Positions 1-64,000 of a stretch of DNA of 64,000 nucleotides are shown here, in pieces. The stretch is from IMG/VR virus record IMGVR_UViG_3300025536_000013, positions 1-64,000 of that record. One strand, given 5' to 3'. Positions within the stretch are counted from its first letter, which is position 1. Every line of letters starts with the position of its first letter. This DNA comes from a virus. A program made the position numbers and the translations under genes. The notes beneath the pieces are model-generated. The model was not told the origin of the DNA. It was given only the letters and a program-made list of their open reading frames with translations, and did no database searches.

Positions 1-1
1 C

Positions 2-847
2 CTCCAGCACATCGACAGCCTGCTCAAGCAAGAAACCCTGGGCACGTTCCGCGTGGTCATCAGCGGCTGCCTGAGCACGACGCACGCCAAGCGCCTGCTC
101 GCCGAGAAGCTGGGCGACCGGGTCAGCTACAACTGGATCACGACGCGGGTGCCGGTGGGGACGAGCTTCAACCACAGCGTCCTGGAGGCGGTCAAGGAGT
201 TCGGCCCGGCCGAGGGCTACGTCTACGTGGACAGTGGCGTGGACTGCACGTTCCCCGGCATGCTGGAGCGGATGGACGACCGGCGGCAGCAGGGCTTCGC
301 GATGGTGCACGTCCATGTGGACGAGGACACCGGCTTCGAGTGGCTGGGCGTGCGGATGCCGGAGGACGGTAGCGACTACGTGGTGCCGGTAGGTCGGACT
401 TGCAACCTGCACATGCAGATGTTCTCTCATGAGCTACTGCAAGCCTACGGCAAGCTGATGCCGGACATCTTCGCCAGCGACACGAGCGAGAGCATCTTCA
501 CGTTCATGTGCGCCGCCATCCGGAGGAAGATGCTGATCCTCAACGGCCCGGTCATCCGCCACCAGGCGATGCTCGACGGGGCCAGCAGCGGGTTCCAGCG
601 TGGGCAGGTGCCGTTCAAGATCACGAAGGAAGACTTCAACGCCCGTATCGACTCCGGTTATGATTGGGCGTTTGGGTACGAGGAGTGCCAGGGGCGGCTC
701 ATGCACGACCCGGCAAAGTATACCGAGGATGGCTGGGTAGTGACGGAGGACTTGCGAACCGGATTGGAGAAGTTCATCCGGACCAAGATGTTCCTCCAAC
801 CGGCTGAGTTCGACTACGACGACATCGAGCACGAGTGGATACCATGA
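2..847 (+). CDS. GT-A-like putative glycosyltransferase, 5' end outside the window
   Basis: The frame is open from nt 2 (LQHIDSLLKQETLGTFRVVISGC...) and GC3 is high. The TSFNHS, YVDSGVD (DxD-like) and GRTCNLHMQMF segments parallel the SLLxxxFN / HxD / NTGCM segments of the paralogs at 14046, 28932 and 38612. Confidence 0.5.
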   Translation, partial: LQHIDSLLKQETLGTFRVVISGCLSTTHAKRLLAEKLGDRVSYNWITTRVPVGTSFNHSVLEAVKEFGPAEGYVYVDSGVDCTFPGMLERMDDRRQQGFAMVHVHVDEDTGFEWLGVRMPEDGSDYVVPVGRTCNLHMQMFSHELLQAYGKLMPDIFASDTSESIFTFMCAAIRRKMLILNGPVIRHQAMLDGASSGFQRGQVPFKITKEDFNARIDSGYDWAFGYEECQGRLMHDPAKYTEDGWVVTEDLRTGLEKFIRTKMFLQPAEFDYDDIEHEWIP

Positions 848-924
848 GTGAATGCCGGCAGAAGTAGGCGGTGGGCGACCGGCAGCCTGCATGCCGCCTA
901 CGATTCTTTCAAGGAGCTACAACG

Positions 925-1686
925 ATGCAACACACGGTTCTCATGCCCTTCAATCGCCCACGCTTCTTCCAGACCCTCCGCGAGGGCATGGAGGGGCAGG
1001 GCATCACCTGGGTGCCGCTCTACGATAGCGACGAGTGCCACGCCTTGTTCACCGAGAAGTGTGGGCAAGGGATCGACTGGATCAAGCCGTGGCGGGGCGA
1101 CTTGCCGAAGGACGCCTACACACACAAACCGACCGTCAACCCTGGCCACTGGATGTGCGATGCGTTCCTCGACGAGCAGTTGCGAGACGACACGCAAGAA
1201 GGCGGACCGTACGAGACGACCAGAGAGATCAAGTTCTTCCGCAAGGACCACTACGTCAGCTTCATGACTGACGACTGCTTCTGGAACTGGAACTACTGGC
1301 GGAAGCTGCAGCGGCACTTCGCGGTGCGGCGGAACACGAAGGGCAGCGGCGGCGAGGTCCACCCGGCGGTGATCCTGTCCAGCACGACGGTCAAAGGTGG
1401 CGGCTTCATCGCCCCGCAGGTCAACAAGCTGCCCAACGGCACCTTCGACTGGCCGAGCAGCAGCTACCGTACCTTCGGCATGCGCTTCGAGGTGCTGACG
1501 GTCCGGGCCGACAAGTTGCGGGACGTGCGCTTCGGCTCCTTCTGGGCGGGCGACGGCATCGTCAACGAGCGGCTGGTGGAGGAGAACTGGGACGCCGGCG
1601 AGGTGGAGTTCGCACCGGAGTGTGTGGTGTACTTCAACGCCCTTGATCCGACCCAGTACGGTTTCCCAGCAGAGCGGCAGCCATGA
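925..1686 (+). CDS. hypothetical protein, possibly part of the glycosylation cluster
   Basis: AGGAG lies 8 nt upstream of ATG 925. The stop overlaps the next start (ATGA at 1683). GC3 is high. I cannot name a motif with confidence. Confidence 0.5.
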   Translation: MQHTVLMPFNRPRFFQTLREGMEGQGITWVPLYDSDECHALFTEKCGQGIDWIKPWRGDLPKDAYTHKPTVNPGHWMCDAFLDEQLRDDTQEGGPYETTREIKFFRKDHYVSFMTDDCFWNWNYWRKLQRHFAVRRNTKGSGGEVHPAVILSSTTVKGGGFIAPQVNKLPNGTFDWPSSSYRTFGMRFEVLTVRADKLRDVRFGSFWAGDGIVNERLVEENWDAGEVEFAPECVVYFNALDPTQYGFPAERQP

Positions 1687-2375
1687 GCAAGTACCACTCC
1701 GAACTCGGCCAGGACGAGCGGCTCAACCGCGAGTTGTTCCACGACCGCCGCGGCCTGACCTTCGTGGACGTGGGCGCGTTCGACGGCGTGGAGTTCTCCA
1801 ACACGCTGGCGTTCGAGAAGGACTTCGGCTGGCGGGGCGTCTGCATCGAGCCGCACCCGGAGCGGTTCCAGATGTGCGCCGCCAACCGACCGGGCAGCAT
1901 CTGCGTCAACGCGGCGGCGGGCAGCAAGAGCGGCACGCAGCGGTTCCTCAAGATCAGCTGTGAGAAGTTCAGCCAGTTCGACATGCTCAGCTGCACGGTG
2001 GACGCCGCCCACGACCGACGCCGCATCGCTCACGACAACTGGCGGAAGCAGTACGGCGGCGACATCACCGAGATCGACGTGCCGGTGTTGCCGCTCTGGC
2101 AGGTGCTGCTGGAGCACCGCATCTTCACCGTGGACTACCTGACCATCGACGTGGAGGGGTCCGAGTTCGAGGTGCTCAAGGGCATCGAGTGGGCGGCGAC
2201 CCACGTCAACGTCATCGAGTTCGAGGTGGCCTACCGCGACACCGGTGCCGACCTGCGCGAGACGGCGGAGATCTACGACTACCTGGAGGCCCGTAACTTC
2301 CGTCACGGCTTCGACCTGGCTGAGGGCCGCGACCGGGTGTTCATCAACAATCAACTGAAATGGAGCCTCCGATGA
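1683..2375 (+). CDS. FkbM-family SAM-dependent methyltransferase
   Basis: FVDVGAFDGVEFSN...GVCIEPHPERFQMCAANR...YLTIDVEGSEFEVLKG matches the FkbM/Methyltransf_21 pattern (VDVGAxxG, xEPxP, DVEGxE). Confidence 0.8.
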   Translation: MSKYHSELGQDERLNRELFHDRRGLTFVDVGAFDGVEFSNTLAFEKDFGWRGVCIEPHPERFQMCAANRPGSICVNAAAGSKSGTQRFLKISCEKFSQFDMLSCTVDAAHDRRRIAHDNWRKQYGGDITEIDVPVLPLWQVLLEHRIFTVDYLTIDVEGSEFEVLKGIEWAATHVNVIEFEVAYRDTGADLRETAEIYDYLEARNFRHGFDLAEGRDRVFINNQLKWSLR

Positions 2376-2620
2376 AGTACCTGGGCAAGAGCGCGACCAC
2401 GAAAGCCGCCAAGGAAGGATACTTGATTCTTCGATGGAGCGGTGACCGCGGTATTCCTGCGAGTAGCTGGAGCGAAGTCATCCAACTCGCCAAGCAGGAG
2501 ATGAAAGAGCGAATGGACGCCGGCAAGGGACACTCCAAGTTCACCGTCTACGATACTGACGAGAACGGCAAGCCGACCGGTTCTGGCCAACAATTAGCGA
2601 GCATCCATCTGCTGAGATAA
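2372..2620 (+). CDS. hypothetical small protein
   Basis: GGAG lies 7 nt upstream of ATG 2372. ATGA overlaps the previous stop. Composition is protein-like. Confidence 0.55.
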   Translation: MKYLGKSATTKAAKEGYLILRWSGDRGIPASSWSEVIQLAKQEMKERMDAGKGHSKFTVYDTDENGKPTGSGQQLASIHLLR

Positions 2621-2624
2621 CAAC

Positions 2625-3359
2625 GTGAACCTCTGCATCGTCTGCGAAGAGCCGTGCAACGACGCCCGCCTGTGCCCTGACTGCTTCGACGGCGTGATGT
2701 GGGCGCGGAGCCAGAAGCTGCAACAGGACCACCTCCGAAGGGAGCTGACCGTGACCGACTGGGGCATGATCGTCTGCGAGGTCGAGGCGCTGCTGGAGCG
2801 GAGCCCTGAGATGCGCTCCGTCGAGGACAAGCTCTGGGACTACCTGCTCAGCCGCATCCACCCGATCCATGGCAAGTGGAGCGAGGCAGCCTACGCCGAG
2901 ACGCGCAGCAAGCTGTGCGAGTACCTCTACGACCACCTCGGCAAGCGGCCCAACCCGGTCAGCAAGCCGACGCCGCCGGAGTACACCGACTGGCTGTGGG
3001 TGGTGACGGAGATCCTCGGCTTCTTCAAGGACAACCCGGCGCTGCGTCAGGTCGAGCCGGAGTGCTGGGAGTGGATGCTGAACCAGACCTACCCGCTGCC
3101 GCCCAACCACGCTCCCACGGCCAGGAACATGACCAAGGCCATCCTGGAGCAGTACATGGGCGACTACGGCCCCACGGTCAAGATGATCATGGAGATGGAG
3201 GGCCGGCTGGCGGCGGAGAAGGCGGCGAGGGTCGAGGCGGAACGGGTGCTGCGAGATGCACCTGAACTGCTTGAAGGTGTCCCACCCGGCCTGCTCACGC
3301 CGGAAGCCGCCCAGCAGCTGGAAGAACAACCGAAACCCACAACGAAGAGGAGACGTTGA
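2625..3359 (+). CDS. hypothetical protein with N-terminal zinc-ribbon-like CxxC..CxxC
   Basis: GTG start. The N-terminus is CIVCEEPCNDARLCPDC. GC3 is high throughout. Confidence 0.6.
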   Translation: MNLCIVCEEPCNDARLCPDCFDGVMWARSQKLQQDHLRRELTVTDWGMIVCEVEALLERSPEMRSVEDKLWDYLLSRIHPIHGKWSEAAYAETRSKLCEYLYDHLGKRPNPVSKPTPPEYTDWLWVVTEILGFFKDNPALRQVEPECWEWMLNQTYPLPPNHAPTARNMTKAILEQYMGDYGPTVKMIMEMEGRLAAEKAARVEAERVLRDAPELLEGVPPGLLTPEAAQQLEEQPKPTTKRRR

Positions 3360-3796
3360 TGCCCGTGCAAGAGACCTGCGAGTGCTGCTCGGAAAAATAC
3401 GACCGTTATTTGACGATAAACGTGAAGGTGCTCGACAGCCATCTGTGCAACGATTGTCAGGTGCGAGCAGGCGTCTGGGCCGCGAAGCAAGCTCTCGCCG
3501 CCGAGCGGTCGGAGAAGCTGATGGGCGGCAACCTGTCCATTACGCTCGACCCGCGAGCCCTGACCGAGTGGCCCGGCAACTGTGCCCCGCCGGAGTTCGG
3601 CAAGTTGCCCAGCACCGAGGTGGTCTCCGACGTGCTGCCCAACGTGCTCGGCTCAAACGCCCAGCAGTTGCCGGCGACTCTGTTCGGCAGGCCCATCGTG
3701 TGGGTGGACGAGTTCGGTGAGCCGAGTTCTCCGCCGAAGACTGAAGCCGATCCCTTCTACGTCAAGCAACGTGAGGATTGGAGGAACGAGCCCTAG
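3359..3796 (+). CDS. hypothetical Cys-rich protein
   Basis: GAGGAG lies 6 nt upstream of ATG 3359, which overlaps the previous stop (TGATG). Cys pairs CECC...CNDC are present. Confidence 0.6.
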   Translation: MPVQETCECCSEKYDRYLTINVKVLDSHLCNDCQVRAGVWAAKQALAAERSEKLMGGNLSITLDPRALTEWPGNCAPPEFGKLPSTEVVSDVLPNVLGSNAQQLPATLFGRPIVWVDEFGEPSSPPKTEADPFYVKQREDWRNEP

Positions 3797-3809
3797 AACG
3801 GAGGCCCCG

Positions 3810-4118
3810 GTGGAATCCCACTTGCTGACGTTGCTGGGCAGCGCGGTGCTGTCCGTGTGCCTGGCCTTCATGACGATGCGCTGGGTAATCAAGGACTTGC
3901 GATCAGAGAACACGCTGCTCAAGGCACAGGTCACGGCGGCGCAGGCATCCAGCACGGCCAACCAGGCCAAGTTGCTGATCCTTGAAGCCAAGGTGGACGC
4001 CTGCGAGAAGGAGCGCAAGGAGGCAAACGACCGCATGCTCACGATGAGCAACATGTGCCCGGTGACGGAGCATCCCTGCCCGCTGCGGCAATACTTCGGA
4101 AAGGTGGGCCGACCATGA
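3810..4118 (+). CDS. small membrane plus coiled-coil protein (holin/spanin-like candidate)
   Basis: GGAGG lies 5 nt upstream of GTG 3810. A hydrophobic helix LLTLLGSAVLSVCLAFMTM is followed by a coiled-coil. The stop overlaps the next start (ATGA). Confidence 0.5.
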   Translation: MESHLLTLLGSAVLSVCLAFMTMRWVIKDLRSENTLLKAQVTAAQASSTANQAKLLILEAKVDACEKERKEANDRMLTMSNMCPVTEHPCPLRQYFGKVGRP

Positions 4119-5038
4119 TCACCTGCACGCCGATGCCGCCGATGGGCGACTACCCGTGCGACCCGCAAGGCAACGTGCTGGCTTCCATCCAGTACATCGC
4201 CGTGGTGCGGAGCAAGTGGTGGGGGCCGAAGCCGCGCCTGGACGTGGCCTTCCTGGAGCCGACTGCCGCCGACCTCAAGGCCCGCATCCTGAGTCACCTG
4301 AACGCCTGGGGCGAGTTCTGCAACGTCAAGGCGAATCTGACCGACAGCGTCGGCAGCGCCCAGGTGCGGATCACCCGCGAGGCGGAGGGTTACTGGAGCT
4401 ACCTCGGCAAGGACTGCCTCAACATCCCGATCAACCAGCCGACCATGTGCCTGCAAGGGTTCACCATGCAGCACTCGGAGGCGGAGTTCCGACGGGTGGT
4501 GCGGCACGAGGGCGGGCACATGTGGGGCTGTCCCCACGAGCACGCACGCCGCGGCATCGTCCAGCAGCTCGACCCGGTCAAGACCATCATCTGGGGACGG
4601 CAGCGGCTTGGCTGGTCCGAGCAGATGGTCCGGCAGCAGATCCTGACGCTGCTGGACGAGGCGAGCCTGATGGGCACGCCGACGGCGGACGAGCAGAGCA
4701 TCATGACCTACCAGCTGCCCGGCGAGATCACCTTCGACGGTCAGCCGATCCCCGGCGGCACCGACTTCAGCAGCACCGACCGGACCTTCATGGCCAGCGT
4801 CTATCCACCGGCCGTGGAGCCGAAACCACAACCACCAACGGGAGGCAAGACGATGGCAGTCCTCAAGCTCATCAAGGGCGTGCTCGTGATGGCGCAGCAG
4901 GCCGCGAAGTTCACGCAGACCACCGCCGACGACAACATCATCGCCGGCCTGATCGAGCTGCTCGATCTGTACGAGTCAAGCGCCGTCGCCGACAAGAAAG
5001 CCGCGGCCAACATCATCGCCGCCCGGATGTTCGATTGA
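4115..5038 (+). CDS. astacin-like (M12A-type) metzincin zinc metallopeptidase
   Basis: HEGGHMWGCPHEHARR fits HExxHxxGxxHExxR. A downstream SIMTY resembles the astacin Met-turn SxMHY. A Pro-rich linker is followed by a 63-aa C-terminal tail. Confidence 0.75.
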   Translation: MITCTPMPPMGDYPCDPQGNVLASIQYIAVVRSKWWGPKPRLDVAFLEPTAADLKARILSHLNAWGEFCNVKANLTDSVGSAQVRITREAEGYWSYLGKDCLNIPINQPTMCLQGFTMQHSEAEFRRVVRHEGGHMWGCPHEHARRGIVQQLDPVKTIIWGRQRLGWSEQMVRQQILTLLDEASLMGTPTADEQSIMTYQLPGEITFDGQPIPGGTDFSSTDRTFMASVYPPAVEPKPQPPTGGKTMAVLKLIKGVLVMAQQAAKFTQTTADDNIIAGLIELLDLYESSAVADKKAAANIIAARMFD

Positions 5039-5151
5039 TGCTCTACCGCACCGCTCGATTCTTGTGCTGGTGGACGTTCTGCCTGCCGCTGGCGATCGGC
5101 TGGCGGTTGCGGCAAGCGGAGATCAGGCAGCAGGAACGGTTGGGCTACTAG
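5038..5151 (+). CDS. 37-aa hydrophobic peptide (candidate membrane protein)
   Basis: ATG overlaps the metzincin stop (TGATG). The translation is MLYRTARFLCWWTFCLPLAIGWRLRQ... It is below the 60-aa cutoff of the ORF track. Confidence 0.35.
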   Translation: MLYRTARFLCWWTFCLPLAIGWRLRQAEIRQQERLGY

Positions 5152-5161
5152 GACATGCAAC

Positions 5162-7003
5162 GTGAACCGTCGCTCGTTCCTCATCACCGGAGCCAAGGCC
5201 CTTGCGATCACCGCACCAGTGGCGAGCTTCTTCTCCGGTCGCCGCGTTCCGACCTCTGCGACGCAAACTGCCGAGGGCCGGCGCTTTGAGGTGGCTCAGC
5301 TGCCTCCGCCGGTAGCGGCTCCGGAGAAGATGCCCGCTCCTCGTGAGCTGCCGTGGAGCCTACCCAGCCAGGCGGTGGAGCTGGCGCTGCAGGATGCCTT
5401 GACGTTGTCCAGGCGCTACGGTGAGAAGGTCGGCAAGTTCGTTCGCTGGCTGTGGGTACAGAACGGTTCCCAGGAGGAGTGGCAAAGTGCAGCAGACGCG
5501 CTCAACAAGGTCAGCAGAGCAGCAGCTCCGGCGATCCCTGCGTTCGTTGGAGGCGTGCTTGCCCGCGTTGACCTTAGGATCTACTGGCCTCGTGCGGGCG
5601 ACCTTGCCGAAGTCCTTGGTCAGTGGGAGAAGTTCGCGTTCGACCCGTACTTCAGCTTGCTCTTCACGCAAGCCAGCCTCAAGCTCCTCACGCAAGAGCA
5701 GCTAGGCACGTTGAAGACGCAGAGCATCCGGCCGCTGCACGTGTGGCAGGACGGCAAGTGGGTGGCGACGGGCAAGGTCGGCTGGGTGGAGCGGAACTTC
5801 GAGAGGATCAAGGACGTGGTGGTGGAGCGGGTCAACGCCCCGCACCTGCACGCCAGCGGCATCGAGAAGCTGCAAGCCTGGACCGGCAGCCTCGCCCCAG
5901 TGGTGCACAGCGGCTATTTCGAGACCAGAGCCCTCAGCACGATCAAGGACCGTGACGATGGCAAGGAAAACGTCTTCAGCACGATCTACGGCGGGCTGTA
6001 CGACGAGCTTGCAGGGATACGAAGGTCGCAAGCTAAAGGACGCAGCGACCTTGACCAACTATTTCTCGATCTCGGTGTGGGCGATGGGAAGTCGTACAAA
6101 GATGTGTTTGAGAGGCTTCGATCAGATAAAGCAGCCGTACTCATTCACTCCAACGTCACCAACAAACGCCGTCGCGTTCGCGTCTATCCGGTACTGTCCT
6201 CCCTGTTCGGCATCGTCGCAGTGACCGAGGACATCCGCGACCGCGACATCGACGTGGACGCCGACGCCCTCCGCGACGTGGTCAACAGCAAGGTGTTCGC
6301 CTACGAGGTCATCTGGGTCGCCGCCAACGGCCAGCAGAAGTTTGCATTGTTTGGAGCAGAGGGGCAGCTGCTGGAGTCGGGTGCCGACGATGTGGTGAGC
6401 GACCACGACTTGCCCCGGCCGGTGACGACGCGGCTGCAAGCGGCCATCAGTTGCATCCGCTGCCACGGTCCACACGAAGGATGGCAGCCGTTCCCCGACG
6501 ACCTGCGGCTGCTGCTCGGCAAGGGCACGGTGGTGTTCAAGAACGCCGACGAGGAGGACCGGATACGCGGCCAGCACGCCTGGCAGATCGACGCCGTGCT
6601 CCAGCGGCTGCGGGACGACTACTCGCAGGCCACGCTCCTGAGCACCGGCAAGTGGGCAGGCAGCCCGGCGAACAAGGACATCGTGCAGCGGGTGTCGGCG
6701 GTGCACGCAGCGGTGTGGGCGAGGCAGCGGTATCGGACGGTGGACCCGGAGTACGCCCTGCGGACGCTCGGCGAGGTGCCGATCAAGGGCCGCGAGGCGT
6801 TCCAGCTCTGGAAGCTGTTGCCGCCGGAGGGTCACGCGGCACTGGGATTCTTCGCCGAGGACCCGCTGCTGACGGCGCTCAAGGACGGGCAGAGCATCCT
6901 GTGGTCGGACTGGCAGTTGGTGTTCAGCTACGCACTTACCAGAGCACAACGGACGAGGGCCGAACTAGAGACGCAACGTGAGCACAAAGCACAACCGAAC
7001 TGA
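5162..7003 (+). CDS. Tat-signal exported protein with a single CxxCH motif
   Basis: The N-terminus MNRRSFLITGAKALAITAPVASFF has the twin-arginine RRxFL pattern. A CIRCH heme-binding-type motif is present. The ORF is 613 aa with high GC3. Confidence 0.7.
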   Translation: MNRRSFLITGAKALAITAPVASFFSGRRVPTSATQTAEGRRFEVAQLPPPVAAPEKMPAPRELPWSLPSQAVELALQDALTLSRRYGEKVGKFVRWLWVQNGSQEEWQSAADALNKVSRAAAPAIPAFVGGVLARVDLRIYWPRAGDLAEVLGQWEKFAFDPYFSLLFTQASLKLLTQEQLGTLKTQSIRPLHVWQDGKWVATGKVGWVERNFERIKDVVVERVNAPHLHASGIEKLQAWTGSLAPVVHSGYFETRALSTIKDRDDGKENVFSTIYGGLYDELAGIRRSQAKGRSDLDQLFLDLGVGDGKSYKDVFERLRSDKAAVLIHSNVTNKRRRVRVYPVLSSLFGIVAVTEDIRDRDIDVDADALRDVVNSKVFAYEVIWVAANGQQKFALFGAEGQLLESGADDVVSDHDLPRPVTTRLQAAISCIRCHGPHEGWQPFPDDLRLLLGKGTVVFKNADEEDRIRGQHAWQIDAVLQRLRDDYSQATLLSTGKWAGSPANKDIVQRVSAVHAAVWARQRYRTVDPEYALRTLGEVPIKGREAFQLWKLLPPEGHAALGFFAEDPLLTALKDGQSILWSDWQLVFSYALTRAQRTRAELETQREHKAQPN

Positions 7004-7013
7004 GAGGTGCCAC

Positions 7014-8015
7014 GTGAAGAGGTTGATGGGACTGCTGGTGGCTTGCCTGGCGTTGGCAACGATGGCGGGCGAGACGCAAGCCGAGGGCGTGACTAACAGC
7101 GACGGGTACAGCTACTCCGGCAACTACTACTGGTACAACGGAGTCGCCTACAACCGCGAGCTGGCCTACTACTGGGTGGACGGCTACTACAAGCGCTCTG
7201 CCTGCAACTGCTACAACGTCTACGTCCCCGGCTACTGGCAGGGCTACTACAAGTACGTCGTCGCCCAGCTCAAGGGCGAGGACGCGGTGGTCAACGCCCT
7301 GACCGACCGGATGCGGACGCAGAACCTGATGGCCAAGGAGCAGCAGCGGCACGCCAACCTGCTGGAGCTGGTCAAGGCGACGGGACTCGAAGGCAACTTC
7401 CGCTTCGAGGGTTACTTCGGCGGACGGGCCTACCCGCCACTGGCACCGGCTTATCCCGCTGCCGCCACGGTCCACGGCTACACGTTCCAGCAGCTGCGGC
7501 AGGACTACGGCGAGCGGCTGCTGCGGGACATCCCCTTCGACCTGGCGGCGCAGCAGGCGGCTCGGCAAAGTGACAACAGCCGCAGCAGCAGCGACCAGCT
7601 CTACTCGCTCCTCGCTGGCGCCAGCGTGGACGACGCACGGGTGCGGGAGATCCTCGCCCGGATGGAAGCGGCCAAGCAGGTGTTCCGGGCCACCGAGCCG
7701 CAGCCGAGCAGCAAGACGGAGACGAAGGTGAACGGCACCACGGTGACGCCGACGCCGCAGGTGCTGCCCCAGGCCCAGATCACCGAGTTCCTCAAGCTGT
7801 CCGGCCCGGCCAAGTGCGTGACCTGCCACACCGGCGACGCTGTCAAGGGCAATTTCGACGTGAGCAAGCTGCCGACGATGAAGGCCACCGAGATCGTCAA
7901 GCGGGTGTTGCCGTACATCGTCAGCGAGCAGGGCGAGGCACCGAAGTGCCCGCCAGCAGCCAGCGGCATCAAGCCGACCACGGCCGCAGAGGTCAGGCAG
8001 TTCCTGGGTGGCTAA
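7014..8015 (+). CDS. secreted Tyr-rich protein with a C-terminal PSCyt1-like CxxCH motif
   Basis: GAGG precedes GTG 7014. KRLMGLLVACLALATMAGETQAEG looks like a signal peptide. KCVTCHTGDAVKGNFDVSKL resembles the Planctomycete cytochrome-c domain motif. Confidence 0.65.
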   Translation: MKRLMGLLVACLALATMAGETQAEGVTNSDGYSYSGNYYWYNGVAYNRELAYYWVDGYYKRSACNCYNVYVPGYWQGYYKYVVAQLKGEDAVVNALTDRMRTQNLMAKEQQRHANLLELVKATGLEGNFRFEGYFGGRAYPPLAPAYPAAATVHGYTFQQLRQDYGERLLRDIPFDLAAQQAARQSDNSRSSSDQLYSLLAGASVDDARVREILARMEAAKQVFRATEPQPSSKTETKVNGTTVTPTPQVLPQAQITEFLKLSGPAKCVTCHTGDAVKGNFDVSKLPTMKATEIVKRVLPYIVSEQGEAPKCPPAASGIKPTTAAEVRQFLGG

Positions 8016-8224
8016 TGACCCGATGCAAGTGCGGCAACATGTTGTTACCGAGAGAGGAGATCGCCTACGGCAGTCAATGCGAGGACTGCTGGAGCTTGGA
8101 CAAGGATGGTTTCTACCGCAACTACAAGAGTAAGGAGCTTCCCAATGAACGTCCTCAAGAGTCTCTTCCCCCTGGTCGTCCTGGGCATGGCCATCGCCTC
8201 CCCAAACGACACAAAGGCGTGTGA
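8015..8224 (+). CDS. small zinc-ribbon protein
   Basis: ATG overlaps the previous stop (TAATG). Cys pairs CKCG...CEDC are present. The 3' third overlaps the next gene, so the C-terminus is uncertain. Confidence 0.4.
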   Translation: MTRCKCGNMLLPREEIAYGSQCEDCWSLDKDGFYRNYKSKELPNERPQESLPPGRPGHGHRLPKRHKGV

Positions 8225-8447
8225 CGCCTTCTTCCCCACCGGGCAAGCGTTCGCATTCAGCAATGGCTACCAGCAGCAGGTGCTGTTCTCGCCGGGCTAT
8301 GGCTACGGCGTGCAGCAGCGGTTCTTCCAGCCGCCGGTCGTGCGAGAACGGTTCATCGCTCCGGCACCGTCGCTGAGAATCGTGCAGGAACAGCGAGGGC
8401 TGCTTGGCCGGGTGCGAAGCCGGCAGGTGGTCGAGTTCAATCGCTGA
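8145..8447 (+). CDS. small secreted protein (G/Y/Q-rich)
   Basis: AAGGAG lies 8 nt upstream of ATG 8145. The N-terminus MNVLKSLFPLVVLGMAIASP looks like a signal peptide. Confidence 0.55.
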   Translation: MNVLKSLFPLVVLGMAIASPNDTKACDAFFPTGQAFAFSNGYQQQVLFSPGYGYGVQQRFFQPPVVRERFIAPAPSLRIVQEQRGLLGRVRSRQVVEFNR

Positions 8448-8530
8448 GGAAGCACTGGGAAGGGAGACCTTCCTGCTGTGAGAGCGCCGGACCGGGAGAC
8501 GCTGGGTACACCCTCTCGGTCCGGTGTATG

Positions 8531-8640
8531 CCAGGTATGGGTGAGCGGCCTAAACCTGACCGTGACTAGAGCGGGGCACCCTAAAAAGCTGTCTAGGGGC
8601 ATTGGTGCAACGCCCGTGGGTTCAAATCCCACTACCGGGA
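8531..8640 (+). tRNA. tRNA-like element; no full canonical cloverleaf could be folded by eye
   Basis: A canonical T-arm GTGGG-TTCAAAT-CCCAC lies at 8616-8632. It is followed by the acceptor 3' strand TACCGGG plus discriminator A (8633-8640). A candidate 5' acceptor CCAGGTA (8531-8537) is followed by TG and a D-arm-like GGT-GAGCGGCCTAA-ACC. The span is about 110 nt, too long for a normal tRNA. Confidence 0.3.
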
Positions 8641-8647
8641 ATTGCAG

Positions 8648-8795
8648 ATGAAACACCGCAGACGCAACCACATGGCCGACGTGGCGAAGCGCTGGCAGCC
8701 CAGCGACTCGCCCCATTACCATCCCTACGCGATGTGCTACGAGGACGCCGAATGGCAAATGCGGCTTGACCGCGAGGAGGCCGACCGTGGGTCCA
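8648..8795 (+). other. coding-like segment without its own nearby stop; possible frameshifted 5' part of the next gene
   Basis: GC3 is strong in the frame of ATG 8648/8672 (MADVAKRWQPSDSPHYHPYAMCYEDAEWQMRLDREEADRG). GC3 collapses after about 8790, where the +1 frame takes over. Confidence 0.3.
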
Positions 8796-9191
8796 AACGC
8801 GATGGTTTTCCTGCTGGTGATGTCGGTCCACAGAGGCGACATGCTGCCCCAGCACTGCCTCCCTTACCTCGACAGTCTGAGCCTCGACTATCCGAAGCGG
8901 TGCGAGGTGTACAGCGACTACCGGGCCAAGGTGAAGGACGAGGATTGGACGCCGGAGAGCGGGACATGGTGGAGATGCCAGCAAGCGACCCGCCTGTTCC
9001 TCCAGGACCAACCGCTGACCGACACCACCGCAACGGCGTATCTGCTCGGCCGCATGCAAGGTAGGAGCATCCTGTGGGGGCCGATACTGGGGGAGAACTG
9101 GTGCTGGCACAACGGTTGGCTGGATTCTCACTGGCTCCGGAAGATGGAGAAGCAGGATGCCGAACCCATACCCGCCCCGCAGCAGAATTGA
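8787..9191 (+). CDS. hypothetical protein with a GT2-like N-terminal segment
   Basis: AGGAGG lies 6 nt upstream of GTG 8787. VFLLVMSVHRGDMLPQHCLPYLDSLSLDYPKRCEVY resembles the N-terminus of GT-A enzymes. GC3 is high. Confidence 0.6.
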   Translation: MGPNAMVFLLVMSVHRGDMLPQHCLPYLDSLSLDYPKRCEVYSDYRAKVKDEDWTPESGTWWRCQQATRLFLQDQPLTDTTATAYLLGRMQGRSILWGPILGENWCWHNGWLDSHWLRKMEKQDAEPIPAPQQN

Positions 9192-9357
9192 GTGCGTCGG
9201 ACCCGGCTGCCACGCCATCACGAGCTGCGTGAGCGCCGTGAAAGAACGCTGGCAGTCGATGACCAAGCGGCAGTACCCGAAGCTGAACCAGCCGGAGTAT
9301 CTTGGGTGGTGCCGTCATTGCGCGGAGAAGTATGGGGTGGAGGTGGCGAAGCGATGA
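9157..9357 (+). CDS. small Cys-rich (zinc-binding-like) protein
   Basis: ECVGPGCH...CRHC is present. The stop overlaps the next start (ATGA at 9354). Confidence 0.55.
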   Translation: MPNPYPPRSRIECVGPGCHAITSCVSAVKERWQSMTKRQYPKLNQPEYLGWCRHCAEKYGVEVAKR

Positions 9358-9731
9358 ACGACTTCCTCATGCAAGCGACGGTGCTGCTGTTCGTGGCCTT
9401 CGTGTTCGCCTTCGCCTTGTTGTCGGTGTGGTCCGTATCGTTCTGGCTGGCCTCGGCGTTGTTCTCCTTGCTCAACGGACGACGCAAGCCGGATGAGCAC
9501 CAGCCCCGCAAGAAGAAGCGGACATGCCTGCTGCCACCTGACGAGGTGCAGCCGAAGTATGTGGTGTGGGGTCGACGAGAGACCCGCAAGCGCGTGACGC
9601 CCTGGGAGCCCTACTACGTGGGCGACGACCCGGCCATGTTGATCAGCGTTGCCCGTGAGCGCTATCCGGCCCACAAGTACGGTCTGATCCTGCTGCAGAA
9701 CGACCACGACCCGGCGGAACAACGAGCATGA
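9354..9731 (+). CDS. membrane protein
   Basis: The N-terminus has hydrophobic segments LLFVAFVFAFALLSVWSVSFWLASALFSLL followed by a basic stretch. ATGA coupling is present at both ends. Confidence 0.6.
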   Translation: MNDFLMQATVLLFVAFVFAFALLSVWSVSFWLASALFSLLNGRRKPDEHQPRKKKRTCLLPPDEVQPKYVVWGRRETRKRVTPWEPYYVGDDPAMLISVARERYPAHKYGLILLQNDHDPAEQRA

Positions 9732-10126
9732 CCACCAAGCGTGAATTGCGGCACCGCATCGGCAAGCTGGAGAAGGCCCTGGCCACGGTCTCCAAGGAGT
9801 ACGTCGCCACGAAGAAGCAGCTGCACTACGCCATCAAGTGGCAGGACGCGTGGGAGCGTTTGAAACGCAAGCACCGCAAGGTCAAGGCCCGGCACGAGCA
9901 GACCATCGACCAGATCGAGGCGCTGGAGGAGACGATCCTGCTGCTGCGGAGCGAGCTGCGGAGCAACATCCACGTCACCCAGCTCCGGGGCGCGGTGGCG
10001 TCGGCCAAGATCAAGGAAGTGGAGCAACTGATTCCCAACGCCGGCCGGGTGGGCGCGGCGATGGTGTACGAGGACGAGCAGGAACGGGGTCGGACGAAGG
10101 AGAAGAGGTTCGGAGTGAAGGGGTAA
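9728..10126 (+). CDS. coiled-coil protein
   Basis: The ORF is 132 aa and K/E/R/L-rich with a heptad-like sequence. GC3 is high. Confidence 0.6.
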   Translation: MTTKRELRHRIGKLEKALATVSKEYVATKKQLHYAIKWQDAWERLKRKHRKVKARHEQTIDQIEALEETILLLRSELRSNIHVTQLRGAVASAKIKEVEQLIPNAGRVGAAMVYEDEQERGRTKEKRFGVKG

Positions 10127-10252
10127 ACCGTAGGCGGCGCAGAGCCGCTCAGCAGCAATAAGACGGGCCTGGAGGGGGAGTAGCTACCCCTGAGAGGCTG
10201 AACACTCGCTGGCCTGTTCAGGGGCTGCGAGCGGAGTTCCCGCGGATATTCC

Positions 10253-10283
10253 GTGGGCACCGCTTGCGGCCCCTTTTCGTTTT
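10253..10283 (+). terminator. possible intrinsic terminator
   Basis: An imperfect GC hairpin GGGCACCGC-TT-GCGGCCCC is followed by TTTTCGTTTT. It lies about 130 nt after the stop at 10126. Confidence 0.4.
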
Positions 10284-10494
10284 GACACACGGCTTGATTG
10301 CTGACATCCGGGCCGAGCGCACACCGGATGCTATAACGGCGCGGGAAGGGGGTTGTCACTTGCGAGCTATCCAAAAAGCACAAGCACGAGTCTCCGAGTC
10401 CAGGAAACTGGCCGTGGTCCCTCGTGTCATGAACGTTCCGGTCGGTGGTGTCAGTTATTTTGGGCAGGCTTACAAGTGGTGAGTCCGGCCGGGG

Positions 10495-12372
10495 ATGCTT
10501 GATTGCGTCTCCGGCGGACCCACACAAGCCTACGAAGAAGTTCTGCACATGAAATACTGGGCAGGCATCGCAGTGAGATGCTGGGAACGAGAGGTGGCTG
10601 GCGGCGAGGCACCCAAGCTCGGCGACCTGAGCCCGAAGGAGACGGCCGAGAAGAAGATCCTGGCCAAGTGCAAGTCGCTCAACTACGACGGCCGCACCAC
10701 GCGGCTGGAGCTGCACAAGCACCTGAGCCACCAGAAGGAGATCCGCCGCCGCAGCTACCGGCCGCTGAACAAGGCGCTGGGCGGTCCACAGGAGCACGAG
10801 GAGTTCACGGCGTGGGAGTACGACCATCCCATCGTGGACCTGTTCCGGGTGCCGAACAACCTGGATTGCAGCTCCGATCTGTGGGGCTACTCGGTGCTGT
10901 TCTACCTGCTGACGGGAGAGCTGCACTGGTGGGTCATCCGCAACGAGTACCGCGTGCCGGTCGAGGTCTGGGTCATCCCCAGCCACTGGATCGTGCGCAA
11001 GGCGGTCACCGACGGCGAGGGCCGGCCGGTTAGCATGCTCGTGCAGAACCCGTGGGGCCAGATGCAGGCCATTCCCTACGACGACGTGCTCTCGTTCTAC
11101 GACCTGAGCCCGCTCAACCGCTACGAGGGCTGGTCCGTCAACCACATGGTGGCGGAGTGGATCGACGCCTACGAGACGATGCTCCGATCCCGGCTGGCGC
11201 AGAACGTCAACGGCGGCATCCCGGCGTTCCACGTGTCCCTCTCCGACGAGTACGTGGACCCCGACGAGGCGATGCTGAACCGCTACTACGCCAAGTGGTT
11301 CGCCCGGTTCCAAGGTCCGGACAACGCGGGCAAGCCGCTCATCACCGGCCCCGGCGTCGAGGTCAAGGCGCTGTCCATCAGCCCGGTGGACATGGACTAC
11401 GTCAACACGGAGAACCAGTTCCGCGACATGATCCTGGGAGCCTACGGCGTGCCCAAGGGCGTCGTCGGCCTGGAGCCCTCCAGCGACGTATCGGCCTACG
11501 CACCGCAGCGGCAGTTCCTGCGATTCGCGGTCAATCCGTTCCTCGGCAAGCTGGGCCAGCGCATCACGCACGGGCTCATCCGGCGGACGCCCAACTGCGG
11601 CCAGGGTGTGTGCTTCTGGGACGACCGCGTCATCGACGATCCGGAGGCGATCCGCGCAGAGGAGAAGCACCTGTGGGAGACGGGTGCCATCGCGCCGGAC
11701 GAGATCCGCAACCGGCACGGCATGGAGCCCTGGCCCTTCGGCGGCGACGACCCGTGGATGAACGGCGTGGAGCTGCCCTGGGCGACCGGAGCCAAGCACG
11801 GCGACGAGCTGGAGCTGGACGAGAGCATGGGCCGGGCCGAGCGTGGTCAGATGGAGCTGGCCCCGGTGGATTCCAGCCCTGAGGACCAGCCGCTGATCGT
11901 GGACAACGACGAGAAGGCGGTGGACGAGGAGCCGGCAGCGGCACCGGCAGCCAAGCTCCGCTGGTTCCGCACCCGCGACGGCGACCTGTCGGCACGGGGC
12001 GAGAGCGGCAAGTGGTACATCGAACGCAAGCGCCGCAAGGACGGCAAGGTGGGGTACGTCATGCACCACACCAAGCCTGCAGAGAAGGACCAGTACGAGT
12101 TCGACGCCGACCTGGCCTGCGGCATCCTGAAGGAGCTGGCCGAGAAGGAGGAGAGCAAGGCGCTGGGCGAGTCCTCCGGTGCTGCTGGCGGCTACGCGGT
12201 GCCCGTCGAGCAGCCACCGGACCAGGTGCAGAAGGCATTGGCTTACCACATGTCCGAGCAGCAGAAGCTTGACCACAACGCTCAGATGACCGACCTGCTC
12301 AAGCGTCGTGGATTGATCCTCGGCGGGCGGAGCATGGTCATGGGCAACGGGAGCACCAATGGCAAGCACTAG
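10495..12372 (+). CDS. phage portal protein (HK97 family)
   Basis: ...FQGPDNAGKPLITGPGVEVKALSISPVDMDYVNTENQFRDMILGAYGVPKGVVGL... matches the Phage_portal core. An alternative start is ATG 10549. Confidence 0.85.
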   Translation: MLDCVSGGPTQAYEEVLHMKYWAGIAVRCWEREVAGGEAPKLGDLSPKETAEKKILAKCKSLNYDGRTTRLELHKHLSHQKEIRRRSYRPLNKALGGPQEHEEFTAWEYDHPIVDLFRVPNNLDCSSDLWGYSVLFYLLTGELHWWVIRNEYRVPVEVWVIPSHWIVRKAVTDGEGRPVSMLVQNPWGQMQAIPYDDVLSFYDLSPLNRYEGWSVNHMVAEWIDAYETMLRSRLAQNVNGGIPAFHVSLSDEYVDPDEAMLNRYYAKWFARFQGPDNAGKPLITGPGVEVKALSISPVDMDYVNTENQFRDMILGAYGVPKGVVGLEPSSDVSAYAPQRQFLRFAVNPFLGKLGQRITHGLIRRTPNCGQGVCFWDDRVIDDPEAIRAEEKHLWETGAIAPDEIRNRHGMEPWPFGGDDPWMNGVELPWATGAKHGDELELDESMGRAERGQMELAPVDSSPEDQPLIVDNDEKAVDEEPAAAPAAKLRWFRTRDGDLSARGESGKWYIERKRRKDGKVGYVMHHTKPAEKDQYEFDADLACGILKELAEKEESKALGESSGAAGGYAVPVEQPPDQVQKALAYHMSEQQKLDHNAQMTDLLKRRGLILGGRSMVMGNGSTNGKH

Positions 12373-13153
12373 GTTGGAAGTGGAACTGCTCGAAGCCCGC
12401 TGCGTGCTGAACGCGGCCCTTGACCTGGGCACCATCGGCCCGCGCATCGACTACGGCCCCGCCGTGGACGTGCAGTGGGGCGACCCGGTGCCACTGGCAT
12501 CCATGCCCGCTCCCGGTGCGTGGGCAACGAACGGCATCCCGTATCTGGAGGAGTACGACTATTGGTCCCTGCCGCCAGCACTGACGCAGGTGGACGTGTG
12601 GAGCGGTCAGTGGCCGACCTACGTTGGATTGGGCGAGTTCGACCTGGCTCACTTCCACTTGGCAGCCGGGGAGATCAACTACGATTTTGCCTCCCTCCAG
12701 CGGTTCACCCTGCCGCACGCCCAGAGCGTCGGCCTGAGTCTCAGTGGCGGCAGCGTGACGGTCTACCAGGTGGCCTTGGGCTCACTGTGGAGCACGAGCA
12801 CGGCCGATGAGGGGCTGACGTGGGGCGGCTGGCAGCAGGTGGTGAGCCTGAGTAACCCGCCCGCCCCGACCGGCCCCGCTCCAAGCATGGCACCGTTCGG
12901 CTGGCTGGCGGACATGGACGCCTACGAGCCAGGACCGGACTTCGACGGCGACGGCATGGCGGACGCGCCGGGCATCGAGCATCCGCTCTCTGTCTACGGG
13001 ACCATTCTCGCTCAAGACGGCGTGATCCGCGTCGGCTTCGAGTGGAATGGAGAACGCTTCTCCGGGCTGGTGACGGACGGCACGCTCACGACGGAAGCGG
13101 TGGATGCGTTCTTCCTGGAAGGCGACTGGGTGGATGAAGTGGAGGTATGGTGA
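12359..13153 (+). CDS. hypothetical protein with a Planctomycete-style LE..R leader and a DxDGDG motif
   Basis: GGGAG lies 6 nt upstream of the ATG. The N-terminus is RLEVELLEARCVLNAA. FDGDGMAD is a calcium-binding-like loop. Confidence 0.6.
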   Translation: MASTRLEVELLEARCVLNAALDLGTIGPRIDYGPAVDVQWGDPVPLASMPAPGAWATNGIPYLEEYDYWSLPPALTQVDVWSGQWPTYVGLGEFDLAHFHLAAGEINYDFASLQRFTLPHAQSVGLSLSGGSVTVYQVALGSLWSTSTADEGLTWGGWQQVVSLSNPPAPTGPAPSMAPFGWLADMDAYEPGPDFDGDGMADAPGIEHPLSVYGTILAQDGVIRVGFEWNGERFSGLVTDGTLTTEAVDAFFLEGDWVDEVEVW

Positions 13154-14040
13154 TGAGCGACGACGACCTGAACGGCTATGCCCCGATTCTGAAGGCGATG
13201 GAGAGCTGGAAGGACGCCGGCGTGCTGGACGCTCCGGCACGGTTGGATGCCCTGTCCAAGAGCCTGCGTACGGTGGGTGATCGGAATGCCGAGCTGGCGG
13301 TGACCGTCCGCAACCTGACCGTCGATAACGAGCAGTTGCGTGCCGACTTGGACCAGCAACGGAAGAGCGCATCGTCGGTCGAGAAGGAACTCGCAGAGCT
13401 GCGAGGAATCGTCAAGACCATAGAAAGCCGTCCAGCGCAGGCGCCGGTCCAAGGAGGTGCAACGACCTTGAACATGTCCGTGTCTGGTTTGGCCGAGCAG
13501 CTGGGGGAAGTGCTGACGAAGAGCGTTGCTGATGTCGTCGCCAAGGCGATGACGCAAGCGGGTGCCCCCGTCGTCCAGGTGCCAACAGGAGAGCTTGCGG
13601 CGGAGGTCGCCAAAGGTCTCGGAGAAGCACTCGGTCCGATGCTCAAAGCAGCGTTCGACCGTCCGGAGCCGCAGCCGTTGCCAGCCCCAAATGTGCAGGT
13701 GGACGGTGCCCAGGTGTTCGTGGATATGGCGCAAGTGGCCAAGGCCGTCGCCGCCGTCCACAAGTCGCTGGAGACTATCCACGAGCGTGCCCAGCAACCG
13801 CCGCAAGTCAACTTCGACGCTTCGGCCATCGTGGACGCCGTGGGCATCGTAGGCCGGATGATGATGCAACTGGAGAAGGCCATCGACCGCATGCAACCAC
13901 CGGACCTGACGCCGGTGCTCAAGCGGATCGACGAGGGCAACGCCGCGATGCAGAAGGTACTGGCCGAGCGGAACCGCCCCAAGCAGAAGCGCATCAGTCA
14001 CGATCCCAACACCGGAGACCTGATCGTCAACGAGGAGTAA
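13147..14040 (+). CDS. coiled-coil protein, scaffold-like by position
   Basis: GGAGG precedes the ATG. A long heptad-rich N-terminal half lies between the portal and a capsid gene. Confidence 0.5.
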   Translation: MVMSDDDLNGYAPILKAMESWKDAGVLDAPARLDALSKSLRTVGDRNAELAVTVRNLTVDNEQLRADLDQQRKSASSVEKELAELRGIVKTIESRPAQAPVQGGATTLNMSVSGLAEQLGEVLTKSVADVVAKAMTQAGAPVVQVPTGELAAEVAKGLGEALGPMLKAAFDRPEPQPLPAPNVQVDGAQVFVDMAQVAKAVAAVHKSLETIHERAQQPPQVNFDASAIVDAVGIVGRMMMQLEKAIDRMQPPDLTPVLKRIDEGNAAMQKVLAERNRPKQKRISHDPNTGDLIVNEE

Positions 14041-14045
14041 GCAAC

Positions 14046-14903
14046 GTGAGCAAGCCGATGGTGTTCGTCGCCCTGCCGGAGTACGGGGGGTTGGTTTCAC
14101 CGGACAGCAGAGAGGCATACTATTGCCGGTCGGACAAAGACAGTCGCTACATTCACGCGGTGTTCCGGCATCAGGGCAGCCTGCTGGCGAATTGTTTCAA
14201 CCACTGCTGGTGCAAGTTCGCCAACTCGATGCACATGTTCGACTACTTCGTCATGCTGCACAGTGACGTGGCCCCTTCAGACGACTGGATGCGCGTCCTC
14301 ATCGCGGAGCTGGAAGCGAGCGGCTACGACCTGATGCACGCCGTCAGCCCGATCAAAGACCGGGACGGCATGAGCAGCACGGCGTTGGGCCACAGCGGCA
14401 AGGATCGCAGGTTCGAGAGCAAGAGACGCATCGCCCTGCACGAAGCTAAGGTGATGCTGCCGGACACGTTCGGCACGGAGCAAGCACTGGCCGTCCTCGG
14501 CACCGACGGCTTCGATCCAGTGGACGATCTGTGCCTGATGCCCAACACCGGCTGCATGGTCATCAGGAGGTCGGAGAAGTGGCGAGAGTTCCCCGGCTTC
14601 CAGATTCACGACGCCCTGGTGCGGACAAGCGAGGGTGAGTTGGAGCCGGCGGTGATGCCGGAGGACTGGGAGCTGGGGGCGTGGTGCCATCGCAACGGGC
14701 TGCGAGTGGGTGCCACGACGAAGGTGGACGTGCGACATGCGGCGGTGACGTGGTACGACAGCACGCAGCAATGGGGATATAAGACTGACCCGGTGTTCTT
14801 CCGCGACCGTACCAATGGCAAGCAGGTGACGAAGCATGGCAACCAGCGGCATCAAGTGGTACGAGCCGAACCCGTTGACGACGATGCTCTCGTCCGGGCT
14901 TGA
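14046..14903 (+). CDS. GT-A-like putative glycosyltransferase, paralog 1
   Basis: Segments shared with 28932 and 38612 are GSLLANCFN, FVMLHSDVAP, MSSTALG, LMPNTGCMVIRR and PEDWELGAWCHRNGLRVGATT. Confidence 0.6.
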   Translation: MSKPMVFVALPEYGGLVSPDSREAYYCRSDKDSRYIHAVFRHQGSLLANCFNHCWCKFANSMHMFDYFVMLHSDVAPSDDWMRVLIAELEASGYDLMHAVSPIKDRDGMSSTALGHSGKDRRFESKRRIALHEAKVMLPDTFGTEQALAVLGTDGFDPVDDLCLMPNTGCMVIRRSEKWREFPGFQIHDALVRTSEGELEPAVMPEDWELGAWCHRNGLRVGATTKVDVRHAAVTWYDSTQQWGYKTDPVFFRDRTNGKQVTKHGNQRHQVVRAEPVDDDALVRA

Positions 14904-15294
14904 CGGCCTGGCCAATGGGGTCAGCAACCAGAGCAGCACCTACAACAACGCTAGCCTGCTCGACACGTTCGCGGACTTTCAGTTGCAAGCCGCCTATGCT
15001 GCCGCCGTGGTGCCCGGCACGAAGGTGGCCGAGCTGTACCTGCTGCCAATGGTGGATGGGAGCACGCTGCCAACGCTCAACACCAACGGCGTGCCGCAAG
15101 CGAGCCTGCTGGTGGCGGCGTTCCAGAGCGTTCTTGGCACCACGGGAGTGGTGGAGACGCTGGACGCTCCGGGCGTGACCATCCCGCCAGGCAACTTCCG
15201 CATCCTGCTCCGCAACACCAGCGGGCAGGCGTTCCAGGCTAGCAACATCGCCAAGACGGTGAAGATGCAGCCGTATCAGACGGGAGTTGGTTAG
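14836..15294 (+). CDS. hypothetical virion-module protein
   Basis: GC3 is high and the composition is protein-like. The start is uncertain (ATG 14836 or 14884; it overlaps the previous gene). Confidence 0.5.
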   Translation: MATSGIKWYEPNPLTTMLSSGLDGLANGVSNQSSTYNNASLLDTFADFQLQAAYAAAVVPGTKVAELYLLPMVDGSTLPTLNTNGVPQASLLVAAFQSVLGTTGVVETLDAPGVTIPPGNFRILLRNTSGQAFQASNIAKTVKMQPYQTGVG

Positions 15295-16127
15295 TGAAGA
15301 ATCTGAGCCTGTTCACGCTGACTCCTAATCGAGGTTCGCAGCGACCGCTGTGGCCGTTCACAGTCAACCGCAAGTCGGTGCAGGCCCAGTTCTTGTCACT
15401 CTGGTATCCGTTCTGGGAGTCAGTCGGCACGGAGATCCACCCGCTTGCCGGTAGCTCGCCTGGAAACTTTGCCGGCACGAATCCGACATGGACCAGCTAC
15501 CCCGAACAGTTGCTGGCCCTCAACTTTACGAACGGGGAGGTGCTAGCAGCACAGGCAGAGGACACAGCTCCGCCGAGCGGCAGGATCACGGTCAGTTGTT
15601 GGGTGCAGACGGCGACTTCCAACATCGTGGCCGTGGACAAGGGGCACACTGGTGGAGTGAGCGACTCGTACCAACTGTATCTGTTCAACGCCACGACGGC
15701 ACGCTTCACCGTTCGCAACGATGCCAACAGGACTCTCTCTGCCACGATACCGAACGCCAACGATGGCAACTGGCATCACTGGGTGGGTACTTGGGATGGG
15801 ACAACCCAGCGGCTCTACTGGGATGGTTTGCTCCGAGGTGCTGCCGTGCCCGGTGGTATTCCCGGCATCCAGTACACGGGCCTGAACCTGCACATCGGCC
15901 GCAACGAAGGAGCTGGATTCGGTTGGGTCGGGCCGATGGCCGACTTCCGCATCTACAGCGAAGCGTTGCCCACTCCGGTGGTGTGGGAGATGTTCGACCC
16001 GCTTACCCGCTATGACTTGTACCAGCCCATGCGGCAGCGGTCTTTCAGCTTCTCGGCTCCAGCAGCACAGACGTTCAACCCAAGCTGGGTTCAGCCCGGA
16101 GTCGTGATCGGTGGAGGCTGTCACTGA
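15294..16127 (+). CDS. LamG / concanavalin-A-like lectin domain protein
   Basis: ITVSCWVQT...GNWHHWVGTWDGTTQRLYWDGLL...ADFRIYSEAL is the typical Laminin_G_3 pattern. Confidence 0.7.
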   Translation: MKNLSLFTLTPNRGSQRPLWPFTVNRKSVQAQFLSLWYPFWESVGTEIHPLAGSSPGNFAGTNPTWTSYPEQLLALNFTNGEVLAAQAEDTAPPSGRITVSCWVQTATSNIVAVDKGHTGGVSDSYQLYLFNATTARFTVRNDANRTLSATIPNANDGNWHHWVGTWDGTTQRLYWDGLLRGAAVPGGIPGIQYTGLNLHIGRNEGAGFGWVGPMADFRIYSEALPTPVVWEMFDPLTRYDLYQPMRQRSFSFSAPAAQTFNPSWVQPGVVIGGGCH

Positions 16128-16756
16128 TGTATGTCAAGAATCTGGCCTCCCAGTTCCTTGGATTCTGCCTCGTCAACGCCAGCGACGGCTCGGCGCTGAC
16201 CGGGGCGACCGTGACGGCGGTCCGCTCCATCGACGGCGGAGCGCAGGCTGCTGCCACCGGCACCGTGTCCGAGCTGGGCGGCGGGCAGTACGTGCTCGCC
16301 CTGAGCCAGGCCGACACGAACGGCAACGACATCAGCTTCATGTTCACGGCGACGAACGCGGTGCCGGTGGAGAAGACCATCGTCACCACTAACAGTGGCA
16401 ACCTTGGCATCGAGGCGGCGGTGCTGGCCGACGCGGTGGCCCACGGCGGTGCGACGGCGACGTTGACGATGAACACCTGGACGGTGAGCGGAGCATTCAC
16501 GGCGGCGAACAACAGCAACGACATCGACCTGGGGACGGCGGAGCGTGCTCTGATCGCGGCGGCGGTGATGGCCAGCACGGTGGAGACGGGCATCAGCCTG
16601 ACGCAAGCCGTGCAGATCATCGGAGCCACCACGGCAGGCAAGTCCACGGGCGGTCCGGCCAACCCAATCTTCGTGGGCCTCGACGGCAGCACGACGCGGG
16701 TCAGCGGCACGGCCGACGCCGACGGCAACCGCAGCGTGGCCACCTACAACGTGTAA
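16127..16756 (+). CDS. hypothetical virion-module protein
   Basis: GGAGG lies upstream. ATG overlaps the previous stop. The sequence is A/T/G-rich and beta-like. Confidence 0.6.
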   Translation: MYVKNLASQFLGFCLVNASDGSALTGATVTAVRSIDGGAQAAATGTVSELGGGQYVLALSQADTNGNDISFMFTATNAVPVEKTIVTTNSGNLGIEAAVLADAVAHGGATATLTMNTWTVSGAFTAANNSNDIDLGTAERALIAAAVMASTVETGISLTQAVQIIGATTAGKSTGGPANPIFVGLDGSTTRVSGTADADGNRSVATYNV

Positions 16757-16768
16757 CGGAGGCAGCTG

Positions 16769-16990
16769 ATGGCCGCTCAGGGTGGGTACTGGTACGCCGG
16801 GCGTTGGTGGGCAAGCAACTGGTGGGAGAGCAACTGGTTCAACGGCGACCAGAGCGCGACTCCCAGCGGCGACGGTGAAGCAGCTGCCCTCGTCTGGGAG
16901 CTGAGACGCCGCAAGCGTAAACAACCGGAACAGATCACACGCATCCAGCTGCCGCCCCTCGCGGCGCTGCTCGCAGCACTGGAGGATTAG
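16769..16990 (+). CDS. small Trp-rich protein
   Basis: GGAGG lies 6 nt upstream. The sequence contains YWYAGRWWASNWWESNWF. Confidence 0.5.
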   Translation: MAAQGGYWYAGRWWASNWWESNWFNGDQSATPSGDGEAAALVWELRRRKRKQPEQITRIQLPPLAALLAALED

Positions 16991-18127
16991 ATGAACGCGG
17001 TGATGGAGAAGGCTTTCACTGGCAACGGCACCGCCAAGGTGTTCGCCGAGCCGATCAACAAGAGCCTGGGCGACTTCGCCGTGAGCATCGCCCGGATCAA
17101 GACCGGCAGCGGCGACCGCGAGCAGGTCGAGAAGCGGCTGGCCAAGGTCTACGGCAGCTCGTGGCAGACCGGCGACGCCCCGAAGCGCAAGACGCCGCTG
17201 AGCGAGGACTCCGGTCCGGTCGGCGGCTACCTCGTGCCCACGGACATCGCCTGGAGCATCATGAAGGACGCGGCGGAGGACTCGATCTTCCTTGCCAAGG
17301 GCTTCGTCCAGCCGATGACCAGCCGGACGCTGCTGCTGTCGATCCCCGACCCGACGCGGAACAACAGCATCCCGCTCGGTTCCAACATGTTCGGCGGCAT
17401 GATCTTCAACTGGCAGTCGAGCCAGCTCAACAACGCTGCCAAGGGCGAGACCGAGCCGGCGTTCAGCCAGGTGGAGGTGGTGGCCCAGGAGCTGACTGGC
17501 TACCTGGTCTGCTCGAACCAGCTGGCGATGGACGCGCCAGGCATGGACGCCTTCCTCAAGCGCTTCGTGCCGCGGGGCGTGGCCAACCAGGTGGACCAGG
17601 CGTGCTTCCGTGGGCCGGGTCCGGGCGGCGGTGGGCCGACGGGCTTGGTGTCCGCTGGCTGCACGCTCACGGCGACCCGTGCGGGCGGCAACGACGTGAC
17701 CCAAGCCGACCTGTCCTCGATGTACGCCCGGCTCATGCCTGGCAGTGAGAGGACGGCGGTGTGGGGCATCAGCCCGACGGCGCTGGACCGGATCACCCGC
17801 CTCAGCATGCCCGGCATCCTCATCATGTTGCCCGGCGACGACGGCTCTACCGGCCTGCTCTACGGCAAGCCGTTCTTCAAGACGGAGAAGCTGCCGGACG
17901 TCGGCACCATCGGCGACGTGCTGCTGTTCGATCCGAACTGCTACGTCATCGGCTGGCGCGACCTGCTCATCGACTTCTCCGACCAGCAACAGGATCAGTT
18001 CGTCAAGGGTCAGTGCTCGTGGCGGGTGGTGGCCCGCATCGGCGGCGGTCCGATGATCAAGGCACCGGTCACGCTGGCGTCCCAGTCCGCGACCCAGGGG
18101 GCCATCGCCGTGCAACTCTCGGCGTAA
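16991..18127 (+). CDS. HK97-fold major capsid protein paralog 1 (no delta domain)
   Basis: GGAGG lies upstream. SGPVGGYLVPTDI...FGGMIFNW...LTGYLVCSNQL...LLYGKPFFKTEKLP...GDVLLFDPNCYVIGWR...RVVARIGG matches the Phage_capsid (HK97) pattern. Confidence 0.8.
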   Translation: MNAVMEKAFTGNGTAKVFAEPINKSLGDFAVSIARIKTGSGDREQVEKRLAKVYGSSWQTGDAPKRKTPLSEDSGPVGGYLVPTDIAWSIMKDAAEDSIFLAKGFVQPMTSRTLLLSIPDPTRNNSIPLGSNMFGGMIFNWQSSQLNNAAKGETEPAFSQVEVVAQELTGYLVCSNQLAMDAPGMDAFLKRFVPRGVANQVDQACFRGPGPGGGGPTGLVSAGCTLTATRAGGNDVTQADLSSMYARLMPGSERTAVWGISPTALDRITRLSMPGILIMLPGDDGSTGLLYGKPFFKTEKLPDVGTIGDVLLFDPNCYVIGWRDLLIDFSDQQQDQFVKGQCSWRVVARIGGGPMIKAPVTLASQSATQGAIAVQLSA

Positions 18128-18137
18128 GGAGCGAACG

Positions 18138-18341
18138 ATGGAGGAGAGCTTCACCTGGCAGGTCAAGAGCAAGAGCGGGTTCTCGCCCAAGCAGCGGCAC
18201 AAGATCGCCCAGCTGATGTACGTGCTCGGCGGGGCGTCCGCCTACGTGGACCCGGACTTCCCCGGCGACGATCTGCTGGACAGCAACGGCAACGAACTGC
18301 TCGACAGCGACGGCAACGAGCTGGAGAGCGCCAACTTCTAA
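18138..18341 (+). CDS. small acidic protein
   Basis: AAGGAG lies upstream. It contains the tandem peptide LLDSNGNELLDSDGNELE. Confidence 0.5.
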   Translation: MEESFTWQVKSKSGFSPKQRHKIAQLMYVLGGASAYVDPDFPGDDLLDSNGNELLDSDGNELESANF

Positions 18342-18353
18342 GGAGATGCAACG

Positions 18354-18605
18354 ATGGGCAAGTTCATGCGGGACGGCAAGAAGCTGGATGACTTGGTTCA
18401 TCGGGAACCGGTCAGCAAGGACGAGATCAAGGAAGCCAGCCGCGCCCAGCAGAAGGCAGAGCTGGAGAAGGCCGACCTGGACGAGTGCATGGCGAAGATC
18501 AACGCCGCGCTGACGGAGCACAACTGCGAGCTGGTGGCCGGGCCAGCTTTGACGCCGGACGGCCGCATCACGGCCCGCTGCGGAGTGCAGAACAAGAAGG
18601 GGTGA
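18354..18605 (+). CDS. hypothetical small protein
   Basis: AAGGAG lies upstream. GC3 is high. Confidence 0.5.
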   Translation: MGKFMRDGKKLDDLVHREPVSKDEIKEASRAQQKAELEKADLDECMAKINAALTEHNCELVAGPALTPDGRITARCGVQNKKG

Positions 18606-18609
18606 TCGC

Positions 18610-20124
18610 ATGGGCCTGAAGATGTTCGACACCGCCAACTACGCCAACAAGGCCGCTCCGGTCGGCGCCGACCTGTTGGCGCTGGGCGACAGCGAGGCCA
18701 CGACGGGCGGTGTGCCGGACAGCAAGACCATCACGCTGTCACAGGTGCTGGAGTACGTCGAGGCGGAGATCACCTTCGCCCTGGCCAGCACGGGGCAGGT
18801 GACGTGGTCCTCCGGAGCAGACCCGGAGGCGGGCATCGACACCGGCATCGGTCGCGGTGGCGCTGGCGTCATCTCCATTACCAACGGCAGCAGCACGGTC
18901 TACGGCACTTTGGGTTACACCGGTGCCAACAACATCGTCCGGCTCCAAGGTGTCGGCAACCTTCAGTACAGCGTCCAGAGCACCAACGCCCACGTCTTCT
19001 ACAACCAGAATGCGGCCACGAGTTCGCTGGCCCTCATCGGCGAGATCGACGGTGCCGACCTAGACGGCGTGATGGTGCCTAGCGACGGGGCGTTCGGCTG
19101 GAGCAGCAACACCGTCGTCACTGCCGGCAACGCCGACACCGTCCTCTATCGTTCCGCCGCCACGGTGCTGAACCTGACGACCGGCGACAGCACGGACGCT
19201 GGGACTCGGCTGCGGGTCGGCATCGCTGGGACCGCCTACACCAACGCTGCCGACACCGCTGGCGTGGACGTGTACTTCACGGCCCAGAGCGGCGGGGCTC
19301 ACTCGGCTGCCGACCCTGCTGGTGGGTCGCTCGTGTTCACTCCGGGAGCGGCAGGTGCCGGTGGAGCAGGCGCGGCGGGCAAGGTCATCGTCCGCCAACC
19401 GGGAGGGACGCCGGGGACGGACGAGATCACGTTCCTGCACGACGGCGGCAACGCAGTCATCAACAATGCTGATGGCGGGATTGCATGGCAGTTTGGTGGG
19501 ACCACGTATCAATACTGGACCACTGCCGGCATTCGTCTCAGACCAGACGAAGAATACACTTTCACTACCAGCAACGATCTGACATCAAGGGATACAGGCA
19601 TTCTTCGTGTTACTGCGGGGGTGGTGGCTCCCAGCAATGGGCAGGGGAGCGCCGGCTGGCTCCAGAATACCGCTGGCTCCTCCCGCGTCACGACATCCAA
19701 CGTCACCAACGTCACGACGACCCCGGCCGCGATCACCGGCCTGTCGTTCCCGGCCATCGCCGGGCGGAAGTACGCTGGCCGCATCAAGATTTGGTGCCTG
19801 GAAGCAACGGCAGCGGACGGGTTCATCTTCGACCTGGACGGCGGTACGGCGACGTTCAGCAGCTTCCGGGCGACGTACCGCATTTATGATACGCTCTCCG
19901 CGACGGCGGCTTTGACCAGTGCCAACGTGACCGCCATCGCCACGGATTTCACCGGGGCTACGCTCACAGGCGAAGCCTACGTCGAGATTGACTTTGCCGG
20001 AGTCTGCACCGCGACCACTGGAGCCGGGACGTTCATCCCCCGCTTTGCCAAGGCGAGCGACGCGGCGGGGGCGGCATTCACGGTGTACGTTGATTCCTTC
20101 ATGCTGGTCGAGGACGTGCCGTGA
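18610..20124 (+). CDS. fiber-like / surface protein (G/A/T-rich)
   Basis: The ORF is 504 aa. The N-terminus ...ADLLALGDSEATTGGVPDSKTITLSQVLEYV is typical of phage fibre-type proteins. A G/A/T-rich beta region follows. Confidence 0.5.
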   Translation: MGLKMFDTANYANKAAPVGADLLALGDSEATTGGVPDSKTITLSQVLEYVEAEITFALASTGQVTWSSGADPEAGIDTGIGRGGAGVISITNGSSTVYGTLGYTGANNIVRLQGVGNLQYSVQSTNAHVFYNQNAATSSLALIGEIDGADLDGVMVPSDGAFGWSSNTVVTAGNADTVLYRSAATVLNLTTGDSTDAGTRLRVGIAGTAYTNAADTAGVDVYFTAQSGGAHSAADPAGGSLVFTPGAAGAGGAGAAGKVIVRQPGGTPGTDEITFLHDGGNAVINNADGGIAWQFGGTTYQYWTTAGIRLRPDEEYTFTTSNDLTSRDTGILRVTAGVVAPSNGQGSAGWLQNTAGSSRVTTSNVTNVTTTPAAITGLSFPAIAGRKYAGRIKIWCLEATAADGFIFDLDGGTATFSSFRATYRIYDTLSATAALTSANVTAIATDFTGATLTGEAYVEIDFAGVCTATTGAGTFIPRFAKASDAAGAAFTVYVDSFMLVEDVP

Positions 20125-20297
20125 TGGATCACTCTGTCATCACGCTGGCCATAGCTGCCGTCGCCATGTTCGTCGGCTACTCCCTCGGCGTCTGGGCCGA
20201 GGCGGTCAGCTGGCGTGAGGCACGGGGCTGCAAGCGGAGCGGCGGCAAGTGGTACTCGGTGACGAGGCTGACGCGGGAGTACTGGGACGATGTCTAA
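20124..20297 (+). CDS. 57-aa membrane protein
   Basis: ATG overlaps the previous stop (TGATG). A TM helix VITLAIAAVAMFVGYSLGVW is present. It is below the ORF-track cutoff. Confidence 0.4.
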   Translation: MDHSVITLAIAAVAMFVGYSLGVWAEAVSWREARGCKRSGGKWYSVTRLTREYWDDV

Positions 20298-20823
20298 GCA
20301 CTCGGAGGCGGTGGCGAGAGGCGTGCTGAGGATCTTCCGCCAGCAGTCTCAGAGCGGCGCAGAGAAGATGGGCAACTGGATGGGCCGGATGCGTGAAGCC
20401 CTTTACGCCCCGCTGCTGCTCGGTTACAAGGCAGCGCTCAGGCGGTTCGGTTCCAAGGACGACGAGTGGGCCGAGGCGACGGCCATGCAGCAGGCGGCGG
20501 AAGCGGCGGTGCAGCTGAACGACGCCACCACGCACATGCTGGCCGAGGGCCGCGACTACCGCGAGGTGTTCTCCGCCGACCGTGCCGCCCTGATCGGCGT
20601 GGACCAGTGGGACAAGGCATACGGAGCCTGCCAGGTGCGGGCGGCGCAGAACAAGGGCCAGCGGCTGCGGTGGGTTACGAAGGGACCGAACATCTGCAAG
20701 ACCTGCAAGAAGCTAGCGGGCAAGATTCGTTCTCCGGGAAAGGCGTTCGTGGTGCTCAACGGTGAGGCGTTCTTCGCTCCCCCGATTCACGTCCACTGTT
20801 TTTGTGAGCTGGAGGCCGTGTGA
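20290..20823 (+). CDS. minor head protein, Mu F / SPP1 gp7 family C-terminal domain
   Basis: RWVTKGPNICKTCKKLAGK...FFAPPIHVHCFCEL matches the W..C..C..G...PP.H..C.C signature. Confidence 0.7.
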   Translation: MSKHSEAVARGVLRIFRQQSQSGAEKMGNWMGRMREALYAPLLLGYKAALRRFGSKDDEWAEATAMQQAAEAAVQLNDATTHMLAEGRDYREVFSADRAALIGVDQWDKAYGACQVRAAQNKGQRLRWVTKGPNICKTCKKLAGKIRSPGKAFVVLNGEAFFAPPIHVHCFCELEAV

Positions 20824-21236
20824 ACATCACCGCCGTGCGCGTGCACCTGGAGAATCGCGGAGCCCTGCGTGCCTACTGCGAGCTGGAGTTCGACGGTGAG
20901 TTCGTGGCCAAGCAGGTCAAGATCATCGAGAAGGATGGACGGCTCATCGTCGGCATGCCCAGCAAGAAGCGGACGACGCCGTGCGTGGACCCGTACTGCG
21001 ATATGCCCTGCCCGATCACCGACGAGTTCTGTTCGGTGTGCGGCGTGAGCCAGGGTCCGCAGGGGCCGCGGATCGACCAGATGCGGCGGCACTTCCACAT
21101 GGACCCGACGGAGTTCGTGAGCTTCTACAGCGACCTGTTCCACCCGATCAACCCCGAGTGCCGGGCCAAGCTGGAGCGGGCGGTGCTGGAAGCCTACCGA
21201 CGCAAGCTGGAGGAAACAGATGCCCGCGAAACGTAA
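20820..21236 (+). CDS. spoVG: SpoVG-family protein with a Cys-rich insertion
   Basis: ITAVRVHLENRGALRAYCELEFDGEFVAKQVKIIEKDGRLIVGMPSKK ... LFHPINPECRAKLERAVLEAY aligns with SpoVG. An insertion of about 55 aa carries 6 Cys. Confidence 0.8.
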   Translation: MNITAVRVHLENRGALRAYCELEFDGEFVAKQVKIIEKDGRLIVGMPSKKRTTPCVDPYCDMPCPITDEFCSVCGVSQGPQGPRIDQMRRHFHMDPTEFVSFYSDLFHPINPECRAKLERAVLEAYRRKLEETDARET

Positions 21237-22275
21237 CCCAGACTCTTTGAAGATCGGTGATGAAGTCCAGTTCCTTTCACACAAAGGGACGGTCATAGAC
21301 TTCGGACAGTACAAGGATCTGAAGTCTAAGTATCCGTCGGCTACTATTGTGGCTGGTAGAGACGTTGACGAGAGCAAGTTTGGCCGAGTCTGGGTCATTC
21401 AGTTCGACGACGGCATTCGGTTGATGGGCAGCCAGGGCATTCGACTGATGCTGAAATCCAAAGCCCTCGTCGCCGTGGACCTGCACGGGACCATCGCCGA
21501 CAAGAACGATCAGCACAACGGCGAGTACGATCCGTCCGCCTACACGCTCCAGCCCGGTGCGGTGGAGGCGTTGCAGGAACTCAAGGACGACGGGCACGAG
21601 GTGGCGATCTGGACGTGCTGGGCGACGGAAGAGGCCCGGCAGTGGCTCGACGAGAACAAGGTGCCCTACGACTACATCAACGAGGAAGCGCCGGACCACG
21701 GCAGCCCGAAGATCGACGCTGACCTGTACCTCGACGATAAGGCGGTGCGGCACGAGGGCGACTGGAACCGGACGCTGGCGGAGGCCTACTCCACCGGCAA
21801 GCTGGACAAGGCGCTGTGCGTAATCAAGGCTCGCGACCCCAAGGACTTGAAGGAGTTCGCCGCCGAGGTCAACCGCATCGCTCGCTCCGCACCGGCATCG
21901 GCCAAGTTCGGCAGCAAGGTTTACATCGGCTACGTGGAGTACGAGTACAGCATTCCCGGATTCCGCGAGAAGCTGCTGGAGGCGCAGCGGGCCGGGCTGG
22001 TGACGCTCGCCCGCTTCGACATGAGCTACGTGGCGGACCAGCGCGACGTGCGTGCCAGCGAGATGTACGACAGCGTGGCCTCGTACCATTTCGTGGTGCC
22101 GAAGAGCGTCAAGGCGGCTTCGGACATCCTCTGCACCGAGTGCCAGGGCAACGGCTGCGACGTCTGCGGCCAGACGGGGAGGTTGCAAGTGGCGGACGAC
22201 AAGGTGGTGAAAATCAAGCGCCTCCGGTACGTGGGCGTGAGCAAGACGGGGGGCGAGGTCTGGTACAGGCATTGA
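21220..22275 (+). CDS. HAD-like domain protein with a C-terminal CxxCxGxG zinc finger
   Basis: VAVDLHGTI (DxDGT-like), EVAIWT and KIDADLYLDDKAV are present. The C-terminus has CTECQGNGCDVCGQTG. Confidence 0.5.
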   Translation: MPAKRNPDSLKIGDEVQFLSHKGTVIDFGQYKDLKSKYPSATIVAGRDVDESKFGRVWVIQFDDGIRLMGSQGIRLMLKSKALVAVDLHGTIADKNDQHNGEYDPSAYTLQPGAVEALQELKDDGHEVAIWTCWATEEARQWLDENKVPYDYINEEAPDHGSPKIDADLYLDDKAVRHEGDWNRTLAEAYSTGKLDKALCVIKARDPKDLKEFAAEVNRIARSAPASAKFGSKVYIGYVEYEYSIPGFREKLLEAQRAGLVTLARFDMSYVADQRDVRASEMYDSVASYHFVVPKSVKAASDILCTECQGNGCDVCGQTGRLQVADDKVVKIKRLRYVGVSKTGGEVWYRH

Positions 22276-22496
22276 GCGAGCAAAAGTTGGGGATAGGGTA
22301 GCTCCCGAAAAGCGGCCTCCAGACCGCCTTCCCCCTCTTCTTACAGGTCGGCAACCAAAGGGATTCGCAAGAAGGAAAATCGGACTGGGTCAGCTAGGCA
22401 GGAAACACTCGGAAGAGTCCAAGAGGAAGAGAAGCGAGTCCATCAAGCGCTGGCTGGCAACTCACGGCCAGTGCGGCTGCATAAAGGTGAAAAGAC

Positions 22497-25400
22497 ATGG
22501 AGCCGGTTCAAAAAAGAATCAAGGGGCAACCCACCCAACAGTTCGACGATGAGGAACGCACCGCAACGTGGGTGATGACCTCCGGCACCGAAGGTGATCA
22601 AGTCACCATCGACAGGGATGGCGAAAGCGTCGATTGCCGAGGTGGCAATTTCGACAACTTCCTGCGTGCCGGTGGTCAGATCTTCTTCAACCACAACACC
22701 GATCAGCCGCCAGTGGGCAAGATGATCGGCGAACCATTCATCGCAGATATTGGAGAAGGGACGCAATTTCCGGAGATCACCGGACCGAAGCGGACGGCGT
22801 TGCTCGGCCGCATCCAGTTCTCCAAGGTCAACCCGCTCGCCCAGCAGTTGTGGGAACAGTACAAGGAAGGAACGCTGACCGGTTCGTCGATCTCGTTTGT
22901 CCCTACCGGACGCACAGGCAAGAATCATCGCGGTGGAAATCACTATGGGGCGTGGGACTTAATCGAGTACAGCCTCGCTCCAGTGGGGTCCAATCCCGAT
23001 GCGTTGAAGACCAACCGCAAATGTGCCTCCTGCTCCTGCAAGACCACCAAGACCGTCGCCAAGGCATCCTCCATCTGGATCGTCTACATCGACAACCCCG
23101 ACGGCACCGTGTCGCAGTGGCGTGGTGCGGCCGAGTCCAAGGAGGAGGCGGTCGCCCTGGCCCGCAACTGGAAGCCAGGCGGCACGGAGTACAACGCGGT
23201 GCGGCGAGCACTGAAGATCGTGGACAACAGCGACAAGGGCCGCGGCTCCGGCGCGTACAAGATGGGCGAAGGTGCCCAGGGCAACAACGTCCGTCGTGAG
23301 GACAACCCGTTCGCTGCCGACAGCAACGAGTGGGAGGACTGGAACGCGGGCTATGACACGGCCGACAAGCCGGTGGAAGTAAGTGTCAAGACCACTAAAG
23401 CGGCCAAGTCGCCGCACAGAAAGGGGAACGAGATGCGGCTGACGAAGATTTGGCACCGCAAGGGCATGGCCTGGCTCGTCAAGAGCCCGACCCTGCGGCG
23501 GAACAAGGACGGCGGGCTCGATGCTCCGGACGAGATCCAGGAGTACATCGAGGAGCGCGGCCTCGACGAGGTGCGGATCGAGGAAGGCCCGCCGGAGGAG
23601 GTGCTCGACAAGGACGACCCGACCCTCACCGAGTGGGTGGAGGAGGAGATCGCGGAGCCGGAGCACAGCAAGGCCGGTGGCGACTTGGTTGGGAAATGGA
23701 CTTTCCCGTACAAGAAGCCAAGGGGAACAAAGCCAGTGCAAGTCGTTAGTGTCGAAGGCGACATCGCCAAGCTATCCGATGGTTCGACGATGCATGTCAG
23801 CTACGTTCGGCCGGTGAACGAGAACGACGTGGCGAAAGCAGATACCGGCGGCGCTCCCTCCGGCAAGGCCGAGGAAGTGGCCGCTGACGTGGCCGTCCGC
23901 ACTGACGAGCTGGTCGAGCAGGGCGTGGAGGAGATCGACGCGGTGGAGGCGAGCATGGAGGAGCAGGACGTGCCGAAGGGCATGCGTCCGGCGGTCAAGG
24001 CGCTGGTGGCCCGGAAGCGGAAGACTGGTCCCCCGAATGGCCCGGCTGGAGATCCAGACCGACGCAAGCCCCCCGTTGGCAAGTCGGAAGACGAGCAGCA
24101 GCTTGCCCAATCATTTGCTCAGCGAGTGAAAGACGGCCAGAGCACCGCTGATTCCGCTGCCGACATGCTGGCTCGTCGGCTCGGCATGGAGTCCGGTGGA
24201 ACCGGCCGTCGTTACGCCTTGAAACTTATGGAGCCGTACATGAAGAGCGTCGGAGACTACGGCAAGGTCGGCTCCGTCTGCCGCACCAAGCGTGGCAACC
24301 TCGTGTTGGTCAAGAGCGTCCGGGGCAAGACCGCACGGGTGGTCAAGGTCAACGGCGACGAGGCCGACGAGGAGGAGAAGAGCCTCAGCGTCAAGCTCAA
24401 GGCCGAGGGCATCAACGGTCCGTGGGGCCTGCCGACCAAGCTCGATCCCGGCACCTGGGGCCTGGCGACGAAGCTGACCAACTGGTACGGCACCATCACC
24501 AACCAGCTCAAGACGATGGCCCCCGCCCTCAAGGACGTGGACCTCACCGGCGAGGAGCAGAAGCAGGTGGAGGAGAACGTCGAAGAGGCGTTCATGAAGA
24601 TCGCCAAGGAGCTGGGACTCTCCAAGGCCGAGGGCTACGAGCAGCAGCTCGACGACGCCCCCGGCACTCAAGGCGCCACCGACCCCAGCCTGGAGCTTGG
24701 GCCGCAGGTGAAGGGTCTCCGCGTGCCGATGGCTGCCCTCAAGAGCTACGTCAAGAACTCCGGCAGCTGGGAGCACAGCAAGCTGGCAGCGACCGTGGCC
24801 AGCCGCACCTGGAAGCTGTTCAAGGCCATCAACAAGGACGCCACGCTGGAGCAGGCCGAGGCCCAGCTCACGGAAGAGAAGGAAGACCCCAAGGAGGAGC
24901 TGGTCGAGGCGATGCAGGGCATGCTCGCCGCCGTGGTGGCCCAGAAGAAGGTCAAGTGGCAGAAGCGGTTCGGCGGCTGCGGCAAGGCCGAGTGCACCAA
25001 GGACTGGTTCTGCAAGAAGTGCACCAAGAAGCTCAAGGCCAAGCTCAAGGAATGCCTGGAGGACCAGATCCCGCCGGTGGTGGTCGAGAGCAAGCTGGCC
25101 AAGCAGAAGGCCGACGACCTCGCCGGCAAGCCACCGAGCCCCGAATCGACCATCAGCAACGAGCAGGGCACGCCCACGCCCGGCGGCACGGACGACGCCA
25201 ACAAGCTGCGGTCGCTGTTCAAGCAGGCGCAGCGGAAGGCGACGGAAAAGGCTCGCTACGGCCGCATCTCCGTCAAGGAGGACGACGATGGGATGTGGCT
25301 GGCGAGGGCGAGCAGCGGCGAGTGCATCCGCTTCGAGACTCGCGGCGAGGCTCAGCAGTTCGTCGACCGTTACAACCGAGGCGACTCTGCAGCGGTTCAG

Positions 25401-25616
25401 GAGTTCGACTCCGAAGCGGAGAAGAGCCTCCGGCGGAAGGGCACCGCCGACGAGATGACCGGCGACGCCAGCCAGGTGACGGCGGACGTGCGCGAGATGA
25501 GCGGCGACCTGACCGACGACGACCTGGTGGCGATGTCCAAGCGCTTCGACCGCATCGACGGCAAGCTCAACGAGTTCAGCGGCAAGGTCTACAAGAAGAC
25601 CCTTGTCAAGATCTAA
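22497..25616 (+). CDS. prohead serine protease (S78/HK97 gp4-like) fused to an ~850-aa K/E-rich scaffold-like region
   Basis: The N-terminal 170 aa ...FFNHNTDQPPVGKM...LTGSSISFVP...LIEYSLAPVGSNPDAL match Peptidase_S78. The remainder is a charged, low-complexity coiled-coil. Confidence 0.8.
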   Translation: MEPVQKRIKGQPTQQFDDEERTATWVMTSGTEGDQVTIDRDGESVDCRGGNFDNFLRAGGQIFFNHNTDQPPVGKMIGEPFIADIGEGTQFPEITGPKRTALLGRIQFSKVNPLAQQLWEQYKEGTLTGSSISFVPTGRTGKNHRGGNHYGAWDLIEYSLAPVGSNPDALKTNRKCASCSCKTTKTVAKASSIWIVYIDNPDGTVSQWRGAAESKEEAVALARNWKPGGTEYNAVRRALKIVDNSDKGRGSGAYKMGEGAQGNNVRREDNPFAADSNEWEDWNAGYDTADKPVEVSVKTTKAAKSPHRKGNEMRLTKIWHRKGMAWLVKSPTLRRNKDGGLDAPDEIQEYIEERGLDEVRIEEGPPEEVLDKDDPTLTEWVEEEIAEPEHSKAGGDLVGKWTFPYKKPRGTKPVQVVSVEGDIAKLSDGSTMHVSYVRPVNENDVAKADTGGAPSGKAEEVAADVAVRTDELVEQGVEEIDAVEASMEEQDVPKGMRPAVKALVARKRKTGPPNGPAGDPDRRKPPVGKSEDEQQLAQSFAQRVKDGQSTADSAADMLARRLGMESGGTGRRYALKLMEPYMKSVGDYGKVGSVCRTKRGNLVLVKSVRGKTARVVKVNGDEADEEEKSLSVKLKAEGINGPWGLPTKLDPGTWGLATKLTNWYGTITNQLKTMAPALKDVDLTGEEQKQVEENVEEAFMKIAKELGLSKAEGYEQQLDDAPGTQGATDPSLELGPQVKGLRVPMAALKSYVKNSGSWEHSKLAATVASRTWKLFKAINKDATLEQAEAQLTEEKEDPKEELVEAMQGMLAAVVAQKKVKWQKRFGGCGKAECTKDWFCKKCTKKLKAKLKECLEDQIPPVVVESKLAKQKADDLAGKPPSPESTISNEQGTPTPGGTDDANKLRSLFKQAQRKATEKARYGRISVKEDDDGMWLARASSGECIRFETRGEAQQFVDRYNRGDSAAVQEFDSEAEKSLRRKGTADEMTGDASQVTADVREMSGDLTDDDLVAMSKRFDRIDGKLNEFSGKVYKKTLVKI

Positions 25617-25626
25617 GGAGGAACCA

Positions 25627-26265
25627 GTGGCTGCAGCAACGTTGGAACCGGGTCAGGTGTGCGGGCACTGCTCGATGCGAGCACCGCCGATCAAGCGCTG
25701 CGGCATGTGCCGGCGCGAGGTCCACGACTGGCCCAAGGACGAGATCGGCTACCTGGAAGAGCACGGCTGGACGCTGGTCGCCAGCCAGTGGGTGGAGCCG
25801 CTGGAGCGGGTGCTCCGTAGTCCCACGCCGGAGATGGTGGCGGCGGCGATGAACGAGGTGACCCAGCGCGAGATGGCGATGCAGTCGCCGGCCTGGGGAG
25901 CACGCGGCTTCCAGCTCTCCGCCGACAAGTTTCGCAAGGAGGAGATGGAGACGGGCCTGGCCAAGGCGCGGGACCGGCTGGCTCGGCTGCGGGCCGGCGA
26001 ACGCTTCGAGGCCCGGCCGCAGCAACGGCTGTCGCAGGGGCAGGCGGTGCACGCGGAGTTCGTCCGCAGCCACCCCTACGAAACGAAGACCAAGGACAAG
26101 GTGATCCCGGCCTACACGAAGGAGCAGTGCGCCCAGTGGGAGAAGGAAGCCCGTGCCCGCCACAACGGGCAACTGCTGGAGAGCGATGCCGACATCATCG
26201 CCGAGCGGCGCAACCGCACGCTCACCACGCACCGGCAGATGTGCAGCGAATGCAGGCAGTTCTAG
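25627..26265 (+). CDS. hypothetical protein with zinc-ribbon ends
   Basis: AAGGAGG lies upstream of GTG 25627. CGHC...CGMC is N-terminal and CSEC is C-terminal. Confidence 0.55.
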   Translation: MAAATLEPGQVCGHCSMRAPPIKRCGMCRREVHDWPKDEIGYLEEHGWTLVASQWVEPLERVLRSPTPEMVAAAMNEVTQREMAMQSPAWGARGFQLSADKFRKEEMETGLAKARDRLARLRAGERFEARPQQRLSQGQAVHAEFVRSHPYETKTKDKVIPAYTKEQCAQWEKEARARHNGQLLESDADIIAERRNRTLTTHRQMCSECRQF

Positions 26266-26310
26266 TGTTCAACCAGCCCGGTCTAATTCGGGCGAGAAGG
26301 AGGTAGGATT

Positions 26311-27714
26311 GTGAGCGAGAGTACTCGTCTGATTGATGCGGTCATGAAGCGGTTCGACGACGTCGAATCCCGCATGGCACGCATCGAGAAGACCTTCACC
26401 GACCGGACGCCGGTGGCTGGTGGGGGCAACCGTCTGTTCACCGAGACGGGCGACATCCGCGGCAGCGTCTTGCAAAAGGGCTTCGCCAACGCCCGCGGCA
26501 AGCACACCGCGTTCATGTCGTTCGGCGGCGATGGTGCCGCGCACGAGGTGAACCTCGACGGCTACTACGCGGGCGGCGTGGCCAAGGGCCTCGGCCAGAC
26601 GCAGGCATGGCGGGCGCTGGCGGCGGTCGGCTACGGCTCCAAGGCGTCGCAGACCGGCTGGGACTTCAGTGTGGACGGCGACCCGGACAAGGTGCTCAAG
26701 GCGCACAAGTTCGGCAACCCGGCCGTGCGGCACGGCAACCAGAAGGCACCGCTGGCGGAGAACGCTGGCTTCACGGGCGGCTACACCGTCCCGGTCCAGT
26801 TCTACGCCGACCTGCTGCGCCTGATGGCGGAGAAGGCGTTCGTCCGCGAGAAGTGCACGGTCCTGCCGATGCAGTCGCGGTCGATGCTGGTGCCTGCCCT
26901 CCAGCAGAACAGCACGACCTTCGCCCGCGGTCAATCGCAGTTCTTCGGCGGCATCGTGATGACCTGGACGCCTGAGTCCGTCACGATGAACGAGAGCGAG
27001 CCGGTGTTCCGCGAGATCGAACTCGTGGCCGGCGACCTGATGTTCTACACGATCAGCTCCAACCAGCTGCTCCAGGACAACGCGGTCGCGCTCGACACGC
27101 TGCTGACGACCATCTTCCAGGAAGCGGTGGCGTGGTCCTACGACTACTACATCCTCCAGGGCAACGCCGGCAACGAGCCGAACGGCGTCATGCGGGCGCC
27201 GGGCACCTACAACCAGAACCGCGTGGCGGTCAACACCATCACGCAGACGGACATCCTGAACATGCTCAGCCGGCTCTACGGTCCCTCGTGGGACAACGCC
27301 TGCTGGGTCATCAACCCGTCCTGCCTGCCGCAGATCGTCGGTCTGACCAACGGCGCGACCAACAGTCCGTTCTTGACGTTCCTCAACCCCACTCCCCACA
27401 GCGGTGAGGGTGGTCCGATCAGCCAGAAGTTCCCGGCGACCCTGGCTGGCATGCCGGTGTACTGGTCGGAAAAGGCTGGCTACCTCGGCACGCTCGGCGA
27501 CATCGGCGTCTACGACTTCTCCAAGGTGGTCGTGGGCGACCGGCTGAGCATCCAGATCGAGGCGAGCCCGCACCCCGGCTTCACCCGCAACCAGATGTAC
27601 TGGCGGGTGATCACGCGCTGGACCAGCCAGCCGTGGGTCAACAGCCCGATCACGCTGGCCGACGGCACCATGACGGTCGCGCCCTACGTCGTCCTCGGCA
27701 CCGGCGTCATCTAG
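26311..27714 (+). CDS. HK97-fold major capsid protein paralog 2 (with N-terminal delta-like coiled-coil)
   Basis: GGAGG lies upstream of the GTG. GFTGGYTVPVQF...FFGGIVMTW...LMFYTISSNQLL...AGMPVYWSEK...GDIGVYDFSKVVVGDR...RVITRW matches the Phage_capsid pattern. It is homologous to 16991-18127. Confidence 0.85.
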   Translation: MSESTRLIDAVMKRFDDVESRMARIEKTFTDRTPVAGGGNRLFTETGDIRGSVLQKGFANARGKHTAFMSFGGDGAAHEVNLDGYYAGGVAKGLGQTQAWRALAAVGYGSKASQTGWDFSVDGDPDKVLKAHKFGNPAVRHGNQKAPLAENAGFTGGYTVPVQFYADLLRLMAEKAFVREKCTVLPMQSRSMLVPALQQNSTTFARGQSQFFGGIVMTWTPESVTMNESEPVFREIELVAGDLMFYTISSNQLLQDNAVALDTLLTTIFQEAVAWSYDYYILQGNAGNEPNGVMRAPGTYNQNRVAVNTITQTDILNMLSRLYGPSWDNACWVINPSCLPQIVGLTNGATNSPFLTFLNPTPHSGEGGPISQKFPATLAGMPVYWSEKAGYLGTLGDIGVYDFSKVVVGDRLSIQIEASPHPGFTRNQMYWRVITRWTSQPWVNSPITLADGTMTVAPYVVLGTGVI

Positions 27715-27728
27715 TCAGCGGGTGAGCC

Positions 27729-27914
27729 ATGAACCCGAACGTGCAACGCTTCATCTGCCCGCGCTGCGTGGACCCGCACCGGACGGCGCTGACCGACAAG
27801 TCACACGCCCAGTGCGTCTACTGCGGCGAGGAGATGGTGCCGGCGGTCATATGGGTCCGTCGGCAGGACAAGAAGAACAAGCAGGGCTCCGGCCCTGAGA
27901 AGGAGAAACCATAG
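27729..27914 (+). CDS. small zinc-ribbon protein
   Basis: CPRC...CVYC are present in a 61-aa ORF. Confidence 0.5.
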   Translation: MNPNVQRFICPRCVDPHRTALTDKSHAQCVYCGEEMVPAVIWVRRQDKKNKQGSGPEKEKP

Positions 27915-28444
27915 TGTTCCTCGATGAGATCATGAGTCGGCGGACCAAGTTCCGCCGGCCGTGGAGCGCGCAGGTCGGCTACATGACGGAGGCCCTGTAC
28001 GAGGACCATGCCATCGCCGGCGCACCGATCTACCCTGCGGCCAACAACGGCACGCAGTACACCGGTGCCATCGACATGCAGCGGTTCAAGCGGGTCCAGT
28101 TCCTCTTGATCACCGGCGTGGTCAACGGTTCCGGCGTTGTGACGCTGCTCGTCCAGCAGTCCAACAACGCCAACATGCAGACCAACGTCAACATCCTCGG
28201 CCAGAACGGCCAGCTGGGCATCGCCGGCACGCAGAACGCGAACGTGGCGGTCTCGGCTTCCAGCCAGATCGCTCGCGTGGAAGTGCGGGCTGACCAGTGC
28301 CAGCGCCGCTACGTCCAGGGCCAGGTGACGGTCACCGTCAACCAGTCGATCCTCGCCTGCATCCCGATGGCCTCCGAAGCGATCAACCACCCGCAGGGCG
28401 GGACCAGCGTTGACGTCTGCTTCCCCAACATCGTCGTGAACTAA
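27914..28444 (+). CDS. hypothetical head-module protein (decoration candidate by position)
   Basis: AAGGAG lies 8 nt upstream of GTG 27914. The sequence is N/Q/V-rich and beta-like. It sits directly after a capsid gene. Confidence 0.5.
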   Translation: MFLDEIMSRRTKFRRPWSAQVGYMTEALYEDHAIAGAPIYPAANNGTQYTGAIDMQRFKRVQFLLITGVVNGSGVVTLLVQQSNNANMQTNVNILGQNGQLGIAGTQNANVAVSASSQIARVEVRADQCQRRYVQGQVTVTVNQSILACIPMASEAINHPQGGTSVDVCFPNIVVN

Positions 28445-28540
28445 CCCCTCCTCATGCAGGTCGGGAACTTGGACCGTCTCCCGGTCCTCAGACATCGTAG
28501 GTCAAGCGGTGTCACTTTCTTCCTTTCAACAGGAGTTCCA

Positions 28541-28900
28541 ATGGATCGCAGAAGCATGATCGGTACCGCCGTCGCAGCCCTCACAGGTTCGGCGGTCGGA
28601 GCCAGAGTCACGGAATCGCGGCAGGATGAGACAGCGGTGTTCATACTGCACCTGTCGGAGGAGTACCTCAACCCCAGCGAAAATGACCTCGCTATGTGGC
28701 GAGCCAGATGGAAGCAAACGTGGGAGGACGGCGGGCATAAGGCTCCGGTCCTGCTCATCGTGCCGCCCGGATGCGTGCTGGCCGGAGAGGGCAACGCCTG
28801 GATGGGCGAAACCCTGTCTGATTACTCCTACCAGATCGTCGCCAAGAACGCGGACGAGGCGATCAAGATGCACGCCGCCATGCTGCCACGCAAGAAGTAA
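28541..28900 (+). CDS. small exported protein (Tat-like signal)
   Basis: AGGAG lies upstream of ATG 28541. The N-terminus is MDRRSMIGTAVAALTGSAVGA. Confidence 0.5.
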   Translation: MDRRSMIGTAVAALTGSAVGARVTESRQDETAVFILHLSEEYLNPSENDLAMWRARWKQTWEDGGHKAPVLLIVPPGCVLAGEGNAWMGETLSDYSYQIVAKNADEAIKMHAAMLPRKK

Positions 28901-28931
28901 CTTCAACTAGCACATTCAACGGAGACGCAAC

Positions 28932-29993
28932 GTGACCGAGAACGCGAACTACGACAAGGGCAAGGACGAACCGCTGGCGGGGCTGGACCTGAGCAGCCAG
29001 GCGGAGCCGGAGAACACGCGGCGGGTGTACATCGCCGCCCCGACCTACGAGCGGCACGAGAACGAGACGCTCAGCAGCATCTACCAGTGGGGCCGCAACG
29101 TCCCGCTGGGCGACAGCCGCTACTTCCTGTGCACGGTGCCGAGCAAGGGCCAGTCGCTGCTCGCCAAGAGCTTCAACGACCACTACGCGGCGTGCCTGAA
29201 CGACGGCACGTTCGACTACTGGCTGCTGAACCACGGCGACATGAGCCCCGACCCGCGGCAGCCGTACATCCACGTGATGATCGAGGAGATGATCAAGCAC
29301 GACCTAGACGTACTCAGCTGCGTGGCCGGGCTGAAAGACCCGCGTGGCCTGACCAGCACGGCCATCGGAGCACGGAGCAAGCACTTTGCCAGCCGCCGGA
29401 AGCTCAGCCAGCACGAGCTGCAGCTGCTGCCGGAGACGTTCACCATCGATGATTGCATGGAGAAGCTGGACTGGTCGAAAGACCACCCGCTCATGCACAT
29501 GTTCGCCGGCAACGACCCCCGCGAGCCGTGCCTGATGATCAACACCGGCATGATGATGCTGCGGCTGACGAAAGGCGAAGGGGCAGACAAGGTGCGGCAA
29601 GCGTGGCCCTATGCCTTCCCCGGCTTCGTCATCCTCGACCGCGTAGGCTGGGTCCACCACGACGGCAGTGGCACCCTGGCGGCACACGACCGGCGACGAC
29701 CGAGCACCTGGGGCCACTACCGCATCGACCCCGACCGGGCCATGTCCAAGCCGGGTCGGATGAACGTGCAGTGCGTGCCGGAGGACTGGAACTTCTCGCT
29801 GTGGTGCGCGCGGGAAGAGCTGCGCGTGGGAGCGACGACGAAGATCATCACCGACCACTGGGGCTTCAGCAAGACCACCTGCGACCGGAGTAACCCGCGT
29901 GGCGAGGAGCGGTTCGACACGGCCTACTTCGACTGTGAAGCACGGCACACGCCAGAGACCGGGGACGAGGGCGGCATGGTCGCCTCGATGTAA
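28932..29993 (+). CDS. GT-A-like putative glycosyltransferase, paralog 2
   Basis: The shared segments are QSLLAKSFN, WLLNHGDMSP, LTSTAIG, LMINTGMMMLR and PEDWNFSLWCAREELRVGATT. Confidence 0.6.
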   Translation: MTENANYDKGKDEPLAGLDLSSQAEPENTRRVYIAAPTYERHENETLSSIYQWGRNVPLGDSRYFLCTVPSKGQSLLAKSFNDHYAACLNDGTFDYWLLNHGDMSPDPRQPYIHVMIEEMIKHDLDVLSCVAGLKDPRGLTSTAIGARSKHFASRRKLSQHELQLLPETFTIDDCMEKLDWSKDHPLMHMFAGNDPREPCLMINTGMMMLRLTKGEGADKVRQAWPYAFPGFVILDRVGWVHHDGSGTLAAHDRRRPSTWGHYRIDPDRAMSKPGRMNVQCVPEDWNFSLWCAREELRVGATTKIITDHWGFSKTTCDRSNPRGEERFDTAYFDCEARHTPETGDEGGMVASM

Positions 29994-30005
29994 GGAGAAA
30001 TACCA

Positions 30006-30224
30006 GTGTTCGACGGCTACAAAGCAAGGACGTATCTGCTGGTACACGCTTGCGTCGAAGACATTCGCAAGAAACTGGTCAGCACTCCGCACAATCTCTT
30101 CCCCTGGATGTTCTGCACCAAGGTCGAGATGGTCGAGGAGAGCCTCGACGGATCGGGAAATCTTGTCAGGGCATCCTACGAGCCCATTCCCGTGCCAGTG
30201 GAGGAGTACAAATGGGACTCGTGA
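30006..30224 (+). CDS. hypothetical small protein
   Basis: AAGGAG lies upstream of GTG 30006. Confidence 0.45.
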   Translation: MFDGYKARTYLLVHACVEDIRKKLVSTPHNLFPWMFCTKVEMVEESLDGSGNLVRASYEPIPVPVEEYKWDS

Positions 30225-31162
30225 CCACGGCCGACGTTCTCACCGCTACCGGCGTCGTTGCCGCGCCTGGTACGACGCTCTACAACCAGATCGACCTGCT
30301 CCGCAAGTTCATGGAGCAGACGGTCCGCAACTGGTTGAAGTGGGAAATCGAGGCCAACGATGGCATGGGCTACGGCGGTTGGATCGAGTACTACGACGGC
30401 AAGAACGCCACGGACGTGACCCTGCGGAAGCCCTGGGTGTCGAAGTCGCATCAGGTGCTCCTGACGCAACTGGGAGCCTACGGCACCTACAACCAGGGCT
30501 TCTCGCAGGCCACGCCGCTGTCGCTGGGGCAGGACTACTCGCTCGTCTACGAGATGAACGGCAAGTGCAAGAGCGGCATGTTGCGGCGGCTGGGCAACAA
30601 CCTGGTCATGCAGGGCTGGTGGCCAAGCAACCAGATATTCAACCGGGACGCGGGCGGGCTGGCCTACAGTCGTGGTCCGCTCTGGCCCAACGGCTACGGC
30701 AACATCCGCGTGACCTACGACTGGGGCTTCCAACCCTCCACGGCGTTCAGCACGGCGACGTGGGCGGCGGGCGTGGCCACGTTCACGTTCGCCTCAGCCA
30801 TCGTCGCTCGACCCACCGACCGGTTCACCGTCAGCGACGCGGTGCCGGCAACCTGGAACGGTGAGTGGACGGCGGCGAGCGTGTCCGACGACGGCACGCA
30901 GGTCACGGCACGCAAGGCGTCGGACCCCGGAGCGCTGAGCACGGCGGGCACGGCCGACTTCATCCCGCTGGACATCAAGGCGGCGGTGTGCCAGGCCGTG
31001 ACCATCCAGCGGGCCTACATGCTCTACGGCGGCAGGCTGAGCAACGAATCCTTGGGCGACTATTCCTACGGCCTGAACTTCGACACCGCCACGCAGTTCG
31101 GCAGCGTGCGACAGATGCTGGCTCCGTATCGGAACATGATCGAAGGGATCGGGTTGATCTAA
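30212..31162 (+). CDS. virion protein, possible head-tail adaptor (gp6-like N-terminus)
   Basis: GGAGGAG lies upstream of ATG 30212. The N-terminus is VTTADVLTATG...LYNQIDLLRKFMEQTVRNWL. It lies just upstream of the head-closure gene. Confidence 0.45.
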   Translation: MGLVTTADVLTATGVVAAPGTTLYNQIDLLRKFMEQTVRNWLKWEIEANDGMGYGGWIEYYDGKNATDVTLRKPWVSKSHQVLLTQLGAYGTYNQGFSQATPLSLGQDYSLVYEMNGKCKSGMLRRLGNNLVMQGWWPSNQIFNRDAGGLAYSRGPLWPNGYGNIRVTYDWGFQPSTAFSTATWAAGVATFTFASAIVARPTDRFTVSDAVPATWNGEWTAASVSDDGTQVTARKASDPGALSTAGTADFIPLDIKAAVCQAVTIQRAYMLYGGRLSNESLGDYSYGLNFDTATQFGSVRQMLAPYRNMIEGIGLI

Positions 31163-31501
31163 ATGCTCATAGACTTCACGAACGACCCCGTCCTGTACCT
31201 GACCAAGCAGAGGTCTGCGAAGTCGGACGGGCTGGGCATGAGCGTGAACGACCCGGTGGGCGGCGTGCCATTTCCCGGTCGGGTCAGCGGCATCAGCAGC
31301 CAGCAGATCCTCGCCTGGGGCACGCTCGGCTTCCAGGCGGACTGCGACCTGTTCACGACCCGCGGCGACCTAGAGAACGGCGACGTGGTGATGGACGACG
31401 CCGGGGCACAGTACCTGGTGCTCGGCCGCGCTCGCCGGGTGCCCAAAGGCATGATCCACGAATATTACAAGTACCCGCTCAAGTCGCACTCGCTCAGCTA
31501 G
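31163..31501 (+). CDS. head closure / head-tail joining protein (SPP1 gp16-like)
   Basis: It is 112 aa. ...GRVSGISSQQILAWG...LENGDVVMDDAGAQYLVLG fits the typical Phage_H_T_join size and pattern. Confidence 0.5.
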   Translation: MLIDFTNDPVLYLTKQRSAKSDGLGMSVNDPVGGVPFPGRVSGISSQQILAWGTLGFQADCDLFTTRGDLENGDVVMDDAGAQYLVLGRARRVPKGMIHEYYKYPLKSHSLS

Positions 31502-31511
31502 GAGGTGCCGC

Positions 31512-31829
31512 GTGCAGTTCAGCGTTTTTTTTCGCAAGTGGGCGCGGAACCGCGGCGTGGGCATCGCCAAGGAAGTGCTGGAGGAGGTGACCCGCATCTC
31601 CAGCAAGCGGTATCCGCCGGCGTCCAGGCCCGGTCAGCCGCCGGCGATGCGCACCGGCAAGTTCGTCCGCAGCGGCAGGGTCATACGCACGGCCAACGGC
31701 GCGATCATCCGCTGGTATGCTCCCTACTCCGGGTTCCTCCAGTACGGCACGAAGTTCATGGGGCCACGACCATACTTCGACATCGCCCTCAAGAACGTGC
31801 TCAAGCGGCGGAAGCGAGGTAAGAAGTAG
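31512..31829 (+). CDS. HK97 gp10-family tail-completion protein
   Basis: GGAGG lies upstream of the GTG. PPAMRTGKFVRSG...YAPYSGFLQYGTKFMGPRPYF matches the gp10 family pattern. Confidence 0.6.
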   Translation: MQFSVFFRKWARNRGVGIAKEVLEEVTRISSKRYPPASRPGQPPAMRTGKFVRSGRVIRTANGAIIRWYAPYSGFLQYGTKFMGPRPYFDIALKNVLKRRKRGKK

Positions 31830-32393
31830 ATGCCGAGCTACACCACCCCGCACCAGGCCATCGTCGGCGTGCTCCGCGAGGCGGGCATCTCGGCACTGAA
31901 CGCGGAGAACCCGCCGCCGGACAACAGGGACTTCAACTGGCTCAACCCCGACGGCACGCCCGGCAGCCCCTATTACAAGGACGCCAAGGAGCCGCAGCCT
32001 GGCTTCCCGTTCGTGGTCTACGACGTGAGCGCCGGCACGCCGGAGCACACGATGGGCGACGGCTACCCGGAGGCGTTCGAGGTGACCATCGACGTGGTCG
32101 GGGCCAACCCCTACATCCACGAGATCGGCTCGCCCTACGCTAACCCGATGACCAGCCCCATTGCCTACCTCGACGCGATGGGCGCCCAGCCGTTCGTGTT
32201 CAACGGCACACGCTACAACTGCTTCAAGTTCATTCGCAAGAGCTGGGAGCTGATCGAAGACCCGAATCGCGCCCCGCAGGACGACAGCAACGGCGGCGGA
32301 GTCTACGGCAACGTCTACGTCGCCCGTGCGGTCTACGACATGGAGATCGGCGCGGCGTATCCAACACTGACCAGCGGTGTCTCGGCACCATAG
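31830..32393 (+). CDS. hypothetical protein (tail terminator candidate by position)
   Basis: The ORF is 187 aa with high GC3. The call rests on gene order only. Confidence 0.45.
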   Translation: MPSYTTPHQAIVGVLREAGISALNAENPPPDNRDFNWLNPDGTPGSPYYKDAKEPQPGFPFVVYDVSAGTPEHTMGDGYPEAFEVTIDVVGANPYIHEIGSPYANPMTSPIAYLDAMGAQPFVFNGTRYNCFKFIRKSWELIEDPNRAPQDDSNGGGVYGNVYVARAVYDMEIGAAYPTLTSGVSAP

Positions 32394-32406
32394 AAGGAGG
32401 AACAGA

Positions 32407-33114
32407 GTGGACCTGAAACGTGACCCCAGCAAGGTGCGCGTCGTGCCGTTCCGGCCGACCTGGATCAACGCCTGCCGGCCGCTGGACTGGCACAACGCCA
32501 AGCTGCGGCCCATCCTGCGGCCCGGTCGGTCGTTGCTCCGCACGCACGTGCTCGACCCGTGGCTGCACCTGCTGCTCAATCAGCGCGGCCTCGACATCAA
32601 GCACAAGGGCTGGAGCGAGATGACGGACGACGAGGCACGCTTCGCCATCGTGAAGTTCATGGACTTCGAGAGCGCGGCGTCGGACATCAACCAGAATGCC
32701 GGCAGCGTGCTCGCAGTCAATCCGTCGCAGCTGGTCGGCGGCAGCACCTCGGCGGCGTGCGTGGCCGGCGACGCCGTGACGCAGAACAGCAGCAACCTGT
32801 GGGCACCGGGCACGGCAGCGGGCACGGCCGTCCAGTCGGGTACGTCCGGCGTGGGCGTGGCAGCGACCAGCGCGCCCGGTCCCAGCCAGCCGCTGACCAT
32901 CTGGCGGAGCGGCTCCATCATCCTCGGTGCCATCAACGCCGGCCTGACCATCGGCCAGGTGTACTGCATCAGCGCCACCGGCAACGGCAACATCTGCCCG
33001 TACAGCGACCTCGTGAGCACCAACTTCCCGACCATCCTGGGCATGGCCAGCACGGTCAACATCATGGTCTCGCCTCCGGGCGGCTGCTTCGCCCTCGGCG
33101 TGGCCAAGGCATAA
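32407..33114 (+). CDS. hypothetical virion protein
   Basis: AGGAGG lies upstream of GTG 32407. GC3 is high from the start. The C-terminal half is G/A/S/T-rich. Confidence 0.5.
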   Translation: MDLKRDPSKVRVVPFRPTWINACRPLDWHNAKLRPILRPGRSLLRTHVLDPWLHLLLNQRGLDIKHKGWSEMTDDEARFAIVKFMDFESAASDINQNAGSVLAVNPSQLVGGSTSAACVAGDAVTQNSSNLWAPGTAAGTAVQSGTSGVGVAATSAPGPSQPLTIWRSGSIILGAINAGLTIGQVYCISATGNGNICPYSDLVSTNFPTILGMASTVNIMVSPPGGCFALGVAKA

Positions 33115-33126
33115 AGGAGCACGAAC

Positions 33127-33564
33127 ATGCCGAGTCCGAATCCGACTCCCAGCACGCCCAGCGGCAGCTTCCGCGCCGGCCGCAACAGCCGGGCGCAGGT
33201 CAACGCTCAGAACATGACCACGGCACAGTGGAGTGCCACGTTCCGGGGCGAGAACCTCGACACGACCAACTTCGAGAGCAACGGCTACGAGGAAGGCATC
33301 ATTGGCATCTGGGGCCTGGACTGGTCGTTGTCCGGCTCCTGGAACGCCGCCCAGAACCCGAACGCCGACCCGCCGGGGCTGTTCCCGACAGAGGAAGGCA
33401 GCGACATGTTCCTGTACGTGAACGTGTCGGACGACACCGCCTACGAGATGTCCACCTTCCGCTGCACGCAGGGCCAGGCCAGCACGACGGCGACCGGCAA
33501 GGTGGAGTTCACGGCGTCGGGCATGAGCCAGGGCTCGTTCACGGTCCCGACGGGCCAGAACTAG
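33127..33564 (+). CDS. major tail (tube) protein
   Basis: AAGGAG lies upstream. WSATFRGENLDTTNFESNGYEEGIIGIWGLDWSLSGSW is the typical siphovirus tail-tube pattern. It lies upstream of the chaperones and tape measure. Confidence 0.55.
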   Translation: MPSPNPTPSTPSGSFRAGRNSRAQVNAQNMTTAQWSATFRGENLDTTNFESNGYEEGIIGIWGLDWSLSGSWNAAQNPNADPPGLFPTEEGSDMFLYVNVSDDTAYEMSTFRCTQGQASTTATGKVEFTASGMSQGSFTVPTGQN

Positions 33565-33573
33565 GAGTGACCC

Positions 33574-33828
33574 ATGCCACGAGTCAGCCGCAAGCCGCCG
33601 CCCAACCACAAGAACCCCGACTTCTGGCCGGAGGTGCACGACCACGTGCTCCTCTTGGCCCAAGAGCAGCAGCTGGGCAAGGAGTTCATCGCCTGGTGGG
33701 ACAAGCTCCGCACCGCAGCGGGCAACGCCCACGCCTACGCGTCGAAGGGATACCCGGAACAGGTCGCCAAGGGCATCGTCGCCGAGTACCGAGCAAGGAG
33801 CACTCGCAGTGCTGCTGCAACACGATAA
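33574..33828 (+). CDS. hypothetical small protein
   Basis: AGGAG lies upstream. The ORF is 84 aa. Confidence 0.45.
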   Translation: MPRVSRKPPPNHKNPDFWPEVHDHVLLLAQEQQLGKEFIAWWDKLRTAAGNAHAYASKGYPEQVAKGIVAEYRARSTRSAAATR

Positions 33829-34315
33829 GCCCACGGACGCCCCGGTGCCGGTCAACTCCAAGCGGTTGCCGGCCGGGGTGCTCGTGGACAGTGCGACCAT
33901 GAAACGCATCCCGTTTCCGCGCAAGGTGGACATGGAGACGGGCGAGGTTGAGTACCTCGTGCCGGCGGCGAACGGCGTGGACGTTCTCATCGATCCGTAC
34001 ACGCAGCAGCCCTACATCCGCCGGTACAAGGCGATTGGCAAGCTGGTGCTGGAGCCGATGGCCAAGGCGGACCGGCTCGGCGTCGCGCCTCCCAAGAAGG
34101 TGGTCAGCGAGATCCAGCCGATGACGCCGGAGGAGAAGGTGGAGGGGCTGAACCAGTACAAGCGGCTCTACTTCCAGGTGTGGAACGGCATCCGCGGCGA
34201 GGCAGCCAAGTGCGTCAACGACCGCTTCGCCGACTACCTCAAGACCAACCACTTCCTGGACAGCTTTCTGTTCCCGCAGCTGCAACGCACCGCCGTCCGC
34301 ATTCACACTTCATAG
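33809..34315 (+). CDS. hypothetical protein
   Basis: AAGGAG lies upstream of GTG 33809. The ORF is 168 aa. Confidence 0.5.
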   Translation: MLLQHDKPTDAPVPVNSKRLPAGVLVDSATMKRIPFPRKVDMETGEVEYLVPAANGVDVLIDPYTQQPYIRRYKAIGKLVLEPMAKADRLGVAPPKKVVSEIQPMTPEEKVEGLNQYKRLYFQVWNGIRGEAAKCVNDRFADYLKTNHFLDSFLFPQLQRTAVRIHTS

Positions 34316-34324
34316 GAGAGCAAC

Positions 34325-34888
34325 GTGGGCAGTTACAACAAGTTGGAGAGCGTGCTGGAGGTGCCGCTGGAGGCGGCCATCTGCACGACCTGTCAAGAGA
34401 CACCAGGCAAGGTGGGTGACGAGAGCTGCCCGGTCTGCGAGGGCAGTGGCAAGAGCAAGCAGGAACGTTCCGTCAAATTGCGGGGCCGCATTCGCAACAT
34501 TGTCAAGTGCGAGTTCGAGGACTGGCTTGAATATCAGGCCCGCCGGCGACTTTTCGTGATGAAGGACAAACTGACGCCGGCTGAATACGACGAGTCCTTC
34601 GACAAGTTGCAAGAAGGCATCGCTTCCTACACCTTCGCCTGGAATGGCAAGGCGTTCGTGTCAGCTCTGTCTCAACTGCCTGGGCAGGTGCAACTGCTCA
34701 TGCTGCTGGCCAAGGACGCCGACCGACTGACGGGCAAACCACAAGACGTGACCGAGGTTGACTTGGCCAAGGCCCTGCGCGACGATCACCCGTCCTCACG
34801 CATGCTGGTGGCTGCCATCCGCACGGCGATGGACTCCTCGCCAAATTTTCTTGCGCCCCCAATTCGGGGGACGGCAGTGGACGACTAG
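34325..34888 (+). CDS. tail assembly chaperone (G-like)
   Basis: AGGAG lies upstream of the GTG. It is the penultimate ORF before the tape measure. The -1 frame ORF overlaps its 3' end. Confidence 0.55.
   Translation: MGSYNKLESVLEVPLEAAICTTCQETPGKVGDESCPVCEGSGKSKQERSVKLRGRIRNIVKCEFEDWLEYQARRRLFVMKDKLTPAEYDESFDKLQEGIASYTFAWNGKAFVSALSQLPGQVQLLMLLAKDADRLTGKPQDVTEVDLAKALRDDHPSSRMLVAAIRTAMDSSPNFLAPPIRGTAVDD
34843..34849 (+). promoter_or_regulatory. candidate -1 programmed frameshift slippery heptamer A-AAT-TTT
   Basis: In the G frame the codons read cc-A AAT TTT, which fits X XXY YYZ. The -1 frame is open from 34762 to 35214. Confidence 0.45.
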
Positions 34889-34899
34889 ATCCGGAGCAG

Positions 34900-35214
34900 G
34901 TGTGGGCACTCCTCCTGCGGCGACTGGACCGGGACATCTCCCGCGAGAGGTTTCTTGATATGGACGAATGGGAGATGACCAACGTCATAGCCCGACCTGA
35001 TTTTCACGCTGGCAGCTCGATGAAAGACTACTGGCCGGTCCCACGCCTGGCCGACCCACGTGACCCCGTCGTCGGAGCGCTGGACCACAAAGGCGTGTTC
35101 TTCCATCCGGACCGCATCAAGGCCATGAAGGCGCTGGGCTTCTCCGACGCCGAGATCGAGGAGCGGTTTGCCAGCTACGCCCAGGGCAAGATCAGCAGCA
35201 GGTACAGAGAGTAA
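34900..35214 (+). CDS. -1 frame extension (T part of a G/GT tail chaperone fusion)
   Basis: The ORF is in the -1 frame relative to 34325-34888. It is open upstream to 34762. It ends 4 nt before the tape-measure start. No convincing SD of its own is present. Confidence 0.5.
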   Translation: MWALLLRRLDRDISRERFLDMDEWEMTNVIARPDFHAGSSMKDYWPVPRLADPRDPVVGALDHKGVFFHPDRIKAMKALGFSDAEIEERFASYAQGKISSRYRE

Positions 35215-35218
35215 GACG

Positions 35219-36172
35219 ATGCCAGACAACAGCGGCATGCTAGACATTGACATTGTCCCGGTCATCAGTCCGCAGGCGCTGGCTGACCTCAGGGGCCAGT
35301 TCAGTGATGTCTCCGAGCAGGGCATCGCCGACGCCTTCGATCGTCTCAACGACGAGCAGCGCCGCAGTCGTAGCAATGCCGTATTCGACGAGATGAGTGG
35401 GGCCGCGGCCCGCCGCCGTTCCCAGAACATGCACGGCAATCTGCAAACCGGCATCGGCGCTGCAGGACGTGTAGCAAGCGGCAACGTGACCGGAGCCATC
35501 GGCATGGCCGGGCCGTGGGGTGCGGCCATCGCCGGTACCATCGGCGTGTTCCAGCAGTTGACCAGCACGATCAAGGGCTTCGTCGCCGTCGCCAATCCGG
35601 AGGTGGTAGAACTGTTCGACGATGCGGTGCGGGACATCAGCGGTGTGATCGGCAAGACGCTTACACCGGTCGTGCGTCACGCCGTGCCCTACGTGCAGTT
35701 GTTCGGCGACCTGCTCGCGTCTCTCGTGCCGTCCGGCCAAGACCTGGAAGACGCCTTCAAGGACTTAGCCGTGTCGGTGCATGACCTGAAGGTGGCCATC
35801 GATCCGTGGATACCGGTCCTGAAGAAGGGAGGCGGAGCTGCCGCTGATACTGCCAAGCAAACGCTTATCAGCAAGGTCGACCCCAGCTACGGCATCGTCT
35901 CCGGACTGTTCGGCAAATTGTTTCACAAGGCCATGAACCCGCCCGGCGGCATCGAGACCAAGAACATCAAGAGTGCTCGGAATGCTGCTCGCAAGGGCCA
36001 TGCGAGCTACGACTCCATCGAAGGGGCCGGGCGCAGCTTCCAGCTCGCCGGATTCAACTCCATCCAAGACCAAGCGGCGCAGGCCAACATCGATTCCGCC
36101 AAGCACCTTGCCAACATCGACGCCAAGACGCAGGGACACCACCTTGTCCCGGCGTCCGTGGGGAACTCTTAA
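35219..36172 (+). CDS. tape measure protein candidate (short, 317 aa)
   Basis: It sits after the G/GT pair. A Gly-rich hydrophobic segment GAIGMAGPWGAAIAGTIGVF is present and the flanks are helical. Confidence 0.45.
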   Translation: MPDNSGMLDIDIVPVISPQALADLRGQFSDVSEQGIADAFDRLNDEQRRSRSNAVFDEMSGAAARRRSQNMHGNLQTGIGAAGRVASGNVTGAIGMAGPWGAAIAGTIGVFQQLTSTIKGFVAVANPEVVELFDDAVRDISGVIGKTLTPVVRHAVPYVQLFGDLLASLVPSGQDLEDAFKDLAVSVHDLKVAIDPWIPVLKKGGGAAADTAKQTLISKVDPSYGIVSGLFGKLFHKAMNPPGGIETKNIKSARNAARKGHASYDSIEGAGRSFQLAGFNSIQDQAAQANIDSAKHLANIDAKTQGHHLVPASVGNS

Positions 36173-36173
36173 A

Positions 36174-37208
36174 ATGGCAAACGCACCTTATCCGCGGAAC
36201 TTCTATGACAACATCGTCAAATGGGTGCCGTCGCAGCAGTTCGTCGGCAAATCCGGCTCGGCGGTGGATGGCAACTTCGAGGTGGGCCGCTCCACGTGGT
36301 CCGAGCAGTGGGTGGTCAACTCCGATGACCTGCAAACGCTCATCGAGAACGTCATCGGCTACGCGATGGCTGGTGGTGCCCAAGCAGGCAATGGCGTGAT
36401 GACCCGCTACCTGCCGGCGACGTCGAACGAGTTCCCGTACATGTACGCCTCGTCCATCCAGCGTGTCGAGGCGCTGGCTCCGACCGGCAAAGGGATGTTT
36501 GAAGAAGCGCGTTTCAAGCAATGGCGGGCCACCATCCAGTTCGAGACGCCGCCATACAACGTCTACACCGACGAGCAGGTATTCACCAATTCTAGCGCCA
36601 CCAGGCCACCAGAGAGCCAGCGCTACGTCGTCTGGAACCGACAACCTGCTCCGGAGTTCGCCCGCACGCCGTACAACGCCTGGATCTACCCTCCTGGCAC
36701 AGGTGCCAGCAACGCTGGCGATCCGTTGCCCGGCCAGAACGGTCAGGCGATCCTGCTGACCAAGTATCGCATCACGGCCACGTGGGTGCAGGTGCCGGAA
36801 GCGTGGATCAGCACCAACAGCGGTCAGACCTTCGCCAATCTGGATGCCGCAACATCGACGGTCAACAACGCCGAGTTCCTTGGCTATCCGAAGGGCACGT
36901 TGTTGTTCGAGAGCTATGAACCGACACCTCGTGTCATGCCCATTCCACCGGGACAGATCGCCTTGAACCCTGGGCAGACGCCTCGCTGCTACGATGTGAT
37001 GCTCAAGTGGCTGTACTTCGATCCGCAGCCGGTGTACACACCAGGCAATCCTAATGATGCGGCCAGAGGCCACAACCTCGTCTACAACCCTGCCACAAAT
37101 CCAGGACAGTGGCAACGGGCGCTCAAGATCAACACGAATACCGACGTGAGCGCCAACTGGTTCTATCGCGAGTACGATCACACCAAGATCTTCAAGAAGG
37201 CTTCCTAA
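36174..37208 (+). CDS. tail tip / distal tail protein candidate
   Basis: The ORF is 344 aa, immediately after the tape measure (TAAAATG). GC3 is high. Confidence 0.5.
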   Translation: MANAPYPRNFYDNIVKWVPSQQFVGKSGSAVDGNFEVGRSTWSEQWVVNSDDLQTLIENVIGYAMAGGAQAGNGVMTRYLPATSNEFPYMYASSIQRVEALAPTGKGMFEEARFKQWRATIQFETPPYNVYTDEQVFTNSSATRPPESQRYVVWNRQPAPEFARTPYNAWIYPPGTGASNAGDPLPGQNGQAILLTKYRITATWVQVPEAWISTNSGQTFANLDAATSTVNNAEFLGYPKGTLLFESYEPTPRVMPIPPGQIALNPGQTPRCYDVMLKWLYFDPQPVYTPGNPNDAARGHNLVYNPATNPGQWQRALKINTNTDVSANWFYREYDHTKIFKKAS

Positions 37209-38588
37209 GTGGACAGAAATTGGTCCAACGTGCCCAAGGCACTCTGGCCTGCCCTCAACCGCCTCGCCGACGCCGTGGACACCGCTCTCAACTGGCGGAC
37301 GGACGGCTCGCTGGTCGTGCAGGTCCAGGGCGGTTCCATGTACGGAGCCGTCACGTACCCTGAACCGATCATGGGCATGGTGCTGGGCGGCACCGACCCG
37401 TACAGCTGGGCTCGTGTGACTCCAGACGAAGCCGGCGTCTGGTACGTGGACTCGGCGCAGCCGCTTTACGGCCAACGTACCGGACAGGTCGTAGCGATTC
37501 TCAATACAGCGTCTTACGACAGCGGCACCGGCCTCATCACCTTCGAGACCAAGAAGGACATCCAGACCGCTGGCGTCACCGCTGGCACCACGGTCAAGGT
37601 CCGCGGTGTCAACCCATCGTCATATAACGGCGATTACACGGTCGTCACTTGCACCGGACAGAACTTCACCGCGACTGCATCGGACCCTGGCACTTACGCC
37701 TTCGGCGGCGGAGCCTGCTTCGACGTGACCGCGGCGACAGCCTTCCGTCCGGCATATGAAGAAAACGACAACGCCACGGTCGGAGTCGGCAAGATCGTTC
37801 GCATCGAGCAACGAATTCTGACCACCATCGATGGCGAGGACGTTGAGTACGAGTACAGGTTCCCCTACTGCTGTACCCCCGGCGGTAACACCACGCTCAT
37901 CGAGACCACCGTCTCCATGAGCCTGAACAGCCGTCAGAACAACTTCACCACCACCAACTACACCGCTTACCTGCTCACCGCGCAGGCCAACTTCTCCATC
38001 ACCGGCTTCGGTAACGGCGTCTGCGGCAAGGTGATCGAGCTGATCAACAGCGGCAGCAACAACAACACCATCACCGTCGAGAGCAACAGCACGCAGAGCA
38101 GCGCCGCCAACCAGTACGGTGGGGCCAACGGGGCCAGCGACGTCATCGGCCCGCAGTCCTCGGCCACGTACTTCTACGATTGCGTGCGGCAGAAATGGAT
38201 CAAGAAGGCAGGGTCCGGTACAGCCAGCGGCGGCGGGGTCATCGACCTGACCGGATCGGCCAGCGATCCGCCGGCGCAACTGCTCTACGAAGCCACAAGC
38301 CCAGCTGGCCTTGACGGCTGGATCTCCGTGGCCCAAACCACTGCGCAAGCTCTTACTGTCATCTTTGAGTGGGTGGACTACCTGGGCAACGTGACCACTA
38401 ACGCCGGCGTCAGCACGGGCGGTGGGAACATCGTGCTGTTGGCCAATATGGGAATGCCCGCCGCAACCGCCGTATCAAACACCTCGATCAGAGTAGGCAG
38501 AGGGCTCATCACCACCTTCCGCATCTACGGCCAGACCGCCAACCTGGGCACTCCTGCCCCGTACCGCATTCTGGGCCGCATGGTCTAA
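37209..38588 (+). CDS. tail fibre / receptor-binding protein candidate
   Basis: The ORF is 459 aa, G/T/N-rich and beta-like. It is the last structural gene of the block. Confidence 0.5.
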   Translation: MDRNWSNVPKALWPALNRLADAVDTALNWRTDGSLVVQVQGGSMYGAVTYPEPIMGMVLGGTDPYSWARVTPDEAGVWYVDSAQPLYGQRTGQVVAILNTASYDSGTGLITFETKKDIQTAGVTAGTTVKVRGVNPSSYNGDYTVVTCTGQNFTATASDPGTYAFGGGACFDVTAATAFRPAYEENDNATVGVGKIVRIEQRILTTIDGEDVEYEYRFPYCCTPGGNTTLIETTVSMSLNSRQNNFTTTNYTAYLLTAQANFSITGFGNGVCGKVIELINSGSNNNTITVESNSTQSSAANQYGGANGASDVIGPQSSATYFYDCVRQKWIKKAGSGTASGGGVIDLTGSASDPPAQLLYEATSPAGLDGWISVAQTTAQALTVIFEWVDYLGNVTTNAGVSTGGGNIVLLANMGMPAATAVSNTSIRVGRGLITTFRIYGQTANLGTPAPYRILGRMV

Positions 38589-38611
38589 ACCCCCAACAAT
38601 GAGACGCAACC

Positions 38612-39562
38612 GTGAGCATGAACCGCGACGACGAGACCTCACACCTCTACCAGCTCCTTTCCCGCATCAACTCCCTCAGCACCAAGGACATGACTCCCGA
38701 TGAAGCGGAGGCGTTCAAGGAACGCACCCGCGCCGTGTGGGAGCTATCCCTGGACCGTCCTCAGCAGCGGCGTCCCCGCGTCTTCGTCGGCGTGCCTTAT
38801 TACAGCCACGTCACCGTCGGCACGCACATGGCGGCGACGCAGTGGGCCAGCGACCAGCACCTCGACGTGGGCACGGAGTTCCACTGCTCGTCGTTGCTGG
38901 TCAATGGCTTCAACCGGTTGCTTGCCGACGCTTTCAATCACCCCAAGCAGTTCGACCTGTTCTGCCTGCTCCACGCCGACGTGGTGCCACGCATCCACCG
39001 GCAACCGCCCGGCAAGGGCTTCTGGCTCGACGTGCTGGTCCGCGACCTGTACGAGCACGGGCTCGACGTCCTCCACGTGCCGGCGGCGGTCAAGGACGTG
39101 CGTGGCGTGACCAGCACTGCCATCGGGCGCAAGGACCGCGCCCAACAATGGAACCACGTGAAGAAGCTGAGCGTGCGGGAGATCGGGCTACTGCCGAGGG
39201 TGTTCACGCTGCGGGACTGCGAACGGCTGCTGGACCTGACGAAGTTCGGATCGAGCGAAGAGCTGTGCCTGTTGCCGAACACTGGCTGCATGCTGGTGCG
39301 ACTGGACAAGCTGCGGGAACGGCGCTTCCCCGGCTTCCGCTGCGAAGACGAGCTGCACTGGCAGGGCGACGGCACGTGCGTGGCGGGCAACGTGCCGGAG
39401 GATTGGAACTTCGGCCGCTGGTGCGCCCACGAGGGGCTCAAGGTCGGTGGCACCACGAACCTGGCCACCACGCACGTCGGCCCGCACGAGTTCGTCAGCG
39501 ACCAGGACTGGGGCTGGCAGCTGAGCGAGTACGGCGGGACGCCGACGGCGAAGGTGTTCTAG
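38612..39562 (+). CDS. GT-A-like putative glycosyltransferase, paralog 3
   Basis: The shared segments are SSLLVNGFN, FCLLHADVVP, VTSTAIG, LLPNTGCMLVR and PEDWNFGRWCAHEGLKVGGTT. Confidence 0.6.
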   Translation: MSMNRDDETSHLYQLLSRINSLSTKDMTPDEAEAFKERTRAVWELSLDRPQQRRPRVFVGVPYYSHVTVGTHMAATQWASDQHLDVGTEFHCSSLLVNGFNRLLADAFNHPKQFDLFCLLHADVVPRIHRQPPGKGFWLDVLVRDLYEHGLDVLHVPAAVKDVRGVTSTAIGRKDRAQQWNHVKKLSVREIGLLPRVFTLRDCERLLDLTKFGSSEELCLLPNTGCMLVRLDKLRERRFPGFRCEDELHWQGDGTCVAGNVPEDWNFGRWCAHEGLKVGGTTNLATTHVGPHEFVSDQDWGWQLSEYGGTPTAKVF

Positions 39563-39792
39563 CCGCCTACCTCTAGGTACTCCTCAAGAGACGTGAATTG
39601 CCTCGCGTTGAACCTGGCCTGTCTTCCGCTGGCGAGGAAGTACAGATCGCATATCTTGCGGCCCCCGTCGTCGCAACGCTGATGCATTTCTGCCACGTCG
39701 CTGCAACCCAAGTCGCACAGTACGTCGTGGATGGCGAACCAGCAGTCCTCGCCGTTCGCCCACGCCAGCAGCAACCGCTTCAGCTCGTCCAT
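39559..39792 (-). CDS. small protein with a TIGR02996-like N-terminal module
   Basis: MDELKRLLLAWANGEDCWFAIHDVLCDLG resembles 47651-48094. ATGA couples it to the upstream gene. Confidence 0.55.
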   Translation of the reverse strand: MDELKRLLLAWANGEDCWFAIHDVLCDLGCSDVAEMHQRCDDGGRKICDLYFLASGRQARFNARQFTSLEEYLEVGG

Positions 39793-39989
39793 CACTTCCC
39801 CTCCGTCATCGTGCCCAGCCAGCGGACCGACGTGATCCGCCTGACCTGGGCACCCCACTCCAGCATCTCGTGGATCAGCTCCCGCCGAGCGTCCTCCTCG
39901 CAGGTCGCCAGCACCTGGGTCTTCATGCCGAAGACGCCGCCGTCTCCGCTGTACCCTTCCCACTCCATCTCATAAGCGTGCACGGTCAT
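39792..39989 (-). CDS. hypothetical small protein
   Basis: The ORF is 65 aa. Start and stop are coupled on both sides. Confidence 0.55.
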   Translation of the reverse strand: MTVHAYEMEWEGYSGDGGVFGMKTQVLATCEEDARRELIHEMLEWGAQVRRITSVRWLGTMTEGK

Positions 39990-40399
39990 GGTTGGATCTC
40001 CAGTGCGGCGTTGATGGTGGTGATGGCGGCTTCTGCTGCATACTTGTCCTTGTGGTAATCCTGGCAGCGGTCAATCTGCCTTACGCAAGTCTCCAGTGCC
40101 GCCTTGGCCTCCCGCAGTGCCGCCGTGAGCCGGTCGCACTCGGCCTGGCCGCAAGCTACGCCAGCGTTGTAACCAGAGAGAAAACTGGTTTTGCCAGCGG
40201 CTATTTCCGCTTGAGCAGCTTCCAGGGCGTCTGCCAGGCGGGGGGCGAGGTTGGCAATCGCAATCAGACTCTCGACGGCATGAGCAGCGACCATGACGAT
40301 GCCGCCTGCGTTCCTGTCGCGGGCGCTGCTGCGTATCGCCTTTGTCTCAGACAGGGCCGCTCGCAGGGCGGCTATCTCAAGAGCGGTGAGGCTATCCAT
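39986..40399 (-). CDS. hypothetical helical protein
   Basis: GGAGG lies upstream of ATG 40399. The sequence is A/L/E-rich. Confidence 0.55.
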   Translation of the reverse strand: MDSLTALEIAALRAALSETKAIRSSARDRNAGGIVMVAAHAVESLIAIANLAPRLADALEAAQAEIAAGKTSFLSGYNAGVACGQAECDRLTAALREAKAALETCVRQIDRCQDYHKDKYAAEAAITTINAALEIQP

Positions 40400-40598
40400 T
40401 GCGGGCCTCCAATTTGTAGCCCATGTAGGGCTCTGTGATGTAGCCGCATCGCATCGCCCAATCGAAGTGCTCGTCGCACAAGTGGAGGCTTGGCCCCCCT
40501 TCGACGAGTGTCCCGGCACTGTCCACGGTGTTCACAGTATGGCAGGCGAACTTGCCGCACTTGCAGCATTTCGGGTCGGCGGGGGTGACGGGGTTCAT
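40392..40598 (-). CDS. small Cys-rich protein
   Basis: GGGAG lies upstream of ATG 40598. KCCKCGKFACH...LCDEH is present. Confidence 0.55.
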   Translation of the reverse strand: MNPVTPADPKCCKCGKFACHTVNTVDSAGTLVEGGPSLHLCDEHFDWAMRCGYITEPYMGYKLEARNG

Positions 40599-40807
40599 GG
40601 GGTCTCCCTTTCTTGAAACGATGCGCGAACAGGACACTGACCTTTCGTTTCCCGACTCAACCGCACTTCGTCGATGCCGCTCTGGGCGCTGGCGAGGACG
40701 CGGTTTGCCAGCGTCACCAGCACTTCCAGCGACTCGCAGAAGTAGCTGTTGACCGGGAAATCCCGGCCACAGGCAGCCCCGTAGCAGTAGCAGTCGAGAT
40801 ACCACAT
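40595..40807 (-). CDS. small Cys-rich protein
   Basis: The N-terminus is MWYLDCYCYGAACG. The 3' end is coupled to the next gene's start. Confidence 0.5.
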   Translation of the reverse strand: MWYLDCYCYGAACGRDFPVNSYFCESLEVLVTLANRVLASAQSGIDEVRLSRETKGQCPVRASFQERETP

Positions 40808-40810
40808 GCT

Positions 40811-41008
40811 TCACCTCGCCGCGTTCTTCGGGTAGATGCTCTGGTAGCCAACGTGCCGGTGGAACTTGCCGTCCCGCGAAACCCATTCCGAGTACATGAT
40901 CGAGCCGTCCGCCATACGCTCCGACTTGCAGCGGCAGAAGCCGTCGTGCCCCTTATCACGGATGCAGGTTCCGTCATGGAATCCGTGCTTGATGCCGCAG
41001 CGTGTCAC
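40811..41008 (-). CDS. small Cys/His-rich protein
   Basis: GTG 41008 overlaps the upstream stop (GTGA). RCGIKHGFHDGTCIRDKGHDGFCRC is present. An alternative start is ATG 41071. Confidence 0.45.
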   Translation of the reverse strand: MTRCGIKHGFHDGTCIRDKGHDGFCRCKSERMADGSIMYSEWVSRDGKFHRHVGYQSIYPKNAAR

Positions 41009-41217
41009 GATAGCGGCCCCTCCTCCAAGCCCAGCGACTCCAGCGACGGCGGCGCTGGCAGCGGCATCCATGCTATCGGCCGCTCGTAAGCACCCTGCCG
41101 CCACTCACCGTCAATGCACGTTCCGGTGCCCACTGTTACCGACCCGTGCAGGGTGTTGAAGAACGCGACAAGGTAGCAGCCTGTCTTGCCTTCGCCCTGA
41201 GTAATCTTGTTCCACAT
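41005..41217 (-). CDS. hypothetical small protein
   Basis: The ORF is 70 aa with protein-like composition. Confidence 0.55.
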   Translation of the reverse strand: MWNKITQGEGKTGCYLVAFFNTLHGSVTVGTGTCIDGEWRQGAYERPIAWMPLPAPPSLESLGLEEGPLS

Positions 41218-41244
41218 GCCCGCCTTCCCTCCATGTCAGATGTC

Positions 41245-41664
41245 TTAGAATTGCGTTGTAATAAGACGCAAGACCTCACCGCACCGGCGTCCCTCCAGTA
41301 TGGCGTCGAGGATGGCGGCCATGCCGAGCGATTCGGTGGGCCAGTTGGTATCAGCGTGAGGACCCTTTCCTTTCATCGCAAGGCATAGCCAGCCAGGAGC
41401 TATCTCGCCGTTCGTGGTGTACGGTCCAGTTACACTGAGAATAAACGTGTCTCCGTCTTGGATGAACGGACTCCAAAGCCACCACGAGTCCTTGCCGCCG
41501 TCCTCCGGCCGTATCCTCACCGTCTCCCTCACCCGCCCTGCCGCCTCCGGCCTGCCCTGCTCCTCCAGCCAATCGGCCAGGGCGAAGCGGAGCGTTTCCT
41601 CTGACGGGTTGGCGATAATCGCCTCGCGGAAGGTCTGCTCGGTGGGGTGGACGCAGGTGGTCAT
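41245..41664 (-). CDS. TIGR02996-domain protein (Gemmata-type repeat-companion domain)
   Basis: AGGAG lies 6 nt upstream of ATG 41664. FREAIIANPSEETLRFALADWLEEQGRPEAA closely matches the TIGR02996 consensus as I recall it. Confidence 0.65.
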   Translation of the reverse strand: MTTCVHPTEQTFREAIIANPSEETLRFALADWLEEQGRPEAAGRVRETVRIRPEDGGKDSWWLWSPFIQDGDTFILSVTGPYTTNGEIAPGWLCLAMKGKGPHADTNWPTESLGMAAILDAILEGRRCGEVLRLITTQF

Positions 41665-41675
41665 GGCGGCTCCTG

Positions 41676-41801
41676 TTACCGAACAATCAGCCAAACGATG
41701 GTGGCTCCAGCCACGGCACCAACGGCAAAGCAGACGGCCGCCAGAACAACGAGCCCGCAGGCCATCTGCTCTCCGAGTCGGTTGAAAGCACTTCCGTCCA
41801 T
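41676..41801 (-). CDS. 41-aa membrane peptide
   Basis: GGAGGA lies upstream of ATG 41801. A TM helix ACGLVVLAAVCFAVGAVAGATIVWLIV is present. It is below the ORF-track cutoff. Confidence 0.4.
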   Translation of the reverse strand: MDGSAFNRLGEQMACGLVVLAAVCFAVGAVAGATIVWLIVR

Positions 41802-41963
41802 CGGTGGTCAGTCCTCCAAAGAAAGGCCGGGAGCGTGCTGCTTGGCTCAGCGTTCAGGCACGCCAACGCGGTTGGACTATGCCGGGGCTAATGCACAGAG
41901 CCCACTTTTGTCCCCTATTCGCGCGGCTCACGCCGCAGCACACACGCCCCCGGCTGAGTCACG

Positions 41964-42218
41964 TCACAGCCGCGGTCGGTCCTCCATTGCGGGCGACTCG
42001 GCCAGCCGCGTGAGCAGGTCGCCCAGGTCACTTGGGTGTGTGTTCTTGTCGGCGTCGTAGCACAGCTTGGCTCCAGCCAGCAGGGCAGCCCGCCACACGT
42101 CGCGGCGGTCGGCGGCGATGATGGCAGTCTCGGCGGCCAGGTCGCCGGGCGCGGATACGCACTCCATCACGTCGCGGGCTACGTCACTCGGCGGTCGCAA
42201 GCGTGCCTCACGGCTCAT
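41964..42218 (-). CDS. hypothetical small protein
   Basis: AGGAG lies upstream of ATG 42218. Confidence 0.5.
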   Translation of the reverse strand: MSREARLRPPSDVARDVMECVSAPGDLAAETAIIAADRRDVWRAALLAGAKLCYDADKNTHPSDLGDLLTRLAESPAMEDRPRL

Positions 42219-42456
42219 TGGCAATCTCCTTGAGTCGGTTGACGTGCCGCGCCTGGGACGTGGCGAGCGGCACCAAGCCGTCCTCGTCATCCCGAATCTG
42301 CTCACTCAGCCGCACCGCCAGGGCACGCAGGCGGTCGCGGTCGGCCAGGGCGGCGATGCCGGCAGCCCGCAACGCCTGCCTGCCTTCGGGGAGTTGCAGG
42401 TCGCGCCAGCTACAGTCTCGTAGCAAGGCTCGCTGCTCCTCCGTCAGTCGCGGCAT
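42208..42456 (-). CDS. hypothetical small protein
   Basis: GGAGGA lies upstream of ATG 42456. Confidence 0.5.
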   Translation of the reverse strand: MPRLTEEQRALLRDCSWRDLQLPEGRQALRAAGIAALADRDRLRALAVRLSEQIRDDEDGLVPLATSQARHVNRLKEIANEP

Positions 42457-43088
42457 GGCTCGGTCCTCCAGAATCCGTCCACCAGCTCCACGGCGGGCAG
42501 CATCCCACGCCACGGCCTGTTGGACTGGTCGGGCTTCATGCCGCCCTCCAACCACTGAAGGGTCAGCTCGTCGGCATAATACCGTGCCTCGTCCTCCGAC
42601 GGCAGTCTGGTCCGGTGCCAGCCGCCGAGGTGGTGCCGCACGCCGTGTGCCCACTCCCCCGTCGTCCGGTCTAGCACCTCGTGGATGCTGAACAGCGTCG
42701 GCGGCTCCCAGCTCGTCACCTTGAGCCAGCCGCGGCCGTGGCAGTGGGGGCAGGTCTTGGTTCCGTCGCCTTCCACCTCGGCTAGCGCTGCTTGCGGGTC
42801 GGAGTCATCTACCCAACCGCGGGCAACCCGACCACTGTTCCCGCACGCCACGCAGTCCCGCACGATCTCCACCTCGTCGTACGTTTCCGTCTCCTCCTGC
42901 TCCTCCAGCATCCGGGTCAATGCCAGGAAGCTGCCGGTGGGCGATGGCACGTGCTGCGGACCTCGCGGGAATGGCTGGCCCTGCGGCACCGGCGGGACGT
43001 AGTTGCCCTCGATGCCGTCGAGTCGCTGCTCGGCCTTGGCGATGAACTGCTCCACGCGCTTGGCGATGGCTTCGTCGTCGTTGGTCAT
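42444..43088 (-). CDS. hypothetical protein with two CxxCxGxG-type zinc knuckles
   Basis: GGAGGG lies upstream of ATG 43088. CVACGNSGR and CPHCHGRGW are present. Confidence 0.55.
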   Translation of the reverse strand: MTNDDEAIAKRVEQFIAKAEQRLDGIEGNYVPPVPQGQPFPRGPQHVPSPTGSFLALTRMLEEQEETETYDEVEIVRDCVACGNSGRVARGWVDDSDPQAALAEVEGDGTKTCPHCHGRGWLKVTSWEPPTLFSIHEVLDRTTGEWAHGVRHHLGGWHRTRLPSEDEARYYADELTLQWLEGGMKPDQSNRPWRGMLPAVELVDGFWRTEPCRD

Positions 43089-43471
43089 TTCGGTCCCTCC
43101 CACTCGACCTTGGGGCAGAACCACTTGTCTTCGATGAAGTGGCCTATGGCAAGGATGCTGCCGCCGATGCCTTCGTGCAGGCATCGCAACGGCATGCCGT
43201 TCAACTCTCCCCACTCTTTCGCCCCGACGATCTCCAGCGTGCGGGTGATGAAGTGCGAGCAGTAGCTCTTGCCCTCGCTGAACTCCCCAATCCTGCCAAG
43301 GTGGTAGCCGCCGAACCCACAGCTACTGCCGTGGAAGGACACGTACACCCAACCGCTCAGCAGCCCGTGATCGGCGATGGACAGCGATACCTTGTCCACC
43401 TTACCATTCTCCACCTCTTGCCAGTTCTTGCCGAGCCTGGTCAATTCCTTCTGCACTTCCTTCAGTTTCAT
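43085..43471 (-). CDS. hypothetical protein
   Basis: AAGGAG lies upstream of ATG 43471. The ORF is 128 aa. Confidence 0.55.
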   Translation of the reverse strand: MKLKEVQKELTRLGKNWQEVENGKVDKVSLSIADHGLLSGWVYVSFHGSSCGFGGYHLGRIGEFSEGKSYCSHFITRTLEIVGAKEWGELNGMPLRCLHEGIGGSILAIGHFIEDKWFCPKVEWEGPK

Positions 43472-43485
43472 CGTGCGTCTCCTTG

Positions 43486-43734
43486 TTAGCCTTCTCCGCC
43501 AATCTCCCATTCCGGCAACTGCTTGTGCTCCTCGAACGCCACGGACGCCAGCTGCTCGTGCAGCGTGGCCAGCATGCGCAGCTCCATCCGCAGCTCGCGG
43601 GCCAGCGCCTTCACCTCGCAGATGCACTCTGCGGTGGCCTCCGGGTCTTCGTCCGGAGCCGTGCCGTTGCGCATGTCCTCGAAGTCGGCGATCAGGGCTT
43701 CGAGCCATTGAATCCGTTCTTCACGCTCGGTCAT
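43486..43734 (-). CDS. hypothetical acidic protein
   Basis: AAGGAG lies upstream of ATG 43734. Confidence 0.5.
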   Translation of the reverse strand: MTEREERIQWLEALIADFEDMRNGTAPDEDPEATAECICEVKALARELRMELRMLATLHEQLASVAFEEHKQLPEWEIGGEG

Positions 43735-43951
43735 TGTCCAGCTCCTTCCTTCCACGTCTGGTCACCCGGACCAAGAACTCGTAGTCTCCAACTCGCACGG
43801 CGATGGTGGACAGGTTCCGATACGTTTCGATCTTGTGCTCGTGTATCGGGTCCTCCTCTTGCTGCTGGTAGCCGTCCGCCTCGCACTCGGACATGCAGCC
43901 GTGAATGAACTCAGCCACCTGCACCGCGGTCACCTTCCCTTGCTTCGCCAT
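43721..43951 (-). CDS. hypothetical small protein
   Basis: AAGGAG lies upstream of ATG 43951. Confidence 0.55.
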   Translation of the reverse strand: MAKQGKVTAVQVAEFIHGCMSECEADGYQQQEEDPIHEHKIETYRNLSTIAVRVGDYEFLVRVTRRGRKELDNDRA

Positions 43952-43965
43952 CTCTAGCTCCTTCC

Positions 43966-44097
43966 TTAGAATCCCAGCCAGTCAGCCTCGATGTTGGACT
44001 GCCTGGCGATGTCGAGCAGGGTCGGCAGGCCACGACGCGGGCACTGGCACCAGAACACCCACTCGCCTTCGTGCGTCAGGATGAACACGGAGACCAT
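43966..44097 (-). CDS. 43-aa protein
   Basis: AAGGAGG lies upstream of ATG 44097, which overlaps the csrA stop (TGATG). The translation is MVSVFILTHEGEWVFWCQCPRRGLPTLLDIARQ... It is below the ORF-track cutoff. Confidence 0.4.
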   Translation of the reverse strand: MVSVFILTHEGEWVFWCQCPRRGLPTLLDIARQSNIEADWLGF

Positions 44098-44288
44098 CAC
44101 TGCACCTCCTTGTCGATCCGCTCCTGCACCTCGCTGCGGTGGATCTTCACCAGCGGATCAGCCTCGAAGCCGATCCGTACCCGGCCCATGCGGGTGTCCA
44201 CCGCCGTGACCTTGATCGTCTGCGGCGTCAGGCACGGCGGCACCGTGATGGTGACCGATTCCCCTTCCACGCGATTCAAAACAAGCAC
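44097..44288 (-). CDS. csrA: CsrA-family RNA-binding translational regulator
   Basis: AAGGAG lies 6 nt upstream of GTG 44288. (M)LVLNRVEGESVTI...GRVRIGFEADPLVKIHRSEVQERI aligns with CsrA (MLILTRRVGETL...[22 protein letters not shown]). Confidence 0.8.
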   Translation of the reverse strand: MLVLNRVEGESVTITVPPCLTPQTIKVTAVDTRMGRVRIGFEADPLVKIHRSEVQERIDKEVQ

Positions 44289-44340
44289 CTGCGTCTCCTT
44301 ACCCGCGTGTACCGGATGCGCGGCCCCCGTCACAAGGTTC

Positions 44341-44586
44341 CTACCCAGCCTTCCGTGCCTTGGCTGGCGACTGGAGGATCAGCTTCATGCCGACAGCCCT
44401 GGCGATGGCGTGCACGGTCTGGAGCCGTGGATACTGCGTCTCCTCGACCGAGAGGCGGCGGACCGTCTCCTGGCACAATCCAGCCTTGGCCGCAAGACTG
44501 GCATGGTCGAAGCCCAGCTCGAACGCCCGCTGGAACAGCTGGTCTACCAGCTCAGACAGCTCACGAATCTTGCTGAACGCTTGCAC
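44341..44586 (-). CDS. XRE/Cro-type helix-turn-helix regulator
   Basis: AAGGAG lies upstream of the GTG. LAAKAGLCQETVRRLSVEETQYPRLQTVHAIARAVG fits the HTH_3 pattern. Confidence 0.6.
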   Translation of the reverse strand: MQAFSKIRELSELVDQLFQRAFELGFDHASLAAKAGLCQETVRRLSVEETQYPRLQTVHAIARAVGMKLILQSPAKARKAG

Positions 44587-44649
44587 GGTCTAGCTCCTTC
44601 ACGTTGTAGATGAGCAAGGGAGGACTGACGCGCCTCCCCGATGCGGCTT

Positions 44650-44955
44650 CTACCTTTCGTCTCCCGAGCCATGGAGCTTGCCACGCTCTTTGCGGGAGGC
44701 AAGCTTGTCAAGGTTAATCTGAGCCACATCGGAGAGGCTCCAGCCACAGTCGCTGCACAGGTTAGCAATGTACCAGAGCACATCACCGAGCTCCTTCTTC
44801 ACGAGCTCTTCCGGCCACTCATCATCTCGGAGCTGTTTCTTCACGAGCTCCAATACTTCGCCTGCCTCGCCGCCGAGTCCGAGGGCTGGATACAGTATAG
44901 GCTGTTTGTAGATCGCAGTCTCTCGTGCTCGGCTCTGATACTCGTCGAATGTCAT
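44650..44955 (-). CDS. MazG-like nucleoside triphosphate pyrophosphohydrolase
   Basis: [14 protein letters not shown]...[16 protein letters not shown]...[12 protein letters not shown]...[21 protein letters not shown] is the classic MazG pattern. Confidence 0.8.
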
Positions 44956-45221
44956 GCTTTACTCCCTGCCAACTTGTCCAAGAGCATGTCCTCTATCTTA
45001 CGTGTGAGCTCGTCGTCGTGGCGGATTCTCCGCCGGATTATCATGTACGCAGACTCGCAGCTCCCTTCCTCCCAGAGCTCGATGTCCCGCTTCTCGTTGA
45101 AATCGCCGACAGGAGGAAACGCGTCGATGACCGCCTGGACCCAATCTCGGTGTCGCTCGGCTATGGCGCTCACGACATTTCTGCTACAATAATACATCAT
45201 ACGCATGACTAGCTCCCTCAT
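44952..45221 (-). CDS. hypothetical protein
   Basis: The ORF is 89 aa. Start and stop are coupled on both sides. Confidence 0.5.
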
Positions 45222-45874
45222 GACAAAGACCGAATCAACTCGTCGAGTGCGTAGGCATCGAGCTCAGGAGTCGCGACCTTCTTTGCCTTCTGCTTCAAGA
45301 GCTCCTTGCACTTCCAGCACCGCTCAGAAGTCTTGCTGTTAAACTCGCCACATGCCTTACACAGTTTCATCTTTCGAGTCTTTGGCACGTCCTCAACTGG
45401 AGCCATGGCCCCGGAAGAATTGGTCCTGGCAGCGAGCTCCCGGAGCTTGTCACTCCGCCATTTGAACAAGTGCTTCGCTTCGTCGAGGCGAGACTTGACA
45501 TGAAGCGGGTCGCCGTTGACATGGAGGAGCGCGAACAACCAGTCGAGCTGCTTCTGCGTGAGGTAGCATGGCTCAGCGTGTTCGCGGTTCTTCTGCGGCT
45601 TCTCCGGAGGCAAGCGCGGAAGAGGCCCGTCCTCTGGAATCGGGTCCTTGTTCAAGACCCACTGACCGTCTCGCTGCGAGAACCGCAAAGGCTTCTTGCG
45701 TCCAAGCATGTTAACGAGGAACTCGGACCACGGCTTGCGGTCCTCGTGATGAGCAATGTCGTCATGGGTCAGGAGCTCTGCTCCGGCCACCGGCCCGTTA
45801 ACCTGGTCTAGTATCTCCCGTGGGAGATTGTCGGGATCGTAGAACTCGCGTTTGGGCGTCGGTCGATAGCTCAT
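45218..45874 (-). CDS. hypothetical protein with a C-terminal zinc ribbon
   Basis: The ORF is 218 aa. CKACGEFNSKTSERCWKC is present. Confidence 0.55.
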   Translation of the reverse strand: MSYRPTPKREFYDPDNLPREILDQVNGPVAGAELLTHDDIAHHEDRKPWSEFLVNMLGRKKPLRFSQRDGQWVLNKDPIPEDGPLPRLPPEKPQKNREHAEPCYLTQKQLDWLFALLHVNGDPLHVKSRLDEAKHLFKWRSDKLRELAARTNSSGAMAPVEDVPKTRKMKLCKACGEFNSKTSERCWKCKELLKQKAKKVATPELDAYALDELIRSLS

Positions 45875-46332
45875 GCTGTCCTCCCGGCTTTTGTTAGCCC
45901 ACCGTCATGTAACCAAGAACGGTACTTTACCAGTGCGTGGTCATTCGACTCGAGGTCCGTGCGCCCGAGGCACACGAGACCGACTGCATCAGTAACGTAC
46001 GGGCCTGCACCAGGAACTTTGTCGAGGGTCTTGGCCTGCTCCCACACCCTGGATGCCCGACGAAGGAGCGAGGCCCGTCGATGCTGCAGACCGCACGGCC
46101 TGCAGCAAGCGACGAGGTCGTCGTACTCGGCACTCTGCAGCGCCTGGCGCGACGGCCACATCGACAACATGGCGCGCAGGCTAGTCTCAGCCTGGGCCCG
46201 CGTGGCTCGGCTCAGCAGCACAGAGGCTGCGAACACGCGCCAGGCGCACCCGAGACCAGCTTGCAGTATGATCCCGTCCCAGACTGGCGGAGCCTGAGAC
46301 TCCGCCAGCTGGGACATGAGGACGTGTTTCAT
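45871..46332 (-). CDS. HhH-GPD superfamily (EndoIII/MutY-like) DNA glycosylase-like protein
   Basis: ATGA couples it at 46332. LDKVPGAGPYVTDAVGLVCLG is a helix-hairpin-helix plus Gly/Pro loop. A downstream SNDH supplies a candidate catalytic Asp. Confidence 0.6.
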   Translation of the reverse strand: MKHVLMSQLAESQAPPVWDGIILQAGLGCAWRVFAASVLLSRATRAQAETSLRAMLSMWPSRQALQSAEYDDLVACCRPCGLQHRRASLLRRASRVWEQAKTLDKVPGAGPYVTDAVGLVCLGRTDLESNDHALVKYRSWLHDGGLTKAGRTA

Positions 46333-46574
46333 ATTACCCTGTAGCCTCCGCCGCAAATTTGCCTGGACTCACGAAGCACCCGGAAGATCCGCGGCTCGCG
46401 AGTCACTGGCTTCGGTTCAGTCGATGGACGCGGCTTCTTGACAGTCACCCGCTTCTTGGCCGCGCACCCTTCACACAGTCTCTTCGTGCTCAGCCTCTCG
46501 ACTCCACAACTGGTGCACAGTCCCCGCTTGAGGAGACGAGCCTGCCGGAGCTTCGCAGTCTTACTGGTCGCCAT
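46329..46574 (-). CDS. small basic zinc-ribbon protein
   Basis: The start is ATG 46574. CTSCG...CEGC is present. The sequence is K/R-rich. Confidence 0.5.
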   Translation of the reverse strand: MATSKTAKLRQARLLKRGLCTSCGVERLSTKRLCEGCAAKKRVTVKKPRPSTEPKPVTREPRIFRVLRESRQICGGGYRVI

Positions 46575-46602
46575 GAACACCAACTCCCGGAGACCTTCGC
46601 CC

Positions 46603-46664
46603 AGAGTCAACCGTGACTCCGACCCAGGCACCGCCACCGTGGAGGCGGCCTCCGTGGTGCCCTG
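46603..46664 (-). repeat. structured intercistronic RNA element, copy A
   Basis: The short hairpin is GAGTCA-ACCG-TGACTC. The long hairpin has the inner stem CCGCC-ACCGTGGA-GGCGG (plus-strand spelling). It sits between the stop at 46685 and the start at 46574. Confidence 0.7.
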
Positions 46665-46678
46665 CCGGCCGAAGCCGG
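46665..46678 (-). other. post-stop UUCG-tetraloop hairpin
   Basis: On the - strand RNA it reads CCGGC-UUCG-GCCGG. It starts 7 nt after the stop at 46685. No U-tract follows. Confidence 0.55.
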
Positions 46679-46684
46679 CACCTT

Positions 46685-47563
46685 TCAGAAGGCATCAATC
46701 ACTGCCTGCAGTCGAGCGAGCTTCGCCTTGACTGCAGCACTCTGTTCTGTGGATAGAGCCTCTCCCTCCACGCCATCGCCTGTAGAATCGCCCCGAGGGA
46801 CGACGACCGTGGGCGCTGGGCTCTTGAGTTCGCCGATCGGATACCCACCCTCCAACAAAGCATCGCGGAGGGCGAACCACGGCGCGTCTCCATGCGGATC
46901 CTGCCGAATCGCTGCACAGAGCTGTGGGACTGGGTAGCGGTACGCGTTGGCAAAGCTCGGCGCTCCCTCGGCATACTGGGCGGGACCGTAGTACAAGCCC
47001 CAATGATCGGCGCACACCGGACCGTAGCCTAGAGCCTTGCTCGTCGGATCTTCCAGCGGCATGTTGCAATAGCAGCACCGATTAAGGTCCTTGCTGCACT
47101 GCGCCATGAAGTCCACCGGATCGCCACCGTTGAGCTGGTTGAAGAACGCCCTCTCGGCTGGAAGCAGCTCCCGGCGGTCGTTCACGAGAAAGTTCCCGTT
47201 CACGAAGCACCCGGCGTACTCTTCATTGCCGACGGGGTCCTTGGTTCCTGGGTCCAGCTGACCGGTCTTGAGGCACACGGTGCCACGTCGACTGAGGTAC
47301 AGCTTGAACCGACGGTCCAAGTACGACACGCGAATGGAGGGACGCTTGAGACCCCGCCCGATGGCCACGAGGAAAGAGTCACAGACGAACTGAATGGCAG
47401 TGCCGACCTTCACGGTGTCGCGGCCTGCGCCGCATGCCCGGTGGAGGTGGAACCACAGCCAGTGCTGATCGTTCTCGTGGAGACGGAGGAACTCGTCAAT
47501 AACTTGACGATGAGAGAAGCGGGAGTTGATGATCTCCCCTGTGCGATCGTTTCTGACTTGCAT
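46685..47563 (-). CDS. DUF6011-like protein with a C-terminal TIGR02996-like module
   Basis: CCYCNMPLEDPTSKALGYGPVCADHWG fits the C.C..L..P.S...G.GP.C pattern. The C-terminus has LCAAIRQDPHGDAPWFALRDALLEGG. Confidence 0.6.
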   Translation of the reverse strand: MQVRNDRTGEIINSRFSHRQVIDEFLRLHENDQHWLWFHLHRACGAGRDTVKVGTAIQFVCDSFLVAIGRGLKRPSIRVSYLDRRFKLYLSRRGTVCLKTGQLDPGTKDPVGNEEYAGCFVNGNFLVNDRRELLPAERAFFNQLNGGDPVDFMAQCSKDLNRCCYCNMPLEDPTSKALGYGPVCADHWGLYYGPAQYAEGAPSFANAYRYPVPQLCAAIRQDPHGDAPWFALRDALLEGGYPIGELKSPAPTVVVPRGDSTGDGVEGEALSTEQSAAVKAKLARLQAVIDAF

Positions 47564-47650
47564 TTCACTTGCCTCCCGAGGACCACTGGCCTCATCAGCG
47601 CGGTCAGATGAACCGCGGACCGTGACTCATGGGTCACGGTTTCGGCCTCA

Positions 47651-48094
47651 CTACTGCAACGCCTCCAGCACCTTGCCGAGGTGCAACGGACTGAAGTCTC
47701 GGTACCAGATCCGCAGCTCCGTCTGAGATCGATTGGTCAGCCGCACCCTTGCGAACCGATCATCCCACGACAACACGCGGCCGAGGAGGCCGGCGTACCG
47801 TCGCGGTCGATAGTGCATCGGGAGACTGACCAGCGTGCCAGCTGGAATCGAAGCATGGAGCTTGGCAGTCTCGGCGAGGTGCTCTTCGTTCTGGATGTGA
47901 TTCTGGCGCTTGCGGATGGCTTGGGCTAACTTTGGCAGCTCGACATCGTAGTCTCCGCTCGCGACAGCAGCGAGCATGGTCCGGAGCTCGGGCCACTGGC
48001 CTTGCTCCAAGAGTGCATCTCGCAGGGCGAAGAGGCAGTCCTCGCCGTTGGCATATGCGGCGAATAGGTCTTCGATCACTGGGACACCTCCCAT
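47651..48094 (-). CDS. protein with a TIGR02996-like N-terminal module
   Basis: IEDLFAAYANGEDCLFALRDALLEQGQWPE is present in a 147-aa ORF. Confidence 0.55.
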   Translation of the reverse strand: MGGVPVIEDLFAAYANGEDCLFALRDALLEQGQWPELRTMLAAVASGDYDVELPKLAQAIRKRQNHIQNEEHLAETAKLHASIPAGTLVSLPMHYRPRRYAGLLGRVLSWDDRFARVRLTNRSQTELRIWYRDFSPLHLGKVLEALQ

Positions 48095-48348
48095 CCGTGC
48101 CTTCGTGCCCAGCGCCTGAGCTCAGCTACAGTCTTCTTGACTGCTTTGCCGTCATCGACCGGAGTCTTGACGCTGACATGACGTGCCTGAAGCGTGTGTT
48201 CGAGCACAGACGTCTTGCAACGCTCGGAGAATTGACGCTTGGCGTCTTTCAGACTCGATGCCCTGACGACGTCATAGCATCGAACTGCTTCCGTGCCATC
48301 GGTCCATCGCTTCCAGAACGTGATGCAATATGTCTTGTTCATCTTCAC
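48076..48348 (-). CDS. hypothetical small protein
   Basis: GGGAGGTAAGTGAAG lies upstream of ATG 48348. The ORF is 90 aa. Confidence 0.5.
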   Translation of the reverse strand: MKMNKTYCITFWKRWTDGTEAVRCYDVVRASSLKDAKRQFSERCKTSVLEHTLQARHVSVKTPVDDGKAVKKTVAELRRWARRHGWEVSQ

Positions 48349-48371
48349 TTACCTCCCTGCAGCTCTCAGCA

Positions 48372-48428
48372 GTGACACCCTCGTGTCACTCCCAGGTCCG
48401 CCACCGTGGAGGCGGCTGCATAGGACCC
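48372..48428 (-). repeat. structured intercistronic RNA element, copy B
   Basis: The short hairpin is GTGACAC-CCTC-GTGTCAC. The long hairpin has the inner stem CCGCC-ACCGTGGA-GGCGG and the outer stem GGTCC/GGACC. Confidence 0.7.
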
Positions 48429-48432
48429 GAGC

Positions 48433-48450
48433 CCGCGGCCGAAGCCGCGG
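48433..48450 (-). other. post-stop UUCG-tetraloop hairpin
   Basis: On the - strand RNA it reads CCGCGGC-UUCG-GCCGCGG. It starts 9 nt after the stop at 48459. Confidence 0.55.
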
Positions 48451-48458
48451 ACCATCGA

Positions 48459-48968
48459 CTACTTCAGAGCGGCGAGCAGCTTCTGGAGCTCCTCGGCCTG
48501 CTTCTTGAGCTCAGCCTTCTGCTCCGGGGTGTAGCTCTTCGCCGCCTCGGTGCGCTCCTCGGGGCTCATCTTGCTGAGCTTGAGGAGTTCGCTCTGGCCA
48601 CCGGCGCGCGGGGCGCGAGGCGCCTTGCCGATCTCGACCACCTCGACGCCCGCCATCTGCATGAACAGCGGGCCGATGTGGATGTTGCCATGCGCCACCG
48701 TGAAGTACGTCCCCTTCTCGATGCCCTTCGGCACGTTGACGCGGAAGGCCCGGGCCGGACCCTGCGTCCGCTTGCTTGCCTCGGCGACGGCCTCGGCCTC
48801 GGTCTTGAAGAATGCCGGCCAGCTCTCGATGGCGGGCCGCGCCTTCTTGCCGGGCTCCTTGGCCTTGTTCGCATCGACGGCAGCCTTCGCGGCGTCGACA
48901 GCGGCCTTGGCGGCATCGGTGGGGTTCGCGACGTTGGTGGACATGCTGGACTTCTCCTGCTTTGCCAT
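48459..48968 (-). CDS. hypothetical K/A/E-rich protein
   Basis: GGGAGGTAAGTACC lies upstream of ATG 48968. The ORF is 169 aa. Confidence 0.55.
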   Translation of the reverse strand: MAKQEKSSMSTNVANPTDAAKAAVDAAKAAVDANKAKEPGKKARPAIESWPAFFKTEAEAVAEASKRTQGPARAFRVNVPKGIEKGTYFTVAHGNIHIGPLFMQMAGVEVVEIGKAPRAPRAGGQSELLKLSKMSPEERTEAAKSYTPEQKAELKKQAEELQKLLAALK

Positions 48969-48995
48969 GGTACTTACCTCCCAGAGAGCCTCAGT

Positions 48996-49057
48996 CACCG
49001 AGCGAAGTGCTCGGTGTCCAGGGACCGCCGACGTGGAGGCGGCTCTCTATGGTCCCC
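48996..49057 (-). repeat. structured intercistronic RNA element, copy C
   Basis: The short hairpin is CACCGAGC-GAAGT-GCTCGGTG. The long hairpin has the inner stem CCGCC-GACGTGGA-GGCGG and the outer stem GGGACC/GGTCCC. Confidence 0.7.
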
Positions 49058-49125
49058 ATGGGGCTATTGCCCCTGACTCCGTAAAGCATCTCGGAGTCTC
49101 TGCTTGTCAGGCGTGACGCGCCTGG

Positions 49126-49139
49126 ACGCCCGAAGGCGT
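49126..49139 (-). other. post-stop UUCG-tetraloop hairpin
   Basis: On the - strand RNA it reads ACGCC-UUCG-GGCGU. It starts 8 nt after the stop at 49147. Three more hairpins follow before copy C. Confidence 0.5.
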
Positions 49140-49146
49140 TTCGACC

Positions 49147-49398
49147 TTAGTTCCTCGAGTCGTGGCCGGTGGCGCGCCAGAGGTAGTAGGGCAGGGTGCT
49201 GCCCTTGCCGGCGTCCGGGCAGCCGTAGTAGGCCCGGATGTCGGACCACGACATGTAGGTGCGCATGTCGTCGATCATGTCGCCGACCCGGACGCACTCG
49301 GACAGGCTGCCGAACCGGTCGATCATCAGCTGAGACACGCAGTGGGTCGTGGTGGAGGGGCGGGTGGAGCGAGTGTAGATAGTGCGATTGCGGAACAT
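49147..49398 (-). CDS. hypothetical small protein
   Basis: The ORF is 83 aa. It is the first gene downstream of the long non-coding control region. Confidence 0.5.
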   Translation of the reverse strand: MFRNRTIYTRSTRPSTTTHCVSQLMIDRFGSLSECVRVGDMIDDMRTYMSWSDIRAYYGCPDAGKGSTLPYYLWRATGHDSRN

Positions 49399-49426
49399 AG
49401 TAGTGTCTTCCCGAGAGTCTCAGTCA

Positions 49427-49486
49427 GTGACACACCCGTGTCACTGTCCAGGGATCGCCAACGTGGAGGCGACTCTCATGATCCCC
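49427..49486 (-). repeat. structured RNA element, copy D (in the leader of 49398)
   Basis: The short hairpin is GTGACAC-ACCC-GTGTCAC. The long hairpin has the inner stem TCGCC-AACGTGGA-GGCGA, a compensatory change relative to CCGCC/GGCGG. The outer stem is GGGATC/GATCCC. Confidence 0.7.
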
Positions 49487-49800
49487 TACCGTGCTGGGCG
49501 CACGGCGGGAGGAAGTAAGTGTTTGTTGAGATCACACCTGCCCGTACCATCAGGCCCTTGCACCTTTGTGTCCCTCTCGTCGGGGAGCGGTTGGATGGGA
49601 CCCCATCACCCGCTCGACCCTCAAGGGTTTCCAGTGTTCCAGTGTATCGGACCGAGATCGTGTGGAGGGAGTTCCCCTTTCACAGCTCCTCGGGCCCTAA
49701 CTCTGGGGCTCCGGTGTGATCAAGTTGTCAAAGATACAGTCGTGACCCGTCAGGGTCCCCGGTTCTCACCCCGGGTAGTGTGTTGTTCTCTTCTACCTCT

Positions 49801-49828
49801 ATCCTACCACACCCTGGTGGCGTGTCAA
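49801..49828 (-). promoter_or_regulatory. sigma70-like promoter P1 (leftward)
   Basis: The - strand reads TTGACA-N16-TAGGAT. It is one of two about-30-nt direct repeats that share CCAGGGT in the spacer. Confidence 0.45.
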
Positions 49829-49882
49829 GTGTTTTGTCGTCTTTTCCTCCGGGTCGTGTTGTCGTCTCATCACTACATCCCT

Positions 49883-49910
49883 ATCTTATCACGACCCTGG
49901 GGGATGTCCA
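49883..49910 (-). promoter_or_regulatory. sigma70-like promoter P2 (leftward)
   Basis: The - strand reads TGGACA-N16-TAAGAT. It is the direct-repeat partner of P1, 82 bp upstream. Confidence 0.4.
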
Positions 49911-50003
49911 ACGGAAAATATGATTTGTACAGAAAATTTTAAGCTGTTACAGGGTAATGACTTAGGTCAAATATCCAGCTCAAACCAAGACTCGAACCAG
50001 AGA

Positions 50004-51065
50004 TCATCTTGACCCCTTCTTTCGATAGAATCGAGTCACAACAACAGAGTTATACTTGTTGATATGTTCTCCGCCAACCCTCTTGAACCCACGGGGGACT
50101 CGATCTTCCCATCCGCCGTGGAACTCGACGCCGAGTGACCGAACGCCAGACCAATCGCCGTCCCAAAAACCTGGCAAGCTCTCTGAACCCTCGACGTCGA
50201 CCTTGACCACGGTCGGCTTGAAGCACGCAAGCAGCCCCGCAAGGTCCACCTTCTGAACGCGGACCCGTGACCCCGGGCGCTCTTGCGCCGAGCGCTTGTA
50301 GGTGAGCCGAGGGTCGGAGTCGACGTAGATGGCGTCGGAGCCGACGGCGGCTTGTATCAGTGTGCCATTGGGGTTGTTCATCCGATACAGTCGTGCATTC
50401 TCGGCATCGGGTTCGACGCCTATGCTGCGAGCCGGACACCACTGGGCAAAGTATCCGGCGTGGGCGCCGAGGTCAAGGACCACGTCGTCCGAGCGGATGT
50501 CGAGATGACACCACTCCGGCTGCTCGGCCCTGATGTTCAAGTCCACGGTGCCCGGTCGATACCAGCTACCTTGGCTCCAAGCGTACTTGAGCCGACTCAA
50601 GACCGCGGCCTCAGCCTCGTCAACTGATGCGACTTGCACGTGGTCAAAGTCGCGTATCACCTGTCGATAGCGCTCGGCAACTCTCAGCAGGGCCTCGTCG
50701 TCGAATTCCTCCGCACCTCGGGCTCGGCGACGTCGAAGCAGTTCTTCGTCTCCGGGGTCGAGGAAGAGGACTAGCAGGTCTTTGTCCCAGAACCCGCGTT
50801 GCTCGCAGCTCGGCTCGCGGTCGAACACCGAGTCGTACACAGCTGATGTCACTGGCCCGAATCGATCGCAGACATAGAGCTTGTCGGGATCATAGAGACA
50901 CTTCCATAGCTCGAAGCACATGTTCCCAGCCACTGCCTGCTGGTGGAAGTCTGCACCACGCGGGCTACGGTACTTCACGTGCGCAGCCCACGGCAGACGC
51001 TCGCAGAGCTCTCTCCACAGAGTCGTCTTTCCGGAGCAATCACATCCTTCGCACGCTACGATCAT
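50004..51065 (-). CDS. thymidylate-kinase-like (d)NMP kinase fused to an FkbM-family methyltransferase
   Basis: The N-terminus MIVACEGCDCSGKTT fits the ExxDxxGK(S/T)T P-loop of dTMP kinases. The C-terminus VVLDLGAHAGYF...VEPDAENARLY...VKVDVEGSE fits the FkbM pattern. ATGA couples it to the upstream gene. Confidence 0.7.
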   Translation of the reverse strand: MIVACEGCDCSGKTTLWRELCERLPWAAHVKYRSPRGADFHQQAVAGNMCFELWKCLYDPDKLYVCDRFGPVTSAVYDSVFDREPSCEQRGFWDKDLLVLFLDPGDEELLRRRRARGAEEFDDEALLRVAERYRQVIRDFDHVQVASVDEAEAAVLSRLKYAWSQGSWYRPGTVDLNIRAEQPEWCHLDIRSDDVVLDLGAHAGYFAQWCPARSIGVEPDAENARLYRMNNPNGTLIQAAVGSDAIYVDSDPRLTYKRSAQERPGSRVRVQKVDLAGLLACFKPTVVKVDVEGSESLPGFWDGDWSGVRSLGVEFHGGWEDRVPRGFKRVGGEHINKYNSVVVTRFYRKKGSR

Positions 51066-51997
51066 AGCAGCTCCTTCAGCGCAGCAAGGCCTTTGGAGTA
51101 AGACTCAGCACGCACGGTCTCTAGGGTCCGAGCCAAGGGCTCAAGCGCCTGGACCAACCGACCGCGCCGATAGAACCCGGCGCCGAGGTCCTTGTAGCAA
51201 GGTTCGTCGCAACAAATGGCCGCAGCTCCGCTGGCAATGGCCTCTCGCACTCCTGCACCGCCGGCCATGTCGTCCTTCATCGAACAGACGACGTAGCGCA
51301 CGTCGCGCAGAAGGGCGAAGTAGGACTCGCGCGTCGGGCAGCTGAGTATTTCCACATGTGGACTGGGCTCATGCTTCTGGAGATACCCTGACGGATCAGT
51401 CAACACGAATCGTGCCCTGCCTCTGAGGGCCTCCGCGGCAGCAACGAACTCCCGATGGCCAGAGTAGTCGCTAGCCGAACAGCGGTGAGAGAATAGAAAG
51501 TCGACCGGGCGCCACAGCACCTCCTCGTCGTTCCAGTTGAACGAACACACGTGCGGCTGCACGCCAAACAGTCTCTGCACGACGTCACCAACGGTCTTGT
51601 TCATGACCGCCACGGCATCAGCAGCCTCGAGGCTATCTCGCTGCCGATCGAGCATCCAGGTGTTGATGCCGAGAGGAAGGAGATGGTTGACTTGCACGAC
51701 GCGTCGAACACTCCGCTTCAGGACTGCGGAGTCGAGCTCGCGGTGGCTGATCAGTGCGTCAATGCCAGCGAGATCGAGTCGCGGGAGCTCCAGTCGCTGT
51801 GTGCGGTTGTCCGGCGGAATGTCGATGCGCCTCAACTCGACGCCGGGAGGATCGTAGCTAGCCCCGTTCGGCCAGAAAAGGACTGCCCCGAGCTTGCGCG
51901 CCTGGTACGAGGCCATGCGGCTCACACAACAGACGTCGGTGAGCTGTACGCCGGTGTTCTTGTCTTGGACGGAGAAGAAGGGGAGGACGGCGATCAT
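51062..51997 (-). CDS. GT-B-fold (GT1/GT4-like) glycosyltransferase candidate
   Basis: AGGAG lies upstream. The C-terminal ...VVCSMKDDMAGGAGVREAIASGAAAICCDEP resembles the E..G....EA.A.G.P motif of GT-B enzymes. Support is weaker than for the other calls. Confidence 0.45.
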   Translation of the reverse strand: MIAVLPFFSVQDKNTGVQLTDVCCVSRMASYQARKLGAVLFWPNGASYDPPGVELRRIDIPPDNRTQRLELPRLDLAGIDALISHRELDSAVLKRSVRRVVQVNHLLPLGINTWMLDRQRDSLEAADAVAVMNKTVGDVVQRLFGVQPHVCSFNWNDEEVLWRPVDFLFSHRCSASDYSGHREFVAAAEALRGRARFVLTDPSGYLQKHEPSPHVEILSCPTRESYFALLRDVRYVVCSMKDDMAGGAGVREAIASGAAAICCDEPCYKDLGAGFYRRGRLVQALEPLARTLETVRAESYSKGLAALKELL

Positions 51998-52092
51998 TCG
52001 TTGTTTCTCCTGGGTTTTTATAAAATCTTGATTCTCGAATCTGATGATCCTCTCATCTCATCACGGCCGGAGTGATTATAAAAATCCTCAGA

Positions 52093-52533
52093 TTACTTTG
52101 TATGAATTGGGGATAGACCGAAGAGGGGAGATCGATCCCCAGAGAGGTTTTTACAAAGTTCAAAGCGTCCGAGACTGAAGAGCAAGAGACCTCGGCCCTT
52201 TTTGAGGAACCCGAGTAGACTGAGCATGTCCGCGGCTCCATACTCTCGGCCACTTTTTGCCAGACCAAGGTCCACCAGCCTATGGTGTCTCAGCTGAGTG
52301 ATAGACCCGAACTCAGCTGCGTGACACTTACGCAAAACGCCTGTAGCAAATCCAGAGTCATATCGGAACAATGCCTTTGGTCGTCCGGACTCTCGACACG
52401 AGACCAAGACATCATGTCTCACCGCAAATCCAAGTCCCTCTAGGGCGTCTACAGCTCCGTATTGATATGGAGCCGAAGTCTTTCTGAGCTCGAACCGAGA
52501 CGCGAGTTCTTTTACTGTCAGCAGTTCAACCAC
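52093..52533 (-). CDS. hypothetical protein (lower GC)
   Basis: AGGAGG lies 7 nt upstream of GTG 52533, which overlaps the HNH stop. The ORF is 146 aa. Confidence 0.45.
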   Translation of the reverse strand: MVELLTVKELASRFELRKTSAPYQYGAVDALEGLGFAVRHDVLVSCRESGRPKALFRYDSGFATGVLRKCHAAEFGSITQLRHHRLVDLGLAKSGREYGAADMLSLLGFLKKGRGLLLFSLGRFELCKNLSGDRSPLFGLSPIHTK

Positions 52534-52969
52534 CTAACAGCCTCCTCAGCTTCCTCAACCTGACCTCGTCCACCCCTGCAGCCTCGCTCACCCTGAGCAG
52601 CTGTCGAAGCCACCGTTTGCTCTTGTTCTTAAGCCCGAGCCTCTCTGCGTCTGCTAGCCGAGCTGCGCCTTTCATAGCCCTACCCTTGAGCACCTTGTCC
52701 CGGTGGTTGTCTGCCCGCGAGCCGAGAAACACGTGCTCAGGCTTCACGCACTCCGGATTGTCGCACCGATGACAGAGACACAGCACAAAATCCACCGCTG
52801 GATACGCCGATAACATCAGCCCGCGGAGCTCGGCCCTGAGTTCTGGCATCTCCAGACACTCGTCCTCTGCTCCCAGTCCCAACGCTTCGCCGAAACACGA
52901 CACCGTGGGCGTCGACTCCTGGGGCACGAGCACACGATGGGCAACAGCGGCCATCACTCTATCCTTCAA
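52526..52969 (-). CDS. HNH homing-endonuclease-like protein
   Basis: CLCHRCDNPECVKPEHVFLGSRADNHRD matches the HNH_3 signature. It abuts the 3' end of the polymerase gene. Confidence 0.8.
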   Translation of the reverse strand: MKDRVMAAVAHRVLVPQESTPTVSCFGEALGLGAEDECLEMPELRAELRGLMLSAYPAVDFVLCLCHRCDNPECVKPEHVFLGSRADNHRDKVLKGRAMKGAARLADAERLGLKNKSKRWLRQLLRVSEAAGVDEVRLRKLRRLLGG

Positions 52970-55900
52970 GGACCTTCCCCCTCAGCGCCCGGGCGCACTC
53001 GAATTGCTTCACAGGCTTCGTCCAATACGGAGCCCTAACCCCCTCGACCAGCAACGGAAAATCCGGTGCCCAATCGGGTGGCTCGGACATTATCGACAGC
53101 ATCTTATGCAACTGGTCCGACTCGACAACGATTTCGTCGTGGACATGCATGCACGGGTTGAGGCCTTCAGCCTCGAATCGCACAAGAGCATGGGCCATGA
53201 GGTCTCGGCAGATTGCCTGCACCGCGTTCTCGCAGTTATGCACGATGACTGGACCGTATTCAGTCATCACCGTGTATCGGTGTCGCGGTCCACAGTTGAG
53301 AAGATCATATACAGGAGAGATTCCCATATAAGACCACAAGCTGTTCTGGAGTGGCGCCTTTTTTGAGGTAAGAGACGAGTGTATTTGGGCTCGCTTTCCA
53401 TGGACCGCCTTTCCGAAGGAACATCGCCAGTGGTATCGGTTTCCCCCCAAAGACAACGTATTTTGTACGACGTGTGTTGTTTGTGCTTTCGTTCGGAGTG
53501 ACCATACGGACATTTCCCGGTTCATAGTGTCCGTCGTTGTCTGTCCTATCGAGCCATAAGGACAAATCGTCGAATCCTGGTATTGTTGTGATGTACATAG
53601 CAAACGCTTCAAAACTCTCTGTCCATTCCTGATAAACTTTGATGCCCCTTGCACCGTAACGATCCCAAGCTTGATCAGTCTCATTATTGCAGCGTCGTAT
53701 GATGTCTGCCCATGCACGATGCCACCGCACATAGAGCTTATGAGTCGCGAAGCCTGTTTGTTCGAGTAAATTGACAATGCGTTTTTGTTCTCTGTATCGC
53801 TTTGCACAGCCAGTTGTACAGTATCTTCGTCCTTTTCCTTTTCGCAAACCGCCAAGATTGACAGCAACAGCTTCTCCACAGATGCACGTGCACCCGACAA
53901 CGTAATTATTGTATCCGAGTCTAATCGGCTCTGTCTGCACGACCAAGGCATGGAACTTGCTGCCGATCTTAGGCACCGCAACGTAGCATCTGCGTCCAAG
54001 CGAATCACTGACTTCCATCTCATACCATCGTGAATCAAGTGGTCTTCTGTGACTGCTACGCCCAGCCATGTGCCTATCTCCCTTTCTCCGTTGTACACAT
54101 ATCCATCTGTCTTGACCCAAGACCCACCATCCCACACCCTATCTTGCGCAGTGACGCTAACTATCGATTTGATGCCGTGGTCAGTCAGTATCTTTGTCTC
54201 CGGACCAAAACAGAGACTCCCGCCATAAGTTCCGCGTCGTTGTCCGTGCGGATGGAGAAACGTCACTGTGGGCACAGTCATCACGCGGCCCATTGCCACA
54301 GCCCACTTCGGCGTCAGGTCCTCGATTCGCACGTCGCGGTAGTAGAGGCGCCGCCCGCTCGGCAAGCGTATGACCATATTGTCGGCTTCGCGGTAAAAAT
54401 CGCACCGACCGACGTGGGTCGACATGCCGTGCCGGACGCACGCCATCGCCGCGTCACCAAACTGCTTCCATAGTCGAGGTATATTGGGGAATGTATCTCG
54501 ATACTTCTTGACAAGTGCTCTAGACTCTTCCTCGCCCATAGTGAAATCTCGGCGGAGCTTATCGCCGGAGTGGCTGGACATGAAGCGGTCGAAAGCTCTC
54601 TTGAAGCCAGCCCAACTGAGGCCGTAGCCGCAGCCCAACACAATCTGCTTCGACACGACTCGCTCCCACGAGTCCTTGTTCGGCTTGAAGCCATAGAGGT
54701 CCGTCGCGAACTCGATGTACACGTCCTTGTCTTGATCAGCGAAGGTGTTGAGCAGCCGATCCTCGCGCGCGAGCCACGCGACTCCGCGAGCCTCGACTGC
54801 AGAGTAGTCGGCGATGCAAAGATCACCGCGGACACATCCACGAGTCAGGCAGTTGATCACCGCGCCCACGGTGCAGCTCTGAGCAGAGTTAGTCTCTCGC
54901 ATCTTGGCAGTCGTCTTGTCTGCCGCCTCTCGAAGTTTGTCGTAGTCGAGAACGCTGGACAGCAGTCCAGGCACGTCGACGTGAACTAACGGAATGGGAA
55001 AGTTCTGCGGCTGCAGTTGTCGGCCGGCCCATCGGCCAGTGTGGGCTCGGTGGTACACGTGCTGATCGCGCACTCGACCGTCTTCCTCCAAGGCAAGCAT
55101 CATGGCGAGCTTATTGCCGCCGGTCCGCACTAGCTCGTTGCGGAGCACCAAGATGTCCTGGAGTCCCGCAAAGGCATCGGGGCACTCATCAGGCTCGCCG
55201 AAGTAGAACTCCTCGGGCTTCTGGAATAGCTCGAACATAGCCGGCCGACTGATAGACGTGAGCTTAAATCCACGGGCCTCGAGCCAGCCAGTCATCTGCT
55301 TGTGCGAGCGCGGGTTGACGCTGCTGGTGAGCTCGTCGAACTCCGCGCCGGCGACGGACATGTTGTAGTCGTACAGATTGCGCAAGTGCTGCACGAGCGG
55401 CTTGCAGATGGGGATGCCACGGTCGTTGATCTTGACGTCCACGTCGAGCACGTCTGGCTCGTCGACATCCTTGACTTGGCTGTAGACTTTCTCCAACAAG
55501 CGCACATCTCGACGGCAGTACTCGACGAACTGATTCCACACCTGGTCGTTGCCCACGAAGTACTGCGGCACACCGTTGCGGATCTTGACCTTGCTAATCA
55601 TGTCGATGAGCATCGAGCCAGTTTTGTCCTTGCCGCGACCCTCCAAGAGCTTGCCGAGCTCGTCGAGCCGACCAGGGAGACCTTTGGCACGAGATGCTCG
55701 GACTGTGTCGAAAAACGTGGCCGGTTCGCCTACGAACTTCTCCCATGCGAGCGAGTCGAAGTCTGCATTGTGCGCACAGAGCGTTCGCTCTTTTGCTGCA
55801 CTGATGTAGGCCTGTGGTACAGGCTCTCCTTGTCGCCACACGTGGTCGACTCCGTCGACGCTCAGCACACAGCAGGCAAGCCGAGTCGACTCGTCCGCAA

Positions 55901-55994
55901 AGTACCGTCTAGCCCCGTGTTCAAGGTTGTTGGTACTCATCGTCTCGAAGTCGACGAATGCAACTTTGTCGCCTGGTTTCCAGTTAGTCTTCAT
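52959..55994 (-). CDS. family A DNA polymerase with 3'-5' exonuclease domain, interrupted by an intein
   Basis: AAGGAG lies upstream. The exonuclease motifs are FVDFET and AHNADFD. The polymerase motifs are DLCIADYSAVEAR, SKQIVLGCGYGLS and VHDEIVVE. The extein junction is TYGGSL|intein|CENAVQAICRDL. Confidence 0.9.
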   Translation of the reverse strand: MKTNWKPGDKVAFVDFETMSTNNLEHGARRYFADESTRLACCVLSVDGVDHVWRQGEPVPQAYISAAKERTLCAHNADFDSLAWEKFVGEPATFFDTVRASRAKGLPGRLDELGKLLEGRGKDKTGSMLIDMISKVKIRNGVPQYFVGNDQVWNQFVEYCRRDVRLLEKVYSQVKDVDEPDVLDVDVKINDRGIPICKPLVQHLRNLYDYNMSVAGAEFDELTSSVNPRSHKQMTGWLEARGFKLTSISRPAMFELFQKPEEFYFGEPDECPDAFAGLQDILVLRNELVRTGGNKLAMMLALEEDGRVRDQHVYHRAHTGRWAGRQLQPQNFPIPLVHVDVPGLLSSVLDYDKLREAADKTTAKMRETNSAQSCTVGAVINCLTRGCVRGDLCIADYSAVEARGVAWLAREDRLLNTFADQDKDVYIEFATDLYGFKPNKDSWERVVSKQIVLGCGYGLSWAGFKRAFDRFMSSHSGDKLRRDFTMGEEESRALVKKYRDTFPNIPRLWKQFGDAAMACVRHGMSTHVGRCDFYREADNMVIRLPSGRRLYYRDVRIEDLTPKWAVAMGRVMTVPTVTFLHPHGQRRGTYGGSLCFGPETKILTDHGIKSIVSVTAQDRVWDGGSWVKTDGYVYNGEREIGTWLGVAVTEDHLIHDGMRWKSVIRLDADATLRCLRSAASSMPWSCRQSRLDSDTIITLSGARASVEKLLLSILAVCEKEKDEDTVQLAVQSDTENKNALSIYSNKQASRLISSMCGGIVHGQTSYDAAIMRLIKLGIVTVQGASKFIRNGQRVLKRLLCTSQQYQDSTICPYGSIGQTTTDTMNREMSVWSLRTKAQTTHVVQNTLSLGGNRYHWRCSFGKAVHGKRAQIHSSLTSKKAPLQNSLWSYMGISPVYDLLNCGPRHRYTVMTEYGPVIVHNCENAVQAICRDLMAHALVRFEAEGLNPCMHVHDEIVVESDQLHKMLSIMSEPPDWAPDFPLLVEGVRAPYWTKPVKQFECARALRGKVLEG
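53235..54212 (-). mobile_element. intein (326 aa) in the DNA polymerase
   Basis: The N-terminus is CFGPETKILTDHG (block A). GVAVTEDHLI is the TxxH block B. The C-terminus is VYDLL...GPVIVHN followed by Cys+1. It is in frame with the exteins. Confidence 0.8.
53305..54069 (-). CDS. homing-endonuclease-like ORF nested inside the intein in a different reading frame
   Basis: AGGGAG lies 8 nt upstream of ATG 54069. WHRAWADIIRRCNNETDQAWDRYGARGIKVYQEWTESFEAFAMYI...LDRTDNDGHYEPGNVRMVTPNESTNNTR matches a widespread phage family usually annotated as HNH/homing endonuclease. Confidence 0.6.
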   Translation of the reverse strand: MAGRSSHRRPLDSRWYEMEVSDSLGRRCYVAVPKIGSKFHALVVQTEPIRLGYNNYVVGCTCICGEAVAVNLGGLRKGKGRRYCTTGCAKRYREQKRIVNLLEQTGFATHKLYVRWHRAWADIIRRCNNETDQAWDRYGARGIKVYQEWTESFEAFAMYITTIPGFDDLSLWLDRTDNDGHYEPGNVRMVTPNESTNNTRRTKYVVFGGKPIPLAMFLRKGGPWKASPNTLVSYLKKGATPEQLVVLYGNLSCI

Positions 55995-56010
55995 GCCTCA
56001 GTCTCCTTCA

Positions 56011-56058
56011 GTCCGGCTGCGGGGTTCGAACCCGCAATGCTGCCGACCAGCGCCGGGA
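56011..56058 (-). ncRNA. tRNA 3'-half-like minihelix in the polymerase leader
   Basis: The - strand reads TCCCGGC-(GCTG-GTCGG-CAGC)-ATT-GCGGG-TTCGAAC-CCCGC-AGCCGGA-C. That gives a canonical T-arm plus an acceptor-like stem but no D or anticodon arm. It ends 20 nt before the polymerase ATG. Confidence 0.35.
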
Positions 56059-56065
56059 CCCAGAC

Positions 56066-56257
56066 TCACGCGGCCTCAACTTCCTCCGCCTCAGCCTCTG
56101 CATAAGCAGCCAAGGCTTCGACGTCGGACTTCAGGGCAAGGACCTTGTCCCAGGCATCGTGGGACTTAGCCTCCTCTGGAGCCTCGTCGATGACTGCCTG
56201 CAAGAGTCCGTTCGCCTCGTCGCACACGGACCGCAGACGATCAAGCCATTCACTCAT
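56066..56257 (-). CDS. small acidic protein
   Basis: GGGAGG lies upstream of ATG 56257. The ORF is 63 aa. Confidence 0.5.
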   Translation of the reverse strand: MSEWLDRLRSVCDEANGLLQAVIDEAPEEAKSHDAWDKVLALKSDVEALAAYAEAEAEEVEAA

Positions 56258-56448
56258 GACGCTACCTCCCTGCAGGAATCCGCCTGCTGCGGTGCGGCAA
56301 GAGCCGCATAGAAGTCGTGAAGGACGGTGAACGCGGCTTTGGGGACTGGGCGCCCAGCCTCGAAGGAATAGACATACTGTCGATTGACGCCAAGGCTCTT
56401 AGCAACGATCTCGGGGGTCATGCAAGCGCGTCGTCGAGACGAGATCAC
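56254..56448 (-). CDS. XRE-type HTH protein
   Basis: ISSRRRACMTPEIVAKSLGVNRQYVYSFEAGRPVP fits HTH_3. The frame stays open and HTH-like further upstream, but there is no ATG/GTG/TTG there, so the start is uncertain. Confidence 0.5.
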   Translation of the reverse strand: MISSRRRACMTPEIVAKSLGVNRQYVYSFEAGRPVPKAAFTVLHDFYAALAAPQQADSCREVAS

Positions 56449-56590
56449 ACGACCGAGTTCTCGCGGCTCCAGGCACGTGAGTCGTGTCCGGAGTTCAGAC
56501 TTCGCGATGGCGACGAGTTCTTCCAGCTGTTCCGTTGTGAGATCCCTGATGCTGTGCTACATAGACGCTGACCAGTACATCACCACTACC

Positions 56591-56848
56591 CTAAAGGGTA
56601 GGGGAAGGGGGAAACAGAGCGCCAGCCATAGATTCAAACATGCGACCAGTGCATTCGATCATGGCCACTTCGCCGTTGGGCAGCTGGGCCATGAGCGCCA
56701 CGCTCGTTCTGCCGCCTTCGGTGCCGCACTGTAGCACCGCGAAATGGCTCAGTATTGCCTCTACAATCTTCTTGTCAGCCAAGTCGGGGAACAGTGGCCC
56801 ATAAGCCTGTGCGTTCACGTCCTGAATCTTCACTATCACCGGATTCAT
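56591..56848 (-). CDS. hypothetical protein
   Basis: AGGAGG lies upstream of ATG 56848. The ORF is 85 aa. Confidence 0.5.
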   Translation of the reverse strand: MNPVIVKIQDVNAQAYGPLFPDLADKKIVEAILSHFAVLQCGTEGGRTSVALMAQLPNGEVAMIECTGRMFESMAGALFPPSPTL

Positions 56849-56858
56849 GGCGGTCCTC

Positions 56859-57131
56859 CTAGAATGGAAGCGGTTCCCCTGGCGGCTGACCTAGCTTCTT
56901 GTTGCATTTGCCACAGGCTAACACGCATATGCCTTGCGCCCAATCGCCGGCATAGAGGCGGATACGTCGATGACGGCTAGTCTTTGTTGGATTCCAGTTT
57001 ACCCTTTTGGTGTGGTGGAATTCAAGTAGCCAATGGCGTGTCTCGCGGCAATAGCGGCAGCGCCCGCCCATGAGAGCGATGAGCAGGGTGCGCTGTGTGG
57101 CATAACGACGGTTGTCAGCACGCCGGCCCAT
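56859..57131 (-). CDS. HNH endonuclease domain protein
   Basis: The start is ATG 57131. GGRCRYCRETRHWLLEFHHTKRVNWNP...CGKCN is an HNH-type CxxC..HH..CxxC pattern. Confidence 0.6.
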   Translation of the reverse strand: MGRRADNRRYATQRTLLIALMGGRCRYCRETRHWLLEFHHTKRVNWNPTKTSRHRRIRLYAGDWAQGICVLACGKCNKKLGQPPGEPLPF

Positions 57132-57265
57132 AGGTAGACAGTATCCTCTCGGCTGGGACTCATGGTCCGCTCTTGTCCGATACGATAGGCCGCCCATATC
57201 GCATCGCGTAGGCGTTTGGGCAGCTTCATCCAATGCGAGTAGCAGCCCCATAGAGCTGGCGGCAC
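56999..57265 (-). CDS. ORF whose N-terminal ~45 aa look genuine; possible frameshifted N-terminus of the HNH gene
   Basis: GTG 57265 gives MPPALWGCYSHWMKLPKRLRDAIWAAYRIGQE, the HW..LP..LR..IW..Y pattern seen in phage proteins. After about 57135 the frame becomes A/S-rich junk while the -1 frame carries the HNH domain. Confidence 0.35.
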   Translation of the reverse strand: MPPALWGCYSHWMKLPKRLRDAIWAAYRIGQERTMSPSREDTVYLWAGVLTTVVMPHSAPCSSLSWAGAAAIAARHAIGYLNSTTPKG

Positions 57266-57468
57266 TAGCTTTGTATGTCCTCAAGGAATTCGTCGCCGCG
57301 TATCATGCCTTTGCAAGTGCATTGCATAGCCGTGGACTGAACGTGGAAGGACAGCGGCACCGTACCTGATATTATCCACCGTCTGTCTCCCTAAAGCCAT
57401 TGCGGCTCTGTCTCTGAGAATAGCTGCTGTTTCTTCTTTCCACACTTAAAACCCCCCTGGCGTCGTTG

Positions 57469-57732
57469 CTAGGTGTTGAGCGCTTCGTCGATCCTTCTGG
57501 CGAACTCTATCGCCTGTTCTACTGACTTCGGCGTGCCTAGAAGCTTGTACTTCTCGCACATCTGCCCTCTACGGGCAACGTTCGGCTCCAGACAGATCGC
57601 TCCGAACAAGGAGCACGTGTGACCCTCTGGCAAGTGCCCGAGGCCGACGAACATCTGCTTGTCAATCACCACTTGACTGACCCCGTCGAATATGCCGCCT
57701 AGGTCCGTTATCGGCACGCTCGACAGCAGCAT
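57469..57732 (-). CDS. hypothetical protein
   Basis: AAGGGGG lies upstream of ATG 57732. The ORF is 87 aa. Confidence 0.5.
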   Translation of the reverse strand: MLLSSVPITDLGGIFDGVSQVVIDKQMFVGLGHLPEGHTCSLFGAICLEPNVARRGQMCEKYKLLGTPKSVEQAIEFARRIDEALNT

Positions 57733-57856
57733 CTATCACCCCCTTCAGTTTGAGGACAATGGGCGCCAAGAAGTCTCCGCTGCGAGAGTAGGAGACCCTG
57801 GCTTTTGTGCCACGCACGCTGCGGGCTACTGTGGCTCCTGAGCTGATAATCTGCAT
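57662..57856 (-). CDS. hypothetical small ORF (3' end overlaps the next gene)
   Basis: GAGAGGG lies upstream of ATG 57856. Only the first ~40 codons are non-overlapping. Confidence 0.3.
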   Translation of the reverse strand: MQIISSGATVARSVRGTKARVSYSRSGDFLAPIVLKLKGVIDAAVERADNGPRRHIRRGQSSGD

Positions 57857-58047
57857 AGCACCCTCTCATCGTGTCGGTCGAATGCCTCGTTGACTGCCCG
57901 AAGGCACTGCCACTCCAGAGACTCGCGCGCCGCCTTCTCGTCCTCGCCCTCGTCGAGCTCGGCTCGAAGAGTGCAGTGCACGGTGCAGGACTGAAAGTTC
58001 ACACTGCGAGTCTCTCCGTACGTGATCTCGACGTGCGTCGTTTTCAT
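57826..58047 (-). CDS. hypothetical small protein
   Basis: GGAG lies upstream of ATG 58047. The ORF is 73 aa. Confidence 0.5.
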   Translation of the reverse strand: MKTTHVEITYGETRSVNFQSCTVHCTLRAELDEGEDEKAARESLEWQCLRAVNEAFDRHDERVLCRLSAQEPQ

Positions 58048-58121
58048 TTGCGTCTCCAAGGATCCACGAATCAATACATCATTATATCTTCAAGGATTGA
58101 AAATGTAAATCATAATTTCTC

Positions 58122-58610
58122 TTACCCTTGGGCGGACACACGTCGGCTCCGCAACTTGACGTTAGCCCAAGTCTCCAGCACAGCGGGCTCGAAGTCTACG
58201 CCGACGCACGTGGCAAGCACGCGGAGCTCCGCCGTGAGCTCAGTCACGTTGGCTCCCACGCCGACACGCGAGGCCAGCACGACGGAGGCTAGGTTGACAA
58301 TCTTGATGAGCATGTGTCGCACGTTCTTGGACTCAGAGCCGTATCCCGGCACCCACAGCACATCTGCTGCGTTACACACGCTACAGCTGGCGATGGCTAC
58401 GTCGCCAATCGCGTCAACGAGCTCCGGTGTCCAGTCTTTGTGCGCGTAGCGAGGCTCCGGTCCCCACTCGTTCTGTTGCATGGACTTGAGCACCGGCTTC
58501 ACGAGCTCGCCGACCTCCTCGACGAGGCACAGCGCTGGGTACCAAGAATCCTGCTGTGGGTACATCTCGTCCACCCAGGCCTTGTGCTCAGCTTGAAGTC
58601 TGTCGAGCAT
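58122..58610 (-). CDS. MazG-like / all-alpha NTP pyrophosphatase domain protein
   Basis: AGGAGG lies upstream. ...LCLVEEVGELVK...ELVDAIGDVAIASCSV... has the EExGE and D..GD pattern of MazG-type enzymes. Confidence 0.55.
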   Translation of the reverse strand: MLDRLQAEHKAWVDEMYPQQDSWYPALCLVEEVGELVKPVLKSMQQNEWGPEPRYAHKDWTPELVDAIGDVAIASCSVCNAADVLWVPGYGSESKNVRHMLIKIVNLASVVLASRVGVGANVTELTAELRVLATCVGVDFEPAVLETWANVKLRSRRVSAQG

Positions 58611-58920
58611 GGTCTGCTTCCTCCTGGTACTGCCTCAAGATCCTGGGAGCCTTCCTCCAGACTCCGTTTATGCGGCGCAAATTTGCCGTGGGATTGAACC
58701 CGACGAACAGGTGCAGCAGCCTGCTCAGCTGCTCCTGCAGTTCTTCTACTGTTGGCTCGTGACGACGTCTCTTTCGCCTGAGCTCTGCAGGAACCTTGTA
58801 TCGGTTCCTACACGGCTTGCAGCGCCGATGCTTGCTAGTCAGCTTTCCTCCGCAGCAGATGCACAATCCAGCCGCGCGAAAGCGGTCTTGCCGAGCCCTC
58901 GCTTGCTCGCTGCTAGCCAC
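58588..58920 (-). CDS. basic zinc-ribbon protein
   Basis: AAGGAG lies upstream of the GTG. CICCGGKLTSKHRRCKPC is present. Confidence 0.5.
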   Translation of the reverse strand: MASSEQARARQDRFRAAGLCICCGGKLTSKHRRCKPCRNRYKVPAELRRKRRRHEPTVEELQEQLSRLLHLFVGFNPTANLRRINGVWRKAPRILRQYQEEADHARQTSS

Positions 58921-59623
58921 AGTGGAGCTCCTTCCATGCCTGGTCAGAAGACAGCGGTTCGACGAACATAGAACCAGCTTCTGTCGAGTTGTCAGTCTCT
59001 CGGGCTAAGTCTTTGACGTTCACGTGCAGAGAACCGACTGTCCAGTACAACTTGCCGAGGCTGAGCCCGACGGCGTCGGCGACGAACTTCTGCAAGTTGG
59101 TCAAGAGGATCAGGTCATAGGGCAGCACAGACCAGGCGTTGAGCGAGCGACTATAGACGTGTAGATCAAGTCCGTCAGTATTGAGAAAGTGCAAGTGGCT
59201 GATGCACGCAGGGATGTTGGCGTTGCGCGGACGGCTGTTGTCGGTGACTGTAGCCGACGCCGCGCGAGTGTCCTTACACTGTCGTAGGCACTGTATCGCA
59301 CGCTTGATGCCAGGCCAGGCTATGGGACCATAGGCCCCGACCATGAGCCCCTCTGTCAAGTACTTGTTGGCATGTTCGTTGTAAGCTTTGAGCACGAGTG
59401 CGCGCTCAGTATCCGTGTAGAAGAACAGCACATTGGCTCGAGCCCACCGAAGGTCGACCGGTCGAGCAGTCACGACGTTACGCATCGGGTCGTCGAGCAC
59501 GAGCGTGACGTGACACGCCTCGACGGTGCCCGAGACGTTGCACCCGTCCTCAGCCCTCCGCTGTCGGGTCGGAAGCGACAGAGCCTTGAGGAAGAGCTGA
59601 TTCGCGCACGCTGTCTGGTACAT
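58913..59623 (-). CDS. thymidylate-synthase (ThyA) family enzyme; dCMP-modifying type suspected
   Basis: AGGAG lies upstream. NIPACISHLHF...VYSRSLNAWSVLPYDLILL...LYWTVGSLHV aligns with E. coli ThyA APCHAFFQF...YQRSCDVFLGLPFNIAS...FVWTGGDTHL. Asp occupies the position of Asn177. Confidence 0.7.
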   Translation of the reverse strand: MYQTACANQLFLKALSLPTRQRRAEDGCNVSGTVEACHVTLVLDDPMRNVVTARPVDLRWARANVLFFYTDTERALVLKAYNEHANKYLTEGLMVGAYGPIAWPGIKRAIQCLRQCKDTRAASATVTDNSRPRNANIPACISHLHFLNTDGLDLHVYSRSLNAWSVLPYDLILLTNLQKFVADAVGLSLGKLYWTVGSLHVNVKDLARETDNSTEAGSMFVEPLSSDQAWKELHCG

Positions 59624-59936
59624 AGGCTCTCCTGATTAGCTGGCCCATCCAGTCGGTGACGCTGAGAACGTCGAAACCGTCCTCCGTAGGGCCGTTGGGA
59701 GCAAAGTTGATTCCGCACAAGGCTTCGGCGACTTCTTCCGGAGGCACTCCACACTGAAGCGAGATCGACACCACACGGGACAGGGAGTCGAGTATGCCGC
59801 GCTCGTAAGAGCCGAACACTCCACCGGTCACGAAGACTTCGCCGAGCTGGCCATCCTCTCGCTCGCCGAAGCTAGCGTAGTAAGCATGGCCGCCGATCCT
59901 CGTCTTCTGGGTCCAGGTGTAACGTCGCTCAGGCAT
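59550..59936 (-). CDS. TSCPD-domain-like protein
   Basis: HAYYASFGEREDGQLGEVFVTGG...LDSLSRVVSISLQCGVPPEEVAEAL resembles the TSCPD domain found at the C-terminus of class II RNRs. The 3' end overlaps the ThyA-like start. Confidence 0.45.
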   Translation of the reverse strand: MPERRYTWTQKTRIGGHAYYASFGEREDGQLGEVFVTGGVFGSYERGILDSLSRVVSISLQCGVPPEEVAEALCGINFAPNGPTEDGFDVLSVTDWMGQLIRRAYVPDSVRESALPQGSVASDPTAEG

Positions 59937-62355
59937 CGGTTTTCGTGAGCTCGTCATTTACGAGGTACCCCTGCCGTTGGCCGTCGTCGGATCGAAACCG
60001 TATAGCCACCTTCGATGCACCGTGTGACTTGCACTCGAATTTCACTCGGACAGAGGCACCGACAAGCTTAGTCCAGTCCTCGGACGAGGCCTTGCGAGAC
60101 CCCTTCCAGTCCTCGTCTGCGACATTCTCCCAGGCTTCCAGCAAGGGCGTCATCTGCCCACGAGTTATGACCTTCCACCCGCGACCAGACCAGCGCGTGG
60201 CATCGCTGCCAGATGCATCTGGTGCCTCGCAGGCTGCCTTGAACAAGGAGAGCAAGAGGCTCTCGTTCTCATGTGCCTCGTCAGATTCGGACATCGGGAA
60301 GTAGCCGAGGCGCCCGGCGGATTCTTCAAACGTAGTCGGGGTCACAAAGAACTCGTCGATGACTTCGGAGAGTATCGCGTCGGCTGCGTCCGCATACTCC
60401 CGACCAGCCAGGCGAAACCGCTCGAGCCTATCTACAGTTGTCCGGAGACTGTGCCGCCAGTCGACTTTGCCTGAGAGGTTCACGTGCACCAAACGTCGGG
60501 CGAGCTGAGCGTCTTGTTTGACCTCGATAGGAACACGAGTGTCAGTGAAGGCCACCACTGGCAAGTCGCCGAGCTTCACTGGACCGATGTAGGCTTTCCA
60601 GCTAGTAGAATCCGGGGTAAGGTTCAATACGAAGTCAGAGGCTTGCACTGCAGACTGCTTCGCTCTTTCAGCCTCCTTGAAAAACTCGTTGAAGCACAGA
60701 AACATGCCAGTGTCTTTGCTGTCTCGAATAGCTTGTCTAACACGTTCAATGTTCGCCGTCCACTGGACTGCGGTTGCCCCATCGCCAGCTATAGCCGCGG
60801 AGACCATCACCGTGCCGGTCTTCGCGCTGCTAGTCGGTCCGGAGACGAAGATCATGGGAGGCAGACCGACGCCTCCCTCTACGAAGCCCTTCGCAACGAG
60901 CATGAGCTTGACGAAACGAGGCTCGATGCCAGGACAGACTTGTTCGAGAACAGCCCAACCATCGACTCGCTTCTCCGGCGGAATGTATTTTGGCCGGAAC
61001 TGTGCAACGTTGTCGCGTGCCAAGGCTGGGGTCTGAACCACTACTCTCACTCGGTTGACGTCGCACTGGCGCACAAAGTGGCTGTACATCCGGCAGCCGA
61101 AGACCGGTGTCAGGTGCGGATAACCGTACTGTGCTAGGTCGAACGTCTGTTCTAAGGTCGCCACCTTGGCCGCGTTACCGCCAGCTGAGGGCAACGCAGC
61201 AATTATAGCCCTGACGTCTTTGACGTACGAGTCTCCATTGCTGTTGGTCCACCGGCCTTCCATACGCAGCACGTTATGGCCGCCCTGGAGCACAGAGTCC
61301 CTAGTCTCGTCGTCGATCGCCGAGTGGTGGAGTTTCAACGCGGCGCCGTACGCCACGCGAGCAACGTCGTTGGACAAGCCGAACTTGTCCTGGAGCACGT
61401 GCTTGGCGTGCTCCCAGTGGCAAAAGCCATCGAGGCAGTTATACAGGAGCTCGGAAGCAGATCCGCCGACAAACGCGGAGAAGGGGAAGAACCCGGGAGT
61501 GCGCCCGCCGTGCAAGAGTCCGTGGGCCTCGCACACGAAGCACTTGACTCCACGCTCGAAGACGTGGACCGGGGTGCCGGCCGCAGTGGAGCTCGGCGAG
61601 ACGGGGCACTTGTCGTGAGAGTAGCGCCCGCCGATCACTAGGCCCTCTTGCCGAAGCCACTCGACAACTGCACCGTCGTCGACAGAGTACTGCTTGAAGC
61701 GGCGGCGTAATGCTTTCATGTCAGAGGTCTGCTCGGAGACCACGATCTCCGTGCGAGGCAGCCGAGTGTCGGTCTTGAGCTCGAGGGAGTCATATCGCAC
61801 GCTGTCGCTGAGGCACAAGTATGCCACCGCGGCACACTCTTCCGCGGAGAATCTCTCCAGCGCACCGTAGACGAGCCGCAATCCTCCGCTCTTCGTCACC
61901 CAAGACATGGCGGGCCGAGGGTCGAACCAGACTAACAACTCACGAAGCTTCTTGTCGTCCCACTCCGTACTGTCGAGGTCGACTGCGGCGAGCATGTCCC
62001 GGCGAGACCAACGTGCGACTGGATCTTCCAAGGAACCGAAGCCATTTGTGCAAGCCTCTTTGAGCAGCCTCAAGGGGTCGAGGCTGCGGAGCGTCTCAAC
62101 GTCAGTTCCAGTCAGGTCGCGTACGGTGAGTTCAAACTCCTGCTCGCCTCCCCACTCAACACTCGGCTGGTCCGAGTGCTCTAGTGCGTCGACTGCGGCC
62201 ATCAATTCGTCGCGAGAGACTCCGAGCGCTTTGGCTGCTTTCTTGAACTGCGTCTCATCAGTGAACTTGGATTCCACTCGACCGACTAGCTTGTCTCTCT
62301 TCCTAGCTTCAATGAGAACTTTGCCCCGCGGTGCTCTTGTCAGCGTCAGTTTCAC
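59929..62355 (-). CDS. primase-helicase (P-loop, D5/VirE/P4-like)
   Basis: AGGAG lies upstream of the GTG. The ORF is 808 aa. It has a central Cys cluster CPV...CFVCEAHG and a Walker A FVSGPTSSAKTGT. Confidence 0.7.
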   Translation of the reverse strand: MKLTLTRAPRGKVLIEARKRDKLVGRVESKFTDETQFKKAAKALGVSRDELMAAVDALEHSDQPSVEWGGEQEFELTVRDLTGTDVETLRSLDPLRLLKEACTNGFGSLEDPVARWSRRDMLAAVDLDSTEWDDKKLRELLVWFDPRPAMSWVTKSGGLRLVYGALERFSAEECAAVAYLCLSDSVRYDSLELKTDTRLPRTEIVVSEQTSDMKALRRRFKQYSVDDGAVVEWLRQEGLVIGGRYSHDKCPVSPSSTAAGTPVHVFERGVKCFVCEAHGLLHGGRTPGFFPFSAFVGGSASELLYNCLDGFCHWEHAKHVLQDKFGLSNDVARVAYGAALKLHHSAIDDETRDSVLQGGHNVLRMEGRWTNSNGDSYVKDVRAIIAALPSAGGNAAKVATLEQTFDLAQYGYPHLTPVFGCRMYSHFVRQCDVNRVRVVVQTPALARDNVAQFRPKYIPPEKRVDGWAVLEQVCPGIEPRFVKLMLVAKGFVEGGVGLPPMIFVSGPTSSAKTGTVMVSAAIAGDGATAVQWTANIERVRQAIRDSKDTGMFLCFNEFFKEAERAKQSAVQASDFVLNLTPDSTSWKAYIGPVKLGDLPVVAFTDTRVPIEVKQDAQLARRLVHVNLSGKVDWRHSLRTTVDRLERFRLAGREYADAADAILSEVIDEFFVTPTTFEESAGRLGYFPMSESDEAHENESLLLSLFKAACEAPDASGSDATRWSGRGWKVITRGQMTPLLEAWENVADEDWKGSRKASSEDWTKLVGASVRVKFECKSHGASKVAIRFRSDDGQRQGYLVNDELTKTDA

Positions 62356-62380
62356 CGGGGAACTCCTGAGCGCGCATGTG

Positions 62381-62419
62381 CAGAAACAAAAGCCCGGGCG
62401 CCGAGAACCGGCGCCCGGG
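62381..62419 (-). terminator. rho-independent terminator
   Basis: The - strand has a perfect 11-bp hairpin CCCGGGCGCCG-GUUCU-CGGCGCCCGGG followed by CUUUUGUUUCU. It starts about 10 nt after the stop at 62430. Confidence 0.7.
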
Positions 62420-62429
62420 TCGGGAGGGG

Positions 62430-63170
62430 TTACTTCGCCTTGGACTGGATGTCATCCATTCGACGGGTGAAGGCCTCGGCGGCCTCTTCGAGTTCCTTCT
62501 GGAAGAGCTCGGACTTGAAGGACTCGGAGAGCACGCGCCACTCGGCAACGGTGGTCGGGTAGACCTTCACCGTTGCAGGGGTGTAGGCGCGGCCGGTGCC
62601 CTTGGATGTGCGCTTCGGCCCGACGACGACTTCACCGTAGAAGCGCATGAACGGCTTCTGGCAGACGAGAGTCTCCTTGTGCTGCGGGGAGAGCTTCGCC
62701 CAGTCCTCGCCGGCCGAGGTCTCCAAGGCCTGCACCATGGGATGCACGCCACCGGACTTCGTCGTGCGAAACTGGCAAGTCGCCGGCACGAGTTTGTCGT
62801 CGACCATGACAAGGATCACCGCCTCGACGTTTTCGCCGAAGTCAGCCTTTGACGTCAGGGACCAGTCGGTGACGTTGCCCTGCGAGTCGCCCTTGGTCCA
62901 GTACTGCTTGGCGGTCAAGAGGTGGTACTTGAAAGGAGCGAGCTTGCGGGCAGCGTCGCCGGGGCCGACCAACACCGGATCGGACTCCTGCAGGCCTGGA
63001 CACTTGGTAGACAGGCTGCCCCAACTCGGCGACATGGGGTGGACGAACGCCACGTACGGACAGAGGGCCCGAGGCTTCACCGTCGGGGCTTGTTCGAACA
63101 TTGCTGGGAGTTTGAACTCCCCCACGAGGCCAGCCTGGGCTGCGAGAGATTTTTTCGTGTCTGTTGCCAT
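62430..63170 (-). CDS. hypothetical protein (ssDNA-binding/annealing candidate by position only)
   Basis: The ORF is 246 aa, between the Cas4-like nuclease and the primase-helicase. I could not assign a motif. Confidence 0.5.
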   Translation of the reverse strand: MATDTKKSLAAQAGLVGEFKLPAMFEQAPTVKPRALCPYVAFVHPMSPSWGSLSTKCPGLQESDPVLVGPGDAARKLAPFKYHLLTAKQYWTKGDSQGNVTDWSLTSKADFGENVEAVILVMVDDKLVPATCQFRTTKSGGVHPMVQALETSAGEDWAKLSPQHKETLVCQKPFMRFYGEVVVGPKRTSKGTGRAYTPATVKVYPTTVAEWRVLSESFKSELFQKELEEAAEAFTRRMDDIQSKAK

Positions 63171-63227
63171 GTTTTGAGTTCCTTTTTCCTTATTGCGTCT
63201 GGCGAAGTTGCCAGTTGCGCGCAGAGC

Positions 63228-63989
63228 CTAGAACTTCAAGCCGAGTTTCACAAGCTCAGGGACGCATCGGTCGATTCCGCCGTAATGGCACCAGTTGCAC
63301 GCGTCAGAGGGGCCAACCCAAGGAGTGCCGGTGCGAATGGCCATGACGGCGATGCGGACGCCCTGCATCGCGTGGACGGCGTCTTCGGTACGGAAGACGT
63401 AGTTCCAGAAGACGCCGGACGGGGAGGAGGCTGGGTCGACGCCGCGGGAGAGATACTTGCGAGGGAGTATCAATGCGCCAGGATCGACACGAGTGTTCAA
63501 GACCGCGGAAGCCCCGAGGGCGTAGGCAGCCATCTGGTAGAAGCTCTCGCTGAGAAGCACGAAGCCGTCGCGAGTGCTCGTCTTGATGTCGTAGACCCTG
63601 AGCTGTCCGTGCTCCTTGCGCACCTGGTCGAGTCGACCGCGGACGTGGATGTCCTCTTTGGTAGGATCGTCTGGATGCGGCTTGATGACGAACTCCACTG
63701 GATGCTCGCTGAGCACCACGTCGGCAGTCGCGTTGCGTGGGTCCTGCACGTAGCTGACGAACATGCGAGCGGCCGCGTCGAGATCGGCGAGTGGATACTG
63801 GTCCTTGCCAGAATGCATCTTCTCGACGGCCTTGATGACGTCCTTGGTCTTGTGGAACTCGTCGGAGGCTGCGTGCATGGCCGTGCCAGTCTGGGCCGCG
63901 GGGCCGGAGTCATCGCGAAAGGAGAAGAGCTGCATGCTGACGGCCCTCCATGGGCAGACTGTCATGGCGCGGAGCCCGGAGGCCCGCAC
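63228..63989 (-). CDS. PD-(D/E)XK nuclease, Cas4/RecB-like with Cys cluster
   Basis: GRLDQV...RVYDIKTS gives the D...DxK motif. FYQMAAYA gives QxxxY. An N-terminal Cys (TVCPW) plus the C-terminal CNWCHYGGIDRC give a Cas4-type 4-Cys pattern. Confidence 0.7.
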   Translation of the reverse strand: MRASGLRAMTVCPWRAVSMQLFSFRDDSGPAAQTGTAMHAASDEFHKTKDVIKAVEKMHSGKDQYPLADLDAAARMFVSYVQDPRNATADVVLSEHPVEFVIKPHPDDPTKEDIHVRGRLDQVRKEHGQLRVYDIKTSTRDGFVLLSESFYQMAAYALGASAVLNTRVDPGALILPRKYLSRGVDPASSPSGVFWNYVFRTEDAVHAMQGVRIAVMAIRTGTPWVGPSDACNWCHYGGIDRCVPELVKLGLKF

Positions 63990-64000
63990 AGGCTGGGCTT

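Follow-up and report, generated by a model that had tools for sequence, protein, structure and literature searches.

The minus strand of the 64-kb window (the whole stretch of viral DNA analysed, from IMG/VR record IMGVR_UViG_3300025536_000013) carries a row of early genes, five gaps of which contain predicted self-cleaving ribozymes (Table 1). Four of these are paralogous elements of about 75 nt (71–75), named A to D, that resemble the HDV ribozyme; the fifth gap of the same row is occupied by a ribozyme of another class, a type II hammerhead. The core CGCCTCCACGNNGGCG has exactly four matches in the window, all on the minus strand (46632, 48399, 49026 and 49456), and an independent repeat finder returned the same four-copy family, in agreement with the preliminary description, which had reported a minus-strand family of shared architecture. 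A stable hairpin ends 0–4 nt ahead of the predicted cleavage site in the four HDV-like copies, and each ribozyme ends 0–10 nt upstream of a Shine-Dalgarno (SD) sequence. UUCG hairpins had been described as starting 7–9 nt after the stop codons of copies A–C; they are present there, although they start 5–11 nt after the stop, and the position immediately before the cleavage site, common to all four copies, is the more consistent feature. A ribosome-binding cassette, GGGAGGYAAGU, is found at three places and no others, following B, C and the hammerhead.

Upstream of copy D, and downstream of an AT-rich stretch, are two sigma70-like promoters in tandem. The promoter scan gave three sites against 0.6 expected, these being matches to a sigma70-like consensus that may not represent the rules of the host. 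The −10 box common to both promoters, GTGRTARGATAG, occurs nowhere else, and the pair is a candidate start point of the ribozyme-punctuated transcript. A 13-nt box, ATCTTTGACAACT, considered as the mark of a conserved leader RNA, was discarded, as between phages the box alone aligns. Other long operon gaps (56200–57500 and 51950–52560) gave no Rfam family at E ≤ 1.

Table 1. Predicted ribozymes, flanking hairpins and promoters of the minus-strand gene row.
Feature	Coordinates (strand)	Predicted cut; catalytic C	Parts	Scores and remarks
Promoters, tandem, sigma70-like, TG-extended −10	49801..49910 (−)		TGGACA-16-TAAGAT (49910..49883); TTGACA-16-TAGGAT (49828..49801)	
Hairpin	49489..49505 (−)		CCGUGC-GCCCA-GCACGG	Ends 2 nt ahead of the ribozyme D cleavage site
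HDV-like ribozyme D	49412..49486 (−)	Between 49487 and 49486 (G1 = 49486); C = 49423	P1 GGGGAUC/GAUCCCU; P2 (U)GAGAGUC/GACUCUC(G); P3 GCC/GGC; L3 UCCACGUU; P4 CAGUGACAC/GUGUCACUG; J4/2 ACUGA	RF00094 28.3 bits, full length; own covariance model 78.9 bits; descriptor match
Four hairpins in a row, after the stop codon at 49147 and before ribozyme C	49060..49139 (−)		First UUCG-looped (49126–49139); last 49060–49073	−40.3 kcal/mol; last ends 2 nt ahead of the cleavage site
HDV-like ribozyme C	48983..49057 (−)	G1 = 49057; C = 48994	P1 GGGGACC/GGUCCCU; P2 AGAGAGCC/GGCUCUCU; L3 UCCACGUC; P4 CACCGAGC/GCUCGGUG; J4/2 ACUGA; SD GGGAGG from 48982	RF00094 32.1 bits; descriptor match
UUCG hairpin, 10 bp	48430..48453 (−)			−20.6 kcal/mol; ends 1 nt ahead of the ribozyme B cleavage site
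HDV-like ribozyme B	48358..48428 (−)	G1 = 48428; C = 48369	P1 (6 bp) GGGUCC/GGACCU; P2 UGCAGC/GCUGCA, alternatively 7 bp with a bulged A; L3 UCCACGGU; P4 AGUGACAC/GUGUCACU; J4/2 GCUGA(GA); SD from 48357	RF00094 21.4 bits; descriptor match
Type II hammerhead ribozyme	47588..47647 (−)	After C17 at 47618	GGCC-GAAA-[stem III CCGUGAC/GUCACGG]-UC/cut/-[stem I CGCGGU/ACCGCG]-CUGAUGA-GGCC; SD GGGAGG 47577–47572	RF02276 25.3 bits, E 0.0021
UUCG hairpin	46663..46680 (−)		UGCCGGC-UUCG-GCCGGCA	−13.9 kcal/mol; last base is −1 of ribozyme A; after cleavage would be the 3′ terminus of the upstream product
HDV-like ribozyme A	46588..46662 (−)	G1 = 46662; C = 46599	P1 GGGCACC/GGUGCCU; P2 CGGAGGCC/GGUCUCCG; L3 UCCACGGU; P4 UCGGAGUCA/UGACUCUGG; J4/2 GCGAA, same as HDV	RF00094 35.1 bits, E 0.012; descriptor match

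Each of the four copies can be drawn, by descriptor and by alignment, as the nested double pseudoknot P1/P1.1/P2/P3/P4 in canonical order. A G1•U wobble closes P1 at the predicted cleavage site (pair 6-44, G•U in every copy). The string GCC-UCCACGNN-GGC, followed by the 3′ U of P1 and by GG, is invariant, and the equivalents of C21 and C22 pair with this GG to form P1.1. Loop L3 is UCCACGNN in the four units and UCCUCGCU in HDV, so that one conserved position differs (A23 in place of U23), while the equivalents of U20, C21, C22, C24 and G25 are retained. The catalytic cytosine lies in a C-N-R-A context in J4/2, immediately before the P2 3′ strand, reading CGAA in A and CUGA in B, C and D. Copy B deviates from the others in its shorter P1 and in two extra nucleotides (or a bulged A) at the J4/2-P2 boundary. 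In terms of this fold, the long hairpin of the preliminary description is two helices, its outer stem being P1 (6–7 bp) and its inner stem P3 (3 bp). The strand between them has its partner far downstream, in P2, a pseudoknot that had been missed. The short hairpin corresponds to P4, and the CUGAG..CUC motif taken for a leader is the J4/2 catalytic junction together with the P2 3′ strand. A pseudoknot-free three-way junction obtained by minimum free energy (MFE) folding has been superseded, as it equals P2, P3 and P4 of the HDV fold without P1.

The preliminary description had found no named RNA family for these elements. By their fold they fall among the HDV-like ribozymes. The full-length matches of the Rfam HDV model, RF00094, are the four units and none elsewhere, at 21–35 bits, all below the gathering threshold of 50 bits, which is a curation cut-off and not a structural criterion. 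The printed structure line of RF00094 holds nested pairs alone (P1, P3 and P4), leaving P2 and P1.1 unscored, and these two pseudoknots, outside the Rfam scoring, were found in every copy. A sequence-agnostic HDV descriptor retrieved precisely the four units from both strands of the 64 kb and nothing from 10 shuffled windows, and our own covariance model, run with filters off, gave no fifth copy in the window (next-best hit 14 bits). The covariation noted earlier was borne out: an alignment of four paralogues from one genome, fitted manually to the structure, shows pairing in 112 of 113 cells (99.1%) and changes on both sides in 18 of 29 pairs, with P1, P2 and P4 covarying. None of 500 shuffles reached these values, and sliding the partner by 1–3 columns left 30–45% paired. 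Eight cells are G•U, including the invariant first pair of P1; on the opposite strand these would turn into A·C mismatches, and the fold is therefore specific to the minus strand. The earlier view of a functional structured RNA is supported. Every catalytic-core position is conserved throughout the set, against helices that differ by compensatory change, a pattern that indicates selection on the active fold. On sequence evidence the four units thus belong to a known family, the elements themselves being new, and their arrangement between genes is unusually tidy.

At least 117 metagenome matches to the 19-nt core were evaluated as relatives and rejected as heterogeneous chance matches; among the matches listed, none of 117 can form P1, P2 and J4/2, and they serve as an empirical null. 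One IMG/VR match to the exact 19-nt core was also set aside, since it lies in a GluRS-like coding region beside a prophage.

The fifth gap had been described as holding a degenerate version of the repeat at 47564–47650; what lies there is a complete type II hammerhead. It aligns in full length to RF02276 with all core bases, its score being below the gathering threshold of 37. The core elements CUGANGA, GAAA and U-H are present, stems I and III are closed and stem II is open, and the pairs G10.1-C11.1 and A15.1-U16.1 are formed. It is the sole hammerhead-descriptor match in 73 kb, and there is no other ribozyme in the 9 kb (L247) that lie upstream of the window.

The DUF6011 protein led to related phage contigs, in which ribozymes occur in the order stop-ribozyme-SD-ATG. 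In these relatives a type II hammerhead lies directly 3′ of the DUF6011 gene, the position of HDV-like copy A in this phage, and type I hammerheads and twister-P5 ribozymes are found in intercistronic positions as well. The relatives sampled yielded no HDV-like orthologue. An unrelated IMG/VR phage shows the arrangement stop-drz-SD-ATG. For the phage itself, high in GC and probably infecting Planctomycetes, close relatives were sought by sequence: blastn of 45000–52000 against INPHARED gave no match, the polymerase matches in IMG/VR are just 25–27% identical, and the 169-aa protein had no match there and no homologue among 5.8 billion proteins.

Several readings without self-cleavage have to be weighed. 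In the preliminary description the CCUCC loop was proposed to pair with the downstream GGAGG and so sequester the SD. The two motifs are complementary and about 50 nt apart, and in copies A and D part of the SD region is taken into the MFE fold; in the folds of B and C, however, the SD is unpaired. CCUCC is not evidence for an evolved anti-SD, because it is part of the family's P3/L3 catalytic core and HDV itself has it (GCCUCCUCGC) without an SD; its two C are used by P1.1. Sequestration, which leaves P1, P2, the G1•U pair, the C-N-R-A junction and the hammerhead of the neighbouring gap unexplained, is in our judgement very improbable. Somewhat less improbable, but still unlikely, is that the units keep the shape of ribozymes and do not cleave, as decayed relics, 5′-UTR stabilisers or platforms for CsrA, which would bind the GGA of J1/4 and of the SD. 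Both this phage and its relative L249 encode CsrA, UGGA and GGGAGG motifs flank P4, and the Rfam scores are sub-threshold; yet the intact catalytic core, beside compensatory change in the helices, points to selection on the active fold, and the equivalent sites of the relatives hold unrelated ribozyme classes, which share cleavage rather than shape.

The intergenic location, the GC-rich hairpins after stop codons and the repetition between early genes, as in the R-sites of T7, could also suggest processing sites for a host RNase, intrinsic terminators or put/nut-like antiterminators. RNase III sites of the T7 type have about two turns of near-continuous double-stranded RNA (∼20 bp), whereas the helices here are of 3–9 bp; the UUCG hairpins lack a following U-tract and coincide with no terminator call; no support was found for the antitermination formerly considered, and the HDV family fully accounts for the double-pseudoknot core, which makes this group of explanations remote. 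Of the three options offered earlier, a processing or stability module comes closest, although it is most likely autocatalytic and not dependent on RNase. Finally, the conserved 16-nt core of four intergenic regions might act as DNA, in promoters, operators or recombination sites. Against this stand the A·C mismatches that the eight G•U cells would leave on the other strand, compensatory changes over long distances, about 55 nt in the case of P2, which have no DNA rationale, and the presence of the sigma70-like promoters elsewhere, at 49801–49910; it is the reading to which we give least credence.

We propose that the four HDV-like units and the hammerhead lie on a single early polycistronic RNA, probably started at the tandem promoters, and that they most likely self-cleave. 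In the HDV family the J4/2 cytosine and Mg2+ catalyse a cut immediately 5′ of G1, so that the upstream RNA ends in a 2′,3′-cyclic phosphate and the downstream RNA begins with a 5′-OH. In the model, each HDV-like unit folds as the nested double pseudoknot and its cytosine, with Mg2+, would cut at the same place. The cuts would give a leader of 308 or 390 nt, removed by ribozyme D, units of 429, 629, 811 and 955 nt, and the distal RNA that remains. Every unit would end in a stable hairpin and begin with a compact ribozyme fold or with hammerhead stem I, 0–10 nt before the SD, so that both ends would be shielded from exonucleases and from 5′-monophosphate-dependent RNases. Each ribosome-binding site would be insulated from its upstream context, and the stability and expression of neighbouring cistrons would be uncoupled. 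The most likely function, judged from the arrangement, would hence be ribozyme-punctuated processing of the early polycistronic mRNA into single-gene messages. Ends with 5′-OH and 2′,3′-cyclic phosphate are the exact substrates of RtcB-type ligases. A speculative extension, to which we attach very little probability, is that the internal cistrons (429–955 nt), released with such ends, are circularised into exonuclease-proof, SD-bearing circular mRNAs, with HDV-like, hammerhead and twister ribozymes interchangeable as a general device for punctuation and circular mRNA.

Ribozyme-dense loci have earlier served the discovery of new ribozyme classes. The present one is a compact natural test case, with five predicted ribozymes of two classes in 2.9 kb, each between a 3′ hairpin and an SD, and it extends full-length (P4-containing) HDV-like ribozymes to the mRNA leaders of this kind of phage. 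For most self-cleaving ribozymes of bacteria and phages, the biological role is still called elusive (PMC6765202). The exchange of one ribozyme class for another at equivalent sites in the relatives is an argument for cleavage as the selected function, and it opens the idea of a ribozyme-punctuated operon to direct test.

The units share with the HDV-like ribozymes (HDV genomic and antigenomic, CPEB3, drz-Fpra, the drz of Ackermannviridae; RF00094 and relatives; PMC13635239) the helix order P1-P2-P3-P1.1-P4, the G1•U pair, the GCC/GGC of P3, the catalytic C in a C-N-R-A J4/2 and a length of about 71–75 nt. They differ in scoring below the Rfam threshold and in being four paralogues within 2.9 kb of a phage operon, each preceded by a 3′ hairpin and followed by an SD. 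Theta ribozymes, minimal HDV-like ribozymes of gut Caudoviricetes, are phage-borne as well, but lack P4 and mostly cut at tRNA 3′ ends, within ±5 nt, although 'isolated' non-tRNA copies of unknown function are also listed (PMC10879173). The L3 UCCACGNN recurs in tRNA-adjacent HDV-like examples recovered from IMG/VR (L020, L043 and L083); here, in contrast, P4 is of 8–9 bp in all copies, ARAGORN finds no tRNA in the window, and the ribozymes precede protein-coding genes. In prophage hammerhead and twister arrays several ribozymes bracket single genes or short blocks, with the production of single-gene mRNAs as proposed role (PMC3088659; PMC6765202), and hammerhead arrays flanking prophage genes cleave in vitro transcripts of about 2 kb from native polycistronic RNAs (PMC3088659). 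The window has one hammerhead and its relatives have arrays of hammerheads and twisters, whereas the array described here is mainly HDV-like, a kind of which we found no description in the searchable literature. In the engineered insulator RiboJ, based on a hammerhead-type satellite ribozyme, and in others of its type, a self-cleaving ribozyme directly 5′ of the ribosome-binding site removes the upstream RNA, leaving a structured 5′ end and an accessible SD. The elements of this phage are natural and HDV-like, and show the same placement of a ribozyme before the ribosome-binding site.

The window has exactly four copies of the core CGCCTCCACGNNGGCG, found on the − strand only and each upstream of a gene start (copies A to D). 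In an Rfam E-value scan the HDV ribozyme model RF00094 matches all four units over their full length (model positions 1-89), the scores of 35.1 (A), 32.1 (C), 28.3 (D) and 21.4 bits (B) falling short of the gathering score of 50. In every copy P1 comprises 6-7 bp starting with a G1•U wobble and is followed, after a J1/2 of 1-2 nt, by the P2 5′ strand. P3, GCC/GGC, closes an L3 loop reading UCCACGNN, the HDV counterpart being GCC-UCCUCGCU-GGC, and the GG placed after the U-terminated 3′ strand of P1 pairs with two L3 cytosines, forming P1.1. P4 is a hairpin of 8-9 bp and variable sequence; J4/2 reads CUGA in B, C and D and CGAA in A, as in HDV, consistent in all cases with a catalytic cytosine in C-N-R-A context, and the 3′ strand of P2 has 6-8 nt (the P2 strands of copy C are AGAGAGCC/GGCUCUCU). 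Since the Rfam model, by its printed structure line, holds nested pairs only, the pseudoknots P2 and P1.1 constitute evidence independent of the Rfam match. By every structural criterion testable here the four copies are members of the HDV-like family, the sole failure being the Rfam HDV score threshold.

Features of the ribozyme region, of its setting in the window and of comparison loci
Feature	Position	Strand	Remarks
HDV-like copy A	G1 46662	−	start 46574; preceded by UUCG hairpin
HDV-like copy B	G1 48428	−	start 48342; preceded by UUCG hairpin
HDV-like copy C	G1 49057	−	start 48968; preceded by last of four hairpins
HDV-like copy D	G1 49486	−	start 49398; preceded by hairpin CCGUGC/GCACGG
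Type II hammerhead, complete	47647..47588	−	between 142-aa gene and DUF6011 gene; predicted cut after C at 47618
Spacer before ribozyme C	49058-49146	−	four hairpins in a row, −40 kcal/mol over 92 nt
σ70-like promoters	49910..49883, 49828..49801	−	TG-extended −10 boxes; common box GTGRTARGATAG
AT-rich stretch	49915-49990
Box (G)ATCTTTGACAACT, 13-16 nt	49722-49735	−	also L249 9830-9842 and L251 9650-9665
Possible 66-aa GTG ORF	49519-49719	+	SD-like GGGAGGAAGUAAGU before start
CsrA homologue	44097-44333	−	also L249 3411-3608
353-aa fusion gene	50004-51065	−	directly upstream of promoter and ribozyme region
Family-A DNA polymerase	52959-55994	−	~320-aa insertion at aa ~595-915
int-alpA RNA (RF02996)	22286-22351	+	37.5 bits, exceeds Rfam gathering score
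L249 type II hammerhead	11195-11251		directly after DUF6011 gene, then SD-ATG
L259 type II hammerheads	10814-10876, 12369-12435		the former directly after DUF6011
L259 twister-P5 ribozymes	11120-11186, 11788-11855		exceed Rfam gathering score
L251 type I hammerhead	9581-9635		directly after 63-aa gene, as in L252 and L253
L257 Ro60/TROVE-vWA gene	5050-6666		few genes downstream of DUF6011 gene

Counted in full, the double pseudoknot comprises 29 pairs, and in a gapless alignment of the four paralogues, registered by hand and fitted to the structure, 112 of 113 cells are paired. Two-sided changes are found in 18 pairs (P1 3/7, P2 6/8, P4 9/9), P3 and P1.1 being invariant. None of 500 shuffles equalled any observed measure, and controls in which the partner was slid by 1-3 columns were 30-45% paired. 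Because eight cells are G•U, the invariant G1•U among them, the fold is specific to the − strand RNA. When sequence constraints were limited to CC in L3, U-GG after P1 and C-N-R-A, a generic HDV descriptor retrieved exactly the four sites from both strands of the 64 kb and no site from ten shuffled windows. In 1.8 Mb of other loci it found six sites, all ribozyme-like and in IMG/VR phage contigs; two come after tRNA 3′ ends (theta-type), those of L034 and L075 precede an SD and a start codon, and the copies of L043, read by eye, also lie after tRNAs. Among the metagenome matches listed for the same 19-nt core, P1, P2 and J4/2 together could be formed in 0 of 117. With filters off, a covariance model derived from copies A-D, a check suggested in the preliminary description, scored them at 68-79 bits, the next-best site reaching 14.

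The fifth element, previously taken for a degenerate copy of the repeated unit, is instead a complete type II hammerhead, GGCC-GAAA-[CCGUGAC..GUCACGG]-UC↓-[CGCGGU..ACCGCG]-CUGAUGA-GGCC (the arrow marks the predicted cut). The hammerhead model RF02276 matches it over its full length (25.3 bits, E 0.0021) in a small-region Rfam scan, the match being filtered out of larger scans, and a hammerhead descriptor finds it as the single site in 73 kb. The sequences keep every structural and catalytic-core determinant of both ribozyme families intact.

The preliminary description had recognized a functional RNA with covarying stems, and both stems and covariation are borne out: its outer stem is P1, its inner stem P3 extended by one flanking pair, its short hairpin P4, and its CUGAG..CUC leader J4/2 with the P2 3′ strand. 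Among the functions that it offered, a processing module comes close to the present result, SD sequestration and antitermination find no support, and its statement that no named family could be matched has given way to RF00094. Copies A-D are not theta ribozymes, a P4 domain being present and the window having no tRNA (PMC10879173).

A stable hairpin ends 0-4 nt upstream of each predicted HDV-like cleavage site, and stem III of the hammerhead is its counterpart for the upstream product; none of the UUCG hairpins overlaps a terminator-like site. The four hairpins before ribozyme C, which matched no known family, exceed what a 3′-end hairpin needs. Downstream, in B and C the P2 3′ strand meets the SD with a gap of 0 nt, in A and D the two overlap by 1 nt, and 10 nt separate the hammerhead end from its SD. 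GGGAGGYAAGU, a cassette with exactly three occurrences (after B, C and the hammerhead), constitutes an RBS module outside the ribozyme, and the relatives carry a repeated RBS cassette of their own. The 605-nt gap upstream of D contains the AT-rich stretch and two tandem promoters, from which the ribozyme-punctuated transcript likely starts. The (G)ATCTTTGACAACT box is shared by the 5′ leaders of three different phages, between which the sequence around it does not align; no −10 element matching the box was found, and it may serve as an operator or as an RNA motif. The possible GTG ORF runs antisense to the leader predicted to be cut off by ribozyme D, and the bases of its SD-like sequence read in the − strand RNA as the anti-SD-like ACUUACUUCCUCCC, just upstream of D.

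HDV-like ribozymes cut 5′ of G1 and hammerheads 3′ of H17, both leaving 2′,3′-cyclic phosphate and 5′-OH ends. We propose that one early transcript would be cut into a leader of 308 or 390 nt, units of 429 nt (83-aa gene), 629 nt (169-aa gene), 811 nt (88-aa and 142-aa genes) and 955 nt (DUF6011 gene), and a distal remainder. In each unit a hairpin would protect the 3′ end and a structured 5′-OH end would adjoin an exposed SD, an arrangement that would make the cistrons more stable and insulate each from its neighbours. Self-cleavage of the five elements and its downstream effects are predictions made on sequence grounds.

The 292-aa DUF6011 protein, encoded between the hammerhead and copy A, has homologues of 36-50% identity, and eleven loci carrying them (L249-L259), which represent seven distinct phage contigs, were all scanned. 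No HDV-like copy was found in these relatives. Immediately following the DUF6011 gene, two of them have a hammerhead and the window phage has an HDV-like ribozyme, and L259 has four ribozymes around three or four genes. Self-cleaving ribozymes between cistrons thus recur in this phage group, and their class is interchangeable. In the unrelated IMG/VR phage L075 the order is stop codon, 54 nt, HDV-like ribozyme, SD and ATG. The Ro60/TROVE-vWA protein of L257 is an RNA-binding quality-control factor.

The window is a segment of a phage genome with a portal gene, family-A DNA polymerase, thymidylate synthase and kinase, and CsrA. Transcription runs on the − strand in the block ~40000-64000 and for 6 kb beyond the window. 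The same phage is present in ENA ERZ27300258 and Logan SRR6213120, and INPHARED and IMG/VR contain no close relatives; a Planctomycete host is probable, to judge from more distant relatives and from protein names (TIGR02996, Rhodopirellula MAG). CsrA might target the GGA motifs that occur in the SDs and in J1/4 of the ribozymes. The 353-aa fusion joins an N-terminal P-loop kinase (thymidylate-kinase / AAA_33-like) to a C-terminal FkbM-type methyltransferase. The polymerase insertion is missing in a 54%-identical relative, and it probably represents an intein that includes a homing endonuclease, since its end reads ...VIVHN/C and it has an endonuclease-like PHROG match. The int-alpA RNA match sits just upstream of a 1039-aa ORF with a head-maturation-protease domain.

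Ribozymes are reported to cluster near one another and near phage genes, with roles largely elusive (PMC6765202), and hammerhead arrays that flank genes of prophages process the native polycistronic RNAs transcribed in vitro (PMC3088659). No description of an HDV-like ribozyme array punctuating a phage operon was found in the limited literature searched. The ribozymes of the window belong to families already known and form an informative mixed-class array. Copies A-D have the L3 sequence in common with the tRNA-linked IMG/VR examples, and functionally they resemble the prophage hammerhead and twister arrays and synthetic ribozyme insulators.

Follow-up and report, generated by a model that had tools for sequence, protein, structure and literature searches.

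A phage replication block predicted to encode glycosylated 5-hydroxycytosine DNA, with a kinase::FkbM fusion among its enzymes

Introduction

Does the replication block of this phage encode replacement of cytosine in its own DNA and, if so, by which chemistry? The question is raised by a 64,000 nt stretch of viral DNA (IMG/VR record IMGVR_UViG_3300025536_000013, positions 1 to 64,000), referred to here as the window, in which an earlier note had picked out five relevant genes in one minus strand block and proposed a T4-like cytosine hypermodification pathway. All five genes were found where the note had placed them, including the phage's own DNA polymerase and both MazG-like genes. The features considered here are as follows.

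44650-44955, minus strand: second, canonical MazG pyrophosphatase, pathway role uncertain (PF03819 E 2.9e-10, PHROG 229 E 8.6e-38)
50004-50600, minus strand: FkbM-type class I SAM methyltransferase domain, fusion residues 156-353, predicted tailoring O-methyltransferase (motifs, profiles, model)
50601-51065, minus strand: Tmk/YorR-like nucleotide kinase domain, fusion residues 1-155, predicted 5ho-dCMP kinase (PHROG 761, YorR 2axp, hhalign)
51062-51997, minus strand: GT-B-like glycosyltransferase, predicted DNA 5-hydroxycytosine O-glycosyltransferase (family profiles, PDB profiles, model)
52526-52969, minus strand: HNH endonuclease (PHROG 1872 E 8.7e-11 and synteny)
52959-55994, minus strand: family A DNA polymerase, which would incorporate the modified dNTP (PHROG 17 E 4.7e-74)
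58122-58610, minus strand: MazG-type all-alpha NTP pyrophosphatase, predicted dCTPase supplying dCMP and removing dCTP (family profile A4, position)
58913-59623, minus strand: ThyA-fold enzyme, predicted flavin-dependent 5-hydroxy-dCMP synthase (PF00303, MilA match, signature residues)

We consider it probable that this block directs replacement of cytosine in phage DNA by glycosylated 5-hydroxycytosine, a base whose chemistry was first reported in 2025-26, possibly with further methylation. We infer all pathway functions from sequence and gene context.

Results

The ThyA-like ORF encodes a 236 aa protein which matches PF00303 (E 7e-9) and misses all NCBIfam thymidylate-synthase equivalog cut-offs widely (34 bits versus 174). 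As the earlier note had claimed, Asp occupies the base-discriminating position, the Asp of the 'LPYD' motif aligning with E. coli N177 in both HMMER and MAFFT alignments. In the MAFFT alignments, equivalents of Cys146, Arg166, Ser167 and His207 are retained while N177D, D169N, G173V and E58N are substituted and position 209 is not Tyr. We take N177D to be the cytosine-selecting change and Cys146 to be the catalytic Cys. Among solved structures, the closest relative is the CMP 5-hydroxymethylase MilA (5b6d), with E 6.5e-6 for the protein alone and 5e-28 with the family profile. This match does not separate hydroxylase from hydroxymethylase chemistry, as MilA is also the top structural match of verified 5hodCMP synthases (Table 1, PMC13326640).

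The window protein, eight close relatives (P0002-P0009) and the homolog from phage lineage L014 carry N169 (Ser in one), V173 and D177, a combination also present in five Straboviridae 5hoC-type enzymes, including RB69 gp48, in the same alignment, while D169 and G173 are unchanged in six homologs of the hydroxymethylase type. Glu58, D169 and G173 are all kept in PS2 gp43, MilA-like proteins and the L012 and L023 homologs. D169N has been shown experimentally to mark flavin-dependent 5-hydroxy-dCMP synthases, and every D169N homolog tested gave 5hodC in vivo, among them nine diverse enzymes of metavirome or distant-phage origin (Lee et al., NAR 2026, PMC13326640). Three features set the window clade apart from all verified 5hodCMP synthases: Asn for Glu58, loss of Tyr/Phe209 and absence of Glu at position 143. 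BLAST identity between the window protein and RB69 gp48 is insignificant. Applying the D169N rule to this new clade is an extrapolation.

Seven distinct lineages of metagenomic phages share an operon of ThyA-like, MazG-like, GT-like and Tmk-like kinase genes, their module proteins being 24-47% identical to those of the window. The four genes are adjacent, mostly in the order ThyA-MazG-GT-kinase followed by HNH, in L003, L004/L005, L006, L008, L010 and L014. Synteny of all four enzyme genes across the seven lineages makes their grouping more than chance. In six relatives the ThyA-like gene is followed immediately by the MazG-like gene, and in five the kinase gene is followed by an HNH homolog; the HNH endonuclease accompanies the module without taking part in the pathway. 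The window's own copy of the module is interrupted: the polymerase lies between ThyA-MazG and GT-kinase, which are approximately 6 kb apart. This counts against the preferred reading.

The 58122-58610 protein alone gave no match. It carries EEvGEL...DAiGD motifs, and its family profile A4 matches MazZ (7ody, E 0.0022) and four more MazG-type structures (YpjD, 5ie9, 2q73 and 2q5z). Homologs of the 44650-44955 MazG lie inside or beside the module in L006 and L008.

Two other readings of the ThyA homolog must be weighed against 5-hydroxylation. It is unlikely that the enzyme yields another C5 product, either 5-methyl-dCMP as in XP12 or an undescribed one, which its neighbours elaborate. The window protein has Ile at position 143, where a published rule associates a hydrophobic residue with methyl rather than hydroxymethyl transfer, but this position varies within the clade (Ile/Leu/Arg/Gln/Val), indicating no selection for hydrophobicity. 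The clade-only substitutions, E58N and loss of Y209, occur in no characterised enzyme and the module of relatives includes radical SAM enzymes (L004, L010) or a Methyltransf_24 enzyme (L014), observations which fit a different product; the joint absence of Glu58 and Asp169, however, argues against folate-dependent one-carbon transfer, and a methyl group would offer no acceptor to the GT that is always present.

Still less probable is the T4-like chemistry which the earlier note had favoured, in which a folate-dependent dCMP hydroxymethylase precedes glycosylation of 5-hydroxymethylcytosine. N177D is common to the window protein, T4 gp42 and MilA, the latter being the closest solved structure by sequence, and the set of pyrophosphatase, ThyA-fold enzyme, kinase and GT-B equals that of T4. 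Against this, folate-contacting Asp169 is replaced by Asn and Glu58 by Asn across the clade and position 143 is not acidic, whereas hydroxymethylase-type relatives (P0010-12, PS2 gp43, L012, L023) keep E58, D/E143, D169, G173 and Y209; the MilA match is non-discriminating. Of the T4-like proposal, a single pre- and post-replicative cytosine pathway of ThyA-fold enzyme, pyrophosphatase, kinase and GT-B is retained, while its hydroxymethyl step is not supported, given Asn at D169, Val at G173 and the absence of Glu58. The chemistry is probably other than T4-like hydroxymethylation, and the prediction of a 5-substituted, probably glycosylated base is supported.

The GT-like ORF encodes 311 aa and is coupled to the fusion as the earlier note had described, its stop overlapping the fusion start as ATGA (CTATGATCG, read directly). 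The protein alone gave no family match; members of its family match GT-B Pfam families only (best E 6.6e-4). Of the six top PDB profile matches, four are GT-B enzymes, all at the same C-terminal motif, and the top 49 Foldseek matches of a poor model (pLDDT 45.6) are all GT-B structures (best E 3.8e-7). Drawn from sub-threshold matches and a low-confidence model, the putative GT-B assignment is weak but convergent. The hhalign alignment to the Straboviridae GT1 family runs colinearly across 264 columns but is weak (E 0.0033, probability 9.8%), and so no more than suggestive of homology to the characterised first GT.

The fusion ORF (353 aa) combines the two domains that the earlier note had recognised. 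Residues 1-149 match PHROG 761 thymidylate kinase (E 8.6e-19), with a P-loop (EGCDCSGKTT), a DRF motif and an Arg-rich lid. YorR (2axp) is the top PDB match of this domain, as it is the top structural match of the DLP3 kinase (PMC13326640), and hhalign relates window-type kinases to RB69 gp45-type cluster kinases (probability 97.8%, E 8e-13). Counting against the preferred reading, the demonstrated 5hodCMP kinase of RB69 is the T4 gp1-type enzyme, not the Tmk-like one.

Residues ~160-353 are FkbM-like, scoring 21.8 bits against PF05050, just below the 22.7 cut-off, and E 5.8e-8 against TIGR01444; stand-alone homologs match PF05050 at 1e-7 to 1e-11. The motifs DLGAHAG, VEP..N and KVDVEGSE are intact, and an AlphaFold model (pLDDT 87.2) matches class I SAM methyltransferases, with Foldseek returning generic class I methyltransferase matches only. 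O-methylation is a reasonable guess for this predicted O-methyltransferase. The view that the fusion is undescribed is supported: no description was found in the literature, and no second two-domain protein occurs among the best 150 of 462 matches in 1.84 billion representative proteins. All four informative contexts of FkbM-domain homologs are phage DNA- or nucleotide-modification neighbourhoods. The L016 homolog, with 42% identity over the aligned domain, immediately precedes a module-type kinase gene and overlaps it by 4 nt; the L013 homolog adjoins a P-loop nucleotide kinase (PF18751) inside a TET/JBP cluster, and in L012 and L023 homologs lie within ThyA-containing clusters. The subfamily recurs in other pyrimidine-hypermodification clusters of phages, and these contexts, together with the fusion to the kinase, tie the domain to the pathway. 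A second, unrelated FkbM gene lies at 1683-2375 among plus-strand, mostly virion genes.

It is improbable that only the nucleotide enzymes serve DNA precursors, with the GT-like protein and the FkbM domain modifying a protein of phage or host, a cell-envelope glycan or a small molecule: the usual substrates of GT-B and FkbM enzymes are glycans, lipids and natural products, the other FkbM gene sits among virion genes and the window lacks sugar-activation genes, but the GT-like gene lies inside the ThyA-MazG-kinase cluster in 7/7 lineages, is translationally coupled to the kinase here and has the same adjacency in characterised 5hoC phages, and the four informative FkbM contexts all concern modification of DNA or nucleotides.

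Discussion

In the proposed glycosylated 5-hydroxycytosine pathway, the MazG-like pyrophosphatase (58122-58610), judged by fold class and position, would convert dCTP to dCMP, depleting the canonical nucleotide and supplying the next enzyme. The conserved Cys of the ThyA-fold enzyme (58913-59623) would attack C6 of dCMP, with C5 hydroxylation by flavin and O2, not methylene-tetrahydrofolate, yielding 5ho-dCMP, a step predicted from the D169N/N177D signature that has been shown experimentally in other phages. The kinase domain (50601-51065) would form 5ho-dCDP and host NDP kinase the triphosphate, which PolA would incorporate where dC would go. With a host NDP-sugar as donor, the GT-B enzyme (51062-51997) would then glycosylate the 5-OH on DNA and, more speculatively, the FkbM domain (50004-50600) may methylate the sugar or the 5-hydroxyl. 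Neither the 30 larger window ORFs scanned nor the replication block yielded genes for sugar-nucleotide biosynthesis. If correct, the modification would be expected to protect the phage DNA from restriction enzymes and CRISPR nucleases, a protection already demonstrated for the DNA of RB69 and DLP3. New elements of this predicted pathway are a divergent synthase clade without Glu58, a minimal four-gene module outside Straboviridae and Pootjesviridae, the two families with characterised 5hoC systems, and the kinase::FkbM fusion, which hints at an extra, undescribed methylation step.

Given Asn169 and Val173, as in verified 5-hydroxy-dCMP synthases, the nearest known system is the glycosylated 5-hydroxycytosine pathway of RB69, DLP3, HY126 and RL38JI. 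A kinase - first GT - synthase trio is present as RB69 gp45-46:47-48, DLP3 gp78-79-80 and RL38JI gp214-215-216, with the dCTPase encoded elsewhere in RB69 and DLP3 (PMC13326640). The Straboviridae arabinosyl-5-hydroxycytosine pathway (RB69 gp45-48 and gp56; DLP3 gp78-80; HY126 Afh genes; PDB 9iqu, 9iqc, 9iqz) shares with the window a ThyA-fold enzyme with N177D, D169N and G173V, an adjacent first GT-B transferase of ~300 aa and Tmk/YorR-like kinase, an all-alpha dCTPase and, as predicted for the window, replacement of the base before replication, with the sugar added later on DNA. In contrast, synthase and GT identity are insignificant, the window synthase lacks Glu58 and Glu at position 143, the polymerase is family A rather than family B, the methyltransferase is fused to the kinase, and the window phage (~60-65% GC, 91-kb contig) is not T4-like. 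Neither Straboviridae-type arabinose-5-P isomerase, kinase/uridylyltransferase and phosphatase genes nor a T4 gp1-type dNMP kinase were found in the window phage.

The same trio is present in Rhizobium phage RL38JI (Pootjesviridae; gp214-216), the phage with hexosyl-5-hydroxycytosine. Its hexoses are for the most part those of UDP-sugars common in hosts, in keeping with the lack of sugar-activation genes in the window. Unlike the window, RL38JI belongs to another family, has three GTs and a UDP-galactopyranose mutase, and no methyltransferase is reported in its cluster. The T4 glucosyl-hydroxymethylcytosine system (gp56, gp42, gp1, alpha-/beta-GT) has the same logic, four enzyme classes and base-discriminating Asp; gp42, however, depends on folate and has retained both Glu60 and the Asp equivalent to D169, the T4 kinase is of the gp1 family and the product is hydroxymethyl rather than the hydroxyl predicted here.

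SAM-dependent O-methylation of a 5-hydroxypyrimidine is carried out by TrmR/YrrM, which converts tRNA 5-hydroxyuridine to 5-methoxyuridine; by analogy this is one candidate role of the FkbM domain, TrmR/YrrM itself acting on RNA and being COMT-type and not homologous. The FkbM subfamily is also shared with TET/JBP and 5-hmdU phage hypermodification clusters, which contain P-loop nucleotide kinases and amino-acid:DNA transferases; in L013 the window-type FkbM protein and PF18751 kinase are accompanied by ADDT (PF18724) and a Tet_JBP protein. In TET/JBP systems the target of hydroxylation is the 5-methyl group on already replicated DNA, whereas the window has neither TET/JBP nor such transferases.

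Megablast of the replication block against the phage collection gave no match, with distant protein-level ThyA matches only, prophage relatives were absent from 185,579 species genomes and no tRNAs were found in the window. The polymerase is interrupted by a 326 aa intein (residues 595-920, window 53235-54212), as seen in split BLAST alignments to intein-less relatives; its boundaries read CFGPETKIL...VIVHN, followed by C.

Gene content of the replication block

We have investigated the T4-like cytosine hypermodification pathway that had been proposed for this phage from a set of replication-block genes. The listed genes are all present in the ORF list of the (-) strand block from ~44 kb to 64 kb:

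44650-44955, (-), canonical MazG
50004-51065, (-), kinase::FkbM fusion, thymidylate-kinase-like at the N-terminus (50601-51065) and FkbM-type at the C-terminus (50004-50600)
51062-51997, (-), glycosyltransferase (GT)-like ORF
52959-55994, (-), family A DNA polymerase (PolA)
58122-58610, (-), MazG-like, recognized by family profile only, the single sequence having no match
58913-59623, (-), ThyA-like, matching Pfam Thymidylat_synt (PF00303, E 7e-9) and four PHROG thymidylate-synthase families

The GT-like ORF is coupled to the fusion as described, ending in CTATGA with the internal ATG serving as the fusion start, and the polymerase lying in the same block is of family A. dCMP deaminase and gp1-type kinase genes were not detected by Pfam among 30 other ORFs of the window. 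Sugar-nucleotide biosynthesis genes were likewise not detected in the 30 larger window ORFs scanned with Pfam or in the replication block, so that the GT donor would be a common host NDP-sugar.

Identical DNA is found on the public metagenomic contigs ERZ27300258:k141_68381 (90.9 kb) and SRR6213120_48828. A 12-kb block gave 0 megablast matches against 50,697 phage records, no tRNAs were detected in the window, and a GTDB scan of 185,579 species genomes, queried with both the ThyA clade and the portal protein, returned nothing, and thus no prophage relatives.

Several other ORFs of the window were observed. The 808-aa protein at 59929-62355 (-) is 47% identical to its counterpart on L008, a relative's metagenomic contig, and matches no Pfam or PHROG family. 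On the relatives' contigs L006 and L014 its place is taken by a Prim-Pol/D5-type primase-helicase, which makes a divergent primase-helicase the probable identity of the protein. The ORF at 59550-59957 (-), absent from the genes called publicly on the contig carrying this DNA, encodes a stand-alone TSCPD domain (PF12637, E 6.9e-14); 74 nt of it are shared with the ThyA-like gene and 29 nt with the 808-aa gene. A 161-aa ORF at 45871-46356 (-) has a sub-threshold match to HhH-GPD, a base-excision glycosylase domain (E 1.1e-4); a DNA glycosylase-like protein is worth noting in a phage with predicted modified cytosines. The single structural block contains two capsid-like genes, separate ORFs at 16991-18127 (+) and 26311-27714 (+) which both match HK97-type Phage_capsid (E 5.7e-23 and 6.5e-29, respectively).

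The ThyA-like enzyme is a predicted 5hodCMP synthase

The best solved relative of the ThyA-like ORF is the CMP 5-hydroxymethylase MilA. The thymidylate-synthase fold and its catalytic residues are recognizable, the Cys in 'IPAC' corresponding to C146 of E. coli ThyA and the Arg-Ser in 'SRS' to R166/S167, and the window clade retains Cys146, Arg166, Ser167, Tyr94 and His207. The Asp reported at the base-discriminating position is indeed there, 'LPYD' aligning to 'LPFN' (N177), and D177 is invariant in the nine-member clade. At the position of D169, 'RSLN' aligns to 'RSCD', with Asn in 8/9 clade members and in the homolog on contig L014, and Ser in the close relative P0008.

PDB entries of phage HY126 were among the matches (9iqu and 9iqc, ThyA; 9iqz, GT). 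For such phages, enzymes which form 5-hydroxycytosine (5hoC) have been described. The ThyA-fold enzymes RB69 gp48 and DLP3 gp80 convert dCMP to 5-hydroxy-dCMP (5hodCMP), taking the oxygen from O2 and binding a flavin loosely; Asn in place of E. coli D169 was proposed and validated as the diagnostic residue, and nine further diverse D169N homologs all (9/9) made 5hodC in vivo (Lee et al., NAR 2026, PMC13326640).

Residues were compared in an alignment of E. coli ThyA, RB69 gp48 and four other Straboviridae enzymes from GenBank, hydroxymethyl-type controls and the window clade. The controls were PS2 gp43, encoded next to alpha/beta-GT genes, the enzymes on contigs L012 and L023, and the homologs P0010-12, including a Streptomyces MilA-like protein. 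The equivalences to E. coli ThyA were the same in HMMER alignments to PDB thymidylate synthases.

Table. Residues at E. coli ThyA positions in the aligned groups
Straboviridae 5hoC enzymes: 58, Glu, offset upstream by one residue from the aligned column (our reading); 143, Glu; 169, Asn; 173, Val; 177, Asp; 209, Phe (Tyr in Acj9)
Hydroxymethyl-type controls: 58, Glu; 143, Asp; 169, Asp; 173, Gly; 177, Asp; 209, Tyr
Window protein, P0002-P0009 and L014: 58, Asn; 143, Ile/Leu/Arg/Gln/Val; 169, Asn (Ser in P0008); 173, Val; 177, Asp; 209, non-aromatic

G173V is thus a second co-varying position common to the window enzyme and the published 5hodCMP synthases, and two further residues belonging to the folate-dependent machinery are lost in the window clade. 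Combined, the published signature, G173V and the lost folate residues suggest that the window protein is most likely a 5hodCMP synthase, predicted to represent a new, divergent clade. This product call is read from the signature and extrapolates the D169N rule to a divergent clade, BLAST identity between the window protein and RB69 gp48 being insignificant.

Other products are less compatible with these residues. A T4 gp42 or MilA-type (d)CMP hydroxymethylase, the enzyme implied by the T4-like chemistry of the earlier note, would be expected to have the folate-binding Asp169, the catalytic Glu58/60 and an acidic residue 143, all of which are absent from the window protein (N169, N58 and I143), and this part of the proposal is not upheld. 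An ordinary thymidylate synthase is contradicted by D177 in place of Asn177 and by scores far below the family cut-offs (TIGR03283, 34 bits against 174.6; TIGR03284, 22 against 108). A pseudo-enzyme is at odds with 23 invariant positions, the catalytic Cys included, in an alignment of 11 homologs.

The module is conserved in distant relatives

Contigs encoding the closest ThyA-like proteins, together with an IMG/VR scan, provided loci from six further phage lineages, and synteny was assessed by BLAST of window proteins against the relatives' ORFs. Homologs of all four enzymes were found side by side in further lineages:

L003: ThyA - MazG - GT - kinase - HNH
L014: PolA - methyltransferase - ThyA - MazG - GT - kinase - HNH
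L010: PolA - radical SAM - GT - ThyA - MazG - GT8 - kinase - HNH
L004 and L006: the same gene set with duplicated kinase and MazG paralogs
L008: ThyA - MazG - (111 aa) - GT, followed by the contig end

The relatives' enzymes are 24-47% identical to the window proteins, indicating that the synteny does not derive from recent common descent. The ThyA-like, GT and kinase genes are contiguous in the six relatives, whereas in the window they are divided by the polymerase and lie 6 kb apart on the same strand. The ThyA clade is rare, as nine close proteins were recovered in a 5.8-billion-protein search and one contig in IMG/VR, which a JGI metagenome scan returned again; in tblastn searches of phages with the ThyA-like protein, identity reached 28% at most.

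Additional genes are inserted in the module:

L004 4957-5901 and L010 7356-8234, radical SAM
L010 10462-11502, GT8 glycosyltransferase
L004 8939-9454, histidine phosphatase
L014 7357-7929, Methyltransf_24 enzyme, labelled 'DNA methyltransferase' by PHROGs

Such variation in tailoring genes is typical of a hypermodification cluster that is diversifying and suggests several different final modifications within the phage group.

GT-like, MazG-like and kinase proteins

A word-indexed homolog search with the GT found only the GT itself, and a family profile added one relative. Members of the GT family (alignment A1) matched only GT-B families in Pfam, all below threshold, while GT-B proteins led the matches of the family profile to PDB, aligned at the G-G-x-x-x-x-E-A motif, with 'GGagvrEAiasG' aligned to the GT4 motif. 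The AlphaFold model, built from two sequences, was poor (pLDDT 45.6), with beta/alpha alternation in two halves; with this poor model the first 49 Foldseek matches in PDB were all GT-B (best 3.8e-7, TM 0.3-0.4) and included MshA, tll1591, 7qsg and the HY126 glycosyltransferase 9iqz, templates reported for phage DNA glycosyltransferases. Alignment of A1 with the Straboviridae first-GT family (A9) by hhalign was weak (E 0.0033, probability 9.8%) and colinear over 264 columns, the motifs P-[FI]-x-S...TG, RxSxxxY, TDP and YxxLL being common to both in this weak alignment. In hmmsearch RB69 GT1 scored above all 2000 shuffles, yet at only 5.3 bits. Specific homology of the GT-like sequence to the RB69 gp46:47/DLP3 gp79 first-GT family is therefore suggestive only.

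The MazG-like protein (58122-58610) alone matched no Pfam or PHROG model, and 2/8 family members matched PF03819, weakly. Its metal-binding motifs can be read as EEvGEL and DAiGD (expected, EExxE ... (E/D)xxD), and 5/6 PDB matches of the family profile were MazG-type, with MazZ at E 0.0022. Both the MazG-type and the GT-B assignment are putative, the support being sub-threshold but convergent. In two relatives the MazG-like protein carries a ~110-aa C-terminal extension (L003 10710-11534 and L008 10734-11477). The L003 extension is homologous (E 1e-17) to a stand-alone 187-aa protein at L012 1178-1741, in a hydroxymethyl-type cluster, and the extension has a 'CLxGSTRF' motif.

The kinase domain (50601-51065) has the P-loop EGCDCSGKTT, the DR(Y/F/H) motif as CDRF and the Arg-rich lid LLRRRRARG. 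It matches PHROG 761 (E 8.6e-19), PF02223 covering the P-loop only and below cut-off. Its closest match in PDB is YorR, a protein of SPbeta, which is also the top match of the DLP3 kinase (3kb2; PMC13326640). In hhalign the P-loop-to-DRx half of its family aligns with the Straboviridae cluster kinases (probability 97.8%, E 8e-13), and the kinase is the exception to insignificant BLAST results for window proteins against RB69 gp46/47/48/56. The homolog P0186 has its kinase domain fused to dUTPase_2, an all-alpha NTP pyrophosphatase, and this kinase::pyrophosphatase fusion links both module functions independently.

Comparison with published 5-hydroxycytosine systems

In the pathway proposed here, the MazG-like protein would convert dCTP to dCMP, the ThyA-like enzyme would produce 5ho-dCMP, and after the kinase and PolA steps the GT would glycosylate the 5-OH, probably from a common host NDP-sugar. 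To our knowledge, the first descriptions of glycosylated 5hoC date from 2025-26 and concern T4-like phages and Rhizobium phage RL38JI. By signature the window system belongs with the glycosylated 5hoC pathways of RB69, DLP3, HY126 and RL38JI and is predicted to work like them, while it does not match the T4 hydroxymethylcytosine pathway. In RL38JI the donor is largely common host NDP-sugars, as proposed for the window phage.

According to Table 1 of PMC13326640, three unrelated phages share a conserved trio made up of the synthase, 'glycosyltransferase 1' and a Tmk-like 'nucleotide kinase', the dCTPase being elsewhere in the genome in RB69 and DLP3. Unlike the known 5hoC systems, the window phage is not T4-like, having a family A polymerase and ~60-65% GC. 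Its synthase clade lacks Glu58; the relatives' cassette of four contiguous genes includes the pyrophosphatase; neither a gp1-type kinase nor sugar-activation genes were found among the window ORFs scanned; and the methyltransferase is fused.

The kinase::FkbM fusion and a possible methylation step

Exhaustive phmmer with the fusion against 1.84 billion representative proteins gave 462 hits. Among the 150 best of these the fusion itself is the sole protein spanning both domains; every other one is either a kinase of 150-190 aa or a protein of 200-230 aa standing alone. The FkbM domain (50004-50600) falls just under the cut-offs (PF05050, 21.8 bits against 22.7; TIGR01444, 33.3 against 37.7), while its stand-alone close homologs pass and are clear FkbM proteins. 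In a 72-sequence alignment the invariant positions include D-x-G within the SAM-binding motif DLGAHxG as well as the Lys and both Glu of K-x-D-x-E-G-x-E, and the acidic residue of VEP is nearly invariant. An AF2 model of the FkbM domain alone had a pLDDT of 87.2, and its Foldseek matches were class I SAM methyltransferases, too generic to inform on the substrate. Fold, motifs and family similarity thus agree with the FkbM methyltransferase domain originally assigned to the fusion. A second, canonical FkbM gene at 1683-2375 (+) (PF05050, E 2.5e-22) lies upstream of the portal gene with unannotated genes around it and shows no close relationship to the fusion domain.

Contigs of six FkbM homologs were examined, of which two (L017 and L024) are short or uninformative. 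The other 4/4 are phage base-modification neighbourhoods:

L016: FkbM directly upstream of a module-type kinase with a 4-nt overlap, the window pair being in the opposite order
L013: FkbM flanked by genes for a phosphatase and for a P-loop nucleotide kinase (PF18751), adjoining ADDT (PF18724) and a Tet_JBP protein
L012: hydroxymethyl-type ThyA, C5 DNA methyltransferase, FkbM, and a 619-aa protein with a second FkbM domain C-terminally
L023: hydroxymethyl-type ThyA, dCMP deaminase, PolA, a C5-methyltransferase::FkbM fusion (P0158) and a MazG-like gene

The L016 kinase shares 41-43% identity with those of L004 and L006, and no relationship was detectable between the L013 P-loop kinase and the window kinase. 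The N-terminal domain of the L012 619-aa protein has no PDB or Pfam match and is homologous to a 328-aa protein at L023 10111-11097. The subfamily thus occurs with the 5-hydroxy-type module (window and L016), with hydroxymethyl-type ThyA plus C5-methyltransferase (L012 and L023) and with TET/JBP (L013). As all four informative contexts are base-modification neighbourhoods, the methyltransferase very likely belongs to the modification chemistry.

Candidate methyl acceptors are the sugar, the 5-hydroxyl or another DNA position. Conversion of ho5U to mo5U in tRNA is a precedent for O-methylation of a 5-hydroxypyrimidine, and by analogy 5ho-dCMP might be methylated before phosphorylation to give 5-methoxycytosine; alternatively, methylation of the sugar would give O-methyl-glycosyl-5-hydroxycytosine. 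That the fusion adds an O-methyl group, that virion DNA consequently contains one of these two bases, new to any organism, and that this FkbM subfamily is a recurrent hypermodification tailoring enzyme is a tentative proposal which we regard as possible but rather unlikely. In the literature we found no paper linking FkbM to phage hypermodification, and a preprint on viral DNA glycosyltransferases makes no mention of O-methylation or kinases.

If these predictions are true, 5hoC chemistry reaches an unrelated, high-GC phage lineage with a family A polymerase, through a minimal four-gene cassette transferable to other systems. A synthase clade without Glu58 would help to explain how a flavin hydroxylase arose from a folate enzyme, and an FkbM subfamily paired with kinases and base-modifying enzymes would be a candidate new tailoring step, possibly producing a new natural DNA base. 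The system would also be relevant to how phages evade restriction and CRISPR and to artefacts in the sequencing of metagenomic phage DNA.

An intein in the DNA polymerase

The DNA polymerase contains a 326-aa intein (residues 595-920, window 53235-54212, CFGPETKIL...VIVHN/C, the slash marking the C-terminal junction), with a GC content of 0.487 compared to 0.587 in the exteins. The intein encloses, in another frame of the same strand, the whole gene of a 276-aa HNH endonuclease at 53305-54135 (-) (phrog_374, E 1.4e-27; phrog_3377, E 8.8e-26). Across this gene the polymerase frame is open and the third frame has 15 stops; the arrangement resembles that of an intein overprinted with a homing endonuclease gene. 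The 990-aa polymerase of L006 probably also contains an intein.

Follow-up and report, generated by a model that had tools for sequence, protein, structure and literature searches.

Gene Organization of the Intein-Containing Polymerase

The family A DNA polymerase gene of the analysed window (64,000 nucleotides, positions 1 to 64,000 of the IMG/VR virus record IMGVR_UViG_3300025536_000013) is interrupted by an in-frame insert, and a second open reading frame (ORF) of an endonuclease-like phage family lies inside this insert in another frame. The arrangement is probably that of a class-1 intein which occupies a conserved motif of the polymerase and has its mobility gene overprinted in the +2 frame. 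Moreover, in the comparison with other phages, an out-of-frame endonuclease was the rule throughout a family of inteins in phage polymerases. The features are listed below.

52959..55994, minus strand: family A DNA polymerase precursor gene, intein-containing, 1011 codons plus stop (ORF listing, Pfam DNA_pol_A, tblastn)
53235..54212, minus strand: putative intein in the polymerase frame, insertion site 'a' (TYGGSL / CENAVQAICRD), 326 codons, polymerase amino acids 595-920
53988..54212, minus strand: N-terminal splicing region, about codons 1-75, with Cys1, a WDG..WV motif, block B TEDH and Trp66
53331..53987, minus strand: central part of the intein in its polymerase-frame reading, about 219 codons, kept open, lacking a recognisable homologue or fold; corresponds to the endonuclease gene read in the alternative frame
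53235..53330, minus strand: C-terminal splicing region, about codons 295-326, with block F PVYDLLNCGPRHR and block G VIVHN
53305..54069, minus strand: nested endonuclease-like ORF, +2 frame, 254 codons plus stop (PHROG, tblastn, AF2, BFVD)
54078..54084, minus strand: Shine-Dalgarno-like (SD-like) AAGGGAG, 8 nt 5' of the nested ATG, within intein codons G-E-R-E

The polymerase ORF matched Pfam DNA_pol_A (E=9.6e-11), and APSE, Caulobacter and Jerseyvirus polymerases were matched by tblastn. The sequence order through the insert was TYGGSL/CFGPETKILTDHG...VTEDHLI...PVYDLLNCGPRHRYTV...VIVHN/CENAVQAICRD, with the Cys+1 codon directly after the intein (53234-53232). An earlier note on this DNA had described the polymerase ORF as split by a 326-aa in-frame intein with its blocks and Cys+1, and its exact coordinates, 53235-54212, were reproduced. 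The intein has a GC content of 48.7% (roughly 50% in the note), compared with 58.7% in the exteins and 62.4% over the window as a whole. A fractured gene or split intein was rejected, because the polymerase is a single continuous ORF, as in all relatives except the Salmonella phage SS3e record. A group I intron was likewise rejected, with no Rfam match at E<=1 within 52800-54500.

Splicing Signatures of the Insert

The in silico removal of the insert gave TYGGSL-CENAVQAICRD, which fits the YGGK(x)(x)EN.xQAxARD motif of related polymerases, including alleles with an intein 3 codons away. The splicing signatures were Cys1, TEDH, VYDLLNCGPRHR and VIVHN/C, and the class 1 residues in the window were C1, T55-E-D-H58, PVYDLLNCGPRHR and the same VIVHN/C junction. 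In an alignment of 23 family members (A3), C1, T55, H58, the terminal H and N, and C+1 were invariant, and the invariant columns of the N-terminal region were C1, T6, G13, I17, G29, G37, G51, T55, H58 and W66. The splicing-domain profile from A3 matched PDB inteins, namely the NEQ068 split intein (1.4e-5), PI-MtuI (1.8e-3) and the Spl DnaX mini-intein (3.6e-3). The Pfam search with the window intein alone gave no match, and Pfam Hint_2 matched 4 of the 23 A3 members, the best no better than 0.006. These signatures support the assignment of the insert as an intein of class 1 that lies within a conserved motif of the polymerase and would be removed by splicing.

The AF2 model of the intein was confident only at residues 1-40 (pLDDT 80-91) and 300-326, with strands predicted over 298-325 (pLDDT 60-76). 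The centre, which the earlier note had taken for featureless linker, indeed had no meaningful homologue and a poor predicted fold (pLDDT <50 over residues 68-296, partly owing to a shallow alignment of 10 sequences). In a Foldseek search of this model against the PDB, the top matches were all inteins, but with E=0.25-1. The whole intein frame had one homologue, P0108, which aligned only at the two splicing ends. Furthermore, a splicing-domain profile search of a 5.8-billion-protein set gave only 8 matches, 6 of which were polymerase C-terminal pieces of 102-121 aa; these were gene-calling artefacts in the three whose contigs were inspected.

Position and Translation Signals of the Nested ORF

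The nested ORF extends from an ATG at 54069-54067 to a stop at 53307-53305, in a frame that is open from 54138 to 53308. The nested ATG falls on intein codon 48, and its stop precedes the intein end by 23 codons. The 254-codon ORF and its own Shine-Dalgarno sequence had been reported before (as AGGGAG), and both were confirmed, the latter as AAGGGAG. Other candidate starts in the nested frame were GTG (codon 26), TTG (31), ATG (65) and GTG (79). Within each class, start codons with SD-like motifs were found at fixed intein codons: most +1 members have them at codon 68 and most +2 members at codon 31/33, and codon 48 is the position shared by the window and the second intein of L006 (L006b). 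The latter has AGGAGG and an ATG at the position equivalent to that in the window. In addition, the endonuclease TAA stop of four relatives falls within the last insert codons (CAT-AAC).

A programmed -1 frameshift from the polymerase frame would produce an endonuclease fused to the N-extein and the intein N-domain, with no internal initiation. The +2 frame is indeed equal to -1, and the two ORFs overlap by 27 codons ahead of the endonuclease homology. However, no X XXY YYZ heptamer was found in intein codons 1-100, the RNA structure at the junction was not unusual (z = -0.73), the SD-like motifs and starts are kept in position in all three classes, and the +1-frame class would require another mechanism. 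Programmed frameshifting is therefore very improbable and was rejected, the slippery site and RNA structure both being absent.

Openness and Selection of the Two Frames

In the 831-nt overlap, no stop was present in the polymerase and nested frames, and 15 were present in the third frame (19 over the whole intein). When the nested protein was kept fixed and synonymous codons were resampled, a mean of 6.4 polymerase-frame stops was obtained, and 0/400 resampled sequences were stop-free. The reverse resampling, with the polymerase-frame protein fixed, gave 9.3 nested-frame stops, also with 0/400 stop-free. These results support the conclusion that neither frame is open by chance, in agreement with the earlier view of the dual stop-free stretch as non-random, since 6-9 stops would be predicted.

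An assembly or sequencing artefact would mean that an ordinary in-frame endonuclease intein had its centre displaced by two compensating single-base errors. The SS3e record carries two 1-nt insertions in the intein compared with its relatives, and therefore such errors or variants do occur. However, a truly in-frame centre should show about 6 stops in the observed polymerase frame, where none was found, and the out-of-frame layout was shared by 30 independent, divergent sequences, none of them with the endonuclease in frame. Moreover, the amino acid sequence of P0108 could accommodate an endonuclease in the +1 frame (z = 21-33, by degenerate back-translation; the +2 comparison has n=1). The probability of such an error is negligible, the stop-free polymerase frame and the recurrence in 30 sequences effectively refuting it.

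Among relatives with 70-97% nucleotide identity, 58-62% of the differences were at position 3 of the endonuclease-frame codons, and the amino acid identity of the endonuclease frame in the overlap was about twofold that of the intein frame. As the substitutions are concentrated at endonuclease-frame third positions, all that is maintained in the intein frame is its openness. In the family relatives, the central overlap is under amino acid constraint in the endonuclease frame only, and the intein frame is just stop-free. The proposal of the earlier note that both frames are under selection must be narrowed accordingly.

The intein might also be real and the nested ORF of the window a relic, its endonuclease no longer working or made and its frame open only through recent invasion. 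In favour of this, two of the 12 near-invariant residues of the family are changed in the window copy (G161T and W189M), which also forms a long branch. The constraint is seen in the family, whereas the window copy stands without close relatives; no close relative of its polymerase was found in INPHARED (megablast), IMG/VR or the GTDB genomes. Mini-inteins of the same family with the endonuclease deleted also exist, and therefore endonuclease loss does happen. On the other hand, the window copy retains all 11 family-invariant residues (of the types R, C, G, Y, P, N and I), the N-terminal motif of four Cys, and a good SD with ATG. About 9 stops would be expected in the frame without selection, and the endonuclease frame is under purifying selection in the family members. 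We consider a relic unlikely.

Family and Fold of the Nested Protein

The earlier note had assigned the nested ORF to a phage family, and this frame gave significant PHROG matches (phrog_374, E=1.4e-27; phrog_3377, E=8.8e-26) in families named 'HNH endonuclease'. The assignment to a large phage family was thus borne out, but the 'HNH' label was not, as there was no Pfam HNH match, solved fold or invariant His. The protein matched 802 phage records by tblastn and had 107 homologues of 150-460 aa in a large protein database. Its AF2 model had a mean pLDDT of 85.9 and gave 97 viral fold matches in BFVD, with neighbours variously named AP2/ERF, DNA-binding domain and HTH homing endonuclease.

Pfam HNH matched neither the window protein nor any of 76 family members, and NCBIfam gave no match for the nested protein. 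No sequence match was found in the PDB, and Foldseek returned no structure match there at E<=1e-3. The family has no invariant His, and hhalign did not match the nested protein to the neighbouring canonical HNH gene. In our reading of the motif, the invariant Arg175 in LDRxDNDG appears to occupy the place of the catalytic His in HNH_3-type motifs. The predicted strand 172-175, strand 187-190 and helix 192-197 follow the beta-beta-alpha-metal order, and Foldseek against the PDB gave nothing at E<=1e-3. These results do not support HNH chemistry for the nested protein; that it may be a nuclease is suggested by the database labels.

The nested protein could instead be a sequence-specific DNA binder (AP2-like or HTH-like) that recruits another nuclease or is regulatory, with the intein spreading in some other way. 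The lack of Pfam HNH matches (0/76) and of a solved-structure match, the types of the invariant residues with Arg in place of the His, and the names of the BFVD neighbours are in line with this possibility. However, the family behaves as homing-endonuclease genes do, being free-standing, multi-copy and patchy over hundreds of phages, and the carrier inteins are patchy among near-identical polymerases. The strand-strand-helix order of residues 172-197 also resembles the beta-beta-alpha-metal motif, and no downstream nuclease partner is conserved. A DNA binder is accordingly considered rather improbable. A two-component system of the nested DNA binder and the nuclease gene just 3' of the polymerase was rejected, as no downstream nuclease is common to the loci; the downstream genes of APSE-1, GB2A and S10 are mutually related and unrelated to the downstream HNH gene of the window.

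Proposed Mechanism

In the overprinted-intein reading, ribosomes translating the polymerase would run through the 326-codon insert. About 75 N-terminal and 32 C-terminal residues would form the Hint splicing domain, and the centre of about 220 residues, presumably a meaningless stop-free read of the endonuclease gene, would be looped out at the usual endonuclease insertion point. The whole insert would then be excised by protein splicing, with ligation of TYGGSL to CENAVQAICRD. Separate internal initiation at ATG 54069 behind AAGGGAG would yield the 254-aa protein, which comes from a family otherwise seen as free-standing phage homing-endonuclease-like genes. This protein may cut or target intein-less polymerase alleles of co-infecting relatives, and repair of the cut alleles would copy the intein and endonuclease together. 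Splicing, internal initiation and nuclease activity, as well as continued activity of the window copy, are what we infer from these features.

Occurrence in Other Phages

The same architecture, with an endonuclease ORF wholly within a 600-1300-aa ORF in another frame, was found in 30 distinct sequences (the window and 29 others), including IMG/VR contigs, APSE-1 (P45/P46), Salmonella Jerseyviruses such as S10, and Caulobacter phage GB2A. It occupies at least five insertion sites and uses both alternative frames (+1 and +2), and no in-frame case was observed. The Jerseyvirus intein was present in 163 records, compared with 376 records with the flanking extein, and differential intein loss has been described for APSE phages (PMC7313666). 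The presence of the intein is thus patchy among these related phages, as for a mobile element.

Tentatively, and with a likelihood slightly short of even, the whole widespread intein family may be a stable, co-adapted overlapping-gene architecture, in which the endonuclease takes its ribosome-binding site, its start and sometimes its stop from conserved splicing-domain codons, and in which the type of nuclease is structurally unassigned and lacks the HNH His. The earlier description of the arrangement as an intermediate or hybrid of in-frame and fractured forms agrees with the published model, but the family looks stable rather than fleeting.

The phenomenon, called rare in recent literature, extends to an abundant phage polymerase intein family. 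APSE-1 and the Jerseyviruses are well-known phages in which the arrangement has gone largely unremarked. The comparison supports an order in which the splicing domain came first and an endonuclease gene invaded later, as the origin of bifunctional and split inteins; the reverse step, from endonuclease deletion to mini-intein, was also shown. Furthermore, overprinting is seen here in a clean natural form: one of the frames need only stay open, which synonymous codon choice in the other can largely provide. The Hint domain here bears an insert of about 220 residues, probably unstructured. Recurrent annotation errors are also explained, with the polymerase truncated or split and the nested gene missed or shortened. 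In addition, a large endonuclease-like family without a solved structure is pointed out.

Comparison with Known Systems

Out-of-frame and antisense intein endonucleases were reported by the Gogarten group in 2025-26 (bioRxiv 10.1101/2025.01.02.630785; bioRxiv 10.64898/2026.09.14.751524), and therefore the arrangement in the window belongs to an already known, rare kind. The earlier note stated that the endonuclease of known inteins is in frame; this is outdated, as out-of-frame and antisense cases have been published and the APSE-1 record annotates the nested P46.

Gosselin, Arsenault and Gogarten described actinobacteriophage inteins with non-canonical homing endonucleases and proposed that a free-standing endonuclease gene invades an intein (bioRxiv 10.1101/2025.01.02.630785). 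As in the window, a contiguous, apparently functional intein has the endonuclease between its splicing blocks, there in 'frame 3' or antisense, the in-frame read is structureless, and the endonuclease is akin to free-standing phage genes. However, their same-strand case is endonuclease VII-like, whereas the window protein belongs to the WxxMxxRC...YGxRGI...DRxDNDGxYxPxN family, which has no Pfam model. Unlike in the actinobacteriophage inteins, the out-of-frame arrangement is the rule in the window family, in +1 and +2, mostly in family A polymerases and in non-actinobacterial phages.

The cyanobacterial dnaX intein carries its LAGLIDADG endonuclease in the +2 frame (Phillips, DeSimone and Gogarten, bioRxiv 10.64898/2026.09.14.751524). 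It is similar in its +2 ORF over a disordered centre, in frame-dependent selection constraining the endonuclease frame, and in its sporadic distribution with coexisting mini- and full-intein alleles. It differs in combining a cellular host gene with LAGLIDADG, compared with a phage polymerase and an HNH-labelled, structurally unassigned family in the window.

The APSE-1 DNA polymerase P45 (NC_000935) carries a homologous intein at the same site (TYGGKS/C...LIVHN/CEN) and the homologous nested P46. Its nested ORF is in the +1 frame and starts at intein codon 68, whereas that of the window is in +2 and starts at codon 48. P46 as annotated (141 aa) is shorter than the homology region, and our literature search found no paper discussing the P45/P46 overlap.

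Fractured genes (Dassa et al. 2009, PMC2677866), in which split inteins enclose a free-standing endonuclease gene, also have short coding overlaps at their junctions. In contrast to the continuous host ORF of the window, their host gene is in two ORFs, with trans splicing and GIY-YIG or Vsr-like endonucleases. In ShiLan (2025, PMC11855218), the host frame is open across a hidden endonuclease ORF, as in the window, but there is no splicing domain and the insert is thought to be retained in the protein, compared with the full intein blocks found here. The ShiLan TAA lies within the last four bases, which the endonuclease TAA of the four relatives, in the final insert codons, resembles.

Dual-coding polymerase intein

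The polymerase intein and nested ORF described in the earlier note were confirmed to the base (ORF coordinates, motifs and Shine-Dalgarno sequence); the finding is real and its interpretation is correct. The features were as follows.

52959-55994, minus strand: polymerase ORF, 1011 codons, family A polymerase signature
54212-53235, minus strand: intein insert, polymerase residues 595-920
ATG 54069 to stop 53307-53305, minus strand: nested ORF, +2 frame, 254 codons

The intein started with CFGPETKILTDHG, contained VTEDHLI and PVYDLLNCGPRHRYTV, and ended with VIVHN followed by Cys. The nested ATG was preceded by AAGGGAG 8 nt 5' of it, and the GC content of the insert was 48.7%, compared with 62.4% for the window. 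The +2 frame was stop-free from 54138 to 53308 on the minus strand, while the third frame held 15 stops within the overlap and 19 across the whole intein. With the nested protein held fixed, synonymous redrawing put the expected number of polymerase-frame stops at 6.4, and not one of 400 draws was stop-free; the converse resampling, with the polymerase-frame protein held fixed, predicted 9.3 stops, again with 0/400 stop-free. Accordingly, the openness of both frames was not due to chance.

Predicted products of the two frames

The profile of the family's splicing regions matched the solved inteins NEQ068, PI-MtuI and Spl DnaX mini-intein. Among 5.8 billion proteins, the sole homologue of the full intein-frame read was P0108, and its alignment was confined to the two splicing ends. 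The intein-frame model was confident at residues 1-40 and 300-326, with pLDDT below 50 at 68-296 (shallow alignment).

The nested protein matched PHROG families named 'HNH endonuclease' (phrog_374 at 1.4e-27), and by tblastn 802 phage records, nearly all with free-standing genes of about 200 aa. A large protein set yielded 107 homologues of 150-460 aa. The model, built with 75 homologues in the alignment, was confident (mean pLDDT 85.9, with structure from residue 15 or so onwards) and was matched structurally by 97 predicted viral proteins, labelled putative HNH or HTH homing endonuclease, AP2/ERF or PVL ORF-50-like. The endonuclease-family similarity claimed earlier stood as a family match, but the HNH label was not verified. 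No Pfam or NCBIfam model matched the nested protein of the window or any of 76 relatives, the PDB gave neither a sequence nor a fold match, and His was absent from the family-invariant residues (R126, C127, G139, R141, G142, I143, R175, Y182, P184, N186 and R188). The strand-strand-helix predicted at residues 172-197 is ordered like the beta-beta-alpha-metal motif; in our reading, however, Arg stands at the usual His position of this element. The nested protein may be DNA-binding and non-catalytic.

A canonical HNH endonuclease gene (CHRCDNPECVKPEHVF...ADNHRD; phrog_1872 at 8.7e-11) was located at 52526-52969 on the minus strand, beginning 11 nt ahead of the polymerase stop. By hhalign it was unrelated to the nested protein. 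A homologue of it followed the polymerase in two related loci (L023 and L024).

Constraint on the central region

Codon-threaded alignments of the central region were compared across relatives. Differences fell at endonuclease codon position 3 in 62% of cases at 85-97% nucleotide identity and 58% at 70-85%, with no such concentration at the third position of polymerase-frame codons. Amino-acid identity at 70-97% nucleotide identity was 0.77-0.92 in the endonuclease frame versus 0.53-0.84 in the intein frame, and at greater divergence about 0.5 versus 0.25. Judged by these substitution positions and identities, it is as an endonuclease gene that the central region evolves, and the polymerase frame is only kept open. 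Judging from the genetic code, stop avoidance would be cheap: a +2 overlap would mostly have to avoid NTA or NTG codons ahead of codons starting with A or G.

In the best-supported account, the polymerase would be translated straight through the insert and then spliced, the endonuclease would be initiated internally, independent of the polymerase, and its cleavage would allow homing into empty alleles. Two other candidates were rejected: for frameshifting, a slippery heptamer and a special RNA fold at the start were absent, and no group I intron was detected.

Distribution of the arrangement

Scanning IMG/VR with the window-P0108 alignment gave 35 loci, 29 of which held an ORF of 216-395 codons matching the nested-family HMM. 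Every intein-associated endonuclease ORF lay wholly within a same-strand ORF of 600-1300 codons in another frame. Two loci carried one polymerase with two dual-coding inteins each, the first intein at site b or b' and the second at a or a' (L006, 74-922 and 1382-2341; L022, 5218-6078 and 6463-7383), and the nested ORFs of L022 were in different frames, +2 and +1. The layout was likewise dual-coding in APSE-1 (nested ORF annotated P46, inside P45), Caulobacter phage GB2A, Salmonella Jerseyvirus S10 and three (L039-L041) of four additional contigs from metagenomes. In all 30 distinct sequences, window included, both coding frames had 0 stops and the third had 9-27; an in-frame endonuclease version was not seen among them. 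Across this widespread family of phage inteins, the out-of-frame arrangement is the rule. Going by its amino-acid sequence, P0108 could likewise encode an endonuclease in the +1 frame, with a best-case score 21-33 SD above shuffles.

Insertion sites and reading-frame layouts

Insertion sites (^, insertion point) and layouts of the intein family
Site a: YGGKx^CEN; window, APSE-1, GB2A, L001-5, L014, L022b (second intein of L022)
Site a': ...EN^C(T/V)Q; three codons downstream of a
Site b: RFVGK(T/V)^CILGLGYG; many contigs as well as the Jerseyviruses
Site b': a few codons 3' of b
Site c: non-polymerase protein of L021
Layout 1: +1 frame; start at intein codon 68 (most members); Shine-Dalgarno-like motif from conserved TEGWK codons
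Layout 2: +2 frame; ATG at codon 31 or 33 (most members); after conserved WDGEEW codons (GGAGAGGAG)
Layout 3: +2 frame; ATG at codon 48, strong Shine-Dalgarno upstream; window and second intein of L006 only

Homologous inteins were found only 3-4 codons apart in one polymerase motif (GGSL^CEN... versus ...EN^CxQ). The a to a' shift separated the window (53232-53240) from L007, L008, L010, L006b and P0108, and the b to b' shift was seen in L011, L025, L031 and L022a; the position that supplies Cys+1 was A, V or F in the other alleles. In L021 (6001-6930), a family intein with a +1-frame endonuclease occupied a non-polymerase protein (…NKLLQIS^C…VHN^CGSVYSD…).

The endonuclease TAA lay within the final CAT-AAC (His-Asn) codons of the intein in four loci (L006 918-921, L009 3443-3446, L015 6848-6851, L031 6027-6030), echoing the ShiLan insertion, with its reported TAA in the last four bases. 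In a rough NJ tree with free-standing relatives, the +1 endonucleases formed one clade among these and the +2 endonucleases another; the window endonuclease branched deeply next to the +2 group.

Probable mobility and endonuclease loss

Mini-inteins of 133-137 aa without endonuclease were present in five loci (L020, L027, L029, L033, L034). That of L033 aligned to the full L031 intein up to about nt 290, resuming from about nt 757, and its alternative frame retained the first ~15 residues of endonuclease homology; it therefore arose by endonuclease deletion. Among Jerseyvirus-like phages, intein DNA occurred in 163 records and the flanking extein in 376, most of the latter at >90% identity. 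The intein was differentially lost in APSE phages (PMC7313666). Such patchy presence fits a mobile element.

Comparison with previous studies

Gosselin et al. described actinophage inteins whose LAGLIDADG or Vsr-like endonucleases are antisense, together with an intein in which 'frame 3' holds an endonuclease VII-like gene, and proposed invasion by free-standing genes as the origin (bioRxiv 10.1101/2025.01.02.630785). Phillips et al. reported a cyanobacterial dnaX intein with a +2-frame LAGLIDADG gene and frame-dependent selection (bioRxiv 10.64898/2026.09.14.751524). In addition, a methylase that lacks a splicing domain and carries a hidden HNH gene (Arsenault et al., PMC11855218) and fractured genes (Dassa et al., PMC2677866) were described. 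Since out-of-frame intein endonucleases have been published, this kind of arrangement is known, and the window case belongs to a recently recognised rare class. The literature searched contained neither the present endonuclease family nor this intein family and its breadth; what is added is that the dual-frame layout is normal across a widespread family of phage inteins.

Annotation and database records

In APSE-1 (NC_000935; locus L036, 3224-3889), P46 as annotated is 141 aa long, starts at locus 3470 and covered only the C-terminal part of the endonuclease-homologous region; the homology set in near 3251, and intein codon 68 (locus 3242) is a GTG. For Salmonella phage SS3e (NC_006940.2; locus L043, 1160-4260), three CDS were annotated: polymerase, HNH endonuclease and polymerase. 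Compared with S10, it had a 1-nt insertion at each of intein codons 12 and 102, the latter fusing the endonuclease in frame to the N-terminal splicing region. This old record contains either sequencing error or a genuinely fractured allele.

Gene callers followed the endonuclease frame and then called a new polymerase start at the first ATG close to block F (database proteins P0111-P0116; L039-L042), giving spurious 'proteins' of 102-121 aa. The polymerase frame was open all the way upstream in the three contigs checked. The scarcity of full-length family inteins in protein databases is probably due to this gene-calling artefact.

Only 3 of 10 large window ORFs tested had a PHROG match, and no near relative of the window polymerase was found in INPHARED, IMG/VR or GTDB genomes; therefore, the window seems to derive from a phage lineage that has been sampled poorly. 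A 353-aa ORF at 50004-51065 (minus strand) matched thymidylate kinase at residues 1-149 only.
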